Position numbers and translations under genes: made by a program. The notes beneath the pieces were generated by a model. The model saw nothing but the letters and a program-made list of their open reading frames with translations. It was not told the origin of the DNA and did no database searches. From positions 87,032 to 151,031 of the forward strand of contig CAZBPC010000001.1 in the NCBI GenBank assembly GCA_964493715.1: a DNA stretch of 64,000 nucleotides, in the 5' to 3' direction. Of the stretch, positions 1 to 64,000 are shown piece after piece. The stretch comes from an uncultured archaeon (lineage in GTDB: Archaea; Asgardarchaeota; Lokiarchaeia; Sigyniarchaeales; SOKP01). How positions within the stretch are numbered: position 1 is the stretch's first letter; every line of letters begins with the position of its first letter.

Positions 1-2057
1 AATTAGCGCGGGAAGCTGCAAAAAATAAATTAATAACAGGATATCGGTTAGAACTTTGTCGCAGAACCTTGAAGAAAAATATTGGAAAAGAAATATGTCC
101 CGAATGTTTCCTTGAATTATTGAAAAGAGCTCATATTACGAATTTTTCTACAGTTATGGAGTCATTTAATATTCCCGCAAAACAACTAATTAAATTGATT
201 AACCAATACATTAATGAAGAAAGAATTTATGGAATTATTGAACAGAAAACTCAGATGTTTTATTATATTTCGGAAGAGATTCGAGAACAAGTTTTATCCA
301 AAATCCAAGATGACGGAAAGATTAATATTAAAGATTTAGGACTTATGTTAGACATGAATTCTGATATTGTAATGAAGGTTATCTATAAAATTATTAATCA
401 ATATCAGATCAGGGGCTCTTTTTCAGAAGATAAAAGCTTTTATTATACCCAGAAATATATATTGGATAATTTAATAAAAGAAATAAAAGAAAAAGGGAGA
501 ATCTCACTATCAGACCTTGCTAAGTTGTTTGGAATTCCAAAGGAATTAACCAAATCATTTTGCGTAAATATAATGAGGACTGGGGCTATCAATTCTTTTT
601 TTGCCGCAAGAGGAAATGAAATTATCACTGCTGGACAGATTTATACTGAAATTAAGGCTTTTTCAAAAGAAGAGGGATTATTTGAATTATCCAAATTAGC
701 TGAGAAGCTAAAAATTGCTGTCGAATTAGCCAGAAAGAGCTTACATGAATTGATAAAATCAGGATCAATAAAAGGGATCTTTACACAAAGAAGGGAGTTC
801 ATGACCAGAAGATATCTTGAAGGAAAAATAAAAGAACTCGCAAGAGCATATAGAACGATGCCTTTGAGAGAATTATCAAACAGATTGGGCGTAACTGAAT
901 CAAGCATTGAAGAGAATTTAGCTCAATTAATCGGTAGAGGAGATATAGATGGCTATATTGACTTACATCAACGATTATTTGTTGCTTATAGTGTTCCTAG
1001 AACTAGTGGTGGTGAAGCAACCCCTAAAAAACAAGAAGATATTGAACCAATAGATGAAGGTAAGATTGAAGTCGTAAGAGATTATGATTTTGAGGGGGGT
1101 CAAGTTCACATGAAAGTAGCAATTCGCAATAAAAGTAACATGGCGATTAACAATGTCAAAGTAATATTAGACGCTCCTTCTAGCTTCAAAATGAAACAAC
1201 CTCTATTTAGCATACCTGTTATAGAAAGTAAGTCAAGTAGAGGTGTTGATTTTTATCTAGAACCTAAAACATGTGGATCCTCAAACGTTGGGGGTACTGT
1301 AATATATAAAGATGCGACTGGTAAAAAACATACTATTAATATTAAAAAAAAAGAAGTTCAAATCAAATGTCCATTAGTTTGCACGAATTTATCTAACATT
1401 GAAGATTGTCAGGTAGCAATACAAACACTTCCAAATGATGCTCGTGCGTTTTTAATCGCCGATCTAGATCCTCGATTAACTTTTAGAGCTGCGATAAGAA
1501 CTTTAAAACATTTTGAAACTAGCACAGTAACCTCTCATGAGGGTAATGATACTGCTGGTAAATACGAGGCTGAAGCATGGTTCTGTGCAGAGGCTAAAAT
1601 AACAGGTGGCCGAATTATTACACGCGTCTACGTTTCAGAAAGTAGTCAATCTCTTGAAGTCCGTGTATGGTGTGGAAATGCTGGACAATTAACAGGATTT
1701 TTAGCGAGAATAATTGAACTCCTGTTTGAAGAGATTAACATAATCAGAAAAATCAAAAGTGAAGAGAGAGAGAAGACAATTGATGTTATGGCAATAACTC
1801 AAAATTTAGCAGAAATAAGTGATTATTGTATGTTACGTTGGAAAGCACAGAATATAAGAAATAAATTACACGACACTTTCGTCCGTTTACGTAAATTATT
1901 AGGAGACAACGAGGCAATTCTTGGTAGAATTGAATTTTGGCTTACTCAGTTAAATAAGTATGGAAAAGATGATAAAATCAGCGATGATGACGCAGATCGA
2001 TTAGTACAAGATGTGGAGAAATTCAGAGGGGTCATCGCTCGGTCAATAAAATTATAA
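1..2057 (+). CDS. Hypothetical protein with about five tandem winged-helix (PCI-WH-like) repeats followed by a beta-rich and a helical C-terminal domain; 5' end probably lies upstream of the window
   Basis: The listed ORF 69..2057 starts at a TTG, but the same frame stays open back to nt 3 (LAREAAKNKLITGYRLELCRRTLKKNIGKEICPECF; Cys pairs suggest a zinc ribbon). Repeated about 55-aa units, e.g. ISLSDLAKLFGIPKELTKSFCVNIMRTGAINSFF, FELSKLAEKLKIAVELARKSLHELIKSGSIKGIF, MPLRELSNRLGVTESSIEENLAQLIGRGDIDGYID. Confidence 0.55.
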   Translation, partial: LAREAAKNKLITGYRLELCRRTLKKNIGKEICPECFLELLKRAHITNFSTVMESFNIPAKQLIKLINQYINEERIYGIIEQKTQMFYYISEEIREQVLSKIQDDGKINIKDLGLMLDMNSDIVMKVIYKIINQYQIRGSFSEDKSFYYTQKYILDNLIKEIKEKGRISLSDLAKLFGIPKELTKSFCVNIMRTGAINSFFAARGNEIITAGQIYTEIKAFSKEEGLFELSKLAEKLKIAVELARKSLHELIKSGSIKGIFTQRREFMTRRYLEGKIKELARAYRTMPLRELSNRLGVTESSIEENLAQLIGRGDIDGYIDLHQRLFVAYSVPRTSGGEATPKKQEDIEPIDEGKIEVVRDYDFEGGQVHMKVAIRNKSNMAINNVKVILDAPSSFKMKQPLFSIPVIESKSSRGVDFYLEPKTCGSSNVGGTVIYKDATGKKHTINIKKKEVQIKCPLVCTNLSNIEDCQVAIQTLPNDARAFLIADLDPRLTFRAAIRTLKHFETSTVTSHEGNDTAGKYEAEAWFCAEAKITGGRIITRVYVSESSQSLEVRVWCGNAGQLTGFLARIIELLFEEINIIRKIKSEEREKTIDVMAITQNLAEISDYCMLRWKAQNIRNKLHDTFVRLRKLLGDNEAILGRIEFWLTQLNKYGKDDKISDDDADRLVQDVEKFRGVIARSIKL

Positions 2058-2142
2058 AAATAACCAGTTTTTTTATAATTAATAGGTATAAATATATAGT
2101 AAGTCTAATATTATTAAACTAATAGTTAAAAAACGGTTTATC

Positions 2143-2550
2143 ATGCCAATAGTATCGTTTTCTATAAATGAAAATCTCCGAGAGTTTATTAATAAGTTGG
2201 TCTCACGAAATCAATATGAGAATAAATCAAAGTTGATAAGAGACGCCCTTTTGAGATTAATGTCAAGCATGGATGTAGCAAGCATTGAATCCTTTAGTAA
2301 TTTAGCCCCATTGGGTAAATCGATTATTGGGAATCTCATTATTGTAATGCCACATGATTCAATAAAAAAAATGAATAAGATAGAAATAGAATTTCAAGAG
2401 TATATTATAAGCAAAAATCAACATTTTCAAGGAGATAACGCGATAATTTTCATGATAATCGAGACGAGTATAGAAATATTTCAAAGATTTGTTGTGGAAA
2501 TAAATGGAATTGAGGAAATCTCTAATTTTCGATACATGATTATGAACTAA
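2143..2550 (+). CDS. Ribbon-helix-helix (CopG/NikR-like) transcriptional regulator
   Basis: N-terminus IVSFSINENLREFINKLV...SKLIRDALLRLM fits the RHH beta-strand plus two helices. The about 80-aa C-terminal domain has a NikR-like (ACT-like) layout but lacks most Ni-binding His residues. Confidence 0.6.
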   Translation: MPIVSFSINENLREFINKLVSRNQYENKSKLIRDALLRLMSSMDVASIESFSNLAPLGKSIIGNLIIVMPHDSIKKMNKIEIEFQEYIISKNQHFQGDNAIIFMIIETSIEIFQRFVVEINGIEEISNFRYMIMN

Positions 2551-2655
2551 TTTTCATTATCTCGTTTCTTATTTAAAAACGAAGTCAACTTTAAAATAAG
2601 TGTTACTTTTTATCATATATTTAAGTGTATCAAACTTGAATATTGGAAATGAAAC

Positions 2656-3795
2656 ATGGCTGTAGATCAAACATATATTAAAGATGTCCCTCAAGATGTA
2701 TATCGTAAATTGCAGCAGCATCTTGATACTTTACCTATTGGATATCCACCAACCGAATCGGGAACCGATTTAAAAATTTTGAAATTTATATTCTCACCTG
2801 AAGAAGCACTAATTGGAATTAACTTGAGATTGATTCCTGAGCCATTAAAGACGATTCATAGGCGAATGAAAAAATATGGTATAACTCTAGAGCAACTTGA
2901 GAATGCTTTGAAAAATATGTACAAAAATGGAGCAATTAATGTTAAGAAAGTTGAAGGCGAAAAAGGAGAAGAGATTTATTATCAAAATGCTTTCTTAGCT
3001 GTTGGTATGTATGAATATCAATTGCATCGCATGGATGCGGAGTTTTATGAGACATTTGAGCAATATATGGATGAAGTATTTAGAGATGAGGTGGCGAGTA
3101 CAAAAATCAATCAATTACGGACTATTCCCGTGGAACAAAGCATAACTCCAGAACATAATGTTGCAACTTTTGATGAATTAAAGAATCTCATTGAAAATGC
3201 AGAGAGAATAGCTGTACAAGATTGTGTATGTCGACAAGGGAAAGACCTCATAGGAAAACCTTGTAAACAATCAGATTTGAGAGAGGTATGCTTTGTGTTA
3301 GATAGTTCTGTTCAACATATTTTAGATAACGAAAAGGGGCGGGAGATAACAAAACAAGAAGCATATGATATTTTCGAGAAAGTACAACAAGCTGGATTGA
3401 TTATTCAACCTGGAAATGCCATTAAACCAAATTTTATTTGTTGTTGTTGCGGTGATTGTTGCGATATGATAACGAACATAAAAAAATTAGATAGACCCGC
3501 TGATATGATGCATAGCAATTTTTATGCGGAAGTTGATGGGGAATCTTGTATCGGTTGTGGTACTTGTGAACAACGTTGCCAACTCGACGCTATTTCATTA
3601 GAAGATGGTGGTGCTATAGTGAGTAAAGAATTATGCATAGGTTGCGGTAATTGTACAACTACTTGTCCTGAAGGAGCTATAACGTTAAAAAGAAAGGAGA
3701 AAGAATTTATTCCAGTAAATTCAAGTACAGAGCTCTATTTAAAAATCATGCATAAAAAAGCCGAACTGCGCCGAAAAGAGAAAGGATTGGAATAA
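2656..3795 (+). CDS. 4Fe-4S dicluster domain protein (Cys-rich Fe-S oxidoreductase component)
   Basis: Two ferredoxin motifs, CIGCGTCEQRC and CIGCGNCTTTCP, plus an upstream Cys cluster CCCCGDCC and CVCRQG...C. Confidence 0.75.
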   Translation: MAVDQTYIKDVPQDVYRKLQQHLDTLPIGYPPTESGTDLKILKFIFSPEEALIGINLRLIPEPLKTIHRRMKKYGITLEQLENALKNMYKNGAINVKKVEGEKGEEIYYQNAFLAVGMYEYQLHRMDAEFYETFEQYMDEVFRDEVASTKINQLRTIPVEQSITPEHNVATFDELKNLIENAERIAVQDCVCRQGKDLIGKPCKQSDLREVCFVLDSSVQHILDNEKGREITKQEAYDIFEKVQQAGLIIQPGNAIKPNFICCCCGDCCDMITNIKKLDRPADMMHSNFYAEVDGESCIGCGTCEQRCQLDAISLEDGGAIVSKELCIGCGNCTTTCPEGAITLKRKEKEFIPVNSSTELYLKIMHKKAELRRKEKGLE

Positions 3796-3829
3796 TTTAA
3801 AATATAAAAACAAGAAGTTATGTGATTTT

Positions 3830-4180
3830 ATGGGGAAGAATAAGTATGGTAAAGAAATTCAAAAAAAGAGCACCAGTTCAAGTAATCAAGGAGGTTCTCC
3901 AATTAAAGGGGGAAAAATAATAGCAAGTCATATTTTAGTTGATAAATTTACTAAAGCTCAGGATCTCTATGAAGAAATTTTAGCAGGGGATAAGCTTGAA
4001 GACTTAGCAAGAAAATTTTCAACTTGTCCTAGTAAGAAACGAGGAGGTAATTTAGGAGAGTTTACTAAAAATGACATGGTTCCAGAATTTTGGAATGCCT
4101 GTAAAGACCTAAAAATTGGAGGAATTTCAAAACCTGTTAAAACCAAATATGGATACCATATTATTAAAAGAACTGGATAG
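3830..4180 (+). CDS. Parvulin-type peptidyl-prolyl cis-trans isomerase (PpiC/PinA-like)
   Basis: ASHILV...ARKFSTCPSKKRGGNLGEF...MVPEF...ISKPVKTKYGYHIIKR matches the rotamase (parvulin) signature. Confidence 0.85.
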   Translation: MGKNKYGKEIQKKSTSSSNQGGSPIKGGKIIASHILVDKFTKAQDLYEEILAGDKLEDLARKFSTCPSKKRGGNLGEFTKNDMVPEFWNACKDLKIGGISKPVKTKYGYHIIKRTG

Positions 4181-4201
4181 ATCTTTTAAAGGATGGTTAA
4201 G

Positions 4202-4330
4202 TAGCCCGGCACGGAGTTTCGATTGAATAAGAAATGTCCAATTTTCGAACCGTGGTCTCAGGATCTCCCTAAACCTCAGAATATGAGGGTTTTCAGAGTC
4301 CCAAATGCTTGACCGCTACACTACCGGGCT
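4202..4330 (-). tRNA. tRNA-Gln (anticodon CUG) with two 28-nt introns (37/38 and about 59/60)
   Basis: Reverse complement reads AGCCCGG-TA-GTGT-AGCGGTCAA-GCAT-T-TGGGA-CTCTGA[28 nt]A-TCCTG-AGAC-CACGG-TTCGAA[28 nt]T-CCGTG-CCGGGCT-A. Removing both inserts gives a 73-nt cloverleaf with T-loop TTCGAAT. The AGCCCGG acceptor stem is typical of archaeal tRNA-Gln. Confidence 0.8.
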
Positions 4331-4512
4331 GAAAAATATTGATTGAATTTTTTTTAGACTATCATACCAATTGAAAGAATATCTAAAAATCATCCTTCTT
4401 TAGTACATTCTATAAGAGAGATGTATGACATTAAAATTTTTTTCTATAAATGGGAAATTTTGACGAAAAATTTAGGATAGATTTTTATGCTAAAATGATT
4501 TTATAATTTATT

Positions 4513-4641
4513 GGATTACACAACAATATTCTTGGAGGATATTCCTAATTTTTAAAAAATATTTTCTACTAACCCTATTTTAGGGTTAAACCCCGTGACT
4601 GAAAACCCCGTATTAAAAATTGTATCCTCCTAGTGTAATCC
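4513..4641. ncRNA. Candidate structured RNA or inverted-repeat element (unclassified)
   Basis: Nested long-range complementarity: GGATTACAC (4513-4521) pairs with GTGTAATCC (4633-4641), and GGAGGATA (4534-4541) pairs with TATCCTCC (4623-4630). Inside are the hairpin AACCCTAttttAGGGTT (4571-4587) and a tandem AACCCCGT repeat. Confidence 0.3.
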
Positions 4642-4848
4642 TTTACAATTAATTTATTATTTTTTTGCTAGATTTACTAAATTATAAGTCTAATTTAGAA
4701 TGAGAAATTGCTCCTAGTGGTTTAGTTTAAGTTAATTTAAAAATAATAGATAATAGTGGTGATCAATATTATGCAAACCTTTAAATAAAAAATTAGCATA
4801 AGATCAAAAATAGTTTAAATAATTTTGAAAAAAAAGAGTTAAATTAAA

Positions 4849-6450
4849 ATGCAGAAAAAAACTGTAATGATAATCACCTTGCTTTTAGCTGGTGGTCTAA
4901 TCCCATCTGGTTTAGTAATGAATAATCTCATTAATAATGAAATTGCTCAAGGAGTTCCTGATGCGCTTCTTGGTATAAAAGAAGAAATGATTCCTGAAAT
5001 TAATGAGACGATAAAAATAATGGCGATTCCTGATGTTTTAAGTGGAATTTATGAAGAAGGTTTTCCATTAATTCACTTCTTAGTAAATTGTACTTTTCTT
5101 GCTGGGGCAATGAATGAATTTTATAATCTTCTTGGATTACCTGGCATCACATTAATTTTAAATTTTGCTACACTCAGTGCACTCCTTACTTATATCGGAT
5201 ATCCCCCTGTAAAAGGAGTATCAGAGTATGTTTCCAATGCTACTTATTCGTTAAATTATACTGATGCGGCAAGTGAGGCATTGGCATTTGGCAATGATTC
5301 AATTGGATTACCCGGATTGATGGAAGACGTAGATGTAGGATGGGGTGTTTTAAATTACTTAGATCTCTATGATGAAGCTAGTTTAAATGACACAATAAAG
5401 GAATTCATGATCACCAATTACAATGCAACATGGGGTCAATTGACAAATTTAACGAGCTATATATTAGATTATTTTATTGTAGAAGCAATAAACTTAATTC
5501 TTCTTAGTTCGTTGGCACCTCCAGAATATGTAGGATTAACCACGGTTGATATCGCTGAAATCATGTATTATGACCAATGGGCAAATGCTTCAATGGGACA
5601 ACTCGATCTCGGAGATTTACTTGGTATGCCTTATAGTGTTACCGGTTTTGAAGTGGGATATCCCATTGCTACAAATATTTCTTTTCAAATATGCTTAAAT
5701 CTATATAATAAAACCAATTCATATTCATTTTTGAACATCACTTACAATGGAGATTTACCCTCGTTACAAGAATCTGATGGTTTAGCAATTTGGATCTTAG
5801 CAAATAATACTACGCTTGAAGCTAATTCTTCTAAAAATACTTTGAAAAATCAATTTAACCTAACTGATTTTCAACTTAATTCCATTCTTGCTTGGCTTTG
5901 GGGATATAATACTTCTGTTAAAGAAGATGTTGTTCCAGGATTATTTTTATATGACAGAGGGATGACTCTCACAAGATTTTCAGAAATGCTTTTTTATGCC
6001 CAATGGGCAAATGGAACCCTATATCCTAATGGTTTAACTTTACCAATAGGCATAGGAGTAAATGGATGGGAGGTAGGAGTGCCAATTCCCTCAACAATCT
6101 CATTAAAAGCATCTGAATCATTGTTTGATGAAACTAATGTTTATGCTTTAGTAAGTGAAAGTGGTCTCCAATATTGGTATGGTTTGTTAGACAATCCTGA
6201 CCCTTTAACTTATAATAATTTGAAGACTTTTAATTATTTAAATAACGGTCAAATAAATGCGATTATATCATGGTTACCGACTTTCAGAGATAATATTGTT
6301 CCACTTTTAGCACAATTTCAAGAAGGTTTACCTTTTAACCCCTCTGAACTTTCTTCTTCCTTGCTTTACGGCATGACTATCTCTGGAGGTGTGATGGCGG
6401 TTATTGGAGTAGTAATGTTTATATTAATAAAAAGGAAAGTAAAGGCATAA
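4849..6450 (+). CDS. Membrane-anchored extracellular protein, probably heavily N-glycosylated (hypothetical)
   Basis: N-terminal hydrophobic anchor (VMIITLLLAGGLIPSGLV) and a C-terminal TM plus basic tail (ISGGVMAVIGVVMFILIKRKVKA). More than 15 N-x-S/T sequons. Internal duplication of a YxQWAN module. Confidence 0.6.
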   Translation: MQKKTVMIITLLLAGGLIPSGLVMNNLINNEIAQGVPDALLGIKEEMIPEINETIKIMAIPDVLSGIYEEGFPLIHFLVNCTFLAGAMNEFYNLLGLPGITLILNFATLSALLTYIGYPPVKGVSEYVSNATYSLNYTDAASEALAFGNDSIGLPGLMEDVDVGWGVLNYLDLYDEASLNDTIKEFMITNYNATWGQLTNLTSYILDYFIVEAINLILLSSLAPPEYVGLTTVDIAEIMYYDQWANASMGQLDLGDLLGMPYSVTGFEVGYPIATNISFQICLNLYNKTNSYSFLNITYNGDLPSLQESDGLAIWILANNTTLEANSSKNTLKNQFNLTDFQLNSILAWLWGYNTSVKEDVVPGLFLYDRGMTLTRFSEMLFYAQWANGTLYPNGLTLPIGIGVNGWEVGVPIPSTISLKASESLFDETNVYALVSESGLQYWYGLLDNPDPLTYNNLKTFNYLNNGQINAIISWLPTFRDNIVPLLAQFQEGLPFNPSELSSSLLYGMTISGGVMAVIGVVMFILIKRKVKA

Positions 6451-6503
6451 ACGAATTATTATTCTTTTTTTAATATTTTTTAATTTAAAACAAATTAGAA
6501 CGC

Positions 6504-7706
6504 TTAAGATTGATTTTTCTGAAATCTATAGTAAACTTCTTCAAAATATTTATCTGACATTCCAGCTATATAATCTCTGACAATTAAAGTAAGCTTATTC
6601 TGATCTCGTAAGGGGTGATAGTATGTATTATATTCAGGATCGTCAATATATGCCACATGATCATTAAAAATTGGTGAATCATATATTTCTTCTTCTAAAT
6701 CTTTTAAAGCAGTTTTGAAGATGAGTTGGAACTTCTCTTTTAACTTATCAAGAAATTTTGCTCCATTTCCAATCATCAAATCTCGTCTCGTGTATATGCG
6801 ATCATAATTAAATGCTTTTAATTCACGTAATGCTTCAAATACTTCTTCAGTATATCCGATAGTCATATTTTCTAAACTATAGTTTAATAAATCCATGATC
6901 AAGGATTTCATAATTTCTCGGTTAGTATCCCCTAACACTTTTTTACAAAATTCTGGTATTTCTTCTCTTTTAATGAATTTTAATAAAATTGCATCTTCGA
7001 TATCCCTTCCAATATATGATATCGTGTCAGCAAATCTAACAGTAATACCCTCAAACGTGGTAGGAATTTTCCTGATCTTATTTTTCGTAATAGCGTCTTG
7101 GTATTCTTTATTGTGATCATCCCAAGTTTTACTGTTTATCTTATTAGGTTTTAATTCTCTTTCATAGATTTCTCCGTCGTGACATAAAATACCATCAAGT
7201 ACTTGTAATGTTAAGTTCAATCCTTTTGCAGGTTCTTTTGGAAATCTTTTTTCCAAAAAGGAAAGCCATCGTACACCTTGAGCATTATGATTAAAATTAC
7301 CCATTCGATACTCATTACTAATCTCGTCAAGGATTTGTTCCCCAAGATGACCGAAAGGAGAGTGCCCAATATCATGACCAAGGGCAATTGCTTCAATTAA
7401 ATCAGAATTTAATTTTAAGATTCTCCCGATTTGACGTGATACTCTAGACACTAATAACACGTGGAGAGAACGATGCGTTATATTTGCATTCATTACTCCA
7501 AAGAAGACTTGCGTCTTATCTATATATCTCGCATATGCTTTAGAATGAACAATTCTATCTACATCCCTAAAGAAAGGGGGGCGAATGTCAGATTCATCCT
7601 CTTCTTCATGAGATCTAATCGCCCAAGAATCAGGGATTCCTCGTTTACCTAAATCGGTATTTTTTTGCATGAGATGTTTGAATAATTCTATTCGAGCGGG
7701 ATCCAT
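6504..7706 (-). CDS. HD-domain dNTP triphosphohydrolase (dGTPase/Dgt family)
   Basis: FRDVDRIVHSKAYARYIDKTQVF...THRSLHVLLVSRVSRQIG...ALGHDIGHSPFGHLGE are the typical dGTPase HD motifs. Confidence 0.85.
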   Translation of the reverse strand: MDPARIELFKHLMQKNTDLGKRGIPDSWAIRSHEEEDESDIRPPFFRDVDRIVHSKAYARYIDKTQVFFGVMNANITHRSLHVLLVSRVSRQIGRILKLNSDLIEAIALGHDIGHSPFGHLGEQILDEISNEYRMGNFNHNAQGVRWLSFLEKRFPKEPAKGLNLTLQVLDGILCHDGEIYERELKPNKINSKTWDDHNKEYQDAITKNKIRKIPTTFEGITVRFADTISYIGRDIEDAILLKFIKREEIPEFCKKVLGDTNREIMKSLIMDLLNYSLENMTIGYTEEVFEALRELKAFNYDRIYTRRDLMIGNGAKFLDKLKEKFQLIFKTALKDLEEEIYDSPIFNDHVAYIDDPEYNTYYHPLRDQNKLTLIVRDYIAGMSDKYFEEVYYRFQKNQS

Positions 7707-7782
7707 TAGTCAACCACCATATATGAGGAATCTATTAATAAAACCTGATCTTTCTCATTATATTATAACGATGAGTTCGATA

Positions 7783-8724
7783 TTACACATTACCAAACTT
7801 TATAATAATAGCATCATGAGGACATTTTTCCTTGCAAGTCAAGCATATATTGCATTCACCATTTCCTGTGAAGAATTCAAATGGTTCATCTAAAATTCTA
7901 ATTTGTTTAGGACATACTTTTTCACAAATACCACATTCGGATCTTCCAACACATCTTACAGGATTTCTTGACAGTTTCAAGAATGAATAATCAGCAATTA
8001 CAGCTGATATAGCAGCAAAAGGGCAAAAATACCTGCAATATATTCGCGGATACCAAATAGATAAGATAAGAATCAATAGATAGAAAAGAAAGATGAAAAT
8101 CGCTGCCCAATTACCACTATTGAAAAATGTGGACCAGTTAGTTATAAATTCAATGAAATAAGAGAAGATAAACTCTGACATGGAAAAATAACCGATTGGT
8201 TTATTACCAAACTCACCCAATTGGGTTTTGAATTCTAAGTAAAATAATTGATTCGCATTCTTCGTAAGTCCTAATGGTACTATGAAGATTATTAGAATGA
8301 TTACAATAACATATTTAATATTGAGTAAAGATTTATGGCGTTTCGTTTTGGGTCTTTTCTTTTTTGTTGGTAGTGCTGCGCAAGCATCTTGAATAGTTCC
8401 TATTGGGCATACCCATCCACAAAATGATCTGTTCGTGAAAAGGATAAAAAGAATTAAAATAGAAATGAGTAATAATGGAAAGAATCCATTCCCAATCGAA
8501 AAAAAAATGTATTCAAGAATTCCCGCTCCATGCGAGAGAGGATTTCGAGGACTATTTAGAATTGGAAGTACTTTAATAAGATCCTCAAAACCTTTTAAAT
8601 TTATGCTAAAAATAGTCTCAAGAATTACATAGTTAATTAATAAGAAAGTAGTGATTTGGACTAAGCGTCTTGCTAGAATAATCTTATGATCTTTCAATTG
8701 AATTCTTAATTTCATTGGTACCAC
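7783..8724 (-). CDS. Integral-membrane 4Fe-4S binding protein (NapH/MauN-like polyferredoxin)
   Basis: Multiple TM segments, CGWVCPIGTIQD and CRYFCPFAAIS motifs, and C-terminal ferredoxin motifs CGICEKVCP and CNICLTCKEKCP. Confidence 0.7.
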   Translation of the reverse strand: MVPMKLRIQLKDHKIILARRLVQITTFLLINYVILETIFSINLKGFEDLIKVLPILNSPRNPLSHGAGILEYIFFSIGNGFFPLLLISILILFILFTNRSFCGWVCPIGTIQDACAALPTKKKRPKTKRHKSLLNIKYVIVIILIIFIVPLGLTKNANQLFYLEFKTQLGEFGNKPIGYFSMSEFIFSYFIEFITNWSTFFNSGNWAAIFIFLFYLLILILSIWYPRIYCRYFCPFAAISAVIADYSFLKLSRNPVRCVGRSECGICEKVCPKQIRILDEPFEFFTGNGECNICLTCKEKCPHDAIIIKFGNV

Positions 8725-8963
8725 TTAAAATATTTTAAAATTTAATCTAATATCTTATTCAAATTATTGGTGTTTAAAAAAATTAATTTAAATTAGGAAT
8801 CATCTATGAAGAATAGAATCAATTATGTCAATTTTGGTTAAAATTTAATGTTAGTAAATCTAATAATTCCTAAAACTTTTAATATTAACAGAATTGACAA
8901 TTTTTAAATAGAGGAGTTTTATTGCCCAAAATAAAAGTTTTGATTGTGGAATGAATTAAAAAA

Positions 8964-10874
8964 CTATTTTAATAGAATAGTCTCTAAATTTTTAGGCGCC
9001 TTTGTTGTTTTCCTCAATTTTCTGTGAATCATCGTAGCCAAGCTAATCACTTTTGTCTCTTCTCCATGATTACAAATTATCATCTTAGGTCTCGGTGCTA
9101 TTCTTCGTAAGAATTGAGAAATCTGACTTCGAGATGAATGACCACTAAATCCTTCAAGAGTGAATACGTTTAGATTTAATTTCACTAATTGAGTTCTACC
9201 TCTAGGATCAATATATTGAAATTCTCGAAAGCCCCGTATGATTCGACTTCCTAATGTTCCAGAAACTTGGTATGACACGAAGACTAGACTATTATTTTTA
9301 TCCTCTGCTAGTGCTCTCAAGTACTGAACTGAAGGACCTCCAATCAACATTCCACTCGTGGCTAAAATAATACATGGTCCTCCTTGTATTACATCTTGGC
9401 GTTCTTCTGGTGAAGAGACAGTTGTAAAGAAATCACTCATAAAAGGATTTTTTCCTTGATGAAGTATTTTCTCTCTTAAATCCAAGCTAAGGTAATCGGG
9501 ATGGGCAGTGTGTATTGCAGTGGCTTCAGAAATAAGACCATCCAAGAAAATTGGTACGCGGTCAATTATACCTTTTGAAATTAATTCCTCTAAGACAATA
9601 ATCAGTTCTTGTGCTCTTCCAACTGCTAATACAGGTATGAGTACTTTGCCACCCCTTCGAATTGTGGAAGTAAGAACCTGTTTCAAATCTCGTTCAGAAT
9701 CTTGGCGACTAGGAATTCGATCTTGAGGACCTCCATATGTTGATTCAATCAATAAACTCTCTACACGAGGGAATTTTACTGCTGCTTTCTCAAGTAAACG
9801 GGTTTTCTGGTATTTAAAATCACCAGTATAAACAAAGTTATATCCTCCTTTTCCAAAGTGTAAATGTATCATGGATGAGCCGAGTATGTGTCCGGAATTA
9901 TGAAGGGTTAACTTTACATCAGGAGCAATATCAGTAACTTTTCCCCAAGCTAATGGAATGGTATGTAGAACTGTCATTTTTACATCTCTTTTTGAATAGG
10001 GTGGGACAGTTCCTTCTTTTTCTGCAATTTGCACAAAATCTAACTGAAGCATAGTAGAAAGGTTTCTGGTGGGAAGAGTAGAATAGACTGGTCCTCGATA
10101 TCCATATTTAAATAAAAATGGAACCATTCCACAATGATCCAAATGAGCATGAGATATAACGACAGCATCCAAATCCCGAACTGAAAATTCTGGGACATCA
10201 AAACCGGGAAATCTATCATTTTTATTTCCAACGTTTAACCCTACATCAAGAAGAATATTACTATCCCTTGTTTGCATTAGTATGCAAGATCTTCCTACTT
10301 CTCTAAATCCTCCTAAAGCTGTCATTCTGATAGCTAAATCCTTAAAAAGAGGGGGCCTGTGGATTCGTTTTCCAATGTCTAATAGTATTTCTTTTTGGTG
10401 TTGACGCTCTTTTTTCAACATCTGTCTTATTAATTGTATTGTTATAGACGAAAGAGGAGGTGTTCGAATTGTTTTAGGTTGCCAAAATGTATTTGACCGA
10501 ATTTCTTTAAGATTCATCCCTTTTTTACCAATTACTATCCCGGGTTTTCCTGCTTCAATTATAACTTCTCCACGTGTATGATCAAACTCGATGCTAGTAA
10601 TTTCGGCCTCTTCACCAACAAGATTGCGAATATATACTTCAGTTTCATCTGGGTCTTTCCGTTTTTCAACATTCCAACGAAATACTACCCTTTTTCTCAT
10701 TGATCTTGCTAAATCTTTAAGAATTTCGGAATTTTCAATTCCTTCCACATCTGCATTTTCGGAATAAACAGCAATTTCTGGACCCTCAAATTCGATTTTT
10801 TTCACGACAATATCAGAAGGGAGGATTTGAATAATTTCCTCTCTAATTCTTTGTAATTCGCCTTCAAAACTCAT
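8964..10874 (-). CDS. aCPSF1 (archaeal beta-CASP ribonuclease with N-terminal KH domains)
   Basis: KH GxxG (VIGKKGMNLKEIR), metallo-beta-lactamase motif VISHAHLDHCG, and a beta-CASP region of about 636 aa with the canonical architecture. Confidence 0.95.
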   Translation of the reverse strand: MSFEGELQRIREEIIQILPSDIVVKKIEFEGPEIAVYSENADVEGIENSEILKDLARSMRKRVVFRWNVEKRKDPDETEVYIRNLVGEEAEITSIEFDHTRGEVIIEAGKPGIVIGKKGMNLKEIRSNTFWQPKTIRTPPLSSITIQLIRQMLKKERQHQKEILLDIGKRIHRPPLFKDLAIRMTALGGFREVGRSCILMQTRDSNILLDVGLNVGNKNDRFPGFDVPEFSVRDLDAVVISHAHLDHCGMVPFLFKYGYRGPVYSTLPTRNLSTMLQLDFVQIAEKEGTVPPYSKRDVKMTVLHTIPLAWGKVTDIAPDVKLTLHNSGHILGSSMIHLHFGKGGYNFVYTGDFKYQKTRLLEKAAVKFPRVESLLIESTYGGPQDRIPSRQDSERDLKQVLTSTIRRGGKVLIPVLAVGRAQELIIVLEELISKGIIDRVPIFLDGLISEATAIHTAHPDYLSLDLREKILHQGKNPFMSDFFTTVSSPEERQDVIQGGPCIILATSGMLIGGPSVQYLRALAEDKNNSLVFVSYQVSGTLGSRIIRGFREFQYIDPRGRTQLVKLNLNVFTLEGFSGHSSRSQISQFLRRIAPRPKMIICNHGEETKVISLATMIHRKLRKTTKAPKNLETILLK

Positions 10875-11201
10875 AATAATCCGATTTTAAAATTATTTCA
10901 TTTTAAGTATATTGATTGAAAATAATTTGATTACAATTAATGAAAATTATTTTCCTTAACTCTTTTTTATATTAGTACTTTTTCCGTGGTAAATATCAAG
11001 TTAATTTTCAGTGATTTTGTATAAATAGAATAATTATCTCTTAGATATTATCACTATTACAAGAGAGTGAATTTAAGAATGAATTCTATTAATCTCTAAA
11101 TATTATATTGGATAATCACATAAAAATTTTTGCATATGTTATTTCATAAAATATAGAATATAGAAGTAAAATTTTATAACTAATGAAAATTAGAAAATCC
11201 T

Positions 11202-11837
11202 ATGCCAGAAGTTAAGATTGGCGCAATCGCATCTGGTTCAGGTACAAATCTAGAGGCAATAATTGAATCATGTGAAAACGGAATTTTAAGGAAAAAAGCC
11301 TCAGTAGAGGTTTTAATCTGCAATAAACAAGGAGCTTACTGCATGGAAAGAGCAAAAAATCACAAGATACCTTATTATTTAATAGAATCAGATAAAAATC
11401 TTGATATTTCTCGCGAAGAATTTGATCAACTAATGATTAATGTACTCAAGGAACATGAATGTGAATTAATTGCATTAGTTGGATACATGAGATTAGTAAG
11501 CCAAAAATTCATCAATGCCTTCAATGGTAATGTCATGAACATTCATCCTGCATTATTACCTGCATTTAAAGGTCTTCACGGTCAACGTGATGCACTTAAT
11601 TATGGCGTAAAAGTTTCTGGATGCACTGTTCACTTTATAGATGCAAGTACAGATCACGGTCCAATAATAATCCAAAAATGCGTGCCAGTATATGCAACAG
11701 ACACCGAAGAATCTTTGGCTTTAAGAATTTTGGAATGGGAACATAAAATCTTCCCAAAAGCCATAGAATTATATTGTGAGAAGCGCCTTCATGTAATTAA
11801 TAGGATTGTGCATATAGACGGAGAGATTAAATATTAA
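11202..11837 (+). CDS. purN: Phosphoribosylglycinamide formyltransferase
   Basis: IASGSGTNLEAII, NIHPALLPAFKGLHG and GCTVHFIDASTDHGPIIIQ. Confidence 0.9.
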   Translation: MPEVKIGAIASGSGTNLEAIIESCENGILRKKASVEVLICNKQGAYCMERAKNHKIPYYLIESDKNLDISREEFDQLMINVLKEHECELIALVGYMRLVSQKFINAFNGNVMNIHPALLPAFKGLHGQRDALNYGVKVSGCTVHFIDASTDHGPIIIQKCVPVYATDTEESLALRILEWEHKIFPKAIELYCEKRLHVINRIVHIDGEIKY

Positions 11838-11847
11838 ATCCTAAAAT

Positions 11848-11948
11848 GCGGGAAATGATATCTTTGAAAGCTCTGACCCAACTGAAAGTATTGGTATCTT
11901 CCAAGAAGATGATGACGATCTTGAGTAATGAGAATATTCATTTCCCGC
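11848..11948. other. Long-range 11-bp perfect inverted repeat enclosing 79 nt (candidate small RNA or regulatory structure)
   Basis: GCGGGAAATGA (11848-11858) is the exact reverse complement of TCATTTCCCGC (11938-11948). The interior contains a perfect C-box-like ATGATGA and two CTGA motifs. A 47-codon ORF also overlaps it (ATG at 11846). Confidence 0.25.
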
Positions 11949-12041
11949 TCCTATTACACTCAAATAAAACCTAAAATTTTAATCAAATCAATCATGGTTT
12001 AATTATATATTATTAATAATCAACAAGAAAATGAAGAAAGG

Positions 12042-14231
12042 ATGCCTCATCGAAAGGAAATTTCTGAGATTCTAAAAATGATGAAAAAACCTCGCAATAT
12101 ACGTAATATCGGGTTTGTGGGTCATATAGATCATGGAAAGACAACATTAAGCGATTCACTTTTGAGTGAAGCAGGTTTATTATCACCCGATTTAGCAGGA
12201 GAAGCACGAGCTTTAGACTATTTAGAAGAAGAACAAAGGCGCGGAATTACCATGAAATCTACTAATATATCTCTATATTATGAAAAATCTCTTAAGGGTC
12301 ACGACCCATTCTTAATAAATCTTGTTGATACTCCAGGTCACTTAGATTTTAGTGGAAAAGTAACACGTGCTTTAAGGTTAATAGATGGAGTTGTTGTAGT
12401 TGTCGATGCTGTTGAGGAAATAATTAGCCAATCTGAGACGGTTATTAAACAAGCGCTGCAGGAAGGCGTAAAACCAGTTCTTTATATAAATAAAGTAGAT
12501 CGCCTTATCCGAGAATTAAAACTAACAGATGAACAAATAAGAAAAAAATATACAAGGATTATAAATGACTTTAATACGCTTATTGAAAGATTTGCAGATA
12601 AACCTTTCAAAAAAGAGTGGCAAGTATCTCCTGCTGATGGAAACGTCGCATTTGGCTCTGCACTCCACAAATGGGGTTTTACTTTAAATATTTTAGAAAA
12701 TAACGAGTTAAAGTTTTCGAATATTAGATCACGATATCAAAAAGAAACATATACTAAAGAAACTTATGCTGATTTAGCTGTGCATTTTCCAATACACAAC
12801 GCAATACTAGAAATGGTTGTAGATCACCTCCCTAACCCTATTGATGCTCAGAAATACAGAATCGGTAAGATTTGGAATGGAGATTTGACATCTGAAATTG
12901 GAAAATCCATGATAAATTGCGATCTAAATGGTCCTTTAATAATATGTTTGAGTAAAGTACAAGCAGATAAGCACACTTTGATCGCGACGGGGAGAATCTT
13001 TTCCGGAAATTGTATCAATAAAGAGGAAGTATTTTTATTAAGAGAAAATAATTTTGACACAATCCGAAAAACTGCAATTTTTATGGGTCAAAGAAGAGAA
13101 CAAGTTGAAGAAATACCTGTTGGAAACATCGTGGCTATAGAAGGATTAAAACATGTCAAAAGCGGAGAAACCATAATTAATAAGAATTATATTGATAAAA
13201 TGATTCCATTTGAAAATGTGAAATATGTTTCCACACCCGTTGTTACTGTCTCTATCGAACCAGATTATTTAAGAGATTTAGATAAGATGAAGGAACTCAT
13301 CGAAAACATGCTAATCGAAGATCCTAATTTGTTATTTGAAGTAAACGAGGAAAATGGTGAATTTCTCCTCTCTGGTATGGGTCCCTTACACCTTGAAGTT
13401 ACCGCAAATGAACTTGAAAAACGAGGCATTCAGGTTTCAACATCCGAACCAAGAGCCGTTTTTAAAGAATCAATCAGGCATAAATCCTCTATTGTTTCAG
13501 TAGAATCATCCATCAATAAAAATTCTCTTAAACTTAAAACTGAAAGATTAGATGATAAAACTTCTAGGTTTTTTCAGACTCACGATATTAAGGCTATCAA
13601 GCCAAAAACAAAATTGAAAGAATTATTGGAAGAATTTACAGACTTAACAACAGATGAAATCCAAAACTTTTGGATGTATTATGATAATAACAATATTTTA
13701 ATTTACAATTTAGGAGAAAATTTAAATCAATCTTATAAAGAATCTATTGTAGAAATTATTGGTAAAATTCTTTTATATGGACCTTTATGTGGAGAAAAAT
13801 TAACGGGTCTAAAAATTATAATTGAAGAACTCATCATCAATAAATTTGATGAAGAAAACGCGTTTAATGAATTATCCGCAATGTTTTATAATGCTATTAA
13901 AGATGCTTTAAACGAATCTGAACTTATCCTACTTGAACCAATTTACCATACAATTATTCAATTGCACCCAGATTATATAAAAAATACGCTTTCATTGCTT
14001 TCTAAATATTCCGCAAAAATAAAAGAAGTAAACCAAGAAAAGGATTATCAAGGAATTATAGAAATTTTGCTCCCAGTAAGGAATTCTATTAAATTTGCTG
14101 AAGATATTCGGTCTTCAACATCCGGAAAAGCATTCTGGCAGAATGAGTTTTATGCGTTTATGGAGGTTCCTAATCACGAAGCTAAGCAAATTATAAATGA
14201 CCTGCGCTTCATGAAAGGTATTTCGTGGTAA
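12042..14231 (+). CDS. Elongation factor 2 family GTPase, divergent paralog lacking the diphthamide-site histidine
   Basis: G motifs GHIDHGKTT, DTPGHLDF and NKVDR with the EF-2 domain order. The domain IV tip reads ELIINKFDEENAFNELSAMFYNAI where canonical aEF-2 has H-E-D-x-x-H-R-G. Confidence 0.85.
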   Translation: MPHRKEISEILKMMKKPRNIRNIGFVGHIDHGKTTLSDSLLSEAGLLSPDLAGEARALDYLEEEQRRGITMKSTNISLYYEKSLKGHDPFLINLVDTPGHLDFSGKVTRALRLIDGVVVVVDAVEEIISQSETVIKQALQEGVKPVLYINKVDRLIRELKLTDEQIRKKYTRIINDFNTLIERFADKPFKKEWQVSPADGNVAFGSALHKWGFTLNILENNELKFSNIRSRYQKETYTKETYADLAVHFPIHNAILEMVVDHLPNPIDAQKYRIGKIWNGDLTSEIGKSMINCDLNGPLIICLSKVQADKHTLIATGRIFSGNCINKEEVFLLRENNFDTIRKTAIFMGQRREQVEEIPVGNIVAIEGLKHVKSGETIINKNYIDKMIPFENVKYVSTPVVTVSIEPDYLRDLDKMKELIENMLIEDPNLLFEVNEENGEFLLSGMGPLHLEVTANELEKRGIQVSTSEPRAVFKESIRHKSSIVSVESSINKNSLKLKTERLDDKTSRFFQTHDIKAIKPKTKLKELLEEFTDLTTDEIQNFWMYYDNNNILIYNLGENLNQSYKESIVEIIGKILLYGPLCGEKLTGLKIIIEELIINKFDEENAFNELSAMFYNAIKDALNESELILLEPIYHTIIQLHPDYIKNTLSLLSKYSAKIKEVNQEKDYQGIIEILLPVRNSIKFAEDIRSSTSGKAFWQNEFYAFMEVPNHEAKQIINDLRFMKGISW

Positions 14232-14287
14232 GAATTGACGTAAGCAGAACAATTTACTATTAATACATTTGTTTGGGATTCAGGCTA

Positions 14288-14358
14288 TGCGCCTGCCGGG
14301 GATCGAACCCGGGACGCTAACTTGGGAAGCTAGCATATTACCACTATACTACAAGCGC
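14288..14358 (-). tRNA. tRNA-Gly (anticodon CCC)
   Basis: Reverse complement GCGCTTG-TA-GTAT-AGTGGTA-ATAT-G-CTAGC-TTCCCAA-GTTAG-CGTC-CCGGG-TTCGATC-CCCGG-CAGGCGC-A folds into a 71-nt cloverleaf. Confidence 0.9.
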
Positions 14359-14402
14359 AAAAATTGAAGTCTAATGTTAATAAATGAGAAATTCTAAATA
14401 AA

Positions 14403-14879
14403 TTTTTTTTATATCAAAAACATAACCTCTCCTCTGAAATTATTAAGGAATGTGTCGAGGAAATGATGTATTTGGCTGGAGATCGGGAAGTTGAGATAAT
14501 ATTAAATCCTTTAGATAATGCAGAATGTTAAATTGATAGATTGAGAATTGAACAAGTGTTAACTAATCTTTTATCTAACGCAATTAAAAATACTCCATCA
14601 ATGGGCTTTGTGGAGGTAATTTTGAGCACGCAAGGAGAACATATTTATATTTCAGTAGAGGATACCGGAATAGGATTGACGAAGGAGGAAATGGATAAGT
14701 TATTTAATAAATTTGGGAAGATTGAAAGATGTGGTAAAAAATTAAATGTTGATATTGAGGGTTCAGGATTAGGTTTATTCATAACTAAAGAAATCATTGA
14801 TTTACATAAAGGTAGCATCTGCGTTGAATCAGAGGGGAAAGACAAAGGTTCAAAATTCACGATTAAACTAAATAAATGA
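14403..14879 (+). pseudogene. Histidine kinase remnant (HATPase_c domain only, in-frame stop, no HisKA or sensor region)
   Basis: The frame reads ...SSEIIKECVEEMMYLAGDREVEIILNPLDNAEC*IDRLRIEQVLTNLLSNAIKNT...EDTGIGL...GSGLGLFITKEII with TAA at 14529-14531. N, G1 and G2 boxes are present. There is no H-box upstream, and the frame closes within about 130 nt of the tRNA. Confidence 0.7.
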
Positions 14880-15003
14880 TATCAGCTAAGTTAATTTGAT
14901 TGATTCTAATTATTACTAGATTTTAGTATCCTTAGGTTTTTATGGCAATTAAACATAAGAATTTTAATTGAAATAAGATTTTTTAGAACATAAATATCAA
15001 TTT

Positions 15004-15690
15004 ATGGTGAATTTGCTGAAAATTGAAGATCTTAAAATTGAAAGCAATTTAATAATTAAATCGAATGATGCTCTACTAATCGTCGATATGCAAAATGATT
15101 TTATACCTGGGGGGTCCTTACCTGTTAAAGATGGGGATCAAATAGTGGATGGAATTAACAGCATTGCAGAATTATTTAGAAAAAATAAAGCATCTATTAT
15201 ATTAACTCAAGATTGGCACCCTGAGGAGCATTTATCATTTGCAAGCAATCATCCAGGAATGCACTCAGGTGATATCTATCAAACGGAAGCAATTGGACCA
15301 GTTCTATGGCCAGATCATTGCGTTCAAAATACTCTTGGATCTGAATTTCATAAAGATTTGAAAAAAGAGTATGCTCATGCTATAATTCGAAAAGGGTATC
15401 ATCCTGATATTGATAGTTATTCCGGTTTTATCGAGAATGATAAAAAATCAGAAACAGGATTAGCAGGATATCTAAAATCCCTTAAAATCAAGAGAATATT
15501 CATCTGTGGTTTAGCGTTAGACTACTGTTGCTTTTCTACAGCAATGGATGGCGTGGATTTTGACTTTAAAGTCTACTTTATTGTAGATTTGACAAAAGGA
15601 ATAGATTTGCCTGCAGGAAATATCTCAAATGCCCTTGAAAGCATGCTGAATAAGGGAATAACGTTTGTAATGAAAGATAGCTTTAAATGA
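15004..15690 (+). CDS. pncA: Nicotinamidase/pyrazinamidase (isochorismatase family)
   Basis: LLIVDMQNDFIPGGSLPV, TQDWHPEEHLSF, WPDHCVQNTLG, DSYSGF and ICGLALDYC (catalytic Cys) match PncA. Confidence 0.85.
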   Translation: MVNLLKIEDLKIESNLIIKSNDALLIVDMQNDFIPGGSLPVKDGDQIVDGINSIAELFRKNKASIILTQDWHPEEHLSFASNHPGMHSGDIYQTEAIGPVLWPDHCVQNTLGSEFHKDLKKEYAHAIIRKGYHPDIDSYSGFIENDKKSETGLAGYLKSLKIKRIFICGLALDYCCFSTAMDGVDFDFKVYFIVDLTKGIDLPAGNISNALESMLNKGITFVMKDSFK

Positions 15691-15782
15691 AGCAAGCAAC
15701 AACGTTATTCTTTTTTAATAATTACTTTAAAATTTAATAGATTATTTCATTTTACATAACCAAAAACTTCTAAAACCATTCT

Positions 15783-16268
15783 ATGAATCTAAAAATCAAG
15801 AATTTTCCATACAAATCTATTTTAATTGTGTGCAGCGTTAATACAGCACGAAGTCCTATGACTGAAGGTTTCTTGAAACACATTTTTAAGAATAGTGATA
15901 TTGATGTAAATGTGTATTCTGGGGGAATATCTTCGAATGCTAGAGACGGAATGCTTATTTCGCTCGATGCCAAATTAGCAATGCAAGAAGAGGGGATTCT
16001 TTTATCCAACGAATCGATATCCTTAGATTTAAAGAAACATTCTGAATTGATTGGAAAGGCTGACCTGATCCTCACCTTAACCAATAAACACAAGGAAGAA
16101 ATTCTCAAATATGTATCAAAAAATGGTACTGATATTTTAACATTGAAAGAATTCGCGGATGATTGCGGTGATATAGAAGATCCCTCCATGAAAGGTATCG
16201 ATGGTTTTAGAAAAGCACGGGATCAAATAAAAAAGTGTATAATTAAAGGATTAAAGAAATATAAGTGA
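15783..16268 (+). CDS. Low-molecular-weight protein tyrosine phosphatase / ArsC-like
   Basis: P-loop CX5R(S/T), ILIVCSVNTARSPM, near the N-terminus, and a downstream DIEDP acid loop. Confidence 0.85.
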   Translation: MNLKIKNFPYKSILIVCSVNTARSPMTEGFLKHIFKNSDIDVNVYSGGISSNARDGMLISLDAKLAMQEEGILLSNESISLDLKKHSELIGKADLILTLTNKHKEEILKYVSKNGTDILTLKEFADDCGDIEDPSMKGIDGFRKARDQIKKCIIKGLKKYK

Positions 16269-17113
16269 AAATTATGATTGAATACATAATAATTGCAATT
16301 TTACAAGGATTACTTGAATGGTTACCAATCTCCTCTTCGGGCCAAGTGATGATCGTCTCATTAAATCTGCTTGATATATCCCCAGAACAAGCATACAGTT
16401 TGAGTATTTGGTTACATCTGGGTACAATGTTTGCTGTATTATTGAGATTTCGTAAAGATTATTATGGAATTATCAAATCTTTCATTCCTAGTAAAATGAA
16501 ATTAGATCAAAACGATATAAAAAAGAGAAACTGGTTAATTATAGCAACATTGGGGACGGCTATAACAGCTTTACCCTTATATCTTATGTTCCGAGTATTG
16601 ATTTTGGGAACATATTCAGCAGATCAAGGAGATATTTTGACTTTATTCATATCTAGTTTTCTTATAATAACTGGTGTTATTCTATTAGTTTTTAAAAAGA
16701 AATATGGACGAAAAACAATCGACCTTATTTCCAACAAAGAAATATATCGAGATTCTTTCATCTCTGGTCTAATCCAAGGAATCGCGATTCTTCCGGGAAT
16801 ATCGAGATCTGGAATAACAGTATCTACAATGCTGGTAGAAAATTTTGAACAAGATCACTCGTTAAAGTTAAGTTTCCTCATGTCTGTTCCCGTTATTTTA
16901 GCATCTATAGGTGTGGATATAATTTTTGGAGAAGGATCAATATTAGGTAGCTTAGATCTTCCTACTATTTTGGTTATAACAATAGTGAGTTTTTTGATTG
17001 GTTATCTTACAATGGAGGTTCTATTGAGAATTGCGCGTAGAGTCAATTTTGGTTATTTCTGTATCTTATATGGCGTGATAGCTTTTATTATAATAGTTCC
17101 ATTTTTAATGTAA
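16265..17113 (+). CDS. uppP: Undecaprenyl-diphosphatase (BacA/UppP)
   Basis: LQGLLEWLPISSSGQ and PGISRSGITV motifs, multi-TM. The GTG at 16265 overlaps the upstream stop; an alternative ATG lies at 16274. Confidence 0.9.
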   Translation: MKIMIEYIIIAILQGLLEWLPISSSGQVMIVSLNLLDISPEQAYSLSIWLHLGTMFAVLLRFRKDYYGIIKSFIPSKMKLDQNDIKKRNWLIIATLGTAITALPLYLMFRVLILGTYSADQGDILTLFISSFLIITGVILLVFKKKYGRKTIDLISNKEIYRDSFISGLIQGIAILPGISRSGITVSTMLVENFEQDHSLKLSFLMSVPVILASIGVDIIFGEGSILGSLDLPTILVITIVSFLIGYLTMEVLLRIARRVNFGYFCILYGVIAFIIIVPFLM

Positions 17114-17120
17114 ATTAACC

Positions 17121-18014
17121 TTATATTTGTTTAATATAATCCAAAAGATAATTTGAAAGAATTTTTTCAGCATTTTTTATTCCTTGAAAACCTGGAAAGT
17201 CATTTAAATCAATAAGATAATATCTATCTTTGTCTATGGGTTTAATTAGATCAAATCCAAATATTTTTAGGTCAAGCTCTTTTGATAAAATATCTGCGAG
17301 CACCCTCATTTCTTCTGAAACTTTAAATTCTTCCCTATCAATAGCATCAACATCAATACTAGTGGGTTTCTCTCTCATATAAAGATATATAGGATTTTCT
17401 CGTTTAATCCCAAATACTTTATCACCAATTACATATACTTTCCTGTCTATAGCATCACATTCAATAAATTTTTGAATATAGACGTCATAATAGATTAAAT
17501 GATTATATCGTTTATGAAAATCATCAAAATCCTCCGGCTTTTTTGCTAAGAAATTAAAGCGATTATATTTGTCATGTTGGGAATGACTTTTAATTACAAT
17601 AGGAACTTTAGTAGAGCCCCATTTTTTAAATCGATCTAATTTTTTTGCACTTTGATTCCAAGATTGAACTAATGAAAATCCCTTTAATTTGGATTTATAT
17701 TGGGAAAATATTCTCCTTAAAGCATAGTCAAGAGCTATTTTATTCTTACATGTTGATACAGTTTGAATGTCATGCAAACATTTTATACCATTTATTCTTG
17801 CAAAATGAAGTAAATCCACTGAACAATCATTTCTGACTTTTACTATGAACAAATCGGCTTCTTTATATGCTTTAGGCATTCTCGAAAGATTAAAAAATTG
17901 TTTTGTTGGGTCGTGAAAGGTAAAATCCACTTCTTTCTTGGTTTTCAATATGTCTATAACCTGTTTAATTACTTCATGGTTTTGCCTTGCGGAAAATACT
18001 ACCTTTTTATTCAT
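17121..18014 (-). CDS. ATP-grasp kinase, ITPK1-like (inositol tris/tetrakisphosphate kinase family)
   Basis: YIQKFIECDAIDRKVYVIGDKVFGIKR and LDLKIFGFDLIKPIDKDRYYLIDLNDFPGFQGI align by eye with human ITPK1 VQNFINHNAVLYKVFVVGE and LGVSLFGIDIIINNQTGQHAVIDINAFPGYEGV. Confidence 0.7.
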   Translation of the reverse strand: MNKKVVFSARQNHEVIKQVIDILKTKKEVDFTFHDPTKQFFNLSRMPKAYKEADLFIVKVRNDCSVDLLHFARINGIKCLHDIQTVSTCKNKIALDYALRRIFSQYKSKLKGFSLVQSWNQSAKKLDRFKKWGSTKVPIVIKSHSQHDKYNRFNFLAKKPEDFDDFHKRYNHLIYYDVYIQKFIECDAIDRKVYVIGDKVFGIKRENPIYLYMREKPTSIDVDAIDREEFKVSEEMRVLADILSKELDLKIFGFDLIKPIDKDRYYLIDLNDFPGFQGIKNAEKILSNYLLDYIKQI

Positions 18015-18128
18015 TTTAATTACTCATTTAATTCAAATGAATCAATCTTAATGAAAATAAATTAATACTGATTAATTATTAATTTAATTTAATCATTTTT
18101 TGTTTTTAACAATAATTAGGAAATTAAA

Positions 18129-19460
18129 ATGAAAATAAGAAAAAAAAGAGAAAAAAAAGAAAAAACATTTAGCGGGTTTCTGTTAAGACAAGTGCTCTTA
18201 ATTGGAATGCTTTTTATGGGAGATTATCTATTCTTCTTTTTTGAACAAAATTATTTTAATACATACCTAGATCATGTTCTTTACCTCCAGCCACTATATA
18301 TATCGATTATGGTTTCATTATCTGCCACTGTTGGTGCTATTAGTATGCCACTATGGGGGATTATAAGTGATAATTCACGCACAAAATTCGGGCGACGTAG
18401 ACCTTTTTTACTATTTGGGATAATAGCTGGTATTGGCATGATTTTATACAGCTTTGCATATCCTTTATTTGGGAAAACGGAAACAGCTTTTATGTGGTGC
18501 CTAATCATAGATGTTGTAGTTATTGGAATTTCTTCTAACGCCTATCTAGTTGCGGAGAGGGCTTTAATCCCCGACACAATTGAGGTTGAAAAAAGAGGTA
18601 GAGCAAATGGATTAATTAATTCTATAAGTTACATTGGTTTATTGATTGGAGTTGCATTTTTATTGCTGGGGAATGAATTATTTGGAATTCCAGATCCTCG
18701 AGATACTGTTCCTCCAATTGGTACAATTATTACACAAGATGGACATTTCATTCTTCTCTCATTTGGAGGAAGTGTTTTTTTTATTGTTTCTATTGTTGGA
18801 TTTTTCTTCATTAAGGAAAAACACGTTACAGATCTTCCTGTAAAAAAGAAATTTTTCTCGGAATTGAAGGATATATTTAACATAAATGAAGTGAGAAAAG
18901 TAAAGGAATTTTACAAGATCCTCATAGCATTCGTTGTATTTCAATCCGGTATATCCTCAGTAATGCCATATCTTTTTATCTTTATTTTTGCTCAAGGGCT
19001 TAGTACAATGGAATTGCTACTAGGAATAGCTATAGCATTTCCAATCGTTTTCATTGCAACAATATACTTAGGTAAAATTGCAGATAAACATGGAAGAAAG
19101 AAGTATGTACCTTTATCCTTAATAATTGTCAGTATTGGATTCTTTATAATGCCATTTGCGGGAATACTTGCCAGCAAGATCTTATTCATGATTTGCCTAC
19201 CATTTGTTTTAGTTGGAGTATTAGCAATAGTTACACCTCTTAATGCATGGGCTCAAGATTTACTTCCCGAAGAAAAACGTGGAAAATTTACAGGTATCTT
19301 TAACATTGTTAACACACTTTCTCAAATCATCGGTTCGTTTGCAGGGGGGCTCATCTTTATGATATTTGGTCTTTCTTGGATATTCATCGCTGCACCAGTA
19401 TTTTTCTTCCTTTCAATTCCGTTATTCTTAAAGGTAAAAGAAACAGTTAAAAAAGAATAA
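18129..19460 (+). CDS. MFS transporter (GPH/MFS_2-like cation symporter)
   Basis: About 12 TM segments and the signature SDNSRTKFGRRRPFLLFG after TM2. Confidence 0.8.
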   Translation: MKIRKKREKKEKTFSGFLLRQVLLIGMLFMGDYLFFFFEQNYFNTYLDHVLYLQPLYISIMVSLSATVGAISMPLWGIISDNSRTKFGRRRPFLLFGIIAGIGMILYSFAYPLFGKTETAFMWCLIIDVVVIGISSNAYLVAERALIPDTIEVEKRGRANGLINSISYIGLLIGVAFLLLGNELFGIPDPRDTVPPIGTIITQDGHFILLSFGGSVFFIVSIVGFFFIKEKHVTDLPVKKKFFSELKDIFNINEVRKVKEFYKILIAFVVFQSGISSVMPYLFIFIFAQGLSTMELLLGIAIAFPIVFIATIYLGKIADKHGRKKYVPLSLIIVSIGFFIMPFAGILASKILFMICLPFVLVGVLAIVTPLNAWAQDLLPEEKRGKFTGIFNIVNTLSQIIGSFAGGLIFMIFGLSWIFIAAPVFFFLSIPLFLKVKETVKKE

Positions 19461-19617
19461 AATCATTTTTTTATTTTTATTTTTGTATCTATTATCTGAT
19501 GTAATCAATTGGTAAATTTAATAATATTAAAATTGTCATAATCCTAATAAGGAGGGATTTTTTCTATAGAATATTTCAATAGCATTTAAATATTATATTC
19601 TAATAGTTGAAAATAGT

Positions 19618-20709
19618 ATGGCGAATACAATCAAAACAGCTTTAATCGGTATCGGTGATGTTGCAAGCGCTTTAGTACAAGGAATAGAAAATTACAAGAA
19701 AAATCCCGATAAAATCATAGGATTGTTACCTGAAATTAAACAGTATGTAGTGAGTGATATTGAATTTGTTTTAGGTATAGATGTAAACGCTAATAAAGTA
19801 GGGCATGATCTAAGTGAAGCAATATTTTGTGAACCAAATTGCAATCTTGAATTTTATAAACCAAATTTTTTGAATGCACCTATAATTAAGGGCCCCGTTC
19901 TGGATGGGTTAAACAGCAATATAAAAAAAATAATTCCTTTAGATGATAATCAAGTGTTTTCAGATATCGTGCATGAATTAAAAGAAAGGAACGTAGACGT
20001 TGTAGTGATTCTCCTTCCAACAGGGTGTCACGAAGCTGTCAAATATTATGCTAACGCCGCTTTAGAAGCAAATGCTTGTATTATCAATGGCATGCCCTCT
20101 TATGTCGCTAAAGATCCACAGATAGTAGCCAAATCGGAAAAATTGAAACGTTCAATCATTGGAGATGATGTAAAATCTCAAATTGGAGCTACCATCATAC
20201 ACCGTTCATTAGCAAACCTTTTTCCCATGCGTGGAGCAATACTTGATAAAACAATTCAATTAGATTGGGGTGGTTCTTCGGATTTCTGCAATTTACTTAC
20301 TCCAAAACCAGATGGTCAATTAATATATGAAGAAGGAAAACGACAATCAAAAACTGAGTCAGTTATTTCTAGACTACCAAATAGAGATGAGATAGAATGT
20401 CAAATTTCAGCAGTAGATTACATTCCTTTTTTAAAGAATCAAAAGGAAGCATATATGAGATTAGAAGGGAGAATTTTTGGAGGTGCTCCTGTCAGGATTG
20501 ATATTACAATGTTTGTAGAGGATGGAAATAATTCGGCTGGAATAATTGCTGACTGTATTAGAGTTTCAAAAATAGCGAAAGATCGACAAGTAGGTGGTGT
20601 TTTACAATCTGCTTGTTCCTTTTTTAACAAACATCCCCCAGAGCAATTAGAGGATCAGGAAGCTAAGAAAAGATTAATTGAATTTTTACAAGGTGAGAGA
20701 GAAAGATAA
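19618..20709 (+). CDS. ino1: myo-Inositol-3-phosphate synthase (short prokaryotic Ino1 type)
   Basis: N-terminal Rossmann segment ALIGIGDVASALVQG. IGDDVKSQIGATIIHRSLANLFPMRGAILDKTIQLDWGG closely resembles the actinobacterial/archaeal Ino1 core (GDD.KSQ.GAT..HR.L..LF..RG). Confidence 0.9.
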   Translation: MANTIKTALIGIGDVASALVQGIENYKKNPDKIIGLLPEIKQYVVSDIEFVLGIDVNANKVGHDLSEAIFCEPNCNLEFYKPNFLNAPIIKGPVLDGLNSNIKKIIPLDDNQVFSDIVHELKERNVDVVVILLPTGCHEAVKYYANAALEANACIINGMPSYVAKDPQIVAKSEKLKRSIIGDDVKSQIGATIIHRSLANLFPMRGAILDKTIQLDWGGSSDFCNLLTPKPDGQLIYEEGKRQSKTESVISRLPNRDEIECQISAVDYIPFLKNQKEAYMRLEGRIFGGAPVRIDITMFVEDGNNSAGIIADCIRVSKIAKDRQVGGVLQSACSFFNKHPPEQLEDQEAKKRLIEFLQGERER

Positions 20710-20724
20710 CCTAATTCTCTTCTA

Positions 20725-21639
20725 TTATTGACTTTTAACTTTTATTGTTCCCTTAATAAACTGTTCTCTCAATGTAATTATATTGTAAATATGATCTGCT
20801 ATCAAACTAACACTTTCAGGAATGCTTCGAAAACTGGGGAAATCATTAATATCAACAATAAACGGACCATCCTTGGTATTTATAAAATCAACCCCATAAA
20901 TTGTCATGCCTAATTTACGCCCAATTCTTATAAAATTCCTTTTCAAGTTTTCATCAATCGAAGTTCTTATATGCACGAGTTCTAATGGAGATAAATTATC
21001 ATCCTGCTGCAATCGATTATGTGAGGTAATTGAAACTATCCATTGTCCTATTACGTATGCTTTATTCACAATATCATAGGCTCCGAGATATTCTTGCAAA
21101 AACAATTCACTCTCATCATGATTATTTATCAAAGCTGCGAGATCTTCTTTAGTCTTAGCTATTCCTATAATTCGTTCATTTTTAGGTAAATTCGGAATAT
21201 TATGAGCGTCTAATTTGATAATAATTGCGTTTCCATTTTTTAATGTATGATTTGCTTTTTGGATTGTATTGTATGTCTTTGGAATGTTAACTTTCTTACA
21301 ATTTTCTGCAATAAATTGAAATGTTGCATTCCTGCTTTCGCAAATTTTAACTGAATCCAATGAATTTAGAATGGGTAGATTGGGGGATACTTGTTTTATG
21401 GTATCATAGACAAGTTTATTTTCTATTTGAGTTGTAAGTTTCACGATTAAAAAAACAATGGGATACTTTTTCAAGCGTTTCTCAAAATATTTCGGATTAA
21501 AAGAATTCAATCCCGTTTTCATAAAATCGATCAGAGCAATATTATAGTTTTTGATTAAAAATGATTTGATATTTGCTAAGACCTCAATATCTCGATTGCA
21601 AATGGCCCCTATGTACACTTTTTTTAAATTATTTGCCAT
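20725..21639 (-). CDS. ATP-grasp kinase, ITPK1-like paralog
   Basis: LQEYLGAYDIVNKAYVIGQWIV and LGMTIYGVDFINTKDGPFIVDINDFPSFRSIPE, the same C-terminal signature as 17121..18014. Confidence 0.65.
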   Translation of the reverse strand: MANNLKKVYIGAICNRDIEVLANIKSFLIKNYNIALIDFMKTGLNSFNPKYFEKRLKKYPIVFLIVKLTTQIENKLVYDTIKQVSPNLPILNSLDSVKICESRNATFQFIAENCKKVNIPKTYNTIQKANHTLKNGNAIIIKLDAHNIPNLPKNERIIGIAKTKEDLAALINNHDESELFLQEYLGAYDIVNKAYVIGQWIVSITSHNRLQQDDNLSPLELVHIRTSIDENLKRNFIRIGRKLGMTIYGVDFINTKDGPFIVDINDFPSFRSIPESVSLIADHIYNIITLREQFIKGTIKVKSQ

Positions 21640-21889
21640 TTGAACAAAACCCTTACAGTTTAAGTTTTATTATACTAAACATAGTATATAAATATACCTT
21701 AACGTTTTCTTTATGATTTCTTCAAGAAACCTTCCTTTTTAGAATAGTGTAAGTCTAACAAGATTTTGAGAAATGCTAATAAACCTTTTTTTTTATTTCA
21801 CCTATATTTATTTAAATTCTAGGGATTTATTAATAAATAGAATTAAGAAAAAGCAAGGTATTAAATTATAAGAATTTGGGATTAATTTT

Positions 21890-22708
21890 TTGATAACGCT
21901 TGGATTAATTATTGATGAATATCATTTGGAAAAAAAGGCCTTAGAATTCATGAAATACATGCAAGATAAAGCTAAAATTAATCTCTATGTTGAAGAAAGA
22001 TACTTACTTGACTTTTCAAATGTGAATTTTAAAGAAGATATATTTGTTGTTAAAGCAAAAGGGGATTTGGTTATAAATCTTGCGAAGCTAATAGATCGTG
22101 AAACCCACATTCCAATAATCAACTCACCGATGAGTATTTGGCTATGTTATAATAGATTTCTAAATAGCACACTATTAAAGAAAATTGGTATCAGAGTTCC
22201 AGATTTTTCCTTGAATCCTATTGGAGTAGAACCTCCTTTTAAGAATTACATTGTTAAAAATATTCGAGATCAACGAAATTATGCCTTCACTCCTTTAATC
22301 AAAGAGGAAGAGGGATTAATTAATGTTCAAGATGAAAGAGCTTTAATAGAAGCTCAAGGAGGAAAAGAAAATTATCAATATTTATATTATCAACAATTCA
22401 TAAAAAGTGAATGGGAATATAAAGTATATTGTATAGGAGAGGATCTTTTTTTCTATAAACAAATCCCTGTTTTAATCAATCCAGATAAGATGAAATCGAG
22501 AAAAGAGATCAAAGAAATACCAGAACTAAGTGAGATAGCCTTCAAGGCACTAAAAGCTGTGGGTTTAAAAATTGCTTCCATAGATTTTCTTCAATCTGAA
22601 AATGGAGAATTTTACCTTACCGATATCAATTCCTCTCCAAATTTTGATTATATTCAGAATGGTGCCAAAAAAGTTGGTGATTACTTGATTAGAATGGCTA
22701 AAGTTTAA
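21890..22708 (+). CDS. ATP-grasp family protein (ITPK1/RimK-like; subfamily uncertain)
   Basis: YQQFIKSEWEYKVYCIGEDLFF and VGLKIASIDFLQSENGEFYLTDINSSPNFDYI. TTG start. Confidence 0.55.
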   Translation: MITLGLIIDEYHLEKKALEFMKYMQDKAKINLYVEERYLLDFSNVNFKEDIFVVKAKGDLVINLAKLIDRETHIPIINSPMSIWLCYNRFLNSTLLKKIGIRVPDFSLNPIGVEPPFKNYIVKNIRDQRNYAFTPLIKEEEGLINVQDERALIEAQGGKENYQYLYYQQFIKSEWEYKVYCIGEDLFFYKQIPVLINPDKMKSRKEIKEIPELSEIAFKALKAVGLKIASIDFLQSENGEFYLTDINSSPNFDYIQNGAKKVGDYLIRMAKV

Positions 22709-22727
22709 ATTATGAGGTAAATATAAT

Positions 22728-23504
22728 TTGAAGATCGGAATTTTATCGAAGCGTAATAAAATGTTTACTGCTAAAATGAAGAAATATTTGGAATCAGAAG
22801 GTCATATTGTTGAATTATATACTTTAGAGAATTTAAACATAAATCAGTCTCTCCTAAAGAATGATTTTTACATACTGAAGTCTAAACACATGTTTTTCCT
22901 ATATGCGGGTTATTTTTTAGATGGAAATAGGATCCCTGTAATACCAAATGTAAATCTTTCTTATAAACATAAAAATCGTATTGAAGCTCATTACTTGATA
23001 AAACAAGCAGGATTATTAGGACCAAATATTTATATGGGCATGAATGATATATTAAAAGCCAAATTAAAGAAACAAGATTATCCTTTCATTCAAAAACCAT
23101 TAATGGGTTCTGGAAGTGCAGGTATTAAACTCATTTCAAGTTCCAAGGATTTAAAATCCAAGGATGGTGGGGTTATTTATTTAGAAAAATTTATTCAAGG
23201 AATTCATTATCTTTCTTATTTCATAGGAGACAAAGTATGTGTCTTTGAAAAACTTCCCTTATCAAATGAACACTCACAAGTAAAAGCTATAGAGAAGACT
23301 CAAGATCTAATAGATATCACTTTACAATGGAAGAATTATTATAACATGCTGTTTGGTCATTTAGATATAGTAAGAGATGAAAAAACAAACAAATTGCATG
23401 TTGTAGATCCTGGACCCTTTCCTGAATTTTCTCATTGGGATTGCAGTGTAAATCCTGTAAAAGAGGTGTGTCAATTGATCTTAAACGAATATGCTAAGTT
23501 ATAA
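22728..23504 (+). CDS. ATP-grasp family protein (divergent; subfamily uncertain)
   Basis: PFIQKPLMGSGSAGIKLI, LEKFIQGIHYLSYFIGDKVCVF and FGHLDIVRDEKTNKLHVVDPGPFPEF. TTG start preceded by GAGGT. Confidence 0.5.
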   Translation: MKIGILSKRNKMFTAKMKKYLESEGHIVELYTLENLNINQSLLKNDFYILKSKHMFFLYAGYFLDGNRIPVIPNVNLSYKHKNRIEAHYLIKQAGLLGPNIYMGMNDILKAKLKKQDYPFIQKPLMGSGSAGIKLISSSKDLKSKDGGVIYLEKFIQGIHYLSYFIGDKVCVFEKLPLSNEHSQVKAIEKTQDLIDITLQWKNYYNMLFGHLDIVRDEKTNKLHVVDPGPFPEFSHWDCSVNPVKEVCQLILNEYAKL

Positions 23505-23543
23505 AGAATTAAATTAATAGTTAAAAGGATGTGGCTTGCTTAA

Positions 23544-24656
23544 TTATTCTCCTTTTTCTAACTCATCTTGTTCTTTTTCAAATTCTCCCACCTTCTGTTC
23601 AAGTGAGTCCATTGTTGTCGAAGGCAAGGGCATTTTTTCATAAATTTCAATAAATTTCACATTATTGATCTCATCTGCCATGTTTGACTGTAGATCCATA
23701 GCTAAACCAAATTTCACGTAAGTCAGATTTTGAAATAAAAACATCTTTGGAATATTAATTTCAAGATCTTTACTATTAGAGTCATAAGATAAGGTAAATT
23801 CAGATACATTTTCTTTGGGAATACCCTTAGAAATCATAAAGTATTCAATCTTATCATTGAAATCCTCAATTAAATCAATTACTTCTACATTATAATCAAT
23901 GCTTTGTCCTGCTAATGGATGATTATAGTCAACTACAACCTTCCCTTGATCTACTCTTATTACGGTACCGCGTTGTCCCGTTCCCTTTTTTACGAAATCT
24001 TGCCCATATTCGGGATTTTTTCCATCGTTTAATTTTCTGAACTTGTTAATTCCTATACGTTCAATTTTTTGTGGATCTCTTTTTCCAAATGCTTTAATTG
24101 GGGGAATTCTTACGGATTTTTTCTCAAAAAAATTTAATTTTTCCACAGTTTCAGTAAGACCTTCATTTAAAAAACCGGGTTTTCCAACAATAACAAATTC
24201 AGGTGTATAATAACCCTGCTTTGCTTTTTCCTCTTCATAGATTCCTGATTTCTTTGCATCATCTTCAGATGAAACTCGAAAAATCGTTCCTTTTTGAGTT
24301 TTCCCAGTAATTTTTACTAATACAAAATCCCCCTTCGCAACCTTTCTGCCTTCTAATTTTTTACGCTTTGCTTCTAATTTCGCCATTTGTTCTTCAATTG
24401 CTTTTTTATCATCTATTTGATCCACTGAGGTGTCTAATTGAGACGGTTCATCATCAGTTCCTTCTTTACTAATGCTTTCGAGTAAATTTTTAGCGTTTTC
24501 TATATACTTTTCAGCAGAAGCTTTCCCGATTCCCTTTAATTCCGATAAAATTTCAACATTCGAAGCTGCAAGTTTTTCTACTGAATCAATTCCAGCTTCT
24601 ACGAGAACATCAGCTTTTTTACCTAAACCTTTTACGTCTTCTAACTTAACGCTCAT
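23544..24656 (-). CDS. FKBP-type peptidyl-prolyl isomerase with N-terminal helix-hairpin-helix module
   Basis: N-terminus LEDVKGLGKKADVLVEAGIDSVEKLAASNVEILSELKGIGKASAEKYIENAK (HhH x2). FKBP core KGDFVLVKITGKTQKGTIF...FVIVGKPGFLNEGL...KAFGKRDP, and the SlyD-like end VVVDYNHPLAGQSIDYNVEVIDL. Confidence 0.75.
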   Translation of the reverse strand: MSVKLEDVKGLGKKADVLVEAGIDSVEKLAASNVEILSELKGIGKASAEKYIENAKNLLESISKEGTDDEPSQLDTSVDQIDDKKAIEEQMAKLEAKRKKLEGRKVAKGDFVLVKITGKTQKGTIFRVSSEDDAKKSGIYEEEKAKQGYYTPEFVIVGKPGFLNEGLTETVEKLNFFEKKSVRIPPIKAFGKRDPQKIERIGINKFRKLNDGKNPEYGQDFVKKGTGQRGTVIRVDQGKVVVDYNHPLAGQSIDYNVEVIDLIEDFNDKIEYFMISKGIPKENVSEFTLSYDSNSKDLEINIPKMFLFQNLTYVKFGLAMDLQSNMADEINNVKFIEIYEKMPLPSTTMDSLEQKVGEFEKEQDELEKGE

Positions 24657-24770
24657 TACAACTCAAATCCTTATTCAAAAATACGCGATAAAATTAATAA
24701 ATAGATGAACAATGAAGTGTTCGATTGTTTTTAGACTTTTCTAATTTAGAATTTTTAATAAAAACATTTT

Positions 24771-25880
24771 TCATGATACTGGTTTATAGAGAACATTCAA
24801 ATCTTCAGCATAACGTCTAACTTCTAATAATTCTTGAGTAGTGGGTCTACGATTAATTTCAGAATGTTTATAAGCCAAATATTCTGGCCTGTATTGACCC
24901 ATAATGTTTACAACGCATTTCGGAATCTCTCTTGCTATATAATCTAATATTGGCTTCGAGCAGCATTCCACGTGATTAGGCATGACTAGGTGTCGAATTA
25001 TTATTTCTCTACTTCCATAATCGTGAATTCGTTTTAAATTACGGGTTAGGATATCATAATATTTTTCTACTCCCGAATATTTTTTAGCACATTCATTATT
25101 ACCATATTTAAAATCAGGGAGCCAAAAATCAATGAAATCGATTATGAGAGCTAAAGATTTCACGGTTAAATAAAAATTCGAATTCCATAGCTGAGTAATG
25201 TTGGATCGTTGAAAATTTAGGCTTCCGATTATCGTGTGAATATTTGGAATCGGATCACCTCCTACATAGTTGATGTTTATCGCACCCTTGTTTACTAGAT
25301 TCTCTGCTAAATTTGCTAAGTCTTCGACAGATACTCTCTTTGATACATCTTCAATTGATTTAGATTTCCATGATTGAGAGATATCATAATTTTGGCAAAA
25401 AACACACCCGAAATTGCATCCTTGAAAGAAAATCGTACCGCTTGGAATCAATGGTGCTTCTTCTCCCATGTGCAAAAAAGCAGATGAAACGAATGAATCT
25501 CTTGTAATTTGACAATAACCTTTCTCATTATTTAATCTATTAGCTTTGCATTGCCGTTCACAAAAGTTACAAGCCTCCAGATATCTCTCTGCAAGCGTTT
25601 CAGCTAATGTTAAGTAATTTTTTGGAAAAATTTGACGATCTTTTAAATTTTCAACAGGTTCTTTTAATAATTTGTTGAAGTCTACAGATAAGCTTTCTAA
25701 AATTTCCTCAAGTTCTTCAGTTGAACTATCGGTATTAAAATCGCATTGAACACTTTTCGCAATCAAGTAACGAGCAATTTCATTATTATCGATAATGCCA
25801 CGATACCTTGAAAAACGTTGGAATATTTCTTGATATTTCCATACTTTTTCAGAATCAGATTTGAGTATCTTAAAAACCAT
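24771..25880 (-). CDS. Radical SAM enzyme, PflX-like (pyruvate formate-lyase activase homolog)
   Basis: CNFCERQC...GYCQ...HMGEEAPLIPSGTIFFQGCNFGCVFCQNYDIS contains the CxxxCxxC radical SAM cluster with the upstream auxiliary Cys motif. Confidence 0.8.
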   Translation of the reverse strand: MVFKILKSDSEKVWKYQEIFQRFSRYRGIIDNNEIARYLIAKSVQCDFNTDSSTEELEEILESLSVDFNKLLKEPVENLKDRQIFPKNYLTLAETLAERYLEACNFCERQCKANRLNNEKGYCQITRDSFVSSAFLHMGEEAPLIPSGTIFFQGCNFGCVFCQNYDISQSWKSKSIEDVSKRVSVEDLANLAENLVNKGAININYVGGDPIPNIHTIIGSLNFQRSNITQLWNSNFYLTVKSLALIIDFIDFWLPDFKYGNNECAKKYSGVEKYYDILTRNLKRIHDYGSREIIIRHLVMPNHVECCSKPILDYIAREIPKCVVNIMGQYRPEYLAYKHSEINRRPTTQELLEVRRYAEDLNVLYKPVS

Positions 25881-25947
25881 AATTTATACTAATGTAATGT
25901 ATGAAGGGATTTTTATAACAATTTTCTTTAAAAAAAGGGGAATTCAT

Positions 25948-26679
25948 TTAGGTCTCAAATGTCAACCAGCTAATTATATTTTGAAGAAACTTCAAATTAT
26001 CTCCCGCATCAATCCCGAAATCAGAGTCTTCAAGTAAGAATTCAGAAGAACCAACTGTCACGCATCTTCCTGAAAAAAAGTCAGATACAGCACAAACAGG
26101 TACTGGTCCGATTACCCCGATCTCTCCATCTTCAGAATACTTAAATTCTGCTTTTTCAGAAGTCACAATGATATCCTCCACGTCTTCTTCAGAGATAGTA
26201 AAAAAAGTGCAGTTTGGTAGAACTACTTCAGTTATTCCACTGGTTATGGGATGATTATAAAGTTCATTAGCTATTATATTACTTCGATTTACTAAGAAAT
26301 GTGAACCAGATTCCTGAATAGCGCCATTCCAAAACCGTCTTACTCCTGTCATTTTATATAAGACTCGAATTGACCCCTTTTTCATGGGAATGTCCATGTC
26401 TCCACCTTCGCCACTTGTTAATAAAAGTGCTCCACCTTCTCCTACGTACTTTTTTATTGCTAGTAACTCATCTTGAGTGAATTTATCTGCTTTTCCCTCG
26501 GGAGTGTGTTGAACGTTTCCAATGAATAAGAGATCATAATCCTCAAGAGTTTCAAAATCAATAGGTCCTTCATTCTTATCTATATAATCGATATCATAAT
26601 CTTCCTCACCTAACGCGAACTCTGGCCACTCTTCCACTCGTTCTCGATGTGAAAGGTCGATTAAAATACTATCACTCAT
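25948..26679 (-). CDS. Hypothetical acidic protein (possibly glutamine-amidotransferase-like / DUF4350-like fold)
   Basis: DYDLLFIGNV...LLAIKKYVGEGGALLLTSGEGG ... GDNLKFLQNIISWL resembles the layout of GldG/DUF4350-type proteins. The match is weak. Confidence 0.3.
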   Translation of the reverse strand: MSDSILIDLSHRERVEEWPEFALGEEDYDIDYIDKNEGPIDFETLEDYDLLFIGNVQHTPEGKADKFTQDELLAIKKYVGEGGALLLTSGEGGDMDIPMKKGSIRVLYKMTGVRRFWNGAIQESGSHFLVNRSNIIANELYNHPITSGITEVVLPNCTFFTISEEDVEDIIVTSEKAEFKYSEDGEIGVIGPVPVCAVSDFFSGRCVTVGSSEFLLEDSDFGIDAGDNLKFLQNIISWLTFET

Positions 26680-26892
26680 TTTACTTGTACCCCACTTTGT
26701 TAAAAGTTTCGTTTAATTGAAGATATCTATAGTTTTAATAGTTGTCGATGCGATATTCTAAACAATTTAAATATGTAATAAGTAATTTCTTTTTAAATTT
26801 TACGTTAAATCAATATTTCAAAATCTTTGCTTTTAAAGTTTCTTCTTGTGAATAAACGTGATTGATAAAATAAGATGAAGAATTAATTTTTT

Positions 26893-27576
26893 TTATTCAC
26901 TTATAGGAATGAATATTCTTTCCGCTGGACCATCCTTTTTGATGATAGCGATATCTATTCCATTTCCAGACGCCATATCTCTAATAATTGACGATGATAT
27001 AGCTTTAATAATGATTTCTTTCCCTTCTTCAATAGTTAAATCATCTTTATATTTTGCTTCTAACACTCCATATGAAAAGTTCTGCCCAGAACCCACAGCA
27101 ACAAATTTATCGGGTAAAATGGATCCATAAGCGCCGATATCTAAAAGTACGGGTCCTTCTTCTTCAGTAACTCCGCCTAATATGAGTCCAACTTGATAGG
27201 GGTACATCTTGTTCTTATATAAGATATTCGATAAAATTTTACCCGCGCTTTTAACCTTAATTCTACTCTCTTTTTTGAGTTGATATAGCGTTGTTTCAGC
27301 TCGCAATACATCAATCAAGTACTGAGCATCAGCTACCCCCCCTGCTATGGTCATGTAGATATGTTCTTGGATTTTATGCAGTTTTTCGGAAGTTTTACTA
27401 GCTACAAAATAAGACATTGTAGCTCTTTTATCCGTACCTAAAATTACTGCATCCTTACATACCAATCCAACAGTAGTTGTCCCCGTTTTAAATGACTGTG
27501 ATTGAGGATTTGATTTTTCCAATCTCTCTTGAACTAATGAAGATTGAGAGGGTTCGATTAAATCTTCCTTTCTCAT
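26893..27576 (-). CDS. psmB: Proteasome subunit beta
   Basis: A propeptide followed by the active-site TTTVGLVCKDAVILGTDKRAT, with the Ntn-hydrolase pattern throughout. Confidence 0.95.
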   Translation of the reverse strand: MRKEDLIEPSQSSLVQERLEKSNPQSQSFKTGTTTVGLVCKDAVILGTDKRATMSYFVASKTSEKLHKIQEHIYMTIAGGVADAQYLIDVLRAETTLYQLKKESRIKVKSAGKILSNILYKNKMYPYQVGLILGGVTEEEGPVLLDIGAYGSILPDKFVAVGSGQNFSYGVLEAKYKDDLTIEEGKEIIIKAISSSIIRDMASGNGIDIAIIKKDGPAERIFIPISE

Positions 27577-27703
27577 AAGAAAAAGTAAAGAAATCTGATA
27601 TTAATAATTTTTTATTGTATATTATAGATGATTTCTTAAAAAATTGGATAAAATTCTTGATTACTTGATTTCTAATAAAGTAAAAATTAATTAAAAAAGT
27701 AAA

Positions 27704-28861
27704 TTATTTTACTCTTTTTTGGACAACTACATGCTCACGGAGCGGTTTTGCGTGAGGAAATATCGTTTGCACAGCTTGTTCGTTATTTGCCCAGATTGTG
27801 GTGCCTTCAATGAAGGAGATTCCAGCAGCGACGACTATTGGTTTTCCCATGTTGTGAATGGAAGAGAACATTCCTTTACCTGCATGTTGTTTCGCAATCA
27901 TTACAGTGTCCACATTGCAATGCGTTAATGTTTCTCCAAGCCAAAGTTGGTACAAATTTGGAAGTGTCATTATTAGACCAGCAATCTTATCTGTTTCTTT
28001 TTCAAAAGCGACATGCACCCACGTCACCACTTTTTCTAGATCACAAGAATTATACGCTTCAAGGAATTCTGGAACATGAGTAATATTTCGAGGATCGATG
28101 AGTAATTCATAATATCCTGGAGGTATTTGAGCATAGTGATACATCATCTCATCAAACCGAGACGATCCTCCCGGGGCGTCAGCTAAAATGGAATAAAATG
28201 AGTTTGCAGCGAGATCCAAAATTTCCTCCTTGCGACTAATTAATTCTTCAAGCATGAGATAACCCAAGCGATATTCAGGTCCAACAATATCCCCTTTTTC
28301 CCACGGTTTATCAATAACGTGAACGCAACTATATTTCGATTCTGATTCGTATCCTAGTTCATTGAGAAATTCCAAAATTCGGGATTCTGGATGGTTAAAA
28401 TTCACGCCATTCAGCATTGGGGCATCAAACCCTTCAGTTTGTATTCCTATTCCCCCTACTAATTTAGGATAATTAATCGGACCGCGCAACCTTCGAAGTT
28501 TATGTTCCTTGGCAAACATTTCACACTGTTCCATGAGCACGGCACAAGTTTCTAAGTCATCAGCTAATAACCATCCGAAAGTGGTTGCCTTTCTAGAATA
28601 TGATCGATAATCGGGATCGATTTGGCAGATAACGAAACCGGTGGGAATGTGCTCTTTTAATACGATGAACATGCTCGCACTATTTTCCGGAGAATCGAAT
28701 TTTTCTTCATAATAATCTAAGATTTCCTGTATTATCCTTGGCTTTAATCGTTCATCGGGCACGTATAAAAGTAATTCTAAAGCTTGGTGAGCGAGTGAAA
28801 ACAGTTGAAAAGTGTTGATTTCTAACACGCCAATATTTTGAGCTAAAATTATCATGTACAA
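27704..28861 (-). CDS. Hypothetical protein, GNAT-like acyltransferase fold suspected
   Basis: The segment FGWLLADD...MFAKEHKLRRLRGPINYP...GFDAPMLNGVNFNHPESRILEFLNELGYE resembles a family of two-domain GNAT-like proteins. Judged by eye only. Confidence 0.35.
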   Translation of the reverse strand: MYMIILAQNIGVLEINTFQLFSLAHQALELLLYVPDERLKPRIIQEILDYYEEKFDSPENSASMFIVLKEHIPTGFVICQIDPDYRSYSRKATTFGWLLADDLETCAVLMEQCEMFAKEHKLRRLRGPINYPKLVGGIGIQTEGFDAPMLNGVNFNHPESRILEFLNELGYESESKYSCVHVIDKPWEKGDIVGPEYRLGYLMLEELISRKEEILDLAANSFYSILADAPGGSSRFDEMMYHYAQIPPGYYELLIDPRNITHVPEFLEAYNSCDLEKVVTWVHVAFEKETDKIAGLIMTLPNLYQLWLGETLTHCNVDTVMIAKQHAGKGMFSSIHNMGKPIVVAAGISFIEGTTIWANNEQAVQTIFPHAKPLREHVVVQKRVK

Positions 28862-28898
28862 TCATATGCATGGATCTATTTAAACAAAAAAAATTGAT

Positions 28899-29840
28899 TT
28901 AATAAATAAGACTATTCCTTGTTGTCTTTTTCATTAGAAAAGCAAGTAAGACGGCAAAAAGTAAAATTCCAATTGATATCGCTTGTATTTCAATCGGCAT
29001 GTAGAGAGAATTTCCTGGAGGAGGATCGTTACTTATTGGTGGATCAGAGTTATCTAGCGTGACAACAACAATGAGATTCAAGCATGTTTCTAAGTTATCG
29101 ATTAAAACCTGAATTTTATGAATACCTGGATTAATGGTTTGAAAATGAAATGTTAGGAACAATTCATTCAAAGCTTGATCTTGATAAATGATAAAATGAT
29201 TATCGACGGGATCGTCAATAAACATGTTTATAGCGGCTAAACTGTTAACTAGTGGAGTGATTAAGGCAATATTAATTGTATAGGAAAAGTTAGGATTAAG
29301 TGAAACGGAGACCTCACGTAACGATTCGCTTTGTGAGAAGCAAAAGCCATTCAAGGCAATTATTTCATCATCTTGATCAAAGAGATCCATAAAATTTACT
29401 GTTCTTTCAATTTTCAAGTGAAGATTCAAAGTGAACTGAGTAATAGCATCCATTGTAATATTATAAGCCCCTTCAGTAACCATGCCAAGCTGAATCTCTT
29501 TAGGTTGTTGATCTACCGTTCCTTGAAAAAGGTTGTAATGATTTCCACTTGGATCAGTCAATGTCATGTTTATCTCACATTGATGAGGAGTCACGACTTC
29601 AAGAGAGAAATCATACATCCAATCCTTTTCAAAAAGTAAATCTTGAAGGAAAATCTGATCATTTGGGCTAAATACAGTATGAGTAGAATCCCAAATTAAC
29701 TCTTTACTTGAAGTATTCAGATTTAAATTTTTATTTAAAACGGATTGGAATTGAATCTGACTCATTACCAATAATATTATGATACTGCTTATCAAGATAT
29801 ATTCCAAATGAATCTTCCTAATGCCGTGATATTTTTTCAT
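28899..29840 (-). CDS. Membrane-anchored extracellular protein, paralog of 60667..61710
   Basis: Signal anchor at the N-terminus and a C-terminal TM plus basic tail (ISIGILLFAVLLAFLMKKTTRN). Shares VTPHxC...DP... and HLKIE blocks with the 347-aa protein. Confidence 0.5.
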   Translation of the reverse strand: MKKYHGIRKIHLEYILISSIIILLVMSQIQFQSVLNKNLNLNTSSKELIWDSTHTVFSPNDQIFLQDLLFEKDWMYDFSLEVVTPHQCEINMTLTDPSGNHYNLFQGTVDQQPKEIQLGMVTEGAYNITMDAITQFTLNLHLKIERTVNFMDLFDQDDEIIALNGFCFSQSESLREVSVSLNPNFSYTINIALITPLVNSLAAINMFIDDPVDNHFIIYQDQALNELFLTFHFQTINPGIHKIQVLIDNLETCLNLIVVVTLDNSDPPISNDPPPGNSLYMPIEIQAISIGILLFAVLLAFLMKKTTRNSLIY

Positions 29841-30262
29841 ATGTTTCCCCTAATTTTTCCAATGTAAGTGAAAAAATGAGATTAAGCATAAGCTAATTAA
29901 ATGGGTATAAATTTTAGCTTACTCCAAATTCCATTCGCTCTGAATTGCATGTTGTGTAAAACAGTCGCCGATAAAAAAGATCTAGACTGCCCTAATTTAA
30001 TAATGTCTTTACACCCAAATTGTACAATAAAACAATTGTTTATAAAAAAAAATAGAATGAATTATAATTCTAAGTTCTCTTCCTTAGGAAGATCAAGTTT
30101 TTTTATTACTTCTTCTATTTATATCATGCTAACGTTTTCATGATTCGCAATTTCTTGAATAGTCCTCCCTTTATCGAAATATTGCATTTTTAATCATTCT
30201 TTATCCTTATAGTGTGCTTTTTTTCTTCAAAAGTAATTTTATTTTTTAATATAAAAAGTAGT

Positions 30263-31495
30263 TTAGGCAACTTTCAACCCAACCATAGAAAAAAGTTCTT
30301 TCCCTTGGTCTAAGAGTTCAATTCGTTCGATTTCACCATCATAATAGTTAAATACCACGCTATCATCATAGTATTGTTCATTCTCATCAAGTTGCCAGCA
30401 AGGTACGTACCCTCGTGCCCTGAAACCAAAATCATAGAGAATCTGTTGGTTTTGTGGCTCGTGTGCGGATGTAAAAATTTCACAATAACGAATGTCTTGC
30501 TCAACCATGCATTTCTTAAATTCTTCAATAAACACTTGAAACTCTTCTAATGAATCCATATGATATTTTACTTTTTCATAATTTTTCACTGAAGGCGTGT
30601 GTAGAAATGAGAAGTAAGATTTACTTCCTTGAAGAGTTAAACAGAAATGTTCATAACCATGTTTATCTTTTGATACTTTTCTTTTTACTTTCGATCTTAA
30701 TTCAGTGATTTTTTGTTGGTCTAATTCCAAGTGAGGAGATACCAATTGAAAAAATCCCAATTGGTACAAGTTGTCAGCAAACAAGAATGGTTCCAATGCA
30801 TTTTCAATTAAAGCAGGTACCTTTTTTGTACGATAGTTATTTAGAGTTTGTTCATTAAATATTAAACCCATTACATCACTTTCCACTGATCCATAGAAGA
30901 TATCCTTGTTAGGAAAAATCGCGACTGTATCAATCCCACATAGAGCTGTCATGTGCTGGAGTGCTGCATGGGCTGTTCTGTTTTCGCAATGCCACATTAC
31001 CACCTCATCCTTGAACGTTGACCACATCCAGTAGTAAGAGCCCATGATGACTTTTATGACATCTACCACACCATGAAATTGCTTGCGTAGCATAAATCCA
31101 CCCATATAGCCTTTTTTTTCTTTGGGGTCGATAACACAGCGAAAACAACCTGCAGAATATTCTCCAACTTTAAACAAGATGAAATGATGATTAGGGTCTT
31201 TAATAAGCTTTTTAATCACCTTTTCATCTTCCATTTCGCGGTATGGATACGAATTTTCGTAAACCTTTTTACATATATCTGCTAAATCCTTCGCGTCCTC
31301 TGTGCGTGCAAGTTTTAACACTGGACTAATCTTGGTACTTGCTTCTCGTCCTTCTATCAAAAAATCGAGTTCCATTCCGTTCTCGATATCCAAATCAAGA
31401 ATTCCTTCGAACGCTTCAAGGAAAGCTTCTATTGATTTTGGGTACAAGTATTCGCGCGGGATGATAGGACAGGTTAGTATTTCTTGGGTAATCAT
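30263..31495 (-). CDS. Hypothetical protein (possible GNAT-like domain)
   Basis: A 410-aa ORF with coding-like composition. DAKDLADICKKVYENSYPY...FILFKVGEYSAGCFRCVIDPKEKKGYMGGFMLRKQFHG is reminiscent of an acetyltransferase core. Weak. Confidence 0.3.
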   Translation of the reverse strand: MITQEILTCPIIPREYLYPKSIEAFLEAFEGILDLDIENGMELDFLIEGREASTKISPVLKLARTEDAKDLADICKKVYENSYPYREMEDEKVIKKLIKDPNHHFILFKVGEYSAGCFRCVIDPKEKKGYMGGFMLRKQFHGVVDVIKVIMGSYYWMWSTFKDEVVMWHCENRTAHAALQHMTALCGIDTVAIFPNKDIFYGSVESDVMGLIFNEQTLNNYRTKKVPALIENALEPFLFADNLYQLGFFQLVSPHLELDQQKITELRSKVKRKVSKDKHGYEHFCLTLQGSKSYFSFLHTPSVKNYEKVKYHMDSLEEFQVFIEEFKKCMVEQDIRYCEIFTSAHEPQNQQILYDFGFRARGYVPCWQLDENEQYYDDSVVFNYYDGEIERIELLDQGKELFSMVGLKVA

Positions 31496-31638
31496 GAGTC
31501 TTTATTTAATGTTATTAGACAATAATAACCATCCAATAAAACCTATCTATATAAAGGAAAAATGACAAAATTGGCAATGATGTCATAAATTGTGATTTGT
31601 TTTTTTTTATATAGATACGAATTGAATTATCAATTAGA

Positions 31639-32484
31639 ATGTTAGAATTAGAATCAAAATCGAAATGGTCTCAAGATTATTTGCATCAAGTTAGTCGTAA
31701 CATAGGACACGTCACTCTGGAAGAACAAGAAACTCTTCGAAAAACTCCTATTGGCATATTTGGAGTGGGGGGATTAGGAGGATTACTTTCTGAACAACTA
31801 GTTCGTACGGGTTGTGAACACTTAGTCATTTGTGACAGAGATAAATTCGAACCATCCAACTTGAACCGCCAAATTTGTAAAAATAAGCACATGGGGCACC
31901 AAAAAATCGATGTGGTTGCTGAACACTTGGAAAATATCAATTCCGACGTTCAGGTAGACAAATTCAATGCTGTTAATCTTCACACCATAGATAGCTTGCT
32001 TAAAGACGTGAAAATTGTGGCCTTGACATTGGACGATCCTATAGGTTCAATATTAATTGCCCGCGAATGCAGAAAAAGGAATATTCCGATGGTAGAAACG
32101 TGGGGAATTCCCTACATCTGGTCTTTTTGGTTTACTCAACAAAGTATTGATTATGAAACTTGCTATGATCTTGATACTCATGACATGACCATCGAAGAAC
32201 TATTCGTATCAGGGATGACTAGTTTCGGAGATTTATTTCCAAAACTAACCCAATTTCCTCGTATCGGCGAAATGTATGACCGATATCCTGGGATGTGGGA
32301 AAAAATGAAACGAGGAGAAGTTCCTTACCGCTCGTTTGCGCCCTTTATTGGAATAGCTGCGTCTTACTTATGTGCAGAAATAATTTTTGCAGGTATTCTT
32401 GGAGTGAAATCAATGAATTTGGCACCTAAAGTTGTCGGGTTCGATTACATGAGAATGATTCCATTTCAATTTGAAATGGAATAA
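31639..32484 (+). CDS. ThiF/MoeB/HesA-family E1-like adenylyltransferase
   Basis: IGIFGVGGLGGLLSEQLVRTGCEHLVICDRDKFEPSNLNRQ is the nucleotide-binding GxGxxG plus DxD...NLNRQ signature. No CxxC zinc motifs are visible. Confidence 0.85.
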   Translation: MLELESKSKWSQDYLHQVSRNIGHVTLEEQETLRKTPIGIFGVGGLGGLLSEQLVRTGCEHLVICDRDKFEPSNLNRQICKNKHMGHQKIDVVAEHLENINSDVQVDKFNAVNLHTIDSLLKDVKIVALTLDDPIGSILIARECRKRNIPMVETWGIPYIWSFWFTQQSIDYETCYDLDTHDMTIEELFVSGMTSFGDLFPKLTQFPRIGEMYDRYPGMWEKMKRGEVPYRSFAPFIGIAASYLCAEIIFAGILGVKSMNLAPKVVGFDYMRMIPFQFEME

Positions 32485-32514
32485 TCTTTTTTTTCTTTCT
32501 AAAATTTCTTGAAA

Positions 32515-33378
32515 TTAAGGAAACAGTTTTATAAGGAGGTTGCTTAATTGATGTTGTTCCCAACTATTCTTCGATGCCTTTTTTGCCATGTAATTAGTAA
32601 GTAATACTCTTGCTCCTTTGTATGCAATCTTTCTATCTCTATCATTAGATACTAGTGTATTCACTTTTTCTTTCACATGGAATTCCATTAGGAACTGAAG
32701 CACTCTAAAAAAAACATCGTACATAAGAAGTCTGTCATCCTCATAGATCTCTTTTCCATTGTGAACAGCATCGTTTCTTGCCTTGTTTAATAGGATCAAA
32801 TCCTTCTCTAATTCGATGGGAAATTTTAATTCTTTTATCTTGTCTGGCATTGGTAGTGTATCATCTTTTTCAAATACTCTCTCGTGATATAGCTCGATAT
32901 TACCGATTAACCGGATCAAGAATCGAAACTCGTCTTCAACTCCTTTTTTTTCTAAGTTAAGGTAATCAAACATTTTTAACCAAGAATCAATATTAATTAC
33001 TTGTAATTCCTTTTTAACTATTTTTTCTATAGAATAGACAATATTATTATCCTCAATATTACTTATTCCATTTTTTTCAATTACTATGGTTCCTTGCACT
33101 AACCCTTGGATTCTTCTGGCAATCAACTCGAGTAATTCTTCTCGTTCCTCAAATTTTTGTTCTAATTCTGATGCATGTAAATCCATTGTTTCACTTTTTG
33201 AATTATTATTTTCTTGTAGGTTCTTGATAAAGAAAGGAAACAATTCGATAATCTCATCTAATATTATAGCACGCTGGTTTAATATAAGTTGCTTCATCTC
33301 TTTTGGGCTGATTTCATTTCGAGAAAATTGGATGATTTTTGTTTTGAGTAAATCAAGCTTATCGTGATCAAATATCAC
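32515..33378 (-). CDS. Hypothetical protein with C-terminal HEPN-like RNxxxH motif (last gene of four-gene operon)
   Basis: LILLNKARNDAVHNGKEIYEDDRLLMYDVFFRVLQFL: R201-N-D-A-V-H206 (nt 32761-32778) in a helical context, as in HEPN/DUF4145-type domains. The N-terminal half is coiled-coil-like. Confidence 0.35.
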   Translation of the reverse strand: MIFDHDKLDLLKTKIIQFSRNEISPKEMKQLILNQRAIILDEIIELFPFFIKNLQENNNSKSETMDLHASELEQKFEEREELLELIARRIQGLVQGTIVIEKNGISNIEDNNIVYSIEKIVKKELQVINIDSWLKMFDYLNLEKKGVEDEFRFLIRLIGNIELYHERVFEKDDTLPMPDKIKELKFPIELEKDLILLNKARNDAVHNGKEIYEDDRLLMYDVFFRVLQFLMEFHVKEKVNTLVSNDRDRKIAYKGARVLLTNYMAKKASKNSWEQHQLSNLLIKLFP

Positions 33379-33425
33379 TTTTTCTGCTAGTCCCTTAAGA
33401 ATATCTATTGAATTTATGTTCGTTG

Positions 33426-36400
33426 TTATGCGTTCTCTCCTCCTTGTTGGATGCTGGTATACTCTTCTAATACCTGAGAGATCTTTTGGTGAGATTTCAA
33501 TAATTCATGACATGCTTCTTTCTGGGTTTCAACAGAAATCGTAAGTGTTGATGGATAAGCAAGATAATTAAATACGTCCTCTTCAGATAAAGGAAACCCA
33601 TCCATTGTAACTAAACTTTTCAAGAAACTCTCTCTTGATTCAAAAACTCCGATTTCGGGGAGTTGTTCTATTCGAGCTTGAATGTTGGAAACATACATCT
33701 CGGATAGATCTTGAGCGATGATTAATGCATGTTCGAGATTTCCCTTGTTTAAATCCCTCTCTATTTGGAACAAGTTCCATTGCAAGATATCAATCAATTC
33801 GGAACGAATAATAGCTTTTACACTTTTTACGGGTAGTTTTTTTATCATTGATCCTTGAGTTGGGAGGAACTTAAAATCGGGAATGGATTCAGATTGCTGG
33901 TCCATTATTTCAAAATCGATGTTGGCAATTGTTTTCCTTCGTGTTTCATAATAATCTTCTAAGACTCTATCAAACTTTGGTGAGACTTGGTATGAAGAAC
34001 GAACGGATTGACCACCACTGGCTTGAGCAGGGTGACTCTCTACCAAGTAACCCCTATTGAAAAGGATATCTAAAATCTCATCCCTCATCTTATTCACTAT
34101 TTTCCTATCTTGATTTATCAATGATAATTTGGAGTATAAAATATTCTTAAGTTCTTCTCGAATCTTGCTCTTATATAAATTACCTACCGTATGTACGGTT
34201 TTCAAACTTTCCAAGAAGGTAATGATTTCAGGGATCAGATGAGAATATTCCCCCATATCCTTTTCAAACACCGTTTTTTGTGCCCGTTCCAAGATCACTC
34301 TTTCAGCATTTTTCATATTAAATCCTTGGGCATCCATGTGAGTGATAATTTCCTTCCAATCGAGTGAGTCTAATTTCGCTAATTGACTCGAGTCAATTTT
34401 CACCGGAAATGGTTGATAAATATCAGTACGTTTCATTATCGCTTCAGGAGGACTCATGGTCATTAAATAACGTGTTTGATACAACTCATTACGAGATTTA
34501 CTATACATGCCCGTTCCATGCATTTCTTCAAGGTTTAACAAGTTTCTAAGAGTGGATATGTCACGAGGATCGATCGCTTTAAATGCAATGTAATTATCAA
34601 GGATGGTGAGCACGTGTGGATGGAGATGATGTACTTGATCGGCAGAACAGATGAAGCCAAATCCTTTTTGCAATAATGGAGTCATGAACTTGGATATTTT
34701 CCCATATTTCATCGGTTTTTCAAGAAAGTAGACATCAAATATGAGATCCAGATGGGGAATAACTAAAAATTTGGGGATATACTGATCATTAAAGTTTAGA
34801 TAATGAATAAATTTTGCCACCATCAACCATGTAAAAAAGACCTGTTTATTTAAATCCGATGATCCTGAGATATCTATGATTATGGTTTTATCCGTTTTTA
34901 AATACTCTAAAACTGATGAAACAAAATTACTCTCTTCATATTTACTAAACAAGTATGTAGTATCTTCTGCTGAGAATTCTTCAAGAGTAGCAATGATTGA
35001 TTCGACGCCGTTTCTTTTTTCGTGGTCTGGTAAATTTTTTACATGAGTTACAAGCGTGGAATAATCAACACTAGAGTCATCGTCTTTTTTAATTGAGGAG
35101 AGCTTCGAAAGTGAATTTTTAAACAATGTAACCGTTCCCTCATCTTTCTTAAAGCTCATTTCATATACATCTAACATCAAGTTCAAAAACTCGAGATTGT
35201 GGGCATCGTATGAGATCTCAGAATGGATGGGATCGATCGTAATGGTTCTCCCTAATTTATAGTAAAGAATCGAATTTTCATGTTCCGTTCCCTTAAAAAG
35301 CCTGATCATTTTTGACCAATTGCCTGAATAATCAAAAACAATGGAATTTTGATTTTGCTTGATGAGTTCAGCAACTATAAGCATTGAAACTGTTTCCCTA
35401 TTTTGAAATGTTCCATTCGTGATTAAAGAACGTTTAGCTTGAGCTTCTGTGAATCCAGCGTCAATTTCTCTACCTAAAAACTCAGTATTGATAGTAGTTC
35501 CGATATTTATATAACTTTCTAATTGTAATGGAGTATTAAATTCCGCAGCAATTTTAGTTTCAATTCCTTTCTTGAATTCATTAGCAATGGTGATGAAAGA
35601 AGTTAATGTGGTACCTTGTGTGATCATGTAAGGTAAGTAAGAACCTTTTAACTGAGTAAACCTGGTTTTGAGTGAACTCACGGTAAGGGCAGATTCCAAG
35701 TGATTTTTTTTGAGTGGTTTTATATTAAAAGTAGAATAATACGAATGGAATGAAGTTTTAAGGATTATCGCATTCTCCCGAAGCTGAGATTCAAGGTCTT
35801 GAAAATCAGCAGTAGAGACGTTTTTCACACGTTTATACACGTGAGTAGTATAAATTCCTACTGTTTTCCATATGCCGGCTCTTTGTATCATCCACTTGTC
35901 TTCTTCTCGCTTATCTCTTATCTTATTCATGTGATATTGTTTTTCTGATCGACTCAAGTATTTTTTTCCTAATTTATAGAATCGATAGTAAGAAATTGCG
36001 CCGGTAATTACCGTGGTTCCAAAGGATATTCCTTGAGACATGAGTGAGCCATAGAATTTGCTATCATATGCATATACAGGTAATTTAACTTCATCCACGC
36101 TAAATGCTTTCAAACCTCCCAATAAATTATCTCCTATCTGGAAAAAAATCGTCTCAGGCGCTCGTGAAAAGCGATAGAAACGAATATCACTAAAAGGATT
36201 TATGGGAATGATCTCAGGAGAATTAAAATTCTTTTTTGAAAAAAGCTGAAACAAGGGTTCTTTCCACCAGCCCATGAGAATCAATCCTATCACTATACTA
36301 GATGATAAAATTGTCAGAATCCCATTTTTCCAAACCGCAGAAACCAATCCACCAACAACTATTGCAGTGATTAAGGTCATTATTGTTTTGGAAATAATTT

Positions 36401-37211
36401 TCATCGTTATTTTGATGTTATTCTTTATAGGATTACTTGGAGGAATATCTTGTTTGAGAAATATGGTTCTCAAGGCTTGTACGGCTTCATTTTTCTGCAA
36501 TAGAGTTATCTTGTAATGATGAAAGTTAGGGACAAAATCCGAATTGATAGTCAATGTTTTTGAGTGCAATGTTTCTAAGAATCGATTGAATCTATTTTTG
36601 GAAAAAATACCCTTAATCTCGTGAGATACTGCAAAATAGATAATAGTCCGAAATGGTGTCATTCTTGCCCCGTTTATCTCTTTTTTCAATGATGATATTT
36701 GCGTGGATGGGGTTAAGATGGGCTGTTGTATTACCTGGTAGGTAATGCTTTGAAAACGAGTTGAAAGCACTCTGATAAATTGCGTGATATTAGCATTAAC
36801 ATTTTCAGGCAACACCTCTACCCGAAAAATTCGTATTCCCACTGTGAGCAAATCTTCTCGATTAGTAAAAAAGATGGAATTTTGATCCTTGTTCAATTGC
36901 CAGAATGATAAAGATTTAAAAGGATTAAACGGTTGAGTAAAAAAACTTCGAGTTGAAAATATTAAAATGAAGACTATCATGAAAAACACGCAAAGAGGAA
37001 CGATTTTGAACAAGTCTGATGATAATAGATAACCATGTATTGCAATGACAGTGGTTAGTCCTAATAATACCCCTCGTTTAATCCGTACTGTATTTTGAGT
37101 AACATCTTTTTTAACGGGGCTTAAGGGCCAGATGTTAAGATACTTCTTGCTTTCATTTTCGTCTTCTATTTGGATTATTTTTGGTTTTAAATATTCAGCG
37201 TAATTTACCAT
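33426..37211 (-). CDS. Large (1261 aa) four-TM protein with HerA/VirB4-like P-loop domain carrying degenerate Walker motifs (hypothetical)
   Basis: Two TM hairpins (aa about 47-87 and 272-316). aa about 565-900 follow the HerA/VirB4 motif order, but Walker A is LITNGTFQNRET (not GxxGxGKS/T) and Walker B is KFLVIPHLDLIF (not hhhhDEAH). Also IVFDYSGNW and GFGFICSADQV. Confidence 0.4.
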   Translation of the reverse strand: MVNYAEYLKPKIIQIEDENESKKYLNIWPLSPVKKDVTQNTVRIKRGVLLGLTTVIAIHGYLLSSDLFKIVPLCVFFMIVFILIFSTRSFFTQPFNPFKSLSFWQLNKDQNSIFFTNREDLLTVGIRIFRVEVLPENVNANITQFIRVLSTRFQSITYQVIQQPILTPSTQISSLKKEINGARMTPFRTIIYFAVSHEIKGIFSKNRFNRFLETLHSKTLTINSDFVPNFHHYKITLLQKNEAVQALRTIFLKQDIPPSNPIKNNIKITMKIISKTIMTLITAIVVGGLVSAVWKNGILTILSSSIVIGLILMGWWKEPLFQLFSKKNFNSPEIIPINPFSDIRFYRFSRAPETIFFQIGDNLLGGLKAFSVDEVKLPVYAYDSKFYGSLMSQGISFGTTVITGAISYYRFYKLGKKYLSRSEKQYHMNKIRDKREEDKWMIQRAGIWKTVGIYTTHVYKRVKNVSTADFQDLESQLRENAIILKTSFHSYYSTFNIKPLKKNHLESALTVSSLKTRFTQLKGSYLPYMITQGTTLTSFITIANEFKKGIETKIAAEFNTPLQLESYINIGTTINTEFLGREIDAGFTEAQAKRSLITNGTFQNRETVSMLIVAELIKQNQNSIVFDYSGNWSKMIRLFKGTEHENSILYYKLGRTITIDPIHSEISYDAHNLEFLNLMLDVYEMSFKKDEGTVTLFKNSLSKLSSIKKDDDSSVDYSTLVTHVKNLPDHEKRNGVESIIATLEEFSAEDTTYLFSKYEESNFVSSVLEYLKTDKTIIIDISGSSDLNKQVFFTWLMVAKFIHYLNFNDQYIPKFLVIPHLDLIFDVYFLEKPMKYGKISKFMTPLLQKGFGFICSADQVHHLHPHVLTILDNYIAFKAIDPRDISTLRNLLNLEEMHGTGMYSKSRNELYQTRYLMTMSPPEAIMKRTDIYQPFPVKIDSSQLAKLDSLDWKEIITHMDAQGFNMKNAERVILERAQKTVFEKDMGEYSHLIPEIITFLESLKTVHTVGNLYKSKIREELKNILYSKLSLINQDRKIVNKMRDEILDILFNRGYLVESHPAQASGGQSVRSSYQVSPKFDRVLEDYYETRRKTIANIDFEIMDQQSESIPDFKFLPTQGSMIKKLPVKSVKAIIRSELIDILQWNLFQIERDLNKGNLEHALIIAQDLSEMYVSNIQARIEQLPEIGVFESRESFLKSLVTMDGFPLSEEDVFNYLAYPSTLTISVETQKEACHELLKSHQKISQVLEEYTSIQQGGENA

Positions 37212-38066
37212 TTACCAATACCTCCATTTTTTCATGGCATTATAATATAGATATCCAAGTAACAGAATGCTAACTAAGAAGAAAATCATGAGCATTCCAA
37301 CCGCTTCCAGCGAGTTCGGCATGATGATTGTTTCTGCAATCAATAAAGATTCGAAAATTCCCAATAAGATGATGAATCCCAATATAACCAACCATCCGAT
37401 TCCTTTTTTAGAAGCTACGTAATTCGGATTATCTTTCAATCTTCCTTGAACAGGTATCTTGCGATTATCATTGCGATTAAGGGCGGACCTTATCTTCTTT
37501 AGCTGTAATGAAGTTTCTAATACGTCCCCATTCATTCCGTTCTGTAAATGAGAATGGAGTTCTCTTTCTCTTTTTTCAATCTCATCAATGAGGAGATCTC
37601 TCACCATTGAAGAAGAATCATTTGGAGTTTTTCTTGAAAATAAGTTAAAAGACCTAGTATTCGAATAATCTTGTCTTCTTAGCGTTCGGGTAAAGTTATT
37701 AAATTCTGGTATCCTTATCTTGCGAATATCATAATAAAGCGCGATAGCATCTTTTAAATGGTTTTTTGGTAGATTTCCATCTGATTTGAAAAAGAGCGTT
37801 TCAATGATTTTAACCCTATTGATCATATCAGCAGGGATTAGATTGATTCCTAAATGGACGATATAGCGATTTATTCGTTCCAAGAAATAATGGATAAACT
37901 CATCCTTTCTTGGATCTCTCCTACCAATTTCTAATTTAATACCTATCATATCCACATGATTACTAATAAGTTGCAAAGTGGTAGCTGAAAGTTTAGCGTG
38001 ATTACCACTCATTATACATCTTTCCACCAAAGTTTCAAATTTATTATCCATTAAATTCATCATCAT
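37212..38066 (-). CDS. Hypothetical protein, helical cytoplasmic domain plus two C-terminal TM helices
   Basis: Its ATG overlaps the upstream stop by 4 nt, and its TAA abuts the next ATG. C-terminus GIGWLVILGFIILLGIF...VGMLMIFFLVSILLLGYLYY. Confidence 0.5.
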   Translation of the reverse strand: MMMNLMDNKFETLVERCIMSGNHAKLSATTLQLISNHVDMIGIKLEIGRRDPRKDEFIHYFLERINRYIVHLGINLIPADMINRVKIIETLFFKSDGNLPKNHLKDAIALYYDIRKIRIPEFNNFTRTLRRQDYSNTRSFNLFSRKTPNDSSSMVRDLLIDEIEKRERELHSHLQNGMNGDVLETSLQLKKIRSALNRNDNRKIPVQGRLKDNPNYVASKKGIGWLVILGFIILLGIFESLLIAETIIMPNSLEAVGMLMIFFLVSILLLGYLYYNAMKKWRYW

Positions 38067-38863
38067 TGTTTTTTTAACCTCTTGCTATTCTTTCTTTGAG
38101 ATTGAAATTGCTGGTATGCAATTTCGATTTTTTGGTCAACTCTACCTTCTCCTTTTAAAGGTGGCGTCTTGTGGGAACGCGTGATTAATTTTTTTTGTGA
38201 GATTAAAAAGGCATCTTCTTCCGCAATGAGTTGGTCCAAGTTAACAGATTCTTTAACTGCTTGCATTTGAATCCTCTTCTTGGGAATTCTTGAGTGTTGT
38301 TCAAAGGTGGTGGCTACTTTATAACAAAAAAATGCGTATGGAAAAGTCAAGATAAACCCCATACATTGAAAATAGTAGCCAATTCCGATTCCTTGATATA
38401 CATAAATGGAAAAATCACCGTTTTCAACAACCATTCCTGGAAAAAATAACCCATTAGAGAAGAGGATCATAAAAGGAAATATAATTATCATAAGAATTGT
38501 CATAAAGGTAGTTGAGAGGAAGAAATAAGAATTGGATCTAGTTGTTTCCAAGTTAGACACAGTTTCTGGGTTTCTAAATAAAGCGATTACTATCGAACCA
38601 ACTAATAAAAAAACTTGGATAAAACTCATCATTGGTGATATCATGTAATTTTGAGGAATGTATTGATTTAACAAGCTGCTTTCAAGATGTTTGATAGTAG
38701 CCCAACCATTTAAGATTTCATAAGTGCTTTCCATGAGCTTTTGCCCGATATCATTCCGAACTTCCACGGAAAACCATTCTAAAAACAATGAAACGAACGT
38801 GAACAAGAGTCCAATGATAAAAAACAGCTTGAGCAAGTCAGCCGATTTTTCATAAAGTTTCAT
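38063..38863 (-). CDS. Hypothetical polytopic membrane protein (first gene of operon)
   Basis: About 5 hydrophobic segments and a basic C-terminal tail (QSQRKNSKRLKKQ). Confidence 0.5.
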   Translation of the reverse strand: MKLYEKSADLLKLFFIIGLLFTFVSLFLEWFSVEVRNDIGQKLMESTYEILNGWATIKHLESSLLNQYIPQNYMISPMMSFIQVFLLVGSIVIALFRNPETVSNLETTRSNSYFFLSTTFMTILMIIIFPFMILFSNGLFFPGMVVENGDFSIYVYQGIGIGYYFQCMGFILTFPYAFFCYKVATTFEQHSRIPKKRIQMQAVKESVNLDQLIAEEDAFLISQKKLITRSHKTPPLKGEGRVDQKIEIAYQQFQSQRKNSKRLKKQ

Positions 38864-39026
38864 GCAAGAAGATACTTTTAGAGCTATTTAAAAAAAAAAT
38901 CTCTTAGTGAATATATATTCGAGTTAATATCCTAGTTTTTTCTTTTTAAATTAACAACTATAGATTTAAATATATAGCTGTAATGTATTGATCTTGAAAG
39001 ACGTAAATGCAAAAATTATTAACTAT

Positions 39027-39179
39027 GATACGACCATCTGCCACCCTGGATTTTTGTCTTTTGGTAGTGCAATTACTGCACTTTAATTTCGCCCTCCAAG
39101 AGTCGTGATATACACGGAACTGGGGAATCCCCCTTTAATTCTTCAGCGAAAATACTTTTCGCAGGCAGATGGAAGTATC
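39027..39179. ncRNA. Candidate structured non-coding RNA (unclassified), about 153 nt
   Basis: A GC-enriched island in an AT-rich spacer. Terminal helix GATAC..CCATCTGCC (39027-39042) pairs with GGCAGATGG..GTATC (39164-39179). Internal hairpins GTGCAattacTGCAC, GGGGaatCCCC and GCGAAAAtacTTTTCGC. Confidence 0.4.
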
Positions 39180-39293
39180 ACCTTTCATTCAAAAAATATT
39201 AAAAATAATAATTTTTGCACTTTTCTCCTAAAAGTACTGTCAAAATTATGCTTGAGTATATCATTCTAAAATAATTAACTAATGGTAAGTATT

Positions 39294-41474
39294 TTAGTCA
39301 TCCAAAAACGACTGGTATTTAGAAAGAATGGCATTATTTTGATTCAAATCTTGCTCTCTTTCAAATTCAGTTTCTATGGACAAGGGTTTAGTTTCGAATG
39401 GTTCATGATTCCCTTGGTCATTTATCATGGTTACCTTCTCTTTTTTAGGTTCATAAATTGATTTCTTACTTAAGAAAGCCGTGAAACTGTTTTTCTTTAA
39501 TTTAACAGGTTTTTCTACCCTCCTATAAGTTACTTCGTACTCAATTTGAGTCATCCATTCCTCAGAAAATTCCTCGCTTATGAGGATGAGGTCTTCCTTA
39601 GGAAGAACAAAGCGTTTCTCGTAATGGGGAGTCTTAAATTGAATTGTCATGTTGTTAGTTGCTTGAAAATAGCGATAGAAGACAAGTGCAATGGCCCCCA
39701 AATATATAAAAATCAACGCAAATCCTAATGATGTAAACAAGCGCACTAAATCTCCCATTTGCATTGCCAAGAAAAGTGAAAACAAAGCTCCAAATCCTAA
39801 AAAGGGTAGGGAATAATTCTTCGCGTTTCTATAGAACGAATTTTTCATCTTAAGTTGTTTAATGAGCGCGTTTGAAGAGGAGCCTTGAGTTGTTAACAAA
39901 GTGTACTTATGCTCCAAATATTCTATTAACTCTTGTAGTTCCTCCAGTTCGATAAAATGCATATTAGAAGAATATTGATAGGGAAATGGGATGGTTTTCT
40001 CAATGGATGAAACAGATTGATTGGTTATGAGTATCGGATCAATGATGATCTTGTATTCAACGTCTCCTGATGTTATAAAAAGTGGTTTTTGCTTAATACC
40101 TCTCTGAACAAGGATCTCCAATCCAAGGTAATTTGATAATAAAGTGAAAAGAGTCCCTTCATTTGTAAAGCTTTCAAACATTGCATCAGAAACCTTCTTG
40201 AGCTGTCTTAAGTGAGCTTCTGGAATGGAATCTGGAACATATCTTAATGAGGAAGCTTCATTTGTGCTAAGATGCTTCAGGATTCTTTTTTCAGATACCA
40301 TTAGGCAATTTCGAGAGAGGAAGTATTTTATAGGCATGAGTATTATTAAACGGGTGTTATTAGACACCGTAATGACCTTGCATCCCAAAAAGTCAATTCC
40401 CCGTCGAAATTCCCTCATATCTTGTCTATTTAAAGGTATCTCGTGAAATTGTCGATCTTTTGCTATGCTTGAAATTTTTTGATAAAATTGATTCCTCTCA
40501 AATTTAGGTGCTGTTTCTTGTGATGAATTGCGATTTATTTTTGGTATTGATGCTCGAAAGGGTTCGGGTAATTTGATCAATGTATCTTCCATTTCAGGTT
40601 TACTTACAAGAGGTTCCATTTGCAACTTGTTCATATCAGCACCCTTCTTATCAAAATTTACTCTTACACTAGAGCGAAAAACTTGATTTCGAAAGGGTTT
40701 TACCTCATCTTCTTCAATAAAGCAAGGTTTCTCTACTTCAAATTCTTCTTCAATTACTTTCTCTTCATTAATTTTAGGAGGTTGTTCTTCTGATTCAACA
40801 TCTGATGTTAAGGAATCATCCATCTTTTCTTCATTAAGCGAATTTGAAATCATTTCGCTCTCATTTCGTTCTTGATCTTTACTGGCATTAAACCATTCAT
40901 TGAGGTTATTAATAATTACTTTACTTTTATGAGATCGTAACGTTAACCTTTCTTGAGGAAGGAGTCTTTTTGGTTCTGATGTGGAAAGGTCTTGGATATT
41001 GGGGATTGTTTCATATCCATTAGTGCATTCCTTTGCATTCGTTATTATCTTATTTGCGGTAGCGACCCCGATTCCGGGTATGCAAGCTATTTGATCAGAT
41101 GTGGCCCTTGCTATCTCTTGAATGGTATTAAACCCGTTTGATTTCAATTTCAAGGCAAAATTCGGCCCGATCCCTTTCACACTCGTGAGATCTTCACATT
41201 TTTCTTGATTTACTTGAAAATTAATTTTGGATACTTGAAGCTGATTATCATGTAAATTCCTGGACTGAGCAAGTTGGTCCAAAACTTCCTTAAATCTTGC
41301 AGTCCATTCTGCATTTTCTTGAATTTGAGCTTCATTTAATGCATTCTCAGCAAATTTCATCGCTTGCGCGATATGATTTTCATTGACTAACTCTTGCAGA
41401 TTTTCAAATAAAAATGCGAGATCCCATTTTTTATCTACTTGAAGTGTTCCATTCACGCTAACCATAATTTTCAA
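39294..41474 (-). CDS. Hypothetical membrane protein with N-terminal tandem HhH DNA-binding module
   Basis: LTSVKGIGPNFALKLKSNGFNTIQEIARATSDQIACIPGIGVATANKIITNAKE, an acidic linker, a globular middle domain, then two TM helices (LPFLGFGALFSLFLAM..., FALIFIYLGAIALVFY). Confidence 0.5.
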   Translation of the reverse strand: MKIMVSVNGTLQVDKKWDLAFLFENLQELVNENHIAQAMKFAENALNEAQIQENAEWTARFKEVLDQLAQSRNLHDNQLQVSKINFQVNQEKCEDLTSVKGIGPNFALKLKSNGFNTIQEIARATSDQIACIPGIGVATANKIITNAKECTNGYETIPNIQDLSTSEPKRLLPQERLTLRSHKSKVIINNLNEWFNASKDQERNESEMISNSLNEEKMDDSLTSDVESEEQPPKINEEKVIEEEFEVEKPCFIEEDEVKPFRNQVFRSSVRVNFDKKGADMNKLQMEPLVSKPEMEDTLIKLPEPFRASIPKINRNSSQETAPKFERNQFYQKISSIAKDRQFHEIPLNRQDMREFRRGIDFLGCKVITVSNNTRLIILMPIKYFLSRNCLMVSEKRILKHLSTNEASSLRYVPDSIPEAHLRQLKKVSDAMFESFTNEGTLFTLLSNYLGLEILVQRGIKQKPLFITSGDVEYKIIIDPILITNQSVSSIEKTIPFPYQYSSNMHFIELEELQELIEYLEHKYTLLTTQGSSSNALIKQLKMKNSFYRNAKNYSLPFLGFGALFSLFLAMQMGDLVRLFTSLGFALIFIYLGAIALVFYRYFQATNNMTIQFKTPHYEKRFVLPKEDLILISEEFSEEWMTQIEYEVTYRRVEKPVKLKKNSFTAFLSKKSIYEPKKEKVTMINDQGNHEPFETKPLSIETEFEREQDLNQNNAILSKYQSFLDD

Positions 41475-41589
41475 GGATAATTAGTCACAGTCTTATTTAA
41501 AAAAAAAATTGAAAAAGAAAAAAGAGGGGAAGAAACCTCCATACTTTCAACTGCTTCTCTCTTTTTATCTAACAATTTTTCTTTATAAA

Positions 41590-44127
41590 ATGAGGAGGAT
41601 ATTAACTTCTAACGTGTCACTAAAAAAATATGTCAACCTCCAAGAACCTTTATTAGACGAACCACCAGAAATACTTAATTTCATAAAAGATGAGCGACTT
41701 CAACGGGTCCTTTTAGAACACCAAATTTTTACATTACGATCCATTCAGAAAGAAGCAATCGCGAAAGGATTATTTTTTCGAAAATCTTTCTTGGTTTGCG
41801 CTCCGAGCGGGAGTGGGAAGACTCTTATAGGCGAGTTATGTGCGGTTCACGCCATTTTCAATAATTTTGGTAAATCAATATATCTAGTACCTTTTAAGGC
41901 TTTAGCATCCGAAAAATATCTCTCATTCAAGCACGATTATGAGCGTTTCGGTATTCGCGTGGAACTGTCCATAGGAGACCAAGAACCTGAAGAAAAAGCT
42001 TTGGAAGATGCTGACCTAATCATTACCACCTATGAAAAAATGGATTCTATCCTCCGGAATTTTCACGACAAGCAATGGATTTCAGACATAACAACTATAG
42101 TGATTGATGAGATACATGTTATTGACGAGTCGGATAGGGGTCCTCGCTTGGAATCACTTATCGTCAGACTCAACGAATTCTTGCATCAACCTCAAATCAT
42201 AGGACTTTCTGCCACCATTGCAAACCCTGAGTTTTTCAATCAATGGCTTTCTTCACTTGGCAACAAGATGATTTTAATCAAGTCGGACGTTCGACCAGTG
42301 CCGCTTCATTATCAGATTGAAATTTCCCGCAATAAGGATTCTACACTAAAAAAAATCGTAAATGATACCTTATCTCAAAATGGTCAAGTATTGGTGTTTG
42401 TCAACAAAAGAAAGTTAACTCAAAACATTGCCCTCAATCTAAGAATGCTGGTAAAAGGTCATCTAAGTCCTGAAGAACTGAATGAATGCAAAAAAGCGGA
42501 AAGTAGCCTTTCATCGCTTCGAGGAGGCATTCTTGACTTGAGAAAGTCAATTAAGCACGGTGTTGCATTCCATCATGCGGGCTTGCTTCACAAGGAGCGT
42601 AAAGTGGTAGAAGAAGCATTTCGAAAACACTTCCTTAAATTAATAATTTGTACTACAACCTTGTCGGCGGGTATTAACCTTCCCGCTAGGGTTGTAGTTT
42701 TAAGAGATTTCAAGAAATATACCACTTCAGGGCATAACGTCAAGAATTTCGAAGATCTCCACGAAAATGGAGATGGCTTTTCCTATTTCAAGCCATTTTC
42801 GGCCAATGAGGTATTTCAAATGTTGGGAAGAGCTGGTCGACCAGGTTTGGATTCAATAGGACATGGGATCATCCTTGGATGTGATGTAAATGAGAGAGAA
42901 TGGATTGAAGATCACTATTTTTCTGTAGATCCAACCGAAGAAATTGTCCCTAAATATAATAATTTAGGTTCCGGGTTAAATACCATCCATACTCTCAAGG
43001 AGCAAGTTCTACTAAGAATTTACGAAGAAGAAAACATCTCGATGGAACAGTTAAAGAATTTCTTTAAGAAAACGTTCTTTTGGTTTTGTATTCAAGATAA
43101 AATGGGAGATGATGCCATCCCAATAGAGCAGTTATTAATGATCGAAGAAATATCTCCAAAAAACATTTTGAGATTACATTCCCAACCCGAAAAAATAAAA
43201 ACCATCAGGAAGCGATCTTATCCCATAAAAATATCAAGATTCACCAAAGAGGGCATTGGGGGATATGTGAAAACCGATTACGGGGTTCATAACGTCCAAT
43301 TTGATCTTGATAGAGGAATTGAATGTTCTTGTGGATTTGAGAACGGAATGTCAGATGGATATGCAACCACCAAGTTCTCATTTGAGTTTTGCGACCACGT
43401 ACTTGCCTTTTTACTCTATATCTTTGAAATTCCCGACTCTAACTTTCAGAAACACGTGGAAGATGTTATACCCCAGTGTTTAAAGACCCAATACATATTG
43501 AATTACCTTTTTGAGAAGGGATTAATAATCAAAAATGAGAATGGTACCATAAAGTGCTCGCAATTTGGAAAATTAATTATACGTTTATACTTGTATCCCG
43601 TGTCAGGTGTATTAATTCGATCCAAGTTAGAAAATTTCGAGATATCTTCCTATCAAGATATGATAAAGAGCGCCTTTGATATTCTTCGCGCTGAAGCACG
43701 CGTTAGAGATTACCACTTGTTACAACCGCTACTCGAATGGACAGATGAGGAGCCCGTAGACAGCATCATCCAGAAGCACAATATCATGGCAGGTGACCTG
43801 TACAGCTTGAGAGATAATTTAGAGAGAATTATCACTTTCATGGGAATCATTGCCATTCACTTGGCAGATACGGGAAGTGACCTTCAAGATAATTTAATTA
43901 GAGTAGCAGAAATGGCAGAAACATTAAAGATTAGAATCCATTATGGCGTGAGGGAAGAACTATTTGATCTTGTCATGCGTTTGGATAATGTTGCTCGAGT
44001 GAGAGGGCGTATTTTATTCGATGCTGGATACCATACTTCAAATCAAGTGAAAAAGGAGATACCCTCTGTTCTTCACAGAAAAACGGGAATAAGTCTAATA
44101 ATATGTAAAAAATTATCAAGACTATAA
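41590..44127 (+). CDS. Ski2/Hel308-family DEAD/DEAH-box helicase with inserted SWIM-type zinc finger
   Basis: Motifs APSGSGKT, VIDEIH, SATIANP, TTTLSAGINLPAR and MLGRAGRPG, with WH and ratchet-like regions. CSCGF...(n)...FCDHV gives the CxCxnCxH pattern. The listed ORF starts at TTG 41509; ATG 41590 (MRRILTS) is more plausible. Confidence 0.85.
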   Translation: MRRILTSNVSLKKYVNLQEPLLDEPPEILNFIKDERLQRVLLEHQIFTLRSIQKEAIAKGLFFRKSFLVCAPSGSGKTLIGELCAVHAIFNNFGKSIYLVPFKALASEKYLSFKHDYERFGIRVELSIGDQEPEEKALEDADLIITTYEKMDSILRNFHDKQWISDITTIVIDEIHVIDESDRGPRLESLIVRLNEFLHQPQIIGLSATIANPEFFNQWLSSLGNKMILIKSDVRPVPLHYQIEISRNKDSTLKKIVNDTLSQNGQVLVFVNKRKLTQNIALNLRMLVKGHLSPEELNECKKAESSLSSLRGGILDLRKSIKHGVAFHHAGLLHKERKVVEEAFRKHFLKLIICTTTLSAGINLPARVVVLRDFKKYTTSGHNVKNFEDLHENGDGFSYFKPFSANEVFQMLGRAGRPGLDSIGHGIILGCDVNEREWIEDHYFSVDPTEEIVPKYNNLGSGLNTIHTLKEQVLLRIYEEENISMEQLKNFFKKTFFWFCIQDKMGDDAIPIEQLLMIEEISPKNILRLHSQPEKIKTIRKRSYPIKISRFTKEGIGGYVKTDYGVHNVQFDLDRGIECSCGFENGMSDGYATTKFSFEFCDHVLAFLLYIFEIPDSNFQKHVEDVIPQCLKTQYILNYLFEKGLIIKNENGTIKCSQFGKLIIRLYLYPVSGVLIRSKLENFEISSYQDMIKSAFDILRAEARVRDYHLLQPLLEWTDEEPVDSIIQKHNIMAGDLYSLRDNLERIITFMGIIAIHLADTGSDLQDNLIRVAEMAETLKIRIHYGVREELFDLVMRLDNVARVRGRILFDAGYHTSNQVKKEIPSVLHRKTGISLIICKKLSRL

Positions 44128-44136
44128 GGTGAGAAA

Positions 44137-44424
44137 GTGTCTTACGAAGCCGATGATGATCCCTTGTTTGCTCCTAGAAAAAAACAAATAAAAATACGGG
44201 AATTTTTAGTCATAGAGAAAGAAGAAAAAGGAAATACTAATTATATCATAAAATCATTTGGATCTTCTAAGGAAGAGGCATTGGATGCACTTTCATTTCT
44301 CAAGAACGCAATTAATTCATTTAACAAGTTATCCCCTTTACAAAAAATCGAATTTTGTAAAAGCCAACGAACATTAATTAAATTATATCTAAAACTATTA
44401 AACCAAAAAAATAATCATTTATAA
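44137..44424 (+). CDS. Hypothetical small protein, likely co-transcribed with the helicase
   Basis: GTG start 9 nt after the helicase stop, preceded by GGTGAG. No recognisable motif. Confidence 0.4.
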   Translation: MSYEADDDPLFAPRKKQIKIREFLVIEKEEKGNTNYIIKSFGSSKEEALDALSFLKNAINSFNKLSPLQKIEFCKSQRTLIKLYLKLLNQKNNHL

Positions 44425-44462
44425 TTATTTAACGGATGCCTTACATGGAATAATAGAATATT

Positions 44463-44723
44463 TTATTTTTTTTTTTTGAAAAAAGTTTGAATGAAAATAT
44501 AATCACGACAGGCACTTTCAAACTCGATTCGTAATAAAGCCTTGAAAAGAGGATCCCGCTTGGATAGAGGCAAAGATCTTGAATCATCGTTACCCTTCCT
44601 AGATCTGTGGAGGAATTCAGAATGGGGGATAATGATTTTGGATAGATCCTTTTCCAGCGGGAGATCCTCTGCGTGCTCCGTATCCGATAAAATTTTTCGA
44701 AATTTTTTTCCGTGAGAACTCAT
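44463..44723 (-). CDS. Hypothetical small basic protein
   Basis: An 86-aa ORF downstream of and co-directional with the Hef-like operon. No motif. Confidence 0.3.
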   Translation of the reverse strand: MSSHGKKFRKILSDTEHAEDLPLEKDLSKIIIPHSEFLHRSRKGNDDSRSLPLSKRDPLFKALLRIEFESACRDYIFIQTFFKKKK

Positions 44724-44781
44724 GAATATAAATCCTAATAGATCTATATAAATAACAAAAAAACAAAAAAAGAATTTTCAA

Positions 44782-45306
44782 TTAAGTACTTTTTAAAATA
44801 TAATCTTCATTTCGGTTCATGAGATGTCCCTCTTTCAAAGCTCGCCTCATTAGGTTGGCAAATTCTGATTGAGGAATGTGTTTATTTTCTGCCATAATTT
44901 CAATGATATATTTTGGAAAAGTTTTATACATCTCAGAGAGTTCTCTTAACATTAAGATAAACGAATTAAACATTTGCTCATCTTTATCTTCATTTTTTGA
45001 TGGTAATATAGAAACATCACTCACATTACTCGAAGCAATCTTAAATCCTCCTTCTGAAACAAAATCAGGCTCTCCTTTCAGTTCTTGTCGACTAAATTCA
45101 TGTTGTAAACGTTTTGTTCTATTTACCGCATTTGTCATTCCATTAACTAGCTCTGATTTATTTAAGAGGCTCTCGACTTTATGAGAATGCCCACAACGTA
45201 AACATTTTTTTGTCTTTTGCGTTGTTTTTACATAACTAAACTGGTGACATTTATGGCATGCAAATATCAGGTATGGGGTCTCATCTCGCTTCCATTCTTC
45301 TTCCAT
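44782..45306 (-). CDS. Zinc-ribbon protein (DUF1922-like) with C-terminal helical domain
   Basis: YLIFACHKCHQFSYVKTTQKTKKCLRCGHSHKV has the CxxC...CxxC ribbon. It starts 5 nt downstream of the Hef-like gene stop. Confidence 0.5.
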   Translation of the reverse strand: MEEEWKRDETPYLIFACHKCHQFSYVKTTQKTKKCLRCGHSHKVESLLNKSELVNGMTNAVNRTKRLQHEFSRQELKGEPDFVSEGGFKIASSNVSDVSILPSKNEDKDEQMFNSFILMLRELSEMYKTFPKYIIEIMAENKHIPQSEFANLMRRALKEGHLMNRNEDYILKST

Positions 45307-45311
45307 TCATT

Positions 45312-47501
45312 TCACCTCGTTTTTTTATGAGGTGTATACAAATTTTTAATAATAAATACTAATTCTTCGGGAACATCAATTGATATGGTTCGAAACCAGT
45401 TTTGATCCCCCCATTCGGAAATCCTCTGCTTGAGCAATCGCTTTTCCCCCTCAAACTGTTCGGTGAAATCCTCGAAGTCAAATACGAATAAGACGAGTTT
45501 CCTTGCTTGTCGAAGCCGTATCAAATCCTTCTCTGATATGGACACGCTTTCTTTAATAAACGTGCGAGGATCGATAATAAATAAAGAAATTTCAGAAAAA
45601 AGATCAATTCTCCTTCCAGTTTCCTGCAAACCAAGGATGATACCTTCTTTTTGTAATTTTTTACGTAAACCAAATTTCCCCGGCACATCCTTGCTAATCA
45701 ATATTTCTGGATCTGGAATTCTCAATGAGGTGCTGGATATAGGATGCTCAGGTTTCGAAGAAGAAAAATAAGATACCAAGGTTTCTTGGTTTGGAGATCG
45801 AGGTTTTGATGGTGGCAAATATTTAATTTTACTAGTCACCTTTTCAATTTTTTGTTTGAATTTTACTTCTTTCGTATCTCCCATATCATTTTCCTGATAA
45901 TTAATTGGTCCTTTTTTATTAGTTTCCTCTGTAGACACCTTAAGATTATCATTCATTTTTTGTATTTTATTGAGTGCAATTCTTAAGTAAATTTCATCAT
46001 TAGTCTCCTTGGTATACAACAAGATGACCTTACCTTCTTTTTGACGAGCAGTTCGTCCCTTTCTTTGGATATACCTGATTTCTGATGCCACAATATCATA
46101 AAATACCACTATATCGCATTCAGCGATATCCAATCCTTCCTCCGCTACATTTGTAGCTACGAGAACATTAAATATGCCTTCCTTGAAGGACTTCAGAATC
46201 TCCAGTTGTCTTTTTTGACTCATTCCCTTATCTTTTTTTGACTTGGTCGCTTGCCCCACGAATCGAGTGGGCTTGATCATGGATTCTTTTTCCAAACGTG
46301 AAGTGATATTTTGGATAGAATCCCTCAATTTTACGAATACCAAGATTCTTGAATCGGGATTTTCATGTAATTGATCGATTAGTATCTTTTTTAAAACAAT
46401 ATATTTAGGATGGATCAAACCTTCTGGATATTCGGATTCATGATTTTTTAGTTCAAGATAAATTCGACGTATTCGGTTATCTCCTGCTAGATTCTGATTT
46501 GCCTTGCTACTGTTCTGCTTTCGGGCCTCTTTCATTAATTTTTCTAAATACGTGAGTAGGATATCGAGTCCTTGTTGTTCGATGAGTTCTAACATGTGAT
46601 ATAGAATGAGTCCTTGGGCATTAACTGAAATAACACCATAGACACTCTTATCCCCAGAGGACATCTGCTTGATTAATTCTGTATTGAGCCTTAACAGGTC
46701 TTTTCTTGTTATCTTTTTTACCAACGTTTCTCCTTTTTTTTCGATATGCCCCATTTGGGAGAGATATTGAAGTCGTTCTTCCACCAAGCGATTGATAACG
46801 ATCAGAGCATCTTCCATTAATTCTGTCATATCCACTCCGATTTTAAATATATTCATTGGTTGTAAGTAGTTTTTCACATCTTCATCCTTTCGGGTTCTCA
46901 CGTGGACATTGTTTTTATCAATATGTAATAATTGACATAGTTCATTAATGCGTTCCTTGGAAGATCCCGGTGAAGCGGTAAGTGCTAATATGGTACCGTC
47001 GGGGTTTTGGTCTTGAAAGGTGTCTGCAATGAGTCCATAGGGATAATCGCCACTTGCGTGGTGTGCTTCATCAAAGATGATAAGGCAAGTGTTTTTGAGG
47101 TCATAATGTTTTGCAACTAAATCATTTCTTAGAGTTTGAGGGGTATAAAATAAGATCTGATGTGCTTCAAATAATTTAGGTCTTTCTTCTGATGGATTTT
47201 TCCCAGTAAGCGTAATCATAGAATCATCGGGAATTGCGAGGAATTGAGCAAATGATTCATGATGCTGATTAATTAAAGGACGTGTAGGTGCTAGAACAAT
47301 AATTTTTGAATTTCTGGGATAGGATTGGAGTGTTTCTGCTACTACCAATAGTGATATGATGGTTTTTCCCAGACCAGTAGGGATGACCACTAATGAGTTT
47401 CTATTTACACACTTTTTCGCAATTTCTACTTGGTATTCTCGAAATTGGATTTTATTTGTTTCAAGGAATCTAAAGGGACTCATTTCGGTCGCACGGGCCA
47501 T
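45312..47501 (-). CDS. Hef/FANCM/Mph1-type SF2 helicase with apparently inactive ERCC4-like C-terminal domain
   Basis: VIPTGLGKT, VLAPTRPLINQH, IIFDEAHHASG, LTASPGS, VATNVAEEGLDI and QRKGRTARQ. Start reassigned to ATG 47499-47501 (MARATEMS), preceded by AAGGAGGA and 4 nt after the upstream stop. The C-terminal about 130 aa has the ERCC4 layout without GDx/ERK residues. Confidence 0.85.
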   Translation of the reverse strand: MARATEMSPFRFLETNKIQFREYQVEIAKKCVNRNSLVVIPTGLGKTIISLLVVAETLQSYPRNSKIIVLAPTRPLINQHHESFAQFLAIPDDSMITLTGKNPSEERPKLFEAHQILFYTPQTLRNDLVAKHYDLKNTCLIIFDEAHHASGDYPYGLIADTFQDQNPDGTILALTASPGSSKERINELCQLLHIDKNNVHVRTRKDEDVKNYLQPMNIFKIGVDMTELMEDALIVINRLVEERLQYLSQMGHIEKKGETLVKKITRKDLLRLNTELIKQMSSGDKSVYGVISVNAQGLILYHMLELIEQQGLDILLTYLEKLMKEARKQNSSKANQNLAGDNRIRRIYLELKNHESEYPEGLIHPKYIVLKKILIDQLHENPDSRILVFVKLRDSIQNITSRLEKESMIKPTRFVGQATKSKKDKGMSQKRQLEILKSFKEGIFNVLVATNVAEEGLDIAECDIVVFYDIVASEIRYIQRKGRTARQKEGKVILLYTKETNDEIYLRIALNKIQKMNDNLKVSTEETNKKGPINYQENDMGDTKEVKFKQKIEKVTSKIKYLPPSKPRSPNQETLVSYFSSSKPEHPISSTSLRIPDPEILISKDVPGKFGLRKKLQKEGIILGLQETGRRIDLFSEISLFIIDPRTFIKESVSISEKDLIRLRQARKLVLFVFDFEDFTEQFEGEKRLLKQRISEWGDQNWFRTISIDVPEELVFIIKNLYTPHKKTR

Positions 47502-47505
47502 TTTA

Positions 47506-48093
47506 TTATCCTCCTTTAATGTATATTTGATAGCCATCAATGTTAACGTGGGAAGGATCACGGTTAGTTTTTTTAAACATAGCAATCTCAGTTCCTAATC
47601 TTATAGCTAAGGGTGAAGGGTATAGTAGAAAATTTTCCCCCGAGTTGAAAAAATAGGGATAGTTCTTGTATAAACGCACAATTTTCTTCGTGAGCTGAGA
47701 GTTAGCAATCTGAATATCAAAACCCTTTCCAATCTTCACTCCTTGGAAATAAAGAACCATGTCACTTAAATCATTTGCTATTTCTTGAGAGATCCATACT
47801 TCCTTCCTCTCACCATGCCAAACTTGTTCATTTCTGGGCCAGATGGTTAAATAATTTTTGCCATTCATCCATCTTTTCTCTAGTTGATATCCCTTAAATG
47901 AATTTAAGAATAAATCTTGAAACTGTAAGATGAGTTCCATGATAGATTCTGTTTCTTCACTTGAGATGTCCCATTGAACGGCTAATTTGCTAAAATTAAA
48001 CGATTTATTCGAATCTTTATCAAATTTCTTAAGATTTAAAATGAGATTCTTCAATCCTTGAAGAGTAGCCAAAAATTGTGTTCCTTTTTGCAT
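47506..48093 (-). CDS. Hypothetical protein (first gene of the Hef-like operon)
   Basis: A 195-aa ORF translationally juxtaposed to the helicase. No recognisable motif. Confidence 0.45.
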   Translation of the reverse strand: MQKGTQFLATLQGLKNLILNLKKFDKDSNKSFNFSKLAVQWDISSEETESIMELILQFQDLFLNSFKGYQLEKRWMNGKNYLTIWPRNEQVWHGERKEVWISQEIANDLSDMVLYFQGVKIGKGFDIQIANSQLTKKIVRLYKNYPYFFNSGENFLLYPSPLAIRLGTEIAMFKKTNRDPSHVNIDGYQIYIKGG

Positions 48094-48188
48094 TAAAGAA
48101 TATCATCGTCGAAATTATTTAAAAAAAAAACTTTACTAAATAACACTTCGAAAAAGGCAATGACAATTATAAAAAAGTGAAAAAAATC

Positions 48189-51110
48189 TCATTTTTTGAA
48201 TTTATATATCTTTTTATCTGCTTGCTTTCTTCCAGCCGTGTAGATGATTGTTCCCGGTACTGAAATGAATCCAATGATGAGACCTACTGCCCATAAAAAT
48301 TCGCCTTCGGATAGATTGAATTCAGGTGGACTTGGATTCCCAGTTAAAGAAATTTGCGTTTCTCCCATTAATATCGATTCAGATGCATAACCATCATTTA
48401 TGTAAATTAATATTCGGTATGAATCCGTATTAAGTGGCGTGTAAAGGAGTGAAAATATCGTATATGTCAAAAAATCCTTCTGAGTAAATTCAATGTTTTT
48501 AAAGAACACCTGATCCTTATATATCTCGATATAAGCATGACCTTCAAATAATGGAGTCTGCCCGGTGCCAAATTTTTGAGACGCGTTGATCGTAATCAAT
48601 AAGGTCTTAGAAGTATTTGTCCATGACACGCTTTTTATTAATTCATAGTAGGTACTAATAAAGATCTCTTGAGTAGCTATCTTATCCAAACCTTCATATA
48701 CAGAGATGTATCCTGAAGCTAAAGGATAACAGGAAGGATCCGCAGGAATGTAAATTGATTTTTCATAAGTTCCGTCTGGAAGTACATCTAACACACTTGA
48801 ACCTGCGAATTCGGATTCAAATTTTACAGTGGCATAAGGTCCGAATTTTTCCAATACCAGGTTACCTAATTCTACCGATAAATGACAGTATTCACCTAGT
48901 AGTATAGGTCCATCTTGAGTCGCATCTATTCGCACATCATCATTTCTTGCCATTTCAAATATCCATCCAAAAATACATGGCTCTATTTGTTCCCTCTCTG
49001 AAGTGAGAAAAAATTGGTTAAATTCGTTCGAATAAATCGACTGGATTAGAGATTGCGTTTGAGTTATGTTAAATTGAACGGAAAGGTCATATAAACTCGC
49101 AATTTTATAGCAATAATAGATATTTTTAATATTAGTATAATTGAGGTTCGCTTCTACAAATTGCTGAACTTTTACATGGTTGAGATCCGGCTCTCCTAAT
49201 GCATTTAGGATATATAATGCTTGATAGGTGTTTTCCAAGGCTTTTTCTAGAGTATTATCGTGGAATGGCAATAAATAAATAAAATTAGCAGTTTCTACCA
49301 AGCTTCGAGAAATATGGGTAATTAGAGCATCTGCATCCATTAAAAGATCTCGTAATGGACCTACATTCAACTCCTTGGTAAGAAGCTCTAAGGACCGAAT
49401 AGCATTATAGGAGTTCTCGAATACTATAGTTTTTGCTTGCCTTTCGTCAGAAAATATCATGTCTTGCACTGACATACAAAATCCCCCGAACAACTGAGAT
49501 TTAGAGGGATTTAAGTATTGCGCGTTAGTGATCCCATGAATCACGGTACTCAAGTTTATATCGCTCTTTAGATCATCCATTTTAAATAGTATCTCTAACA
49601 CGTTTAATGCATCGAGCATCCATTCTAGTGAAAAATAATTTCTCACTTCAGGAATGATATTATAATCGCTAAATGTTATAAATTCTATAGGATGGGATCG
49701 AAACCATCCCCTAGTAATATCCATATCAGTACTTCCCAAGAATCCATAGCCATCCACTGAATCGAAATACTTTATAGTAGCACTAATCCAATCGTATAAT
49801 TGTTGTATCGGAAGTTCACTTAGACGGTTCATAACATCATAAGAACCTATCAATGACTGTAATTGAGCTAATGATTGGTAGTCGTTAGTTAGAGGAGCAT
49901 ATCCTCCTTTTGATTTACAAAAGGAAATAAAAGATGCCACTTGAGCCTTTTCTAATAGGCTAAGAGAATTAAGCTCACTCGTTCCTTCTAAAGATCGAAC
50001 AATCTCAAAAGTATCAATGAGTTCATGATAAGGAACCGTGCTGGATGATACCCATCCTCCCAAGTGAGTTCTTCCGTCCAATATGAATGAGATTAATTGA
50101 GTTCTGTCAATTCCTGTAAATCCCATTATATCAGATAATTCCAATCCGATTGCACTAGCTACGATATTACTTTCATTGAGTGGATATGGAAATTGAGATA
50201 CAGAGAAAAAATTCTTGTCTGAATCGTATAATGCTTCCAAATAACCATAAAAATCTTGTATGTCGATAGTTTGTTCCATTCCAAGCACTTCCAATGACTT
50301 TATTGCATAAAACGATGAACGTAAGTTAGGATCAAATGCATCAATAGAATTAAAGGATATGTCCAGATCATTATAAAACCCCCCACTCCCGGCTTGTAAT
50401 GAATTTAAGTACACTATCAGATCATCTATCACATTTTGATAGGGCGTCCAATCGCTCAATAACATATCTAAAGTGATGAGCGCATAGTAGGTATTATCGG
50501 CAGTTGATATTAAATATTTTGGCTCTAAATTCATGTCAAAGGGTCTTCCAATGAACCCTGAAGTGATGGGATTATAACAGCTCCAGATAAAATCAATGAG
50601 TTTCTGGGAATCAATCGATCCTAATTGATATAGCATGTTCAGGGAAAGAAGTCCGTAGCAGGTGACTTCAAGCACGCTGGTCAAGGGATAAAATTTTTCC
50701 TCAAAATCGACATCCAAGTATCTATAAGTTGTATCATCAATGAAGCAAGAGTTCAACGGCATGCAATGACTCATTATATATTGTCCAACTGCAACTTCAT
50801 CCACTTGCGAAAGTTTTCCAAGAGCCCGTAATGTAGAAAGTGCTTGATATGTAGCTTGAAGGGTAGGTTGGTAATAACTTGAGAAGTAACCATTAGCATT
50901 ATATTCAGCCGTCTTTTCGGTCAAAATATCCTCCAGAAATTCCATAGTAGCATCAGAAGTGAGAGGAGAGAACTCTTGCTGGTCAAATGAGGAATATTTA
51001 CCCCGCCCAACTGATTGTTGCCCCGCTACATTGTAAAAGATTGAAAATAAGAGTGTACAAATGGTACATATCAACAATAGACCCATGCTTACCTTCATGT
51101 ATAATTTCAT
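48189..51110 (-). CDS. Large surface-anchored protein with repeated prenyltransferase/terpenoid-cyclase-like (alpha/alpha toroid) repeats
   Basis: Signal peptide (MGLLLICTICTLLFSIFYNVAG) and a C-terminal TM plus basic tail. Recurrent units such as TYQALSTLRALGKL, TYYALITLDML, SFYAIKSLEVLGM, TFEIVRSLEG and TYQALYILNALGE. Confidence 0.45.
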   Translation of the reverse strand: MKLYMKVSMGLLLICTICTLLFSIFYNVAGQQSVGRGKYSSFDQQEFSPLTSDATMEFLEDILTEKTAEYNANGYFSSYYQPTLQATYQALSTLRALGKLSQVDEVAVGQYIMSHCMPLNSCFIDDTTYRYLDVDFEEKFYPLTSVLEVTCYGLLSLNMLYQLGSIDSQKLIDFIWSCYNPITSGFIGRPFDMNLEPKYLISTADNTYYALITLDMLLSDWTPYQNVIDDLIVYLNSLQAGSGGFYNDLDISFNSIDAFDPNLRSSFYAIKSLEVLGMEQTIDIQDFYGYLEALYDSDKNFFSVSQFPYPLNESNIVASAIGLELSDIMGFTGIDRTQLISFILDGRTHLGGWVSSSTVPYHELIDTFEIVRSLEGTSELNSLSLLEKAQVASFISFCKSKGGYAPLTNDYQSLAQLQSLIGSYDVMNRLSELPIQQLYDWISATIKYFDSVDGYGFLGSTDMDITRGWFRSHPIEFITFSDYNIIPEVRNYFSLEWMLDALNVLEILFKMDDLKSDINLSTVIHGITNAQYLNPSKSQLFGGFCMSVQDMIFSDERQAKTIVFENSYNAIRSLELLTKELNVGPLRDLLMDADALITHISRSLVETANFIYLLPFHDNTLEKALENTYQALYILNALGEPDLNHVKVQQFVEANLNYTNIKNIYYCYKIASLYDLSVQFNITQTQSLIQSIYSNEFNQFFLTSEREQIEPCIFGWIFEMARNDDVRIDATQDGPILLGEYCHLSVELGNLVLEKFGPYATVKFESEFAGSSVLDVLPDGTYEKSIYIPADPSCYPLASGYISVYEGLDKIATQEIFISTYYELIKSVSWTNTSKTLLITINASQKFGTGQTPLFEGHAYIEIYKDQVFFKNIEFTQKDFLTYTIFSLLYTPLNTDSYRILIYINDGYASESILMGETQISLTGNPSPPEFNLSEGEFLWAVGLIIGFISVPGTIIYTAGRKQADKKIYKFKK

Positions 51111-51306
51111 TTTTGTAACCTAAAAATATTGCATTTAACCCTAACTGAATCTATAAGTATTTAAATAAAAAAAGAAAAAAACTCTCAACATTACTTAAAT
51201 TAATGTTATCTAATCAGATTATGTTTAATCCTAATTTTGATAAGAAAAAGCGAAAAAATGGAAAACCCGATTGACACATGAAAAATAAGGTAAAAATAGA
51301 AAGAGT

Positions 51307-51333
51307 AAAAAATGTCAGTCTCCAATTGGAGAC
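51307..51333 (-). terminator. Hairpin plus T6 tract downstream of the TFIIB-like gene
   Basis: A perfect 16-bp palindrome GTCTCCAATTGGAGAC (51318-51333) lies 6 nt after the stop. On the minus strand it is followed by TGACATTTTTT. Confidence 0.45.
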
Positions 51334-51339
51334 CAATCA

Positions 51340-52569
51340 TCATGGTCCTACCACCTGCAGGGGGGGACCTTTTGGATAATAGTAATTACGCACCTTGATG
51401 GTAATCTTCTCGCTACCCGGTGTTCCTAACGGAATGATCATTTTTGAACTGGAAAACTCGTGTTCATAATCTATTGGTGATTTATTTAATAAAATAAATG
51501 ATCCTAAATTGGTTCTAACAGCATGCAAGTAATATTCAAAGCTTTCATGAGGATTAAAGATTTTCTGAGCGGCCCCCAATTTAACCTCCATTAGCGATTG
51601 AACCAAGGGCATCTCCTCCTCTTGCTCAATTAACCCGAACTTGATCATGATTTTCCGGAGCAGTTCAGATGATTTCACCAAGCTTTTAAACCCTTCCACT
51701 CGCAAGTGATTGAACACATTCTGTTCCACTTGATGTTGAATGGTACTCATTTGTATCCCAAGATGAGAGCAAATAGTATTTACTTTTAATCGTTTCTGCT
51801 TGTCACATAACGCAACAATGCTACAAACGACCCCAGCAATAACATCATCTTTCGTGCATTTAATAGTTTCCCAGAAAGTGTACATTATTCTTTTAGCGGT
51901 ATCGTAAAACTCCATGTTCATTCCAAATTGTTCTGTTATCTGTAATATTTTTTGTAGAATGTAATTCTTCCGATCTCGCTTTTGGTAATACGGGATAAAG
52001 TTCTTCACTTGGAGCTTGAAGGCGTTAAATTCTTTCTTGGTTATTCGGGAAATCTCAAGGAGTTCTTGTTCATTAATCCCCTTGCAATTTAGCTTAAAAT
52101 GAAGGTAAATGGTAATTGGTACCAACTTCTCCGGACTCCTGAATTTCGTTCCAGGTTGTAACACTTTTCTAATGGCACTAAATTGTTTGAAAATCGGTTG
52201 TAATTCAGATAATGGAAGGGCTAAACCTGATAAGATCCTCCTAATCTCTTTTTGAGCTTTAATCTTCACGTCTTCCTCACGATCTCGCTCTGAATCAAGT
52301 TTTTGCCATTTTTGCAATTGAACTGATTGAGCTTTGGTAACTCGTTCTTTATAAAATCCTATTTGAGTTTTTCCACGAGGAGCGTTTTGAATTACGGCTT
52401 CATCATAAGGATGATGGTATTCAAAGACTAAACTTGAGAGAATTATTCCACAATTCGCACATACGTACCCTTCCCGGGTTTGTTTGATGTCCGTGGAATT
52501 GCACGCATCACAAGCGGAAATATCATTGTCTACTGAATACTCTTCTTGCTGCCATTTTTTTATTACCAT
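51340..52569 (-). CDS. TFIIB-family transcription factor (divergent TFB paralog with about 100-aa C-terminal extension)
   Basis: N-terminal zinc ribbon CDACNSTDIKQTREGYVCANCG, followed by two cyclin-like helical repeats. At 409 aa it is longer than the typical 300-340 aa. Confidence 0.7.
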   Translation of the reverse strand: MVIKKWQQEEYSVDNDISACDACNSTDIKQTREGYVCANCGIILSSLVFEYHHPYDEAVIQNAPRGKTQIGFYKERVTKAQSVQLQKWQKLDSERDREEDVKIKAQKEIRRILSGLALPLSELQPIFKQFSAIRKVLQPGTKFRSPEKLVPITIYLHFKLNCKGINEQELLEISRITKKEFNAFKLQVKNFIPYYQKRDRKNYILQKILQITEQFGMNMEFYDTAKRIMYTFWETIKCTKDDVIAGVVCSIVALCDKQKRLKVNTICSHLGIQMSTIQHQVEQNVFNHLRVEGFKSLVKSSELLRKIMIKFGLIEQEEEMPLVQSLMEVKLGAAQKIFNPHESFEYYLHAVRTNLGSFILLNKSPIDYEHEFSSSKMIIPLGTPGSEKITIKVRNYYYPKGPPLQVVGP

Positions 52570-52596
52570 TTAATAACCACTTATTTTAATATTTTT

Positions 52597-52612
52597 TAGT
52601 CGATCTAGTCGA
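52597..52612 (-). promoter_or_regulatory. Tandem direct repeat TCGACTA-GA-TCGACTA just upstream of an A/T-rich TATA-like box of the TFIIB-like gene
   Basis: The minus strand reads GGTCGACTAGATCGACTAAAAAATATTAAAATAAGTGGTTATTAAATG. The repeat occupies the BRE-proximal position, about 28-43 nt before the ATG. Confidence 0.3.
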
Positions 52613-53342
52613 CCACAATTTTATATTGCATGAGTTTGATTTTTGAACCTTATCTTTCTCACTTTTTGTCACTCGGATCACTAATTCTAAAGGGATCATA
52701 ATAAATTTTCATAAAAAATTGGAGAGATAGAAAACAAAAATATTAAAATTGTTTAATAATCTTTATAATTAAGAAGAAGAGAGGAGAGATAGAAAAATCG
52801 AACTTGAAAATATATTTCACTGATTTCATTTCGTGGATCACCCCCAAAAATAACTCGTGAAGAAGTAGACGCACATCGATGTTATTTCTTAAATTGACTC
52901 CAATAATGAAAAAGAATAGCTTTCTCATTATCTATCTAAATGAGGAAACAGTTTACTTTGGTTGATTATCACACATGCTCTCATTTTTTAATTTTGCTTC
53001 CTCAAATCCCTTTTCATGCGTGCTACTCTTTATTTTTAAGAACTTATTTAAACTCAACTAAACTTTAAAAATTTGAGTTACTCCTTTTTAAGGTTATTAT
53101 TATTTTATAATGTAATATAGATTGGAGATATGAATTTTCCATCAAGTCGATGTAGAATTGCAAAAGTCAAAAAAATCATAGAGCAGTATCTTAATGCCCT
53201 AAAAAAAGGATCCTAAAATATTTTTCACATTATTAGGTGGATGTAAAATTCAGTAGTTATAAGACCCAAATTAATGGCGTGTTTTTTGTAAAATAAAATT
53301 TCCTAAAAAGTTTATAACTATTTAGCTTCTTTTGATTACACG

Positions 53343-53948
53343 GTGATTATATTAATAATAAAAAATAGGAAACTTTCAGAAAAAGAGCTTTCACAAATTT
53401 TTAACGTGGTAAAACATCCATTGCGGAGAGGGATTCTTAAACTTTTATCTAATAGTCCACAATCTTATACAATGATTTTGAAAAGCCTTGAGATTCCTGA
53501 AAGCAGCATTTTAAACTATCATTTAAGAGAAATGGACGATTTATTGATTAACAAAGATGATTGTGGAAAATACATATTAAACGAAATCGGAGAAATTTGT
53601 GTGCAACTTATACTTAGAGTCAAGGAAAAAGAGGATATTCATAGTATCAATAAACTTCAGTTAATGGTAGAAAAATTAAAATCAACATTATTTTGGATTC
53701 AAATAGTATTCTTACCACTTTTAGTTATTTTAGCATTAGAACTCTATATGCTAAATATTATTAATTTTGGATCTATTCTTGAAATTTTTACTTCAAGTGT
53801 GATTTTTAGTACAATATTTGGAACTAGTTTCATCATAATTAATAAAGAATTGGGCATTACCTTAGAAAAGAAAGAGAAAATCGGAAATTATTCCATATTA
53901 TTTACCGTTTGGATACTGGTTCAAACAATATTCACTCTTATATGGTAA
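53343..53948 (+). CDS. ArsR-family winged-helix regulator fused to C-terminal TM helices
   Basis: FNVVKHPLRRGILKLLSNSPQSYTMILKSLEIPESSILNYHLREM, then three or more hydrophobic segments. GTG start. Confidence 0.65.
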   Translation: MIILIIKNRKLSEKELSQIFNVVKHPLRRGILKLLSNSPQSYTMILKSLEIPESSILNYHLREMDDLLINKDDCGKYILNEIGEICVQLILRVKEKEDIHSINKLQLMVEKLKSTLFWIQIVFLPLLVILALELYMLNIINFGSILEIFTSSVIFSTIFGTSFIIINKELGITLEKKEKIGNYSILFTVWILVQTIFTLIW

Positions 53949-54267
53949 TTAGTTATTTTTTAATTAAAGGGTTCCAATTTTTTGTTTAAATAGAAATGCA
54001 TGATAATCCTCAATAGGAATTAATTTGAGGTATACATGAAATGGAAGTTGAATTTGCAATATTAATTGAAGAAATGAGAAGTGAAGAACCTTTTGATTAT
54101 GCTGCGTTTTTTGATTATTCTCGATTCTTACCTCCTGGAGAATTGAGTCTCTCAAAAGACAGTAATATCGTCTGGTAATTTTTTTTTTAATATTCTAATT
54201 TTTTTTATTTAAAAATAACGAGTGGCTTCTTCTTGCAGAATATAAATAAGAAAAAGTCAAAAAAAAA

Positions 54268-55026
54268 ATGTACTTATCGATAAGTATTTGGCTCTGGTTT
54301 CTCGGCATATGGGTAGTATCGCAAGCCACAAAATCGGTTCTGAGTCGTTCAAGGGGATTAATTCGTGGTATTTTTAACATCCTCTTTTTTTTCGGAGTGT
54401 TTGTTCATGAATTCAGCCATCTGATGTTTTGTTTCATATTACGCGTCCCAACCAACGGAATGAAATTTCAATTCTGGGATAGAAGAATCGGAATGGTAAA
54501 TCCTGCAGGTTCCGTGGGTTTACCAGAATTCCCTCGGATGTCAATGATGCAAGCTTTAATGGTGGGTATTGCACCATTATTTGTATCCACTTTCTTATTC
54601 ATGGGATGCTTAGATCTGATTTTCACGTTTGAAACAACTTTTGAAATTCAATTGTTCATAATTATTCTTGCGATTTCCATAATCTGTACAGCAGCTCCTT
54701 CTGGAGTAGATATCTCGAATATTCTTGACGCTGCAGCTGGAGATCCTCTTCAATCGTTCCTTCAATTTTTATATGCGGGTGCATCCTTAATGATCAGTAT
54801 TTATATCGTGGATTTATCGGGCATTATATTGCCTTTAGAAGTGCTGTATTACATATCATACTTTACGCTTACAATTATCATTTACTTATTAATTATCCTT
54901 ATAGTTAGGATGATAAGAGCATCTTTTAGACGTGCATTTCCTACCGACAGTTATTCTTCACAGCAAGTACTGCGAAAGAGGCATAAACCTAAAAAACCAC
55001 CAAAACATGAGGAGGGGAGTTGGTAA
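54268..55026 (+). CDS. Polytopic membrane protein with HExxH motif (putative membrane zinc metalloprotease, M50/DUF3267-like)
   Basis: FFFGVFVHEFSHLMFCF lies at a TM boundary, with about 6 TM segments. Confidence 0.5.
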   Translation: MYLSISIWLWFLGIWVVSQATKSVLSRSRGLIRGIFNILFFFGVFVHEFSHLMFCFILRVPTNGMKFQFWDRRIGMVNPAGSVGLPEFPRMSMMQALMVGIAPLFVSTFLFMGCLDLIFTFETTFEIQLFIIILAISIICTAAPSGVDISNILDAAAGDPLQSFLQFLYAGASLMISIYIVDLSGIILPLEVLYYISYFTLTIIIYLLIILIVRMIRASFRRAFPTDSYSSQQVLRKRHKPKKPPKHEEGSW

Positions 55027-55028
55027 AT

Positions 55029-55370
55029 ATGAAAGGGATGTGTTTAATAGTTATTGGATTGGCTTTTTTTATGGTTTATCAAACCAATCCAATGGGAACA
55101 CTCATTATTGCTGGAGTGATTCTCGCTGGCTATGCGTATATCAAATCTAGAAAGAAAGGCAGTTCAAGGAGAAAAGGGGTATTTTTTGGGAAGGGAGTGA
55201 GATCGATGCAAGAAAATTCTCCAATTAATGAAATCATGACAATGTTTTTAGTCCAGCAGATTTTGGATAAAAATCGTGAGAAACTATCATCTTCAGAATC
55301 TCAAGAAAAGGATCAAGAAATATTGGAATTGGAACAAAAGAAGCGAGAAATCCTGTCCCTATTGGAGTGA
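55029..55370 (+). CDS. Small membrane protein with charged coiled C-terminal tail (hypothetical)
   Basis: ATG 55029 lies 2 nt after the upstream stop and is preceded by GGAGGGGAG. Two hydrophobic helices, then SESQEKDQEILELEQKKREIL. Confidence 0.4.
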   Translation: MKGMCLIVIGLAFFMVYQTNPMGTLIIAGVILAGYAYIKSRKKGSSRRKGVFFGKGVRSMQENSPINEIMTMFLVQQILDKNREKLSSSESQEKDQEILELEQKKREILSLLE

Positions 55371-55378
55371 AATGAATA

Positions 55379-56083
55379 ATGATGAATGTATTATCCTTAC
55401 TCGAAAATAATTTGAATGAGAGAGGTCAAATTATCTCCATTTCTGGTTCCTCAGGAACGGGAAAAACGACTCTTGCGCTTCAAATTGTTGCGGAATCATT
55501 GACTGCTAAGGTTCCATTTGAAGAACAATGTTTGTGGATACAAGCAAGTGAAGGCTTTCCAAAAAAACGACTGGAATCAATGTTACGATCTGAACCCTCA
55601 ACCCTGAATTTCTTGTTGAAAAACACGTTTATCGTGCCATCAAGGAATGTCTTTCATGATTTTGATGAACAATCCAAATCGTTACGTGATATTCCTTTAC
55701 AATATTTACCCCCTGAGATTAAATTTATAGTTATTGATAACATCTCTCATCATTTAAGATACCGAATAGCTGAAGTAAATGATTTTGCAGGTCGGTCTAA
55801 GATTATAAACAGATTTTTTGATGAGATCTTATTTCCTCTCATCATGTTTTGTAAGAGAACTCAGATTCATCTCATTTTGATTCATGAAGTATCACAAGAT
55901 CCTGAAACCGGAAAAACTAGATCATTTTATCATAAATTATTCGACAGAATTCAAGATATATCAATCACTTTAACTCGACCAGGTTATAGTAACTTGAGAT
56001 CTCAGATGCAAGTCGAATTTGGTGAGGAGCAACTTATAAAATCTTATATATTGGATGATATAGGATTAGTCCTAACTACTTAA
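55379..56083 (+). CDS. RecA-superfamily ATPase, RadB/KaiC-like
   Basis: Walker A ISISGSSGTGKTTLALQIV, Walker B-like KFIVIDNISHHL, about 230 aa, no N-terminal HhH domain. Confidence 0.6.
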   Translation: MMNVLSLLENNLNERGQIISISGSSGTGKTTLALQIVAESLTAKVPFEEQCLWIQASEGFPKKRLESMLRSEPSTLNFLLKNTFIVPSRNVFHDFDEQSKSLRDIPLQYLPPEIKFIVIDNISHHLRYRIAEVNDFAGRSKIINRFFDEILFPLIMFCKRTQIHLILIHEVSQDPETGKTRSFYHKLFDRIQDISITLTRPGYSNLRSQMQVEFGEEQLIKSYILDDIGLVLTT

Positions 56084-56211
56084 TTCTTCTCTTCGGAGAC
56101 ATAATTTTTCTAATTAACCCTTATTAAGTCCTTTTTAACTGCACTTAAAGGAAAAAAAAATTTCAAGGATCTATCTTTTTCTTTAAATATGCTGGATGAT
56201 ATTTATGTTAC

Positions 56212-56589
56212 ATGTCAAGCCATCATGATTCTGATACCAATGATACCAATTCGGTCGTGATATGTTCAGTGTGTCATTCAGAGATTATTGATCTAGTCGG
56301 AGTATATCAGTCACCAGTAAATTTTGCAGTCGTGTGTAAAAAATGTTTGACTCGATTTACGCGCAATGACATCGAGATGATGATCGGTCTCTTTTTTTTA
56401 TATGGAGGTTATTTTGGTAAATTAAAAAATAGAACTTTCTCGTTAAATAAAGTGCTTTCAAGCATGGATATGCCTATTAACAAGGAAGAAGTTGAAGAGA
56501 TGAATCAAAGGCTAATGCATCAAGCGTTAATTCACGGGCTCAGGCCATTTGAATTCAACAAAAAACTTGCTCTTTATACTGGTTATTAG
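56212..56589 (+). CDS. Hypothetical zinc-ribbon protein
   Basis: CSVCHSEI...VCKKCLTRF has two CxxC pairs. Confidence 0.4.
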   Translation: MSSHHDSDTNDTNSVVICSVCHSEIIDLVGVYQSPVNFAVVCKKCLTRFTRNDIEMMIGLFFLYGGYFGKLKNRTFSLNKVLSSMDMPINKEEVEEMNQRLMHQALIHGLRPFEFNKKLALYTGY

Positions 56590-56711
56590 TGAATGATATA
56601 ACTTTTTTGATATGAAATCAATATTTTATAGAATTTTTTATTTAAAAGCTTTTGAATTAATTTCACCCTAAATTGAAATTTATAATAAAAATAGCATAAA
56701 AATGAAATATC

Positions 56712-57965
56712 ATGGCAGAATTGGATTTAGTAAAAAATATTAATGCCAGGCAGATCAAGCTCTTGCAAGAAAACGGTATCAGCAGCGCAGAAGCGTTGGC
56801 AATGTCCCCACACACCATAATAAGCGAAATCGATGGACTTGGGGAAAAGACGGCAAAAAAGCTCATTTGGAATGCTCGAAATGCATTAGGAATGAGCGAA
56901 TTTATCACTGCTGAAGATATTGATGAGAACACCGAATACATCACGACCGGTTCAGCCGAATTGAACCGAATACTTGGAGGGGGTTTTCAAACTGGAAAAC
57001 TTACCGAAGTTTACGGTCCCTTCAAATCTGGGAAAACTAATTTAGCTCACACGATTTCAGTTTCCGTCCAATTACCGAAAAATAAAGGAGGATTAGGAGC
57101 TAAAGTAGCATATATTGATACGGAGAATACTTTTTCTAAAGAGAAAATTAAACGGATTGCCAAAAGATTCGGGGTGGATCCAAAAAAAGTACTTTCTGGC
57201 ATCTTTCATGCTAGGATTTTTAGTTCTGATCATCAAGCTCAAATGATTAGTAAAGCTGAAACACTTTGCAAGACGCGCGGAGTTCGTCTCATCATTATGG
57301 ATTCCCTAATGGCACTCATGCGGGCTGAATTCGTTGGAATTGGAATGCTCGCTAGGAGACAAAGCGTGCTTAATAATATGATCCACGCTCTTTCTAGAAT
57401 TGCAGAAACTTACAATTGTGCTGTCCTACTCACTAACCAAGTTGCCACCAAAATGATGGGTATGTTCTCAAGTGATGATGCAATCGGTGGAAACATCATA
57501 GCGCACGGGTGTCACTTCAGGGTAATGTTCAAAACCAAGGGATTCTCCTCCAATAATTCATTAAAACGAAGAGCTATCATCGTGGATGCCCCAGATCTTG
57601 CACCAGAAGAAGTCGAATTTTACATTACAAGCGTGGGTATTGCTGATACAGAAAACGCTGAATTACCCAAAGGAGATACGACCGGATTTGAAGTTCCTTC
57701 ATTATACGAAGAGGTTGATGATGATGAAATCGAGACTTCTATCACCCCTGATACACCTTCTGAAAGAGAGAGCGATGAAGAAAACCTTACATCTGTAAAG
57801 GGAATCGGAGCCGGTATGGCTGTTCAACTTAAGAAAGCAGGAATTAATTCGGTTAACGAGTTAATATCTGCCCAACCGGAAGAAATCGCTTTAAAAGTGA
57901 GCGGTGCATCATTGAAAAAGGTTCAAGAATGGCAGGGCAATGCGAAGGGCATGGTCCAAATATAA
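56712..57965 (+). CDS. radA: RadA/Rad51-family recombinase with extra C-terminal acidic linker plus HhH module
   Basis: N-terminal HhH, ITTGSAELNRILGGGFQTGKLTEVYGPFKSGKT, YIDTENTF, LIIMDSLMALMRAEF and LLTNQV. aa 313-417 are an addition ending in LTSVKGIGAGMAVQLKKAGINSVNELISAQPEEIA. Confidence 0.85.
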   Translation: MAELDLVKNINARQIKLLQENGISSAEALAMSPHTIISEIDGLGEKTAKKLIWNARNALGMSEFITAEDIDENTEYITTGSAELNRILGGGFQTGKLTEVYGPFKSGKTNLAHTISVSVQLPKNKGGLGAKVAYIDTENTFSKEKIKRIAKRFGVDPKKVLSGIFHARIFSSDHQAQMISKAETLCKTRGVRLIIMDSLMALMRAEFVGIGMLARRQSVLNNMIHALSRIAETYNCAVLLTNQVATKMMGMFSSDDAIGGNIIAHGCHFRVMFKTKGFSSNNSLKRRAIIVDAPDLAPEEVEFYITSVGIADTENAELPKGDTTGFEVPSLYEEVDDDEIETSITPDTPSERESDEENLTSVKGIGAGMAVQLKKAGINSVNELISAQPEEIALKVSGASLKKVQEWQGNAKGMVQI

Positions 57966-58012
57966 ATCAAATTGCGTTTTTTTTAATATCTTTATTTTAT
58001 TCCTGAAAAAAA

Positions 58013-58103
58013 GTATTAATAGCATATTAGTTTCTTTGTAGTTATGAAAATTTGCCTGATTTTTTTCTCACCAACTAATAATACTGCTCAAATAGCAGAT
58101 GTA
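58013..58103 (+). repeat. Direct repeat copy A (upstream region plus first 20 codons of the flavodoxin/ferredoxin gene)
   Basis: 80 of 91 nt are identical to 59593..59683. The coding part (58044-58103) matches at 57 of 60. Confidence 0.85.
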
Positions 58104-58856
58104 ATAAAAGAGGTATTAGTTGAGAGAAGTATTGGTGTGGATTTGCATGATATAACACCATATGCAGAAAGACAGAAAAAATTTGATCTTCAAGATTATG
58201 ATGCTTTTTTTTTTGGATTCCCAATTCATGTTCAAAGAGTGCCATCTATTATTCGGGATTGGATTCATACCTTGAATGGAGGGGGAAAGTTTTGTTCAAT
58301 ATTTTTTACGTATGGAGGGGTAACTACTGGAATTGCTCATTATGATACAAAAAGAAGATTAGAAAGTCAAAATTTTCAAATTATTTCGACTGCAGAATTC
58401 TTAGGAAAACATACATTTAACCTTGGTGGTTGGAATTTAATGCCTGATAGACCAAATGAAAAAGATTTCTCAGTTGCGAGAGTATATACTATTAAAACCC
58501 TTGAAAAAATTATTTCACACAATACTCAAATGATCGAATTCGAAGAACCTAAAATTACTGAAAAACAACTCAACCGATTAGATAAAGTACCAAAGGGAGG
58601 CATGACACCACCTTCACGTAAGGGAAAGGCTTGTTGCATGTGTTTAAAATGCGAAATAGAATGTCCAAATAATGCAATGGATGCTAATGCGGGAATTTCT
58701 AATGGAAAGAAATGCATTAGATGTTTGAGGTGTGTATTTATTTGCCCAGATAATGTTCTTGAGATTAACGATATGAGACCAGCATATTCCGTTATTGTTA
58801 ATGCTGAAAATACCCCAGAAAAATTAGCGAAGAAAGAGAGTAAATACTATTTATGA
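58044..58856 (+). CDS. Flavodoxin-like domain fused to 2x[4Fe-4S] ferredoxin domain
   Basis: MKICLIFFSPTNNTAQIADVI is a flavodoxin-type N-terminus. The C-terminus has CCMCLKCEIECPNNAM and CIRCLRCVFICPDNVL. Confidence 0.75.
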   Translation: MKICLIFFSPTNNTAQIADVIKEVLVERSIGVDLHDITPYAERQKKFDLQDYDAFFFGFPIHVQRVPSIIRDWIHTLNGGGKFCSIFFTYGGVTTGIAHYDTKRRLESQNFQIISTAEFLGKHTFNLGGWNLMPDRPNEKDFSVARVYTIKTLEKIISHNTQMIEFEEPKITEKQLNRLDKVPKGGMTPPSRKGKACCMCLKCEIECPNNAMDANAGISNGKKCIRCLRCVFICPDNVLEINDMRPAYSVIVNAENTPEKLAKKESKYYL

Positions 58857-58864
58857 GTAAATTA

Positions 58865-59347
58865 TTATTCTAAAGGATTTTTAATAAGGTAATTACTGAC
58901 ATACCTTAACAATTTTTTTTCAATAGCCCACTTTATTATCTTATTAGCTGTTTCAAAGCTGCACCATTTCCAATCAGTGTGTTCAGCAGGGTTCAATACT
59001 GGATCCTTAGGGCGATCTATACGAGCGATGAAATTATAAAATGTAATCTCTTTTACTTCTTCTTGAAGATGAGGAGGAGATTGATCACCTTCATCTTCTT
59101 CATTTTCCGCATATAATTCTTGAGGTATATTTATCGGGAGAATAAGAGTAGGAATGTAACCTGTTTCTTCAAAAAGTTCTCTTTTTGCACACTCAAGAGG
59201 ACTTTCTCCTTTCGGGTGATCAAGTGCCCCCATTGAATCTCCTACTGAACCAGTTACGTAATGCTAATTATAACTCAAAGTAGCTCTTTTTATCATGAGA
59301 AACTCTAACTTATTCTCTTTGTACCTGATAGGATACACTCCTACCAT
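58865..59347 (-). pseudogene. Nudix hydrolase (NudB-like) interrupted by an in-frame TAG
   Basis: The minus-strand frame reads MVGVYPIRYKENKLEFLMIKRATLSYN*HYVTGSVGDSMGALDHPKGESPLECAKRELFEETGY with TAG at 59264-59266. The Nudix box GESPLECAKRELFEETG is intact. The stop aligns with the Trp of the NudB-type FWQSVTGS motif. Confidence 0.65.
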
Positions 59348-59592
59348 CTCTTTCTTAACCAAATTAATCACTTTAAATCATGTTTACGTAAAGATTTTTG
59401 TGTTTACATGGACCACCATACAAGATAGACTTTTATATATTTTAATTCCCACATTGATTTAATGTCTTTTCATCTATTAAGGTAAAATTTTGATTACAAT
59501 TCATAGTTTTATTTATATGATAGGAATTTTCATTGAAATAAGACTCTGAATTTACTTTTGTAATGAATTAAGTATGAATATCGATTGATTAG

Positions 59593-59683
59593 GTATTAAT
59601 ATTACATTAGTTTCTTTACTTTAATGAAAGTTTGCTTGATTTTTTTCTCACCAACTAAAAATACTGCTCAAATAGCAGATGTA
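59593..59683 (+). repeat. Direct repeat copy B; carries a 26-codon gene fragment (59624..59704)
   Basis: It encodes MKVCLIFFSPTKNTAQIADV, then diverges to YSLILN-stop, so it is a 5' remnant of a flavodoxin-type paralog. Confidence 0.85.
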
Positions 59684-59807
59684 TATTCTTTAATCTTAAA
59701 TTGAAGGATATACATTTCTCAAAAGATTTATTAGCTTTAGTTACCCTATTAAGTTTGAAAAGACATCAACTCAATTATTATTTAAAAATAGAAGTGAAAT
59801 AAAAAAT

Positions 59808-60566
59808 ATGGATAGCAAAAAAAGTTATGAATGGGTCATATTTGTATTTTCTTTCATCGTGCTTGGTTTTACGTTAATTTACCCTGCCGTCTCGTATTCA
59901 GAACATGCAGGTTCCATTAATTTGTATCTTTCAGGTTATATCTCTTTCACAATTTATGGGTATGGAACTGTATCGGGGTTTTTATTGGATCCAGAAATCC
60001 AGATTACCTCCGCGTTTGCAATGTTTACCATGATTTGTAGTTTGTTCACGTTGTTGATATTATCATATTCTCTAAAACAAGATATAAGGAATTTTAAAAA
60101 ATTAAATTTAAGATATTTCTTAATCATTAACGCCGCATTGTTATTAATTCCAACGATCGTGTGGATCATTCAGTATAATCAAGCTACGAGCGTTCTACCT
60201 CAAGAAATAATCGATATGGGATATGAAAGTATTTGGGAGATACTTACTCCTTCTTTTGGATTAATCGGGGTTTTTATATGCTCGGGGATAATTTTTGGGG
60301 GGGTTGCATATATCCAACTTAACTATGTAAAAATACTTGAAAAACTCTTACCAACAAGGGAGGAAAAAAGAAGAGAATTAAACATGATAAGTCGAGATAT
60401 TTTACGTGAATTGGACCGAATCAAGAAAGACGCTAAAGAACGTTATTTTGAAAATAAAATTGATTCAATTTTGTTGGAGATACTAACAAAGGAGGAATTG
60501 AGAAGATATTCTCACTTAAATCAGCGCTTAGATAAGCTCAATTCTATTTTAGAAGTAAAAAAATAA
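59808..60566 (+). CDS. Hypothetical membrane protein with C-terminal coiled-coil tail
   Basis: About 5 TM segments, then EEKRRELNMISRDILRELDRIKKDAKERYFENK. Confidence 0.4.
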   Translation: MDSKKSYEWVIFVFSFIVLGFTLIYPAVSYSEHAGSINLYLSGYISFTIYGYGTVSGFLLDPEIQITSAFAMFTMICSLFTLLILSYSLKQDIRNFKKLNLRYFLIINAALLLIPTIVWIIQYNQATSVLPQEIIDMGYESIWEILTPSFGLIGVFICSGIIFGGVAYIQLNYVKILEKLLPTREEKRRELNMISRDILRELDRIKKDAKERYFENKIDSILLEILTKEELRRYSHLNQRLDKLNSILEVKK

Positions 60567-60666
60567 CAAAATAATTTTTCGAGTTACGATATTAGAATTA
60601 GCCAAATAATTTAGAGATTAAACTGAAAAAGAAATTAGTTTTCTAAATGAGAAAAAAGAAAAAAAA

Positions 60667-61710
60667 TTAATCCATTTTGGATTGGTAATTTATTGCTTCT
60701 TTACGTTTCCGAAAAATCATCATAACTCCAATTACCAATATGACTCCCCCCAGACCCATTCCTGCCACCATCATAGTTTCTGGAGGGAGAAAAATTCTCG
60801 GGTTATCGGAAGGGGTCGTTCCATTGATGTCAGTAGGATCTTCACCCGATGCAATAACTCCCTTATTTACCATTGCATACGCGACATTTATGTTTTCATG
60901 ACCTACATCAACGTAAATTTCAATCCGTATTGAATAAGTTCCTCCTTGAGATGTGCCAAACAAAAATGAATTGATTTCTGACACCCCTGCTAACGAGTTG
61001 TTCAAGAAAACTGCATAAGGAAGGTCATTTGGATCAAACACCGTTAAATCAACACGATCCACCGTGCTTAAATTCCCTTCTGCGGAGACGCGTCCTATGT
61101 AAAATTTATACGAGTAATCCGATTGTAAAGCAAATTGATGGATGATATAGGTCTGGTCAGCATTAAATCGTGTCACCTCGTACAATACAAAATTAATTGG
61201 ATCCCATTCAGGAATTTTCTCTCTCAAGCATTCATACTCTTTCTCAATCTTGATGTGAATATTTACGTTAAAAATACTCTCTACTTCGAAAGAGAAAGTA
61301 TGATTACCTTCCATAGCTGTTCCAAAGGGTATTTCCTGATAACTTAAATCGTATGGAACTTGCTGTAAGGTACCATCATACACGATAAAAAGTTTTTCGT
61401 CGGGATCATATATTCGAACCGTTATATTACATGAGTGGGGTGTGACCAAGCGAATCCAAGTGAAATAAGTGAAATCCTCCAAGAGAGGAGTGTCTGTAAA
61501 GTTTAATGGAGCTCCTCCAATCTCAAACGTGAAAACTTTATCCACGAGGATGTCCTCTTCAGCACTTAGATGAATTGAACTGGAAGGCTCCATTCTCGCC
61601 ACATTTTTCCCAATAAAATCATGAGGAATAAAATTAGATGCCGTGATCATGATAAAAAACAATAATAAGGTTAAAATGAAGATGGTAATTGTATTAATCT
61701 TAATATCCAT
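60667..61710 (-). CDS. Membrane-anchored extracellular protein, paralog of 28899..29840
   Basis: N-terminal signal anchor and C-terminal TM plus RKRKE tail. Shares RLVTPHSCNITVRIYDPDEK...IHIKIEKE with the other copy's EVVTPHQCEINMTLTDPSGN...LHLKIERT. Confidence 0.5.
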   Translation of the reverse strand: MDIKINTITIFILTLLLFFIMITASNFIPHDFIGKNVARMEPSSSIHLSAEEDILVDKVFTFEIGGAPLNFTDTPLLEDFTYFTWIRLVTPHSCNITVRIYDPDEKLFIVYDGTLQQVPYDLSYQEIPFGTAMEGNHTFSFEVESIFNVNIHIKIEKEYECLREKIPEWDPINFVLYEVTRFNADQTYIIHQFALQSDYSYKFYIGRVSAEGNLSTVDRVDLTVFDPNDLPYAVFLNNSLAGVSEINSFLFGTSQGGTYSIRIEIYVDVGHENINVAYAMVNKGVIASGEDPTDINGTTPSDNPRIFLPPETMMVAGMGLGGVILVIGVMMIFRKRKEAINYQSKMD

Positions 61711-62017
61711 GCACCTCTAATTCTTCAAATTCCACGATGAGTTCGGCGGTAACGGGACATTTGTCGTACTGAATGCAGGTAAAACAAGGCTGATCGCTCC
61801 AAAAATAGGCTTTCTGGTTCGGACGATCTACTATAAGTATTGGAATTCCAGATCGTGGACATAATAAAGCAGAATTGCTGAGATTCCCTCGTTTTGGTAA
61901 TGCATAGGACAGCCCGCAATTATCGCATTTCACATATCGCTTATAATTCTTCGTTTTAAAAATCATCAAGGAACCATCACATTGAGGACAAGTTCCTATC
62001 TCGTCTAATTGTCTCAT
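61700..62017 (-). CDS. Small protein with topoisomerase-type C4 zinc fingers
   Basis: CPQCDGSLMIFKTKNYKRYVKCDNCGLSYALP resembles zf-C4_Topoisom, and a second Cys set follows (CPRSG...CFTC...C). It overlaps the downstream gene by 11 nt. Confidence 0.6.
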   Translation of the reverse strand: MRQLDEIGTCPQCDGSLMIFKTKNYKRYVKCDNCGLSYALPKRGNLSNSALLCPRSGIPILIVDRPNQKAYFWSDQPCFTCIQYDKCPVTAELIVEFEELEVHGY

Positions 62018-62145
62018 GTCATCAAAACCTTATCTCATAATTAAAAGATAAAGAGATAGTTAAGAGAGTTTCTTGACATTTTTATTTAAAGAAAAAATGA
62101 AAAATTACTAAATCGGGACTCCACTCTTTTTTTTTTTAAAAAGAA

Positions 62146-62391
62146 ATGCATGATAGTAATTTCATAATGGTGATATTTGATTATCTTGATAATCTGGGAT
62201 CTGGAATGGAATTTCTTCTTGCGTTAGGCTCCATATTGGGATTAATAGGAGTCGTGGTTGGGTTCATTGTCTTTGTTTGGGGTGGAGGTCGCTTGCGAAA
62301 GCACATGTTAGGTGTAATTGTTTTCTCGATCGCTTTATTAGCAGTCTGTGGAATAGAAACAGGTGTGAAATACTTCCATATCTTTCGCTAA
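62146..62391 (+). CDS. Small two-TM membrane protein (hypothetical)
   Basis: LLALGSILGLIGVVVGFIVFVWGG and VIVFSIALLAVCGI. Confidence 0.35.
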   Translation: MHDSNFIMVIFDYLDNLGSGMEFLLALGSILGLIGVVVGFIVFVWGGGRLRKHMLGVIVFSIALLAVCGIETGVKYFHIFR

Positions 62392-62522
62392 ATTGATTCC
62401 AATCATAAGTTAATAGTTTGATTAGTAAAAGTAGAGGTTATTATCTTTTTGAATGGAGAAATGATATTTTTTCTAATAAGCTTAAAAAGTGTATATTATA
62501 AATTAAAAGAAATCTAATTAAA

Positions 62523-62792
62523 TTAGCCCCAATCGCATCTATATCCAGTACCTCCTGAAGGCCACGTGAAAATAATTGCTTCCTCCTGACAAACATACCA
62601 ACATGATGCACATTCCATGCATTTTTCTAAACTTTTTATCTTTGCTTTTTTTTCAACCATTTCAAAGCAACCTGCAAGGCATACTTTTACACAGTTCATG
62701 CATCCTATGCATTTATTTTCATCGATTTTTATGAAATCTCCAGTTTTTTCAACCCATTCCACACCTGGGAATTCTTTAAACGTTCTTACCAC
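62523..62792 (-). CDS. FixX-type ferredoxin-like protein
   Basis: About 90 aa with CIGCMNCVKVC and CMECASCWYVC, located directly downstream of a FixC-like flavoprotein gene. Confidence 0.8.
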   Translation of the reverse strand: MVRTFKEFPGVEWVEKTGDFIKIDENKCIGCMNCVKVCLAGCFEMVEKKAKIKSLEKCMECASCWYVCQEEAIIFTWPSGGTGYRCDWG

Positions 62793-62809
62793 TTAAAAGT
62801 CACCTCATT

Positions 62810-64000
62810 TTAGTTCTGAAAAACGATAGGATTTGCATTTTCGACAAATTTTAATATTTTTTTACTCAATCGATTTAAAATAGGGTTAAATATCTTTAAA
62901 ATAAAAAGATAAACGGGTTCAATAATCGGTAGAGCTTTTATCATAAAATTATTCAAAGAATTTGAAAATGGAACTAGTATAAAGGAAAATACTTTTCTTA
63001 TTTTTTTTAGCGCTTTTAAAAAGGTATCTATTAATATCAAAAATCGCATGAATCTCCTTTCCATTTTTCTGAGCTTTTTAGAAGGTATTTTTTTGATTTT
63101 TTTTTCCCCAGGGTGATCATACGTCTCAAAGAGCCAATTTTGAAAATACCTAAAAAACATCTTTATCCATTTAGTTATTATAGTTGGGTCCTTATAAACA
63201 TAAGAAAGAAGAATTTTAAAGAAGGGAGTCATAAAATGGGTTAACGCCCCCAAACCCCACCCATTATGAATATATTCTTTCAGCTTTTTTAAATCGTGCT
63301 CTTCTTGTGCAATTCGTAAATTATACCTATTTTTTCCCGAAATTGACCATTGAATTATTGGATGTTCTTTTATCTTTCGGTCATATTTCTCCAAAAATGA
63401 TTTTGAAGTATCATTGACTTTTATTGCTTCAATTGCTATGTTAGCAGCTATTTCTGCAGAAAACCAAGCTGCAGGGACTCCATCACATAATTCTGTGCTT
63501 TCAAGTCCTGCTGCATCTCCAATCAATATCATACCATTTGTGTGATTAGCCATAATACGTAAGTTTTTGTTCAAACCAACATATATTTCAAATCCTGCCC
63601 ACATCCTTGCCCTTAATTCAGCATGAGGAGCTACTAGAGTTTTCCACCAAGGTAATTTTTCGGTAATGTTGCGATGGTATTCTTTAAAATAATTAGTCAA
63701 ATTTGTGACCATATTGCCATTTTTCCTTAAGCACTGATCCTGCATAAAGTGAAGAGAATTTCGATAAGGCCAGACCATTAGACCGTTTCCATAACCAAGA
63801 GGAGGTGCTATCTTTTGTTCATCCCATCCCCAACACATTTTTACAGAATAACCAAAAATCTTATCAATAAATTCTTTTGGCATGATATAATCATAAACGT
63901 CTGCCAAGGAAATAGTCTCAGGCTTATATTTTTTTCTTATACCTGCTTTTATTGCTAACAGTCCTTTTGAACCTTCGGCATCAATGACAATTTTACACCG
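62810..64000 (-). CDS. FAD-dependent oxidoreductase, FixC/ETF-QO or geranylgeranyl-reductase family (5' end beyond window), with basic amphipathic C-terminal extension
   Basis: The frame is open to nt 64000 (GVKIVIDAEGSKGLLAIKAG...). It has the GDAAG motif (MILIGDAAGLES). The last about 110 aa are Lys/Phe/Ile-rich and not typical of the family. Confidence 0.7.
   Translation of the reverse strand, partial: RCKIVIDAEGSKGLLAIKAGIRKKYKPETISLADVYDYIMPKEFIDKIFGYSVKMCWGWDEQKIAPPLGYGNGLMVWPYRNSLHFMQDQCLRKNGNMVTNLTNYFKEYHRNITEKLPWWKTLVAPHAELRARMWAGFEIYVGLNKNLRIMANHTNGMILIGDAAGLESTELCDGVPAAWFSAEIAANIAIEAIKVNDTSKSFLEKYDRKIKEHPIIQWSISGKNRYNLRIAQEEHDLKKLKEYIHNGWGLGALTHFMTPFFKILLSYVYKDPTIITKWIKMFFRYFQNWLFETYDHPGEKKIKKIPSKKLRKMERRFMRFLILIDTFLKALKKIRKVFSFILVPFSNSLNNFMIKALPIIEPVYLFILKIFNPILNRLSKKILKFVENANPIVFQN

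Follow-up and report, generated by a model that had tools for sequence, protein, structure and literature searches.

For a long time, translation in archaea and eukaryotes was assumed to rely universally on a single-copy EF-2 and on diphthamide. Within the 64,000-nt stretch of an uncultured lokiarchaeal genome analyzed here (henceforth, the window), an open reading frame encodes a 729-aa EF-2-family GTPase with an unusual domain IV tip, which raises the questions of what kind of EF-2 this protein is and what it may do on the ribosome. The gene and the domains of its product are laid out as follows, with aEF-2p being the published paralog class to which we assign it below:

12042..14231, + strand: aEF-2p gene, an open reading frame of 729 aa plus stop codon; EF-2-family translational GTPase paralog
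12042..12851, + strand: G domain, aa 1-270 (PF00009, E=1.6e-49; boundaries approximate, from Pfam and AF2)
12852..13211, + strand: domain II, aa ~271-390 (PF03144 and PF22042 matches at aa 304-379)
13212..13451, + strand: domain III, aa ~391-470 (PF14492, EFG_III, aa 396-468)
13452..13925, + strand: domain IV, aa ~471-628, fold kept and sequence diverged (AF2 secondary structure, pLDDT ~80-93)
13926..14228, + strand: domain V, aa ~629-729 (PF00679, EFG_C, aa 630-716)

Pfam searches recovered GTP_EFTU, domain 2, EFG_III and EFG_C, arranged as in EF-2. The best NCBIfam match of the protein was aEF-2 (TIGR00490) with 635 bits, which falls under the equivalog cutoff of 738.45 bits; for comparison, a standard aEF-2 (P0130) reached 969 bits and canonical Loki aEF-2 613-624 bits. 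Among solved structures, aEF-2 matched at 36-40% identity (E=7e-170, 570 bits), and residues 8-726 paired with residues 2-718 of the 729-aa Sulfolobus aEF-2 (8hl1), indicating full-length collinearity. The AF2 model (pLDDT 81.7) resembled aEF-2 6u45 with a TM score of 0.78. Pfam EFG_IV (PF03764) did not match the window protein, whereas it does match canonical Asgard aEF-2. An earlier note on this DNA had described a 729-aa GTPase with an intact G domain and the EF-2 domain order, in agreement with the reading frame, the Pfam matches and the G1-G5 motifs. The Lys/Asn-rich insertion that it placed around aa 480-560, in contrast, does not exist: this stretch is collinear with aEF-2 (two window-only columns and five columns absent from the window protein in an alignment to six standard aEF-2 sequences), and its Lys plus Asn content of 22%, against 15.5% for the whole protein, amounts to a mild enrichment in a genome of 32% GC.

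All five GTPase motifs were read in the translation, and none of their residues varied when 50 sequences, paralogs as well as canonical copies, were aligned:

12120-12143, + strand: G1, GHIDHGKT, aa 27-34
12240-12251, + strand: G2, RGIT, aa 67-70
12327-12341, + strand: G3, DTPGH, aa 96-100, including the catalytic His100
12489-12500, + strand: G4, NKVD, aa 150-153
12654-12662, + strand: G5, GSA, aa 205-207

The tip of domain IV is where the protein departs from this pattern, at two loops:

13824..13871, + strand: EELIINKFDEENAFNE, aa 595-610, corresponding to the diphthamide loop, with Glu605 in the place of the diphthamide His
13509..13526, + strand: SINKNS, aa 490-495, corresponding by alignment to the second decoding loop of 8hl1 (SPNKHN there)

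The canonical diphthamide loop has the form HxDxxHRGxxQ, and the window protein is without its diphthamide His. When HMMER aligned the protein to Sulfolobus aEF-2 (8hl1), EELIINKFDEENAFNE matched HDAVVHEDPAHRGPAQ column for column, with the diphthamide His facing E605. A histidine that is present but displaced, the case that the earlier note had named against its own reading, was looked for as well; aa 515-635 are entirely devoid of His, so the residue has not merely shifted. Across the family, all 113/113 paralogs have E, D, S, P or Q in this column, whereas canonical Asgard aEF-2 has H in 94/94 sequences. Loss of the acceptor histidine, as the note had claimed, is thus real and conserved rather than a chance event. 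In the second loop, both His and the Pro of SPHKHN are gone, and the Lys column varies among orthologs (Q in 23, K in 12 and R in 6 of 49). Within the Loki-type clade, the replaced diphthamide loop carries a conserved acidic motif, (D/N)EENAF(T/S)ELS, of which E604, E605, A607, F608, E610, L611 and S612 are each kept in 38-48 of 49 species-level orthologs; aa 600-610 carry a net charge of −3.55 in the paralogs versus −0.83 in standard aEF-2. This motif is limited to the Loki-type subclade. Other aEF-2p subclades have different tips, which suggests that tip chemistry may not be the functional determinant.

The closest relatives of the window protein are Lokiarchaeota/Promethearchaeota proteins, comprising hundreds of orthologs at 74-95% identity (the nearest database protein is 95% identical), with full-length orthologs in about 50 species-level genomes and hundreds of metagenome clusters. 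A neighbor-joining tree placed it inside a clade of 15 His-less Asgard EF-2s (95% support), its companions being named as Hel-, Odin- and Heimdallarchaeota, and apart from the canonical Asgard, standard archaeal and eEF2-like sequences; built on 717 columns with 60 bootstraps, this tree is crude and agrees with the published maximum-likelihood tree (PMC6143161). Both kinds of EF-2 co-occur in single genomes: Loki_b31 holds a paralog 87% identical to the window protein (L004, NJBI01000011.1) and a canonical copy (P0286, NJBI01000006.1) on different contigs, and Loki_b32 likewise holds a paralog (L035) and a canonical copy (P0362). By tblastn, no second EF-2 was found in the 64-kb window or in the 10 kb on either side of 52 related loci, and no diphthamide-synthesis Pfam family was found among the 57 window ORFs scanned, the window being a small fraction of the genome. 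Judging from its relatives and the literature, the source organism probably encodes a canonical aEF-2 and lacks dph.

Indeed, these features match aEF-2p, introduced by Narrowe et al. (2018, Genome Biol Evol) as an EF-2 paralog found in Asgard archaea and Korarchaeota that lack dph and judged likely to be a GTPase but not a translocase (PMC6143161). The published proteins have the same five-domain EF-2 fold with G1-G5 kept, have lost HxDxxHRG including H701, do not keep SPHKHN and come from the same setting, as Lokiarchaeota-type genomes also carry a modified canonical aEF-2 (H-T-S/Q) (PMC6143161). The diphthamide genes are missing from Lokiarchaeota (PMC6143161) and from all Asgards except Hodarchaeales (PMC10307638). 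The window protein shows no essential difference from this class, its sequence being a new allele. Hence, the earlier note was right to place it in a class of non-canonical EF-2 paralogs already described in Asgard archaea, as borne out by the orthologs, the neighbor-joining clade, the co-occurrence in Loki_b31 and the match to published aEF-2p; with the class known since 2018, the find is correct but not new. We consider it very probable that the window gene is an aEF-2p, that is, a ribosome-associated GTPase other than the translocase.

The gene is under purifying selection, domain IV included, with dN/dS values of 0.08-0.11 over the whole gene and 0.17-0.24 in domain IV. The latter is nonetheless the least conserved and fastest-evolving part of aEF-2p: pairwise identity among paralogs is 0.58 there versus 0.74-0.85 in the other domains, domain IV of the 750-aa canonical Asgard aEF-2 is more conserved (0.73), and the paralog domain IV is only 18% identical to that of standard aEF-2. 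What this adds to the published account of aEF-2p is that the replaced loop of the Loki-type proteins is not unconserved, but has the (D/N)EENAF(T/S)ELS motif, in a domain IV with a dN/dS of ~0.2. The notion that the remainder of the protein is divergent too holds only in part. Its G domain and domain III are nearer to standard aEF-2 than are those of the canonical Asgard copy (47% vs 40% identity for the G domain and 41% vs 31% for domain III), and its TIGR00490 score, given above, is no worse than that of canonical Loki aEF-2.

Compared with canonical archaeal EF-2 (Sulfolobus 8hl1, Pyrococcus 5h7j, Methanoperedens 6u45), the window protein is alike in length, domain order and GTPase motifs, but has Glu for the diphthamide His, and its two decoding loops are without their Arg, Gly, Pro and His. 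The canonical aEF-2 of Asgard archaea (750 aa; e.g., P0286) belongs to the same superfamily, occurs in the same organisms, also scores below the TIGR00490 cutoff and often carries only "GTP-binding protein" as its annotation. However, it is only 33% identical to the window protein, lies at another genomic locus and has a HEDPRHT(Q/S) loop with both His kept in 94/94 sequences. As a separate observation, both Asgard EF-2 copies are equally distant from standard aEF-2.

The gene may be transcribed from a promoter of its own, as a separate transcription unit is suggested by the 204-bp gap that follows purN:

11998..12041, + strand: putative promoter and leader, by sequence only, with a TATA-like A/T-rich box, TTTAATTATATATT (11998-12011), and GAAAGG (12036-12041) just ahead of the ATG

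In Loki-like loci, purN (encoding GAR formyltransferase) lies directly upstream in 47/52 cases and FttA/aCPSF1 is found in 42/52. The adjacency to purN is confined to the Loki-like clade, being absent at the aEF-2p loci of Odinarchaeum (with ERCC4 and ThiF as neighbors) and Helarchaeota. We considered it as a functional link reminiscent of the PurH-aEF2 complex and rejected it in favor of lineage synteny, because the neighbor is purN rather than purH and Odin- and Helarchaeota do not share this arrangement. The gene neighborhood thus gives no functional clue; no aIF6 or SBDS gene was found in it either.

Eukaryotes offer a parallel in EFL1/Ria1 and Snu114, where an EF-2 duplicate has likewise retained the scaffold of the GTPase, given up the diphthamide loop and taken on a job other than translocation. 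Their origin, however, is independent of that of aEF-2p: in the published tree, eEF2/Ria1/Snu114 are sister to the canonical aEF-2 of Heimdall-LC3 (Hodarchaeales) and not to aEF-2p (PMC6143161). The collinear 729-aa window protein lacks both the large insertion of EFL1 (~1100 aa) and the acidic N-terminal extension of Snu114 (~970 aa); it matched EFL1 (5anb_K) and Snu114 with 242 and 211 bits, versus 570 bits for aEF-2. No EFL1 structure was among the best 50 fold matches of the AF2 model, and the Snu114 fold matches reflect the shared EF-2 scaffold only. Specific kinship with either protein was rejected on these scores and the published phylogeny (PMC6143161), so that the parallel drawn in the earlier note stands as an analogy only. 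Among bacterial EF-G paralogs (Tet(M)/Tet(O), EF-G2, LepA, BipA), too, non-translocase function accompanies a domain IV tip that has diverged or is missing, an analogy also made by Narrowe et al. (PMC6143161), although these proteins are distant (131-239 bits against NCBIfam cutoffs of 534-1000) and belong to a different domain of life.

Most likely, then, aEF-2p is a GTPase that depends on the ribosome but does not act in translocation. As the second EF-2-family GTPase of dph-lacking Asgard archaea, beside the translocase aEF-2, it would, when bound to GTP, dock via domains G, II, III and V where translation factors bind the ribosome (sarcin-ricin loop and P-stalk) and hydrolyze GTP there, as other translational GTPases do. 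Its domain IV tip is acidic and without the His, Arg and Lys side chains that contact the codon-anticodon duplex, and we infer that such a tip leaves aEF-2p unable to drive normal forward tRNA-mRNA translocation. This step would fall to the canonical aEF-2 of 750 aa, whose gene would lie elsewhere in the genome, and GTP hydrolysis by aEF-2p would power another ribosome transaction. We would look for the latter preferably in a large-subunit or idle-ribosome task, such as eviction of aIF6 or subunit parking and hibernation, which aEF-2 itself probably performs in single-copy archaea; the other main candidate would be back-translocation or a fidelity compensation for the missing diphthamide. Confidence in any single cellular role is much lower than in the class assignment.

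The preferred task is a special case of this non-translocating GTPase. It would make aEF-2p a specialist akin to EFL1 that has taken over an ancestral moonlighting role of aEF-2, binding the GTPase center of the 50S subunit and evicting aIF6, possibly together with aSBDS, or licensing or parking large subunits. Precedents come from Sulfolobus, where aEF-2 GTPase activity frees aIF6 from 50S (PMC8024482), and from Methanosarcina, where aEF2 with PurH dimerizes idle 50S (PMC12605026); the aEF2 on such dimers (PDB 9ou7) is among both the sequence and the fold matches of the window protein. Non-translocase jobs of EF-2 are thus known in archaea (PMC8024482, PMC12605026) and could be taken over by a duplicate, and eukaryotes met the same problem by EF-2 duplication, giving rise to EFL1. 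Such jobs need no decoding-center loops, in keeping with conserved domains G, III and V and a rewritten domain IV tip. Against this, neither sequence (242 vs 570 bits) nor fold (best 50 matches) betrays any special affinity to EFL1, the EFL1-type insertion is absent, the neighborhood is devoid of an aIF6 or SBDS gene, and a 50S-only job predicts that domain IV would decay, which a dN/dS of only ~0.2 for this domain speaks against. We therefore regard this role as a tentative possibility. Somewhat more doubtful still is its fullest version, in which the Loki-type aEF-2p would be no relaxed relic but a dedicated large-subunit or idle-ribosome GTPase, an independent archaeal analog of EFL1 or of eEF2-type hibernation factors, whose acidic tip touches a basic protein partner (aIF6, aSBDS or a hibernation factor) rather than decoding-center RNA.

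A constrained and folded domain IV would be expected if aEF-2p still entered the A site, as an elongation helper on the translating 70S ribosome might: a back-translocase, or a factor for fidelity or frameshift control, supplying what diphthamide does elsewhere. By compensating for diphthamide, it would account for the co-occurrence of the paralog with dph loss and with R702T/E660K in canonical aEF-2. Indeed, aEF-2p presence, dph absence and altered canonical loops correlate phyletically (PMC6143161), and our alignments reproduce the HEDPRHT(Q/S) loop of canonical Asgard aEF-2 together with Arg or Lys at the E660 position. However, dph-lacking Geoarchaea and K. cryptophilum have no paralog (PMC6143161), which argues that it is not required for life without diphthamide; moreover, an acidic tip with a net charge of about −3.5 would fit poorly beside the RNA backbones of the decoding center, and tip sequences vary between aEF-2p subclades. 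On balance, such a helper seems rather unlikely. That aEF-2p still translocates, slowly or under particular conditions like some bacterial EF-G2 paralogs, is conceivable given its complete architecture and GTPase site, a domain IV that is constrained and keeps its fold, and sequences outside domain IV that resemble standard aEF-2 no less than the canonical Asgard copy does. Yet neither decoding-center loop is retained, the invariant His being gone along with the Pro and His of SPHKHN, domain IV has little identity to standard aEF-2, and it is the 750-aa aEF-2 of the same genomes whose H..H loop is 100% conserved and whose domain IV is the better conserved of the two, making this an improbable explanation. 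Finally, the rapid evolution of domain IV might be taken as a sign of a decaying duplicate or an assembly artifact without function; the intact 729-aa frame, the breadth of full-length orthologs, a dN/dS of ~0.1 and invariant catalytic motifs effectively refute this.

The paralogs, together with the loss of dph in most Asgard archaea, break the rule of a single EF-2 with diphthamide. Thus, aEF-2p bears on translation in the closest relatives of eukaryotes, on EF-2 and Dph as markers for phylogeny and genome completeness, and on how duplicates of EF-2 come to serve other purposes, for which EFL1 and Snu114 are the eukaryotic examples. The window contributes one more clean example, along with quantitative details (purifying selection on domain IV, the acidic replacement motif and the equal distance of both Asgard copies), and raises no new question of its own. 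If the large-subunit or idle-ribosome reading were true, the division of labor among EF-2 proteins seen in eukaryotes would have arisen convergently in their closest archaeal relatives.

The ORF under study gives Pfam matches in EF-2 order, namely GTP_EFTU (E=1.6e-49), domain 2, EFG_III and EFG_C, and retains all GTPase motifs (G1 GHIDHGKT, G2 RGIT, G3 DTPGH, G4 NKVD, G5 GSA), bearing out the intact G domain and EF-2 domain arrangement described in the earlier note. GC content is ~32% across the whole window.

12042..14231 (+), aEF-2p gene, ORF of 729 aa
13824-13871 (+), diphthamide-loop counterpart, translating to EELIINKFDEENAFNE (aa 595-610)

The G1-G5 motifs did not vary in a 50-sequence alignment of paralogs and canonical Asgard EF-2s, and EFG_IV was not matched in the Pfam scan of the window protein. 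The top NCBIfam model was aEF-2 TIGR00490, matched over its full length with 635 bits (613-624 for the canonical Asgard copy); both copies fall under the 738-bit equivalog cutoff and are therefore frequently annotated as 'GTP-binding protein'. Archaeal EF-2s are the closest solved structures (Sulfolobus 8hl1, E=7e-170, next Pyrococcus 5h7j); lower down come eEF2 at ~325-355 bits, EFL1 at 242 and Snu114 at 211.

HMMER aligns EELIINKFDEENAFNE position by position with HDAVVHEDPAHRGPAQ, the diphthamide loop of Sulfolobus aEF-2, placing Glu605 at the acceptor-His column and Asn-Ala where Arg-Gly follows in Sulfolobus. The acceptor His is thus replaced by Glu605, which bears out the earlier reading of a His-less domain IV tip. 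Residues 515-635 of the window protein contain no His, which rules out a diphthamide His that is present but shifted. The second decoding loop reads SINKNS vs SPNKHN in Sulfolobus aEF-2. Among Loki-type orthologs at species level, E604, E605, A607, F608, E610, L611 and S612 are each kept in 38-48 of 49, giving the shared motif (D/N)EENAF(T/S)ELS; judged by this conservation, the replaced loop is not random within the Loki-type clade. Residues 600-610 carry a net charge of -3.55 in the paralogs vs -0.83 in standard aEF-2. Tip sequences differ in more distant aEF-2p, in agreement with the published lack of class-wide loop conservation.

Against six close orthologs, whole-gene dN/dS was 0.08-0.11 (domain IV, 0.17-0.24; other domains, 0.03-0.14), and the coding sequence clearly points to a functional gene. 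Within the paralog family, conservation is lowest in domain IV, where mean pairwise identity is 0.58 as compared to 0.73 in the similarly sampled canonical family. The AlphaFold model (mean pLDDT 81.7; domain IV blocks mostly 80-93; TM 0.78 to Methanoperedens aEF-2) predicts that the domain IV fold is kept despite this divergence. The proposal that the remaining protein is divergent as well holds for domain IV, but elsewhere aEF-2p is no more so than the canonical Asgard copy, with 47% vs 40% of G-domain residues and 41% vs 31% of domain III residues identical to standard aEF-2. Nor is there a Lys/Asn-rich insertion at residues 480-560, a region collinear with standard aEF-2 save for 2 additional and 5 absent columns, and only mildly enriched in Lys plus Asn (22% vs 15.5%).

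Hundreds of full-length 729-aa orthologs with 74-95% identity turned up when 5.8 billion proteins were searched by word index, the named ones from Lokiarchaeota/Promethearchaeota and other Asgard MAGs. Scanning one genome per GTDB species yielded 52 aEF-2p loci. Every one is in a Promethearchaeota-type MAG, and the closest are 91-94% identical to the window protein, so the window belongs to a Lokiarchaeia-type Asgard archaeon that differs from all the genomes scanned. When representatives of 50%-identity clusters were searched exhaustively with HMMER, none of the next more distant relatives (41-48% identity) had the HRG motif; those named belong to Helarchaeota, Odinarchaeum yellowstonii, Heimdallarchaeota and Promethearchaeota. 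In a simple NJ tree (717 columns), the window protein falls within a 95%-supported clade holding all His-less Asgard EF-2s, apart from canonical Asgard aEF-2, standard HRG-type aEF-2 and eukaryote-like EF-2.

The same HMMER search recovered P0170, a 750-aa protein with the loop HEDPRHTS. Used as query, it retrieved the canonical Asgard aEF-2 family, which matches Pfam EFG_IV, carries Arg at the position equivalent to E660 and HEDPRHTQ as its consensus loop, and shares only 33% identity with the window protein. The relative Loki_b31 encodes both a paralog (L004, NJBI01000011.1; 87% identity to the window protein) and a canonical copy (P0286, NJBI01000006.1), as does Loki_b32. The 64-kb window holds no second EF-2, and none of its 57 scanned ORFs matched a dph-family Pfam; from the relatives and the literature, we infer that the source organism has a canonical aEF-2 and lacks dph. 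In Loki_b31 (locus L053, 10293-11546), the canonical gene lies outside any ribosomal-protein operon, preceded by a CCA-adding enzyme gene and followed by two genes for Arf/Ras-family small GTPases, unlike the Odinarchaeum aEF-2p gene, for which the L3-L4-L23-L2 ribosomal protein genes are a few kb away.

These properties are those of aEF-2p, defined by Narrowe et al. 2018 as an EF-2 paralog of dph-lacking Asgard and some Korarchaeota that keeps G1-G5 while its diphthamide and SPHKHN loops are not conserved; the co-resident canonical aEF-2 keeps H701 with R702T and E660K/R, and in Lokiarchaeota also G703S/Q (PMC6143161). The window protein matches the sequence features of this definition, with co-residence matched in Loki_b31 and Loki_b32. 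The non-canonical Asgard paralog suspected from the sequence is therefore correctly identified, and already known. Among Asgards, only Hodarchaeales keep dph and a single EF-2 (Eme et al. 2023, PMC10307638). 'Candidatus Hodarchaeota' MAGs (DZ1B isolates; loci L015, L017, L022, L027; proteins P0293, P0304) carry a Loki-like aEF-2p (75% identity) and an H-T-Q type canonical aEF-2; given that report, their labels are probably wrong, or the name is loosely used.

Genes flanking aEF-2p
8964-10874 (-), FttA/aCPSF1, KH and beta-CASP transcription termination factor, upstream
11202-11837 (+), PurN-type formyltransferase, upstream
14287-14359 (-), tRNA-Gly(CCC), opposite strand, 55 bp beyond the aEF-2p stop codon; the window's sole tRNA
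14541-14879 (+), 112-aa ORF, TTG start, histidine-kinase HATPase_c domain alone

The gene purN adjoins aEF-2p in 47 of the 52 Loki-like loci; conservation of purN/FttA upstream is limited to this clade, and both are absent from the Odin and Hel aEF-2p loci. Having neither sensor nor DHp part, the HATPase_c ORF (homologs in only 10/52 loci) may be a truncated kinase remnant.

Other genes of the window
69-2057 (+), UFL1-like multidomain protein, 662 aa (Pfam DDRGK, E3_UFM1_ligase, PCI/winged-helix, VPS28 C-terminal)
18129-19460, MFS transporter
25948-26679 (-), IFT52 GIFT-domain protein, 243 aa; domain from an intraflagellar-transport protein
26893-27576, proteasome subunit
31639-32484, ThiF-type E1-like protein
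33426-37211, ORF of 1261 aa lacking a Pfam match
56712-57965 (+), RadA/Rad51 recombinase, 417 aa

By its domains, the 662-aa protein looks like a eukaryote-signature, UFM1-system-like protein, and 23 of the 52 loci have a homolog of it no more than 10 kb from aEF-2p; ribosomes are UFMylation targets in eukaryotes. The transporter lies within an inositol-phosphate cluster (17121-18014 (-), 19618-20709 (+), 20725-21639 (-)), in which a myo-inositol-1-phosphate synthase stands between two ATP-grasp proteins matching the ITPK1 (inositol 1,3,4-trisphosphate 5/6-kinase) domain. The proteasome and ThiF-type genes are near the IFT52-like gene, and sizeable ORFs at 27704-31495 (-) and 32515-38863 (-) had no Pfam match (besides the 1261-aa ORF, 385, 313, 410, 287, 284 and 266 aa). 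The best helix-hairpin-helix match of RadA/Rad51 is C-terminal (aa 357-407), behind the ATPase core, a domain order that would be unusual if real.

At the level of sequence, the comparisons show a GTPase that is intact and conserved, built on an EF-2 scaffold whose decoding-centre loops have been rewritten. The His/Arg/Lys tip of EF-2 domain IV touches the codon-anticodon helix. From what is established for translational GTPases, aEF-2p would be expected to hydrolyse GTP while bound at the ribosomal factor site; normal translocation would not be expected, because this tip is lost and acidic residues stand in its place. The main rival to the reading that we favour is the idea of Narrowe et al. 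that aEF-2p acts in back-translocation or diphthamide compensation (PMC6143161), and the literature searched held no later report of aEF-2p function. Gene context does not separate this idea from a large-subunit or idle-ribosome task. Non-translocase jobs are on record for single-copy archaeal aEF-2, which in Sulfolobus releases aIF6 from the 50S subunit (PMC8024482) and, with PurH, yields idle 50S dimers in Methanosarcina (PMC12605026). On this precedent, we favour the view that aEF-2p may have been subfunctionalised towards such a large-subunit or idle-ribosome task, an alternative step that we infer.

Follow-up and report, generated by a model that had tools for sequence, protein, structure and literature searches.

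Sm-class snRNAs such as U7 and the spliceosomal U1, U2, U4 and U5 are small RNAs in which a single-stranded R-A-U(4-6)-G segment lies between helices, with a hairpin directly after it. An element of similar layout is present at positions 39027-39179 of the 64,000-nucleotide stretch of archaeal DNA analyzed here, referred to as the window. Its motif was compared with that of Sm-class snRNAs at the level of the site sequence. Sm sites read AAUUUUUGGAG in spliceosomal snRNAs and AAUUUGUCUAG in U7, and the motif of the element, GAUUUUUGUCU, joins the spliceosomal AAUUUUUG with the U7-type UUUGUCU (PMC7491329). The setting is comparable as well, since Archaea possess a homologous Sm-like ring, and archaeal LSm heptamers retain its uridine-binding pockets (PMC4152361). 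In contrast to Sm-class snRNAs, the element features a U rather than a purine after the G, is built around a closing stem and a three-way junction, and exhibits no detectable homology to snRNA models, none of which (U1, U2, U4, U5 or U7) appeared among its Rfam matches even at E <= 10.

Hgc RNAs are reportedly GC-rich, stable RNAs of AT-rich archaeal genomes, found by screens of GC content. The element shares with them a stand-alone position as a GC island in an AT-rich spacer, together with a TATA promoter and an oligo-U end, both of which are predicted in its case. However, it is not homologous to Hgc RNAs, whose Rfam families are unmatched, and its host belongs to a mesophilic Asgard lineage. 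In Y RNAs, bacterial Y-like RNAs and Hfq-type sRNAs, the two ends pair in a closing stem, large unpaired regions are rich in pyrimidines, and the 3' end carries a short U-rich tail. These features recur in the element, for which a protein-bound role is likewise proposed by analogy with Y RNAs and Hfq-type sRNAs. Unlike Y RNAs, the element has neither a Ro-binding bulged helix nor an adjacent Ro/Rsr gene, and the Rfam Y RNA and Yrl models are unmatched; Hfq-type sRNAs, for their part, are bacterial. Three-way-junction riboswitch aptamers also combine a closing P1 and two hairpins with highly conserved joining strands, but the element differs from them in having no consistent downstream gene, with the next gene of the window being convergent, and in matching no Rfam family.

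The element belongs to a previously undescribed RNA family whose known members all come from Promethearchaeota (Lokiarchaeia-like Asgard archaea). Rfam 15 (4227 models) was searched, a match being counted when the covariance-model score reached the gathering threshold of the family. At this threshold no family matched 39027-39179, and the only match in the whole window was a tRNA at 14288-14358. Permissive searches (E <= 10) of the spacer and two homologues returned unrelated matches far below gathering, none with E < 1 and none common to the homologues. ARAGORN, used for tRNA and tmRNA, likewise reported a single gene, tRNA-Gly (CCC) at 14287-14359 on the - strand, and nothing at 39027-39179; this tRNA is the sole Rfam or ARAGORN match in the 64 kb. 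A literature search by keyword, and one for the literal motif across 8 million papers, returned nothing on this RNA.

Individual known classes were also considered. A C/D-box sRNA, which would have C (RUGAUGA) and D (CUGA) boxes near its paired ends, was rejected, as the sequence lacks UGAUGA, its ends are AUGAUAC...GUAUCACC and no snoRNA model reaches gathering; an H/ACA sRNA, which would have an ACA box 3 nt from the 3' end and a pseudouridylation pocket, was rejected in the same way, with no conserved ACA and no snoRNA model at gathering. A conserved kink-turn-like motif in P1 is not tenable, as the GA/AA internal loop becomes Watson-Crick UU/AA in two close relatives (L008 and L010). With respect to retrons, no RT domain was found in eight neighboring proteins (Pfam) or in the precomputed Pfam calls of the locus.

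Architecture and conservation of the element

The element resides in a 430-bp spacer between the stop codon of an HhH gene (39294) and the ATG of a four-gene operon (38863), both on the - strand. It had been described as a GC-richer block in an AT-rich spacer, which holds in the window with the same coordinates and sequence: the element has 44% GC (0.444) against about 21% in its flanks (0.215 in the left and 0.211 in the right spacer), the whole window having 0.333. The HhH gene upstream of the operon encodes a 726-aa protein with a single HhH_5 domain (Pfam), and the operon encodes, in order, proteins of 266, 284, 1261 and 287 aa. The neighboring proteins occur on metagenome contigs from salt marsh and sediment, as well as in Promethearchaeota-labelled MAGs (Lokiarchaeia-like Asgard archaea). 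A block spanning window positions 30263-47585 is syntenic in more than 50 related Promethearchaeota contigs (loci L006-L112). It comprises genes for a Hef-like helicase, DUF1922 (a Zn-ribbon protein), a Hel308-like (Hel308/Ski2-like) helicase, HhH, the 266-, 284-, 1261- and 287-aa proteins, ThiF and a 410-aa protein, in this order, with the HhH, 266-aa and 284-aa products being membrane proteins. The 266/284/1261/287-aa genes form a lineage-wide orphan operon.

The original prediction had proposed a self-closing structure with three hairpins, and every stem that it listed is found in place. The outermost closing stem, GATAC/GTATC (39027-31/39175-79), is continued by 9-mer arms, CCATCTGCC and GGCAGATGG (39034-42/39164-72), and in the 64-kb window the 9-mer CCATCTGCC is confined to the two closing-stem arms. 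The hairpins GTGCA/TGCAC (39067-71/39077-81), GGGG/CCCC (39122-25/39130-33) and GCGAAAA/TTTTCGC (39146-52/39156-62) all exist, although the second of them lies in an insertion specific to close relatives of the window. The prediction had missed a further hairpin, TCGTG/CACGG (39103-07/39113-17). Folding places the structure far beyond chance: the minimum free energy (MFE) of a 166-nt segment is -55.9 kcal/mol, as against -33.2 +/- 4.0 kcal/mol in 200 dinucleotide shuffles (z = -5.67 on the + strand, or about -5.7; none of the 200 shuffles as good). The reverse strand folds alike (z = -5.65, dinucleotide shuffles).

Read on the + strand, the element begins with the 5' strand of the closing stem P1, U-GAUAC-[GA]-CCAUCUGCC (39026-39042), which pairs with the covarying 3' strand, GGCAGAUGG-[AA]-GUAUC-A (39164-39180). 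It is followed by a single-stranded joiner, CCCUG-GAUUUUUGUCUUUUGG (39044-39064), which contains the Sm-site-like R-A-U5-G-U and is nearly invariant in 11 sequences from 8 lineages. The P3 hairpin, A-GUGCA-AUUAC-UGCAC-U (39066-39082), has 98% of its alignment cells paired. The pyrimidine-rich joiner J3/5 (39083-39102) has a conserved start in the alignments, UYURAUUUCGCCCUCY; its sequence GAUUUCGCCCUCC is shared by the window group, L101a/b and L012, whereas L043, L090 and L041 carry a degenerate form. An insertion at 39103-39133 carries two hairpins, UCGUG/CACGG (39103-17) and GGGG/CCCC (39122-33); it is present only in the window, L006, L008 and L010 and is missing from six more distant homologues. 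The end of J3/5 (39134-39145) is a UUUYAG-type sequence, CUUUAAUUCUUCA, conserved in the alignment. It leads into the P5 hairpin, GCGAAAA-UAC-UUUUCGC (39146-39162). Beyond P1, all full-length homologues possess a 3' tail, CCUUUC in the window (39181-39186), with the family consensus C-N-Y-CCUUU.

Homologues were sought in 107 loci (about 1.1 Mb), all fetched around homologues of the 1261-aa protein, using nhmmer and two covariance models. Eight independent lineages of Promethearchaeota carry them: the window group (window, L006, L008 and L010), L012/L013, L043, L090, L041, L095 (a copy cut by the contig end), L101a and L101b. In L006, L008 and L010 the 1261-aa protein is 83-94% identical to that of the window, and in the six distant contexts that carry the element (L012/L013, L043, L090, L041, L095 and L101, the last with two copies) it is 33-37% identical. 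A fuzzy motif search of all 107 loci found no more divergent members of the family, and the HhH-operon spacers of about 100 nt in L014-type lineages contain no RNA. The homologues share a common + strand order of P1, motif joiner, P3, pyrimidine-rich joiner, P5, P1 3' strand and the tail C-N-Y-CCUUU. The pyrimidine-rich joiner often begins with RAUUUCGCCCUCY and ends with UUUYAG, and P1, P3 and P5 constitute a three-way junction common to all.

These three helices covary across the 8 lineages. In the 11-sequence alignment, 17 of the 24 pairs have changes on both sides, and 90.6% of cells show standard pairing, compared with 31-44% when partners are slid by 1-3 columns; the covariation score was matched by none of 500 shuffles. 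RNAalifold recovered P1, P3 and P5, and nothing else consistent, with no structure supplied. Changes on both sides affect 10 of the 14 modelled pairs of P1, three of the five in P3 (GUGUA/UACAC, GAGUG/CACUC and GUGCA/UGCAC) and four of the five in P5. The P5 helix is swapped wholesale with compensation, to GACCU/AGGUC in L008 and L010, GACGC/GCGUC in L101 and GAGCC/GGCUC in L043, and this occurs even between close relatives (GCGAAAA/UUUUCGC versus GACCU/AGGUC). The two paralogous copies of L101 (259-387 and 5016-5144), separated by 4.6 kb in a single MAG, are near-identical from J3/5 to P5, the 3' two-thirds, whereas their P1 differs entirely and in a compensated manner (GACUCCUGCC versus CACCCAUCA). 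Because its helices are conserved with compensatory covariation across lineages, the element is a conserved functional RNA structure and not a decayed gene fragment or a DNA repeat. The earlier designation as an unclassified structured RNA candidate is thus supported, both by covariation and by the absence of Rfam, tRNA or literature matches.

Several additional substructures were considered and set aside. An AT-rich inverted repeat (39005-30/39197-222; 26 nt, 81% complementary) flanks the element on both sides and, when single sequences are folded, extends the closing helix. It was rejected as a processing stem, being not conserved; it is probably incidental, because the closest relative, L006, has lost the 3' arm. 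A bulge-helix-bulge at the foot of P1 was rejected, as the unpaired bases are opposed as a symmetric 3x3 internal loop and not as staggered bulges. The single-sequence fold also contains a 4-bp GGAU/GUCU mini-hairpin, whose G-C pair is lost in L090, L041 and L095 with no compensation; together with a short P2 (ACC/GGU) around the U-run, it is not kept in L090, L041, L095 or L101b. A long-range helix in the minus-strand MFE, CCUGGA/UCCAAG, has no partner in L101 and L043.

Strand, promoter and relation to the neighboring operon

Promoter, conservation and folding evidence were used to assign the strand and the ends of the transcript, and they make transcription of the window + strand likely. 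The alignment contains 12 G-U against 4 A-C pairs on the + sense (7:4 when L041, whose P1 is misaligned, is left out), and the alifold consensus energy is -27.6 on the + and -22.1 on the - sense. The + sense folds better by 5-11 kcal/mol in L012, L043, L090 and L041, and the - sense by 1-2 kcal/mol in the window group and L101. On the + sense, the window group, L043 and L090 have an exact archaeal TATA consensus, TTTAAATA, at 39-60 nt before the model start, and L101a has a near-exact TATA, ATTAAATA, upstream on the same sense. No exact TTTAAATA occurs on the - sense of the element in the homologues compared. The background frequency of this octamer is 2.6e-4 per strand-position.

In the window this TATA box (38965-38972, +), the proposed promoter of the RNA gene, is invariant in the four close relatives. 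Their whole-spacer alignment is conserved without a break from the TATA box to CCTTT (39181-85), where conservation stops, and L006 has a deletion just beyond. Archaeal TATA boxes usually lie about 26 nt from the transcription start site (TSS). Applied to 38965-72, this spacing would place the TSS near 38995-38997, about 26 nt from the TATA center, and would give the transcript an A-rich leader of about 30 nt. This predicted leader (38994-39025, +) is conserved in the window group, and in the MFE structure of the predicted transcript its GAAAG pairs with the 3' CUUUC. The CCUUUC tail is a proposed oligo-U termination site or 3' end. The transcript would most likely run from about 38996 to 39186, about 190 nt with a 153-nt structured core. 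On this strand the RNA gene would lie antisense to its two neighbors and diverge from the operon promoter.

The operon has its own TTTAAATA box (38892-38885, -), which serves the 266-aa/284-aa/1261-aa genes, is centered 26 nt before the ATG at 38863 and is conserved in all relatives, implying from its sequence a proximal promoter and an mRNA of the leaderless type. Because of this TATA box at -26, the element, 165 nt further upstream, falls outside the operon 5' UTR. The two exact boxes, 38885-38892 (-) and 38965-38972 (+), are divergent and 73 bp apart, and L090 shows the same divergent TATA design with the HhH gene as partner.

The original prediction had raised the possibility of a system-associated RNA of the four-gene operon, which the distribution of the element does not support. 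In L086, L087 and L009 the operon is kept (1261-aa protein 77-84% identical) and the RNA is absent; their spacer, of 90-130 bp, holds only the operon promoter. The arrangement also shifts between lineages, as the RNA lies between the Hel308-like helicase and HhH genes in L043, L090 and L095, 8 kb downstream of the cluster in L041, and among unrelated genes in L101. The operon is syntenic in more than 50 loci, whereas the RNA is nearby in only 8 lineages and in three different positions. Given the opposite strand, the operon's own TATA box, the close relatives lacking the RNA and its shifting positions, a system-associated RNA is unsupported, and the element is probably an independent gene rather than a part of the operon. 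A looser linkage exists, in that the RNA recurs within a few kb of the conserved cluster in distant lineages; it is inseparable from sampling bias, as all loci were fetched via, and anchored on, the 1261-aa protein.

Alternative readings of the locus

The explanation that we favor, with somewhat better than even confidence, is a stand-alone gene on the + strand for a small structured non-coding RNA, with its own TATA box, that would act in trans as an RNP through its U-rich platform. An unlikely alternative is an element transcribed on the - strand, in the sense of the HhH gene and the operon, and acting in cis. It would belong to the HhH mRNA, as a 3' UTR or a structure close to the terminator, or else be a leader or attenuator preceding the 266-aa operon (window group and L012) or the HhH gene (L043, L090 and L095). 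In every syntenic case the element does lie just upstream of the same-sense HhH or 266-aa gene. On the - sense, moreover, the closing stem is followed by GG and U5-7 in L101a, L043 and L090, with a U5 12 nt downstream in the window, a terminator-like arrangement that counts against the + strand. The slightly better - sense MFE of the window group and L101 agrees with this reading, as do unpaired regions that would then be A/G-rich, as in many structured RNAs; the U/C-rich unpaired regions of the + strand reading are less typical of structured RNAs than A-rich ones. However, the operon and the L090 HhH gene have their own TATA boxes about 26-31 nt before the ATG, which leaves the element outside the primary transcripts, and close relatives have the same operon with no element. 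Neither conserved sequence nor an exact TATA is found where a - strand promoter would lie, which is also where L006 carries its deletion, and the G-U count, the alifold energy and the four divergent homologues favor the + sense. A + strand cis-regulatory leader of the following gene (riboswitch or protein-binding 5' UTR) would suit the three-way junction with its highly conserved joining regions, and a co-oriented ORF begins about 57-70 nt after the tail in L043, L101a and L041. These downstream genes are nevertheless unrelated, encoding a Hel308-like helicase, a coiled-coil protein of 155 aa and an orphan of 235 aa. In the window group and L012 the following gene is convergent, and no Rfam riboswitch model matches; we regard a leader of this kind as very improbable.

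Comparably low is our estimate for a structured mRNA encoding a hydrophobic, type I toxin-like micropeptide of 13-27 aa, M-x-P-x-x-T-L-D-F-C-L-L-V-V, with the start codon sequestered in the closing stem. In the window group, L101a, L043, L090 and L041, P1 has an ATG or TTG at its 5' edge, and no sequence has a stop in this frame across the invariant motif. Yet the start codon is missing in L012 (AAG), L101b and L095, and the stop comes from the P3 stem itself (GUG-UAA) and is lost in the window group through a compensated change of U-A to C-G, which doubles the length of the "peptide". Within the motif there is no synonymous variation, the changes seen being non-synonymous (L to W, V to E, D to N/K), and codon variation in P1 has no third-position bias and is compensated 130 nt downstream. 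Coding by this micro-ORF was rejected on account of the missing starts, the P3-made stop lost in the window group and the lack of synonymous variation in the motif. A DNA-level or mobile element, such as a site of recombination or replication or a MITE-like insertion bounded by terminal inverted repeats, is extremely unlikely. It would account for the presence/absence polymorphism between close relatives, the two L101 copies 4.6 kb apart and the terminal inverted repeats. On the other hand, the element is single-copy in the 64-kb window with no extra copies in 1.1 Mb of related loci, no target-site duplication marks the presence/absence boundary, and the "inverted repeats" differ between copies yet remain complementary. 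The internal hairpins covary, including G-U pairs, as expected of RNA and not of transposase-binding ends. Viral contigs contain no matches to the model: 47 of them carry the 16-mer, none exceeds 19 bits, and a viral origin was rejected.

The U-rich motif and its possible protein partner

The trans-acting + strand RNA that we favor is centered on the sequence RAUUUUUGUCUUUUGG, which lies between P1 and P3, is preceded by (Y)CUG and is nearly invariant in the 11 sequences from 8 lineages. This 16-nt U-rich motif has no consistent base pairing in the alignment or by RNAalifold, and it is fixed at the nucleotide level although the neighboring proteins are only about 35% identical across lineages. 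Because the motif is fixed and unpaired while the helices vary freely, its sequence points to a specific contact with a protein; contact with a ligand or another RNA appears less likely, and a structural role is disfavored. The complements of the motif and of GCCCUCC are no commoner in the window than in shuffles. The neighboring genes provide no functional hint, as Pfam, NCBIfam and PDB searches returned no match for the operon proteins (266, 284, 1261 and 287 aa) or for the genes beside the L101 and L041 copies.

In the proposed mechanism, the P1, P3 and P5 three-way junction would hold out long pyrimidine-rich single strands, above all RAUUUUUGUCUUUUGG. This U-rich platform may be bound by a U-specific RNA-binding protein, most plausibly a heptameric Sm-like (SmAP/LSm) ring, leaving the pyrimidine-rich joiner and the tail available for other contacts. 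In such a small RNP the RNA would act in trans, serving as a scaffold, a decoy or a guide via the pyrimidine-rich joiner, and would not be a cis element of the adjacent operon. An Sm-like protein is a tentative candidate for the partner, by analogy with Sm sites, and on balance a doubtful one. In favor of it, G/A-A-U5-G is invariant and not consistently paired, and the motif has the Sm-type layout, placed between the P1 helix and the covarying P3 hairpin. Against it, the match is short, and its last position is U rather than the purine of R-A-U(4-6)-G-R.

A bolder form of the analogy, which we consider distinctly unlikely, is that the RNA might be the core of an Asgard Sm-type RNP, with R-A-U5-G-U-C-U and the hairpin serving as a SmAP/LSm assembly site and the joiner guiding the particle to purine-rich targets. 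If true, it would correspond functionally, in a prokaryote, to Sm-class snRNPs such as U7 and could conceivably be related to them by descent. An Sm-site-like uridine platform on a covarying RNA offers a testable handle on Sm-like protein-RNA biology in this lineage, and the small size of the RNA suits direct studies of binding and structure. Whatever the partner, it represents a new RNA family for annotation pipelines, which leave the locus blank or call spurious small ORFs, and the covariance model built here is usable on all Asgard genomes.

Two further observations concern the genes around the element and the rest of the window. In some MAGs the 1261-aa protein is represented by two paralogues on separate contigs (L091 and L102 in CAZALK01..., L101 and L104 in JAEOTZ01...), one copy being in the full syntenic cluster and the other in a different context. 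Elsewhere in the window, a 91-nt direct repeat (58013-58103 and 59593-59683; 88% identical, 1580 bp apart) occurs in AT-rich surroundings and may be a duplicated promoter or leader of paralogous genes.
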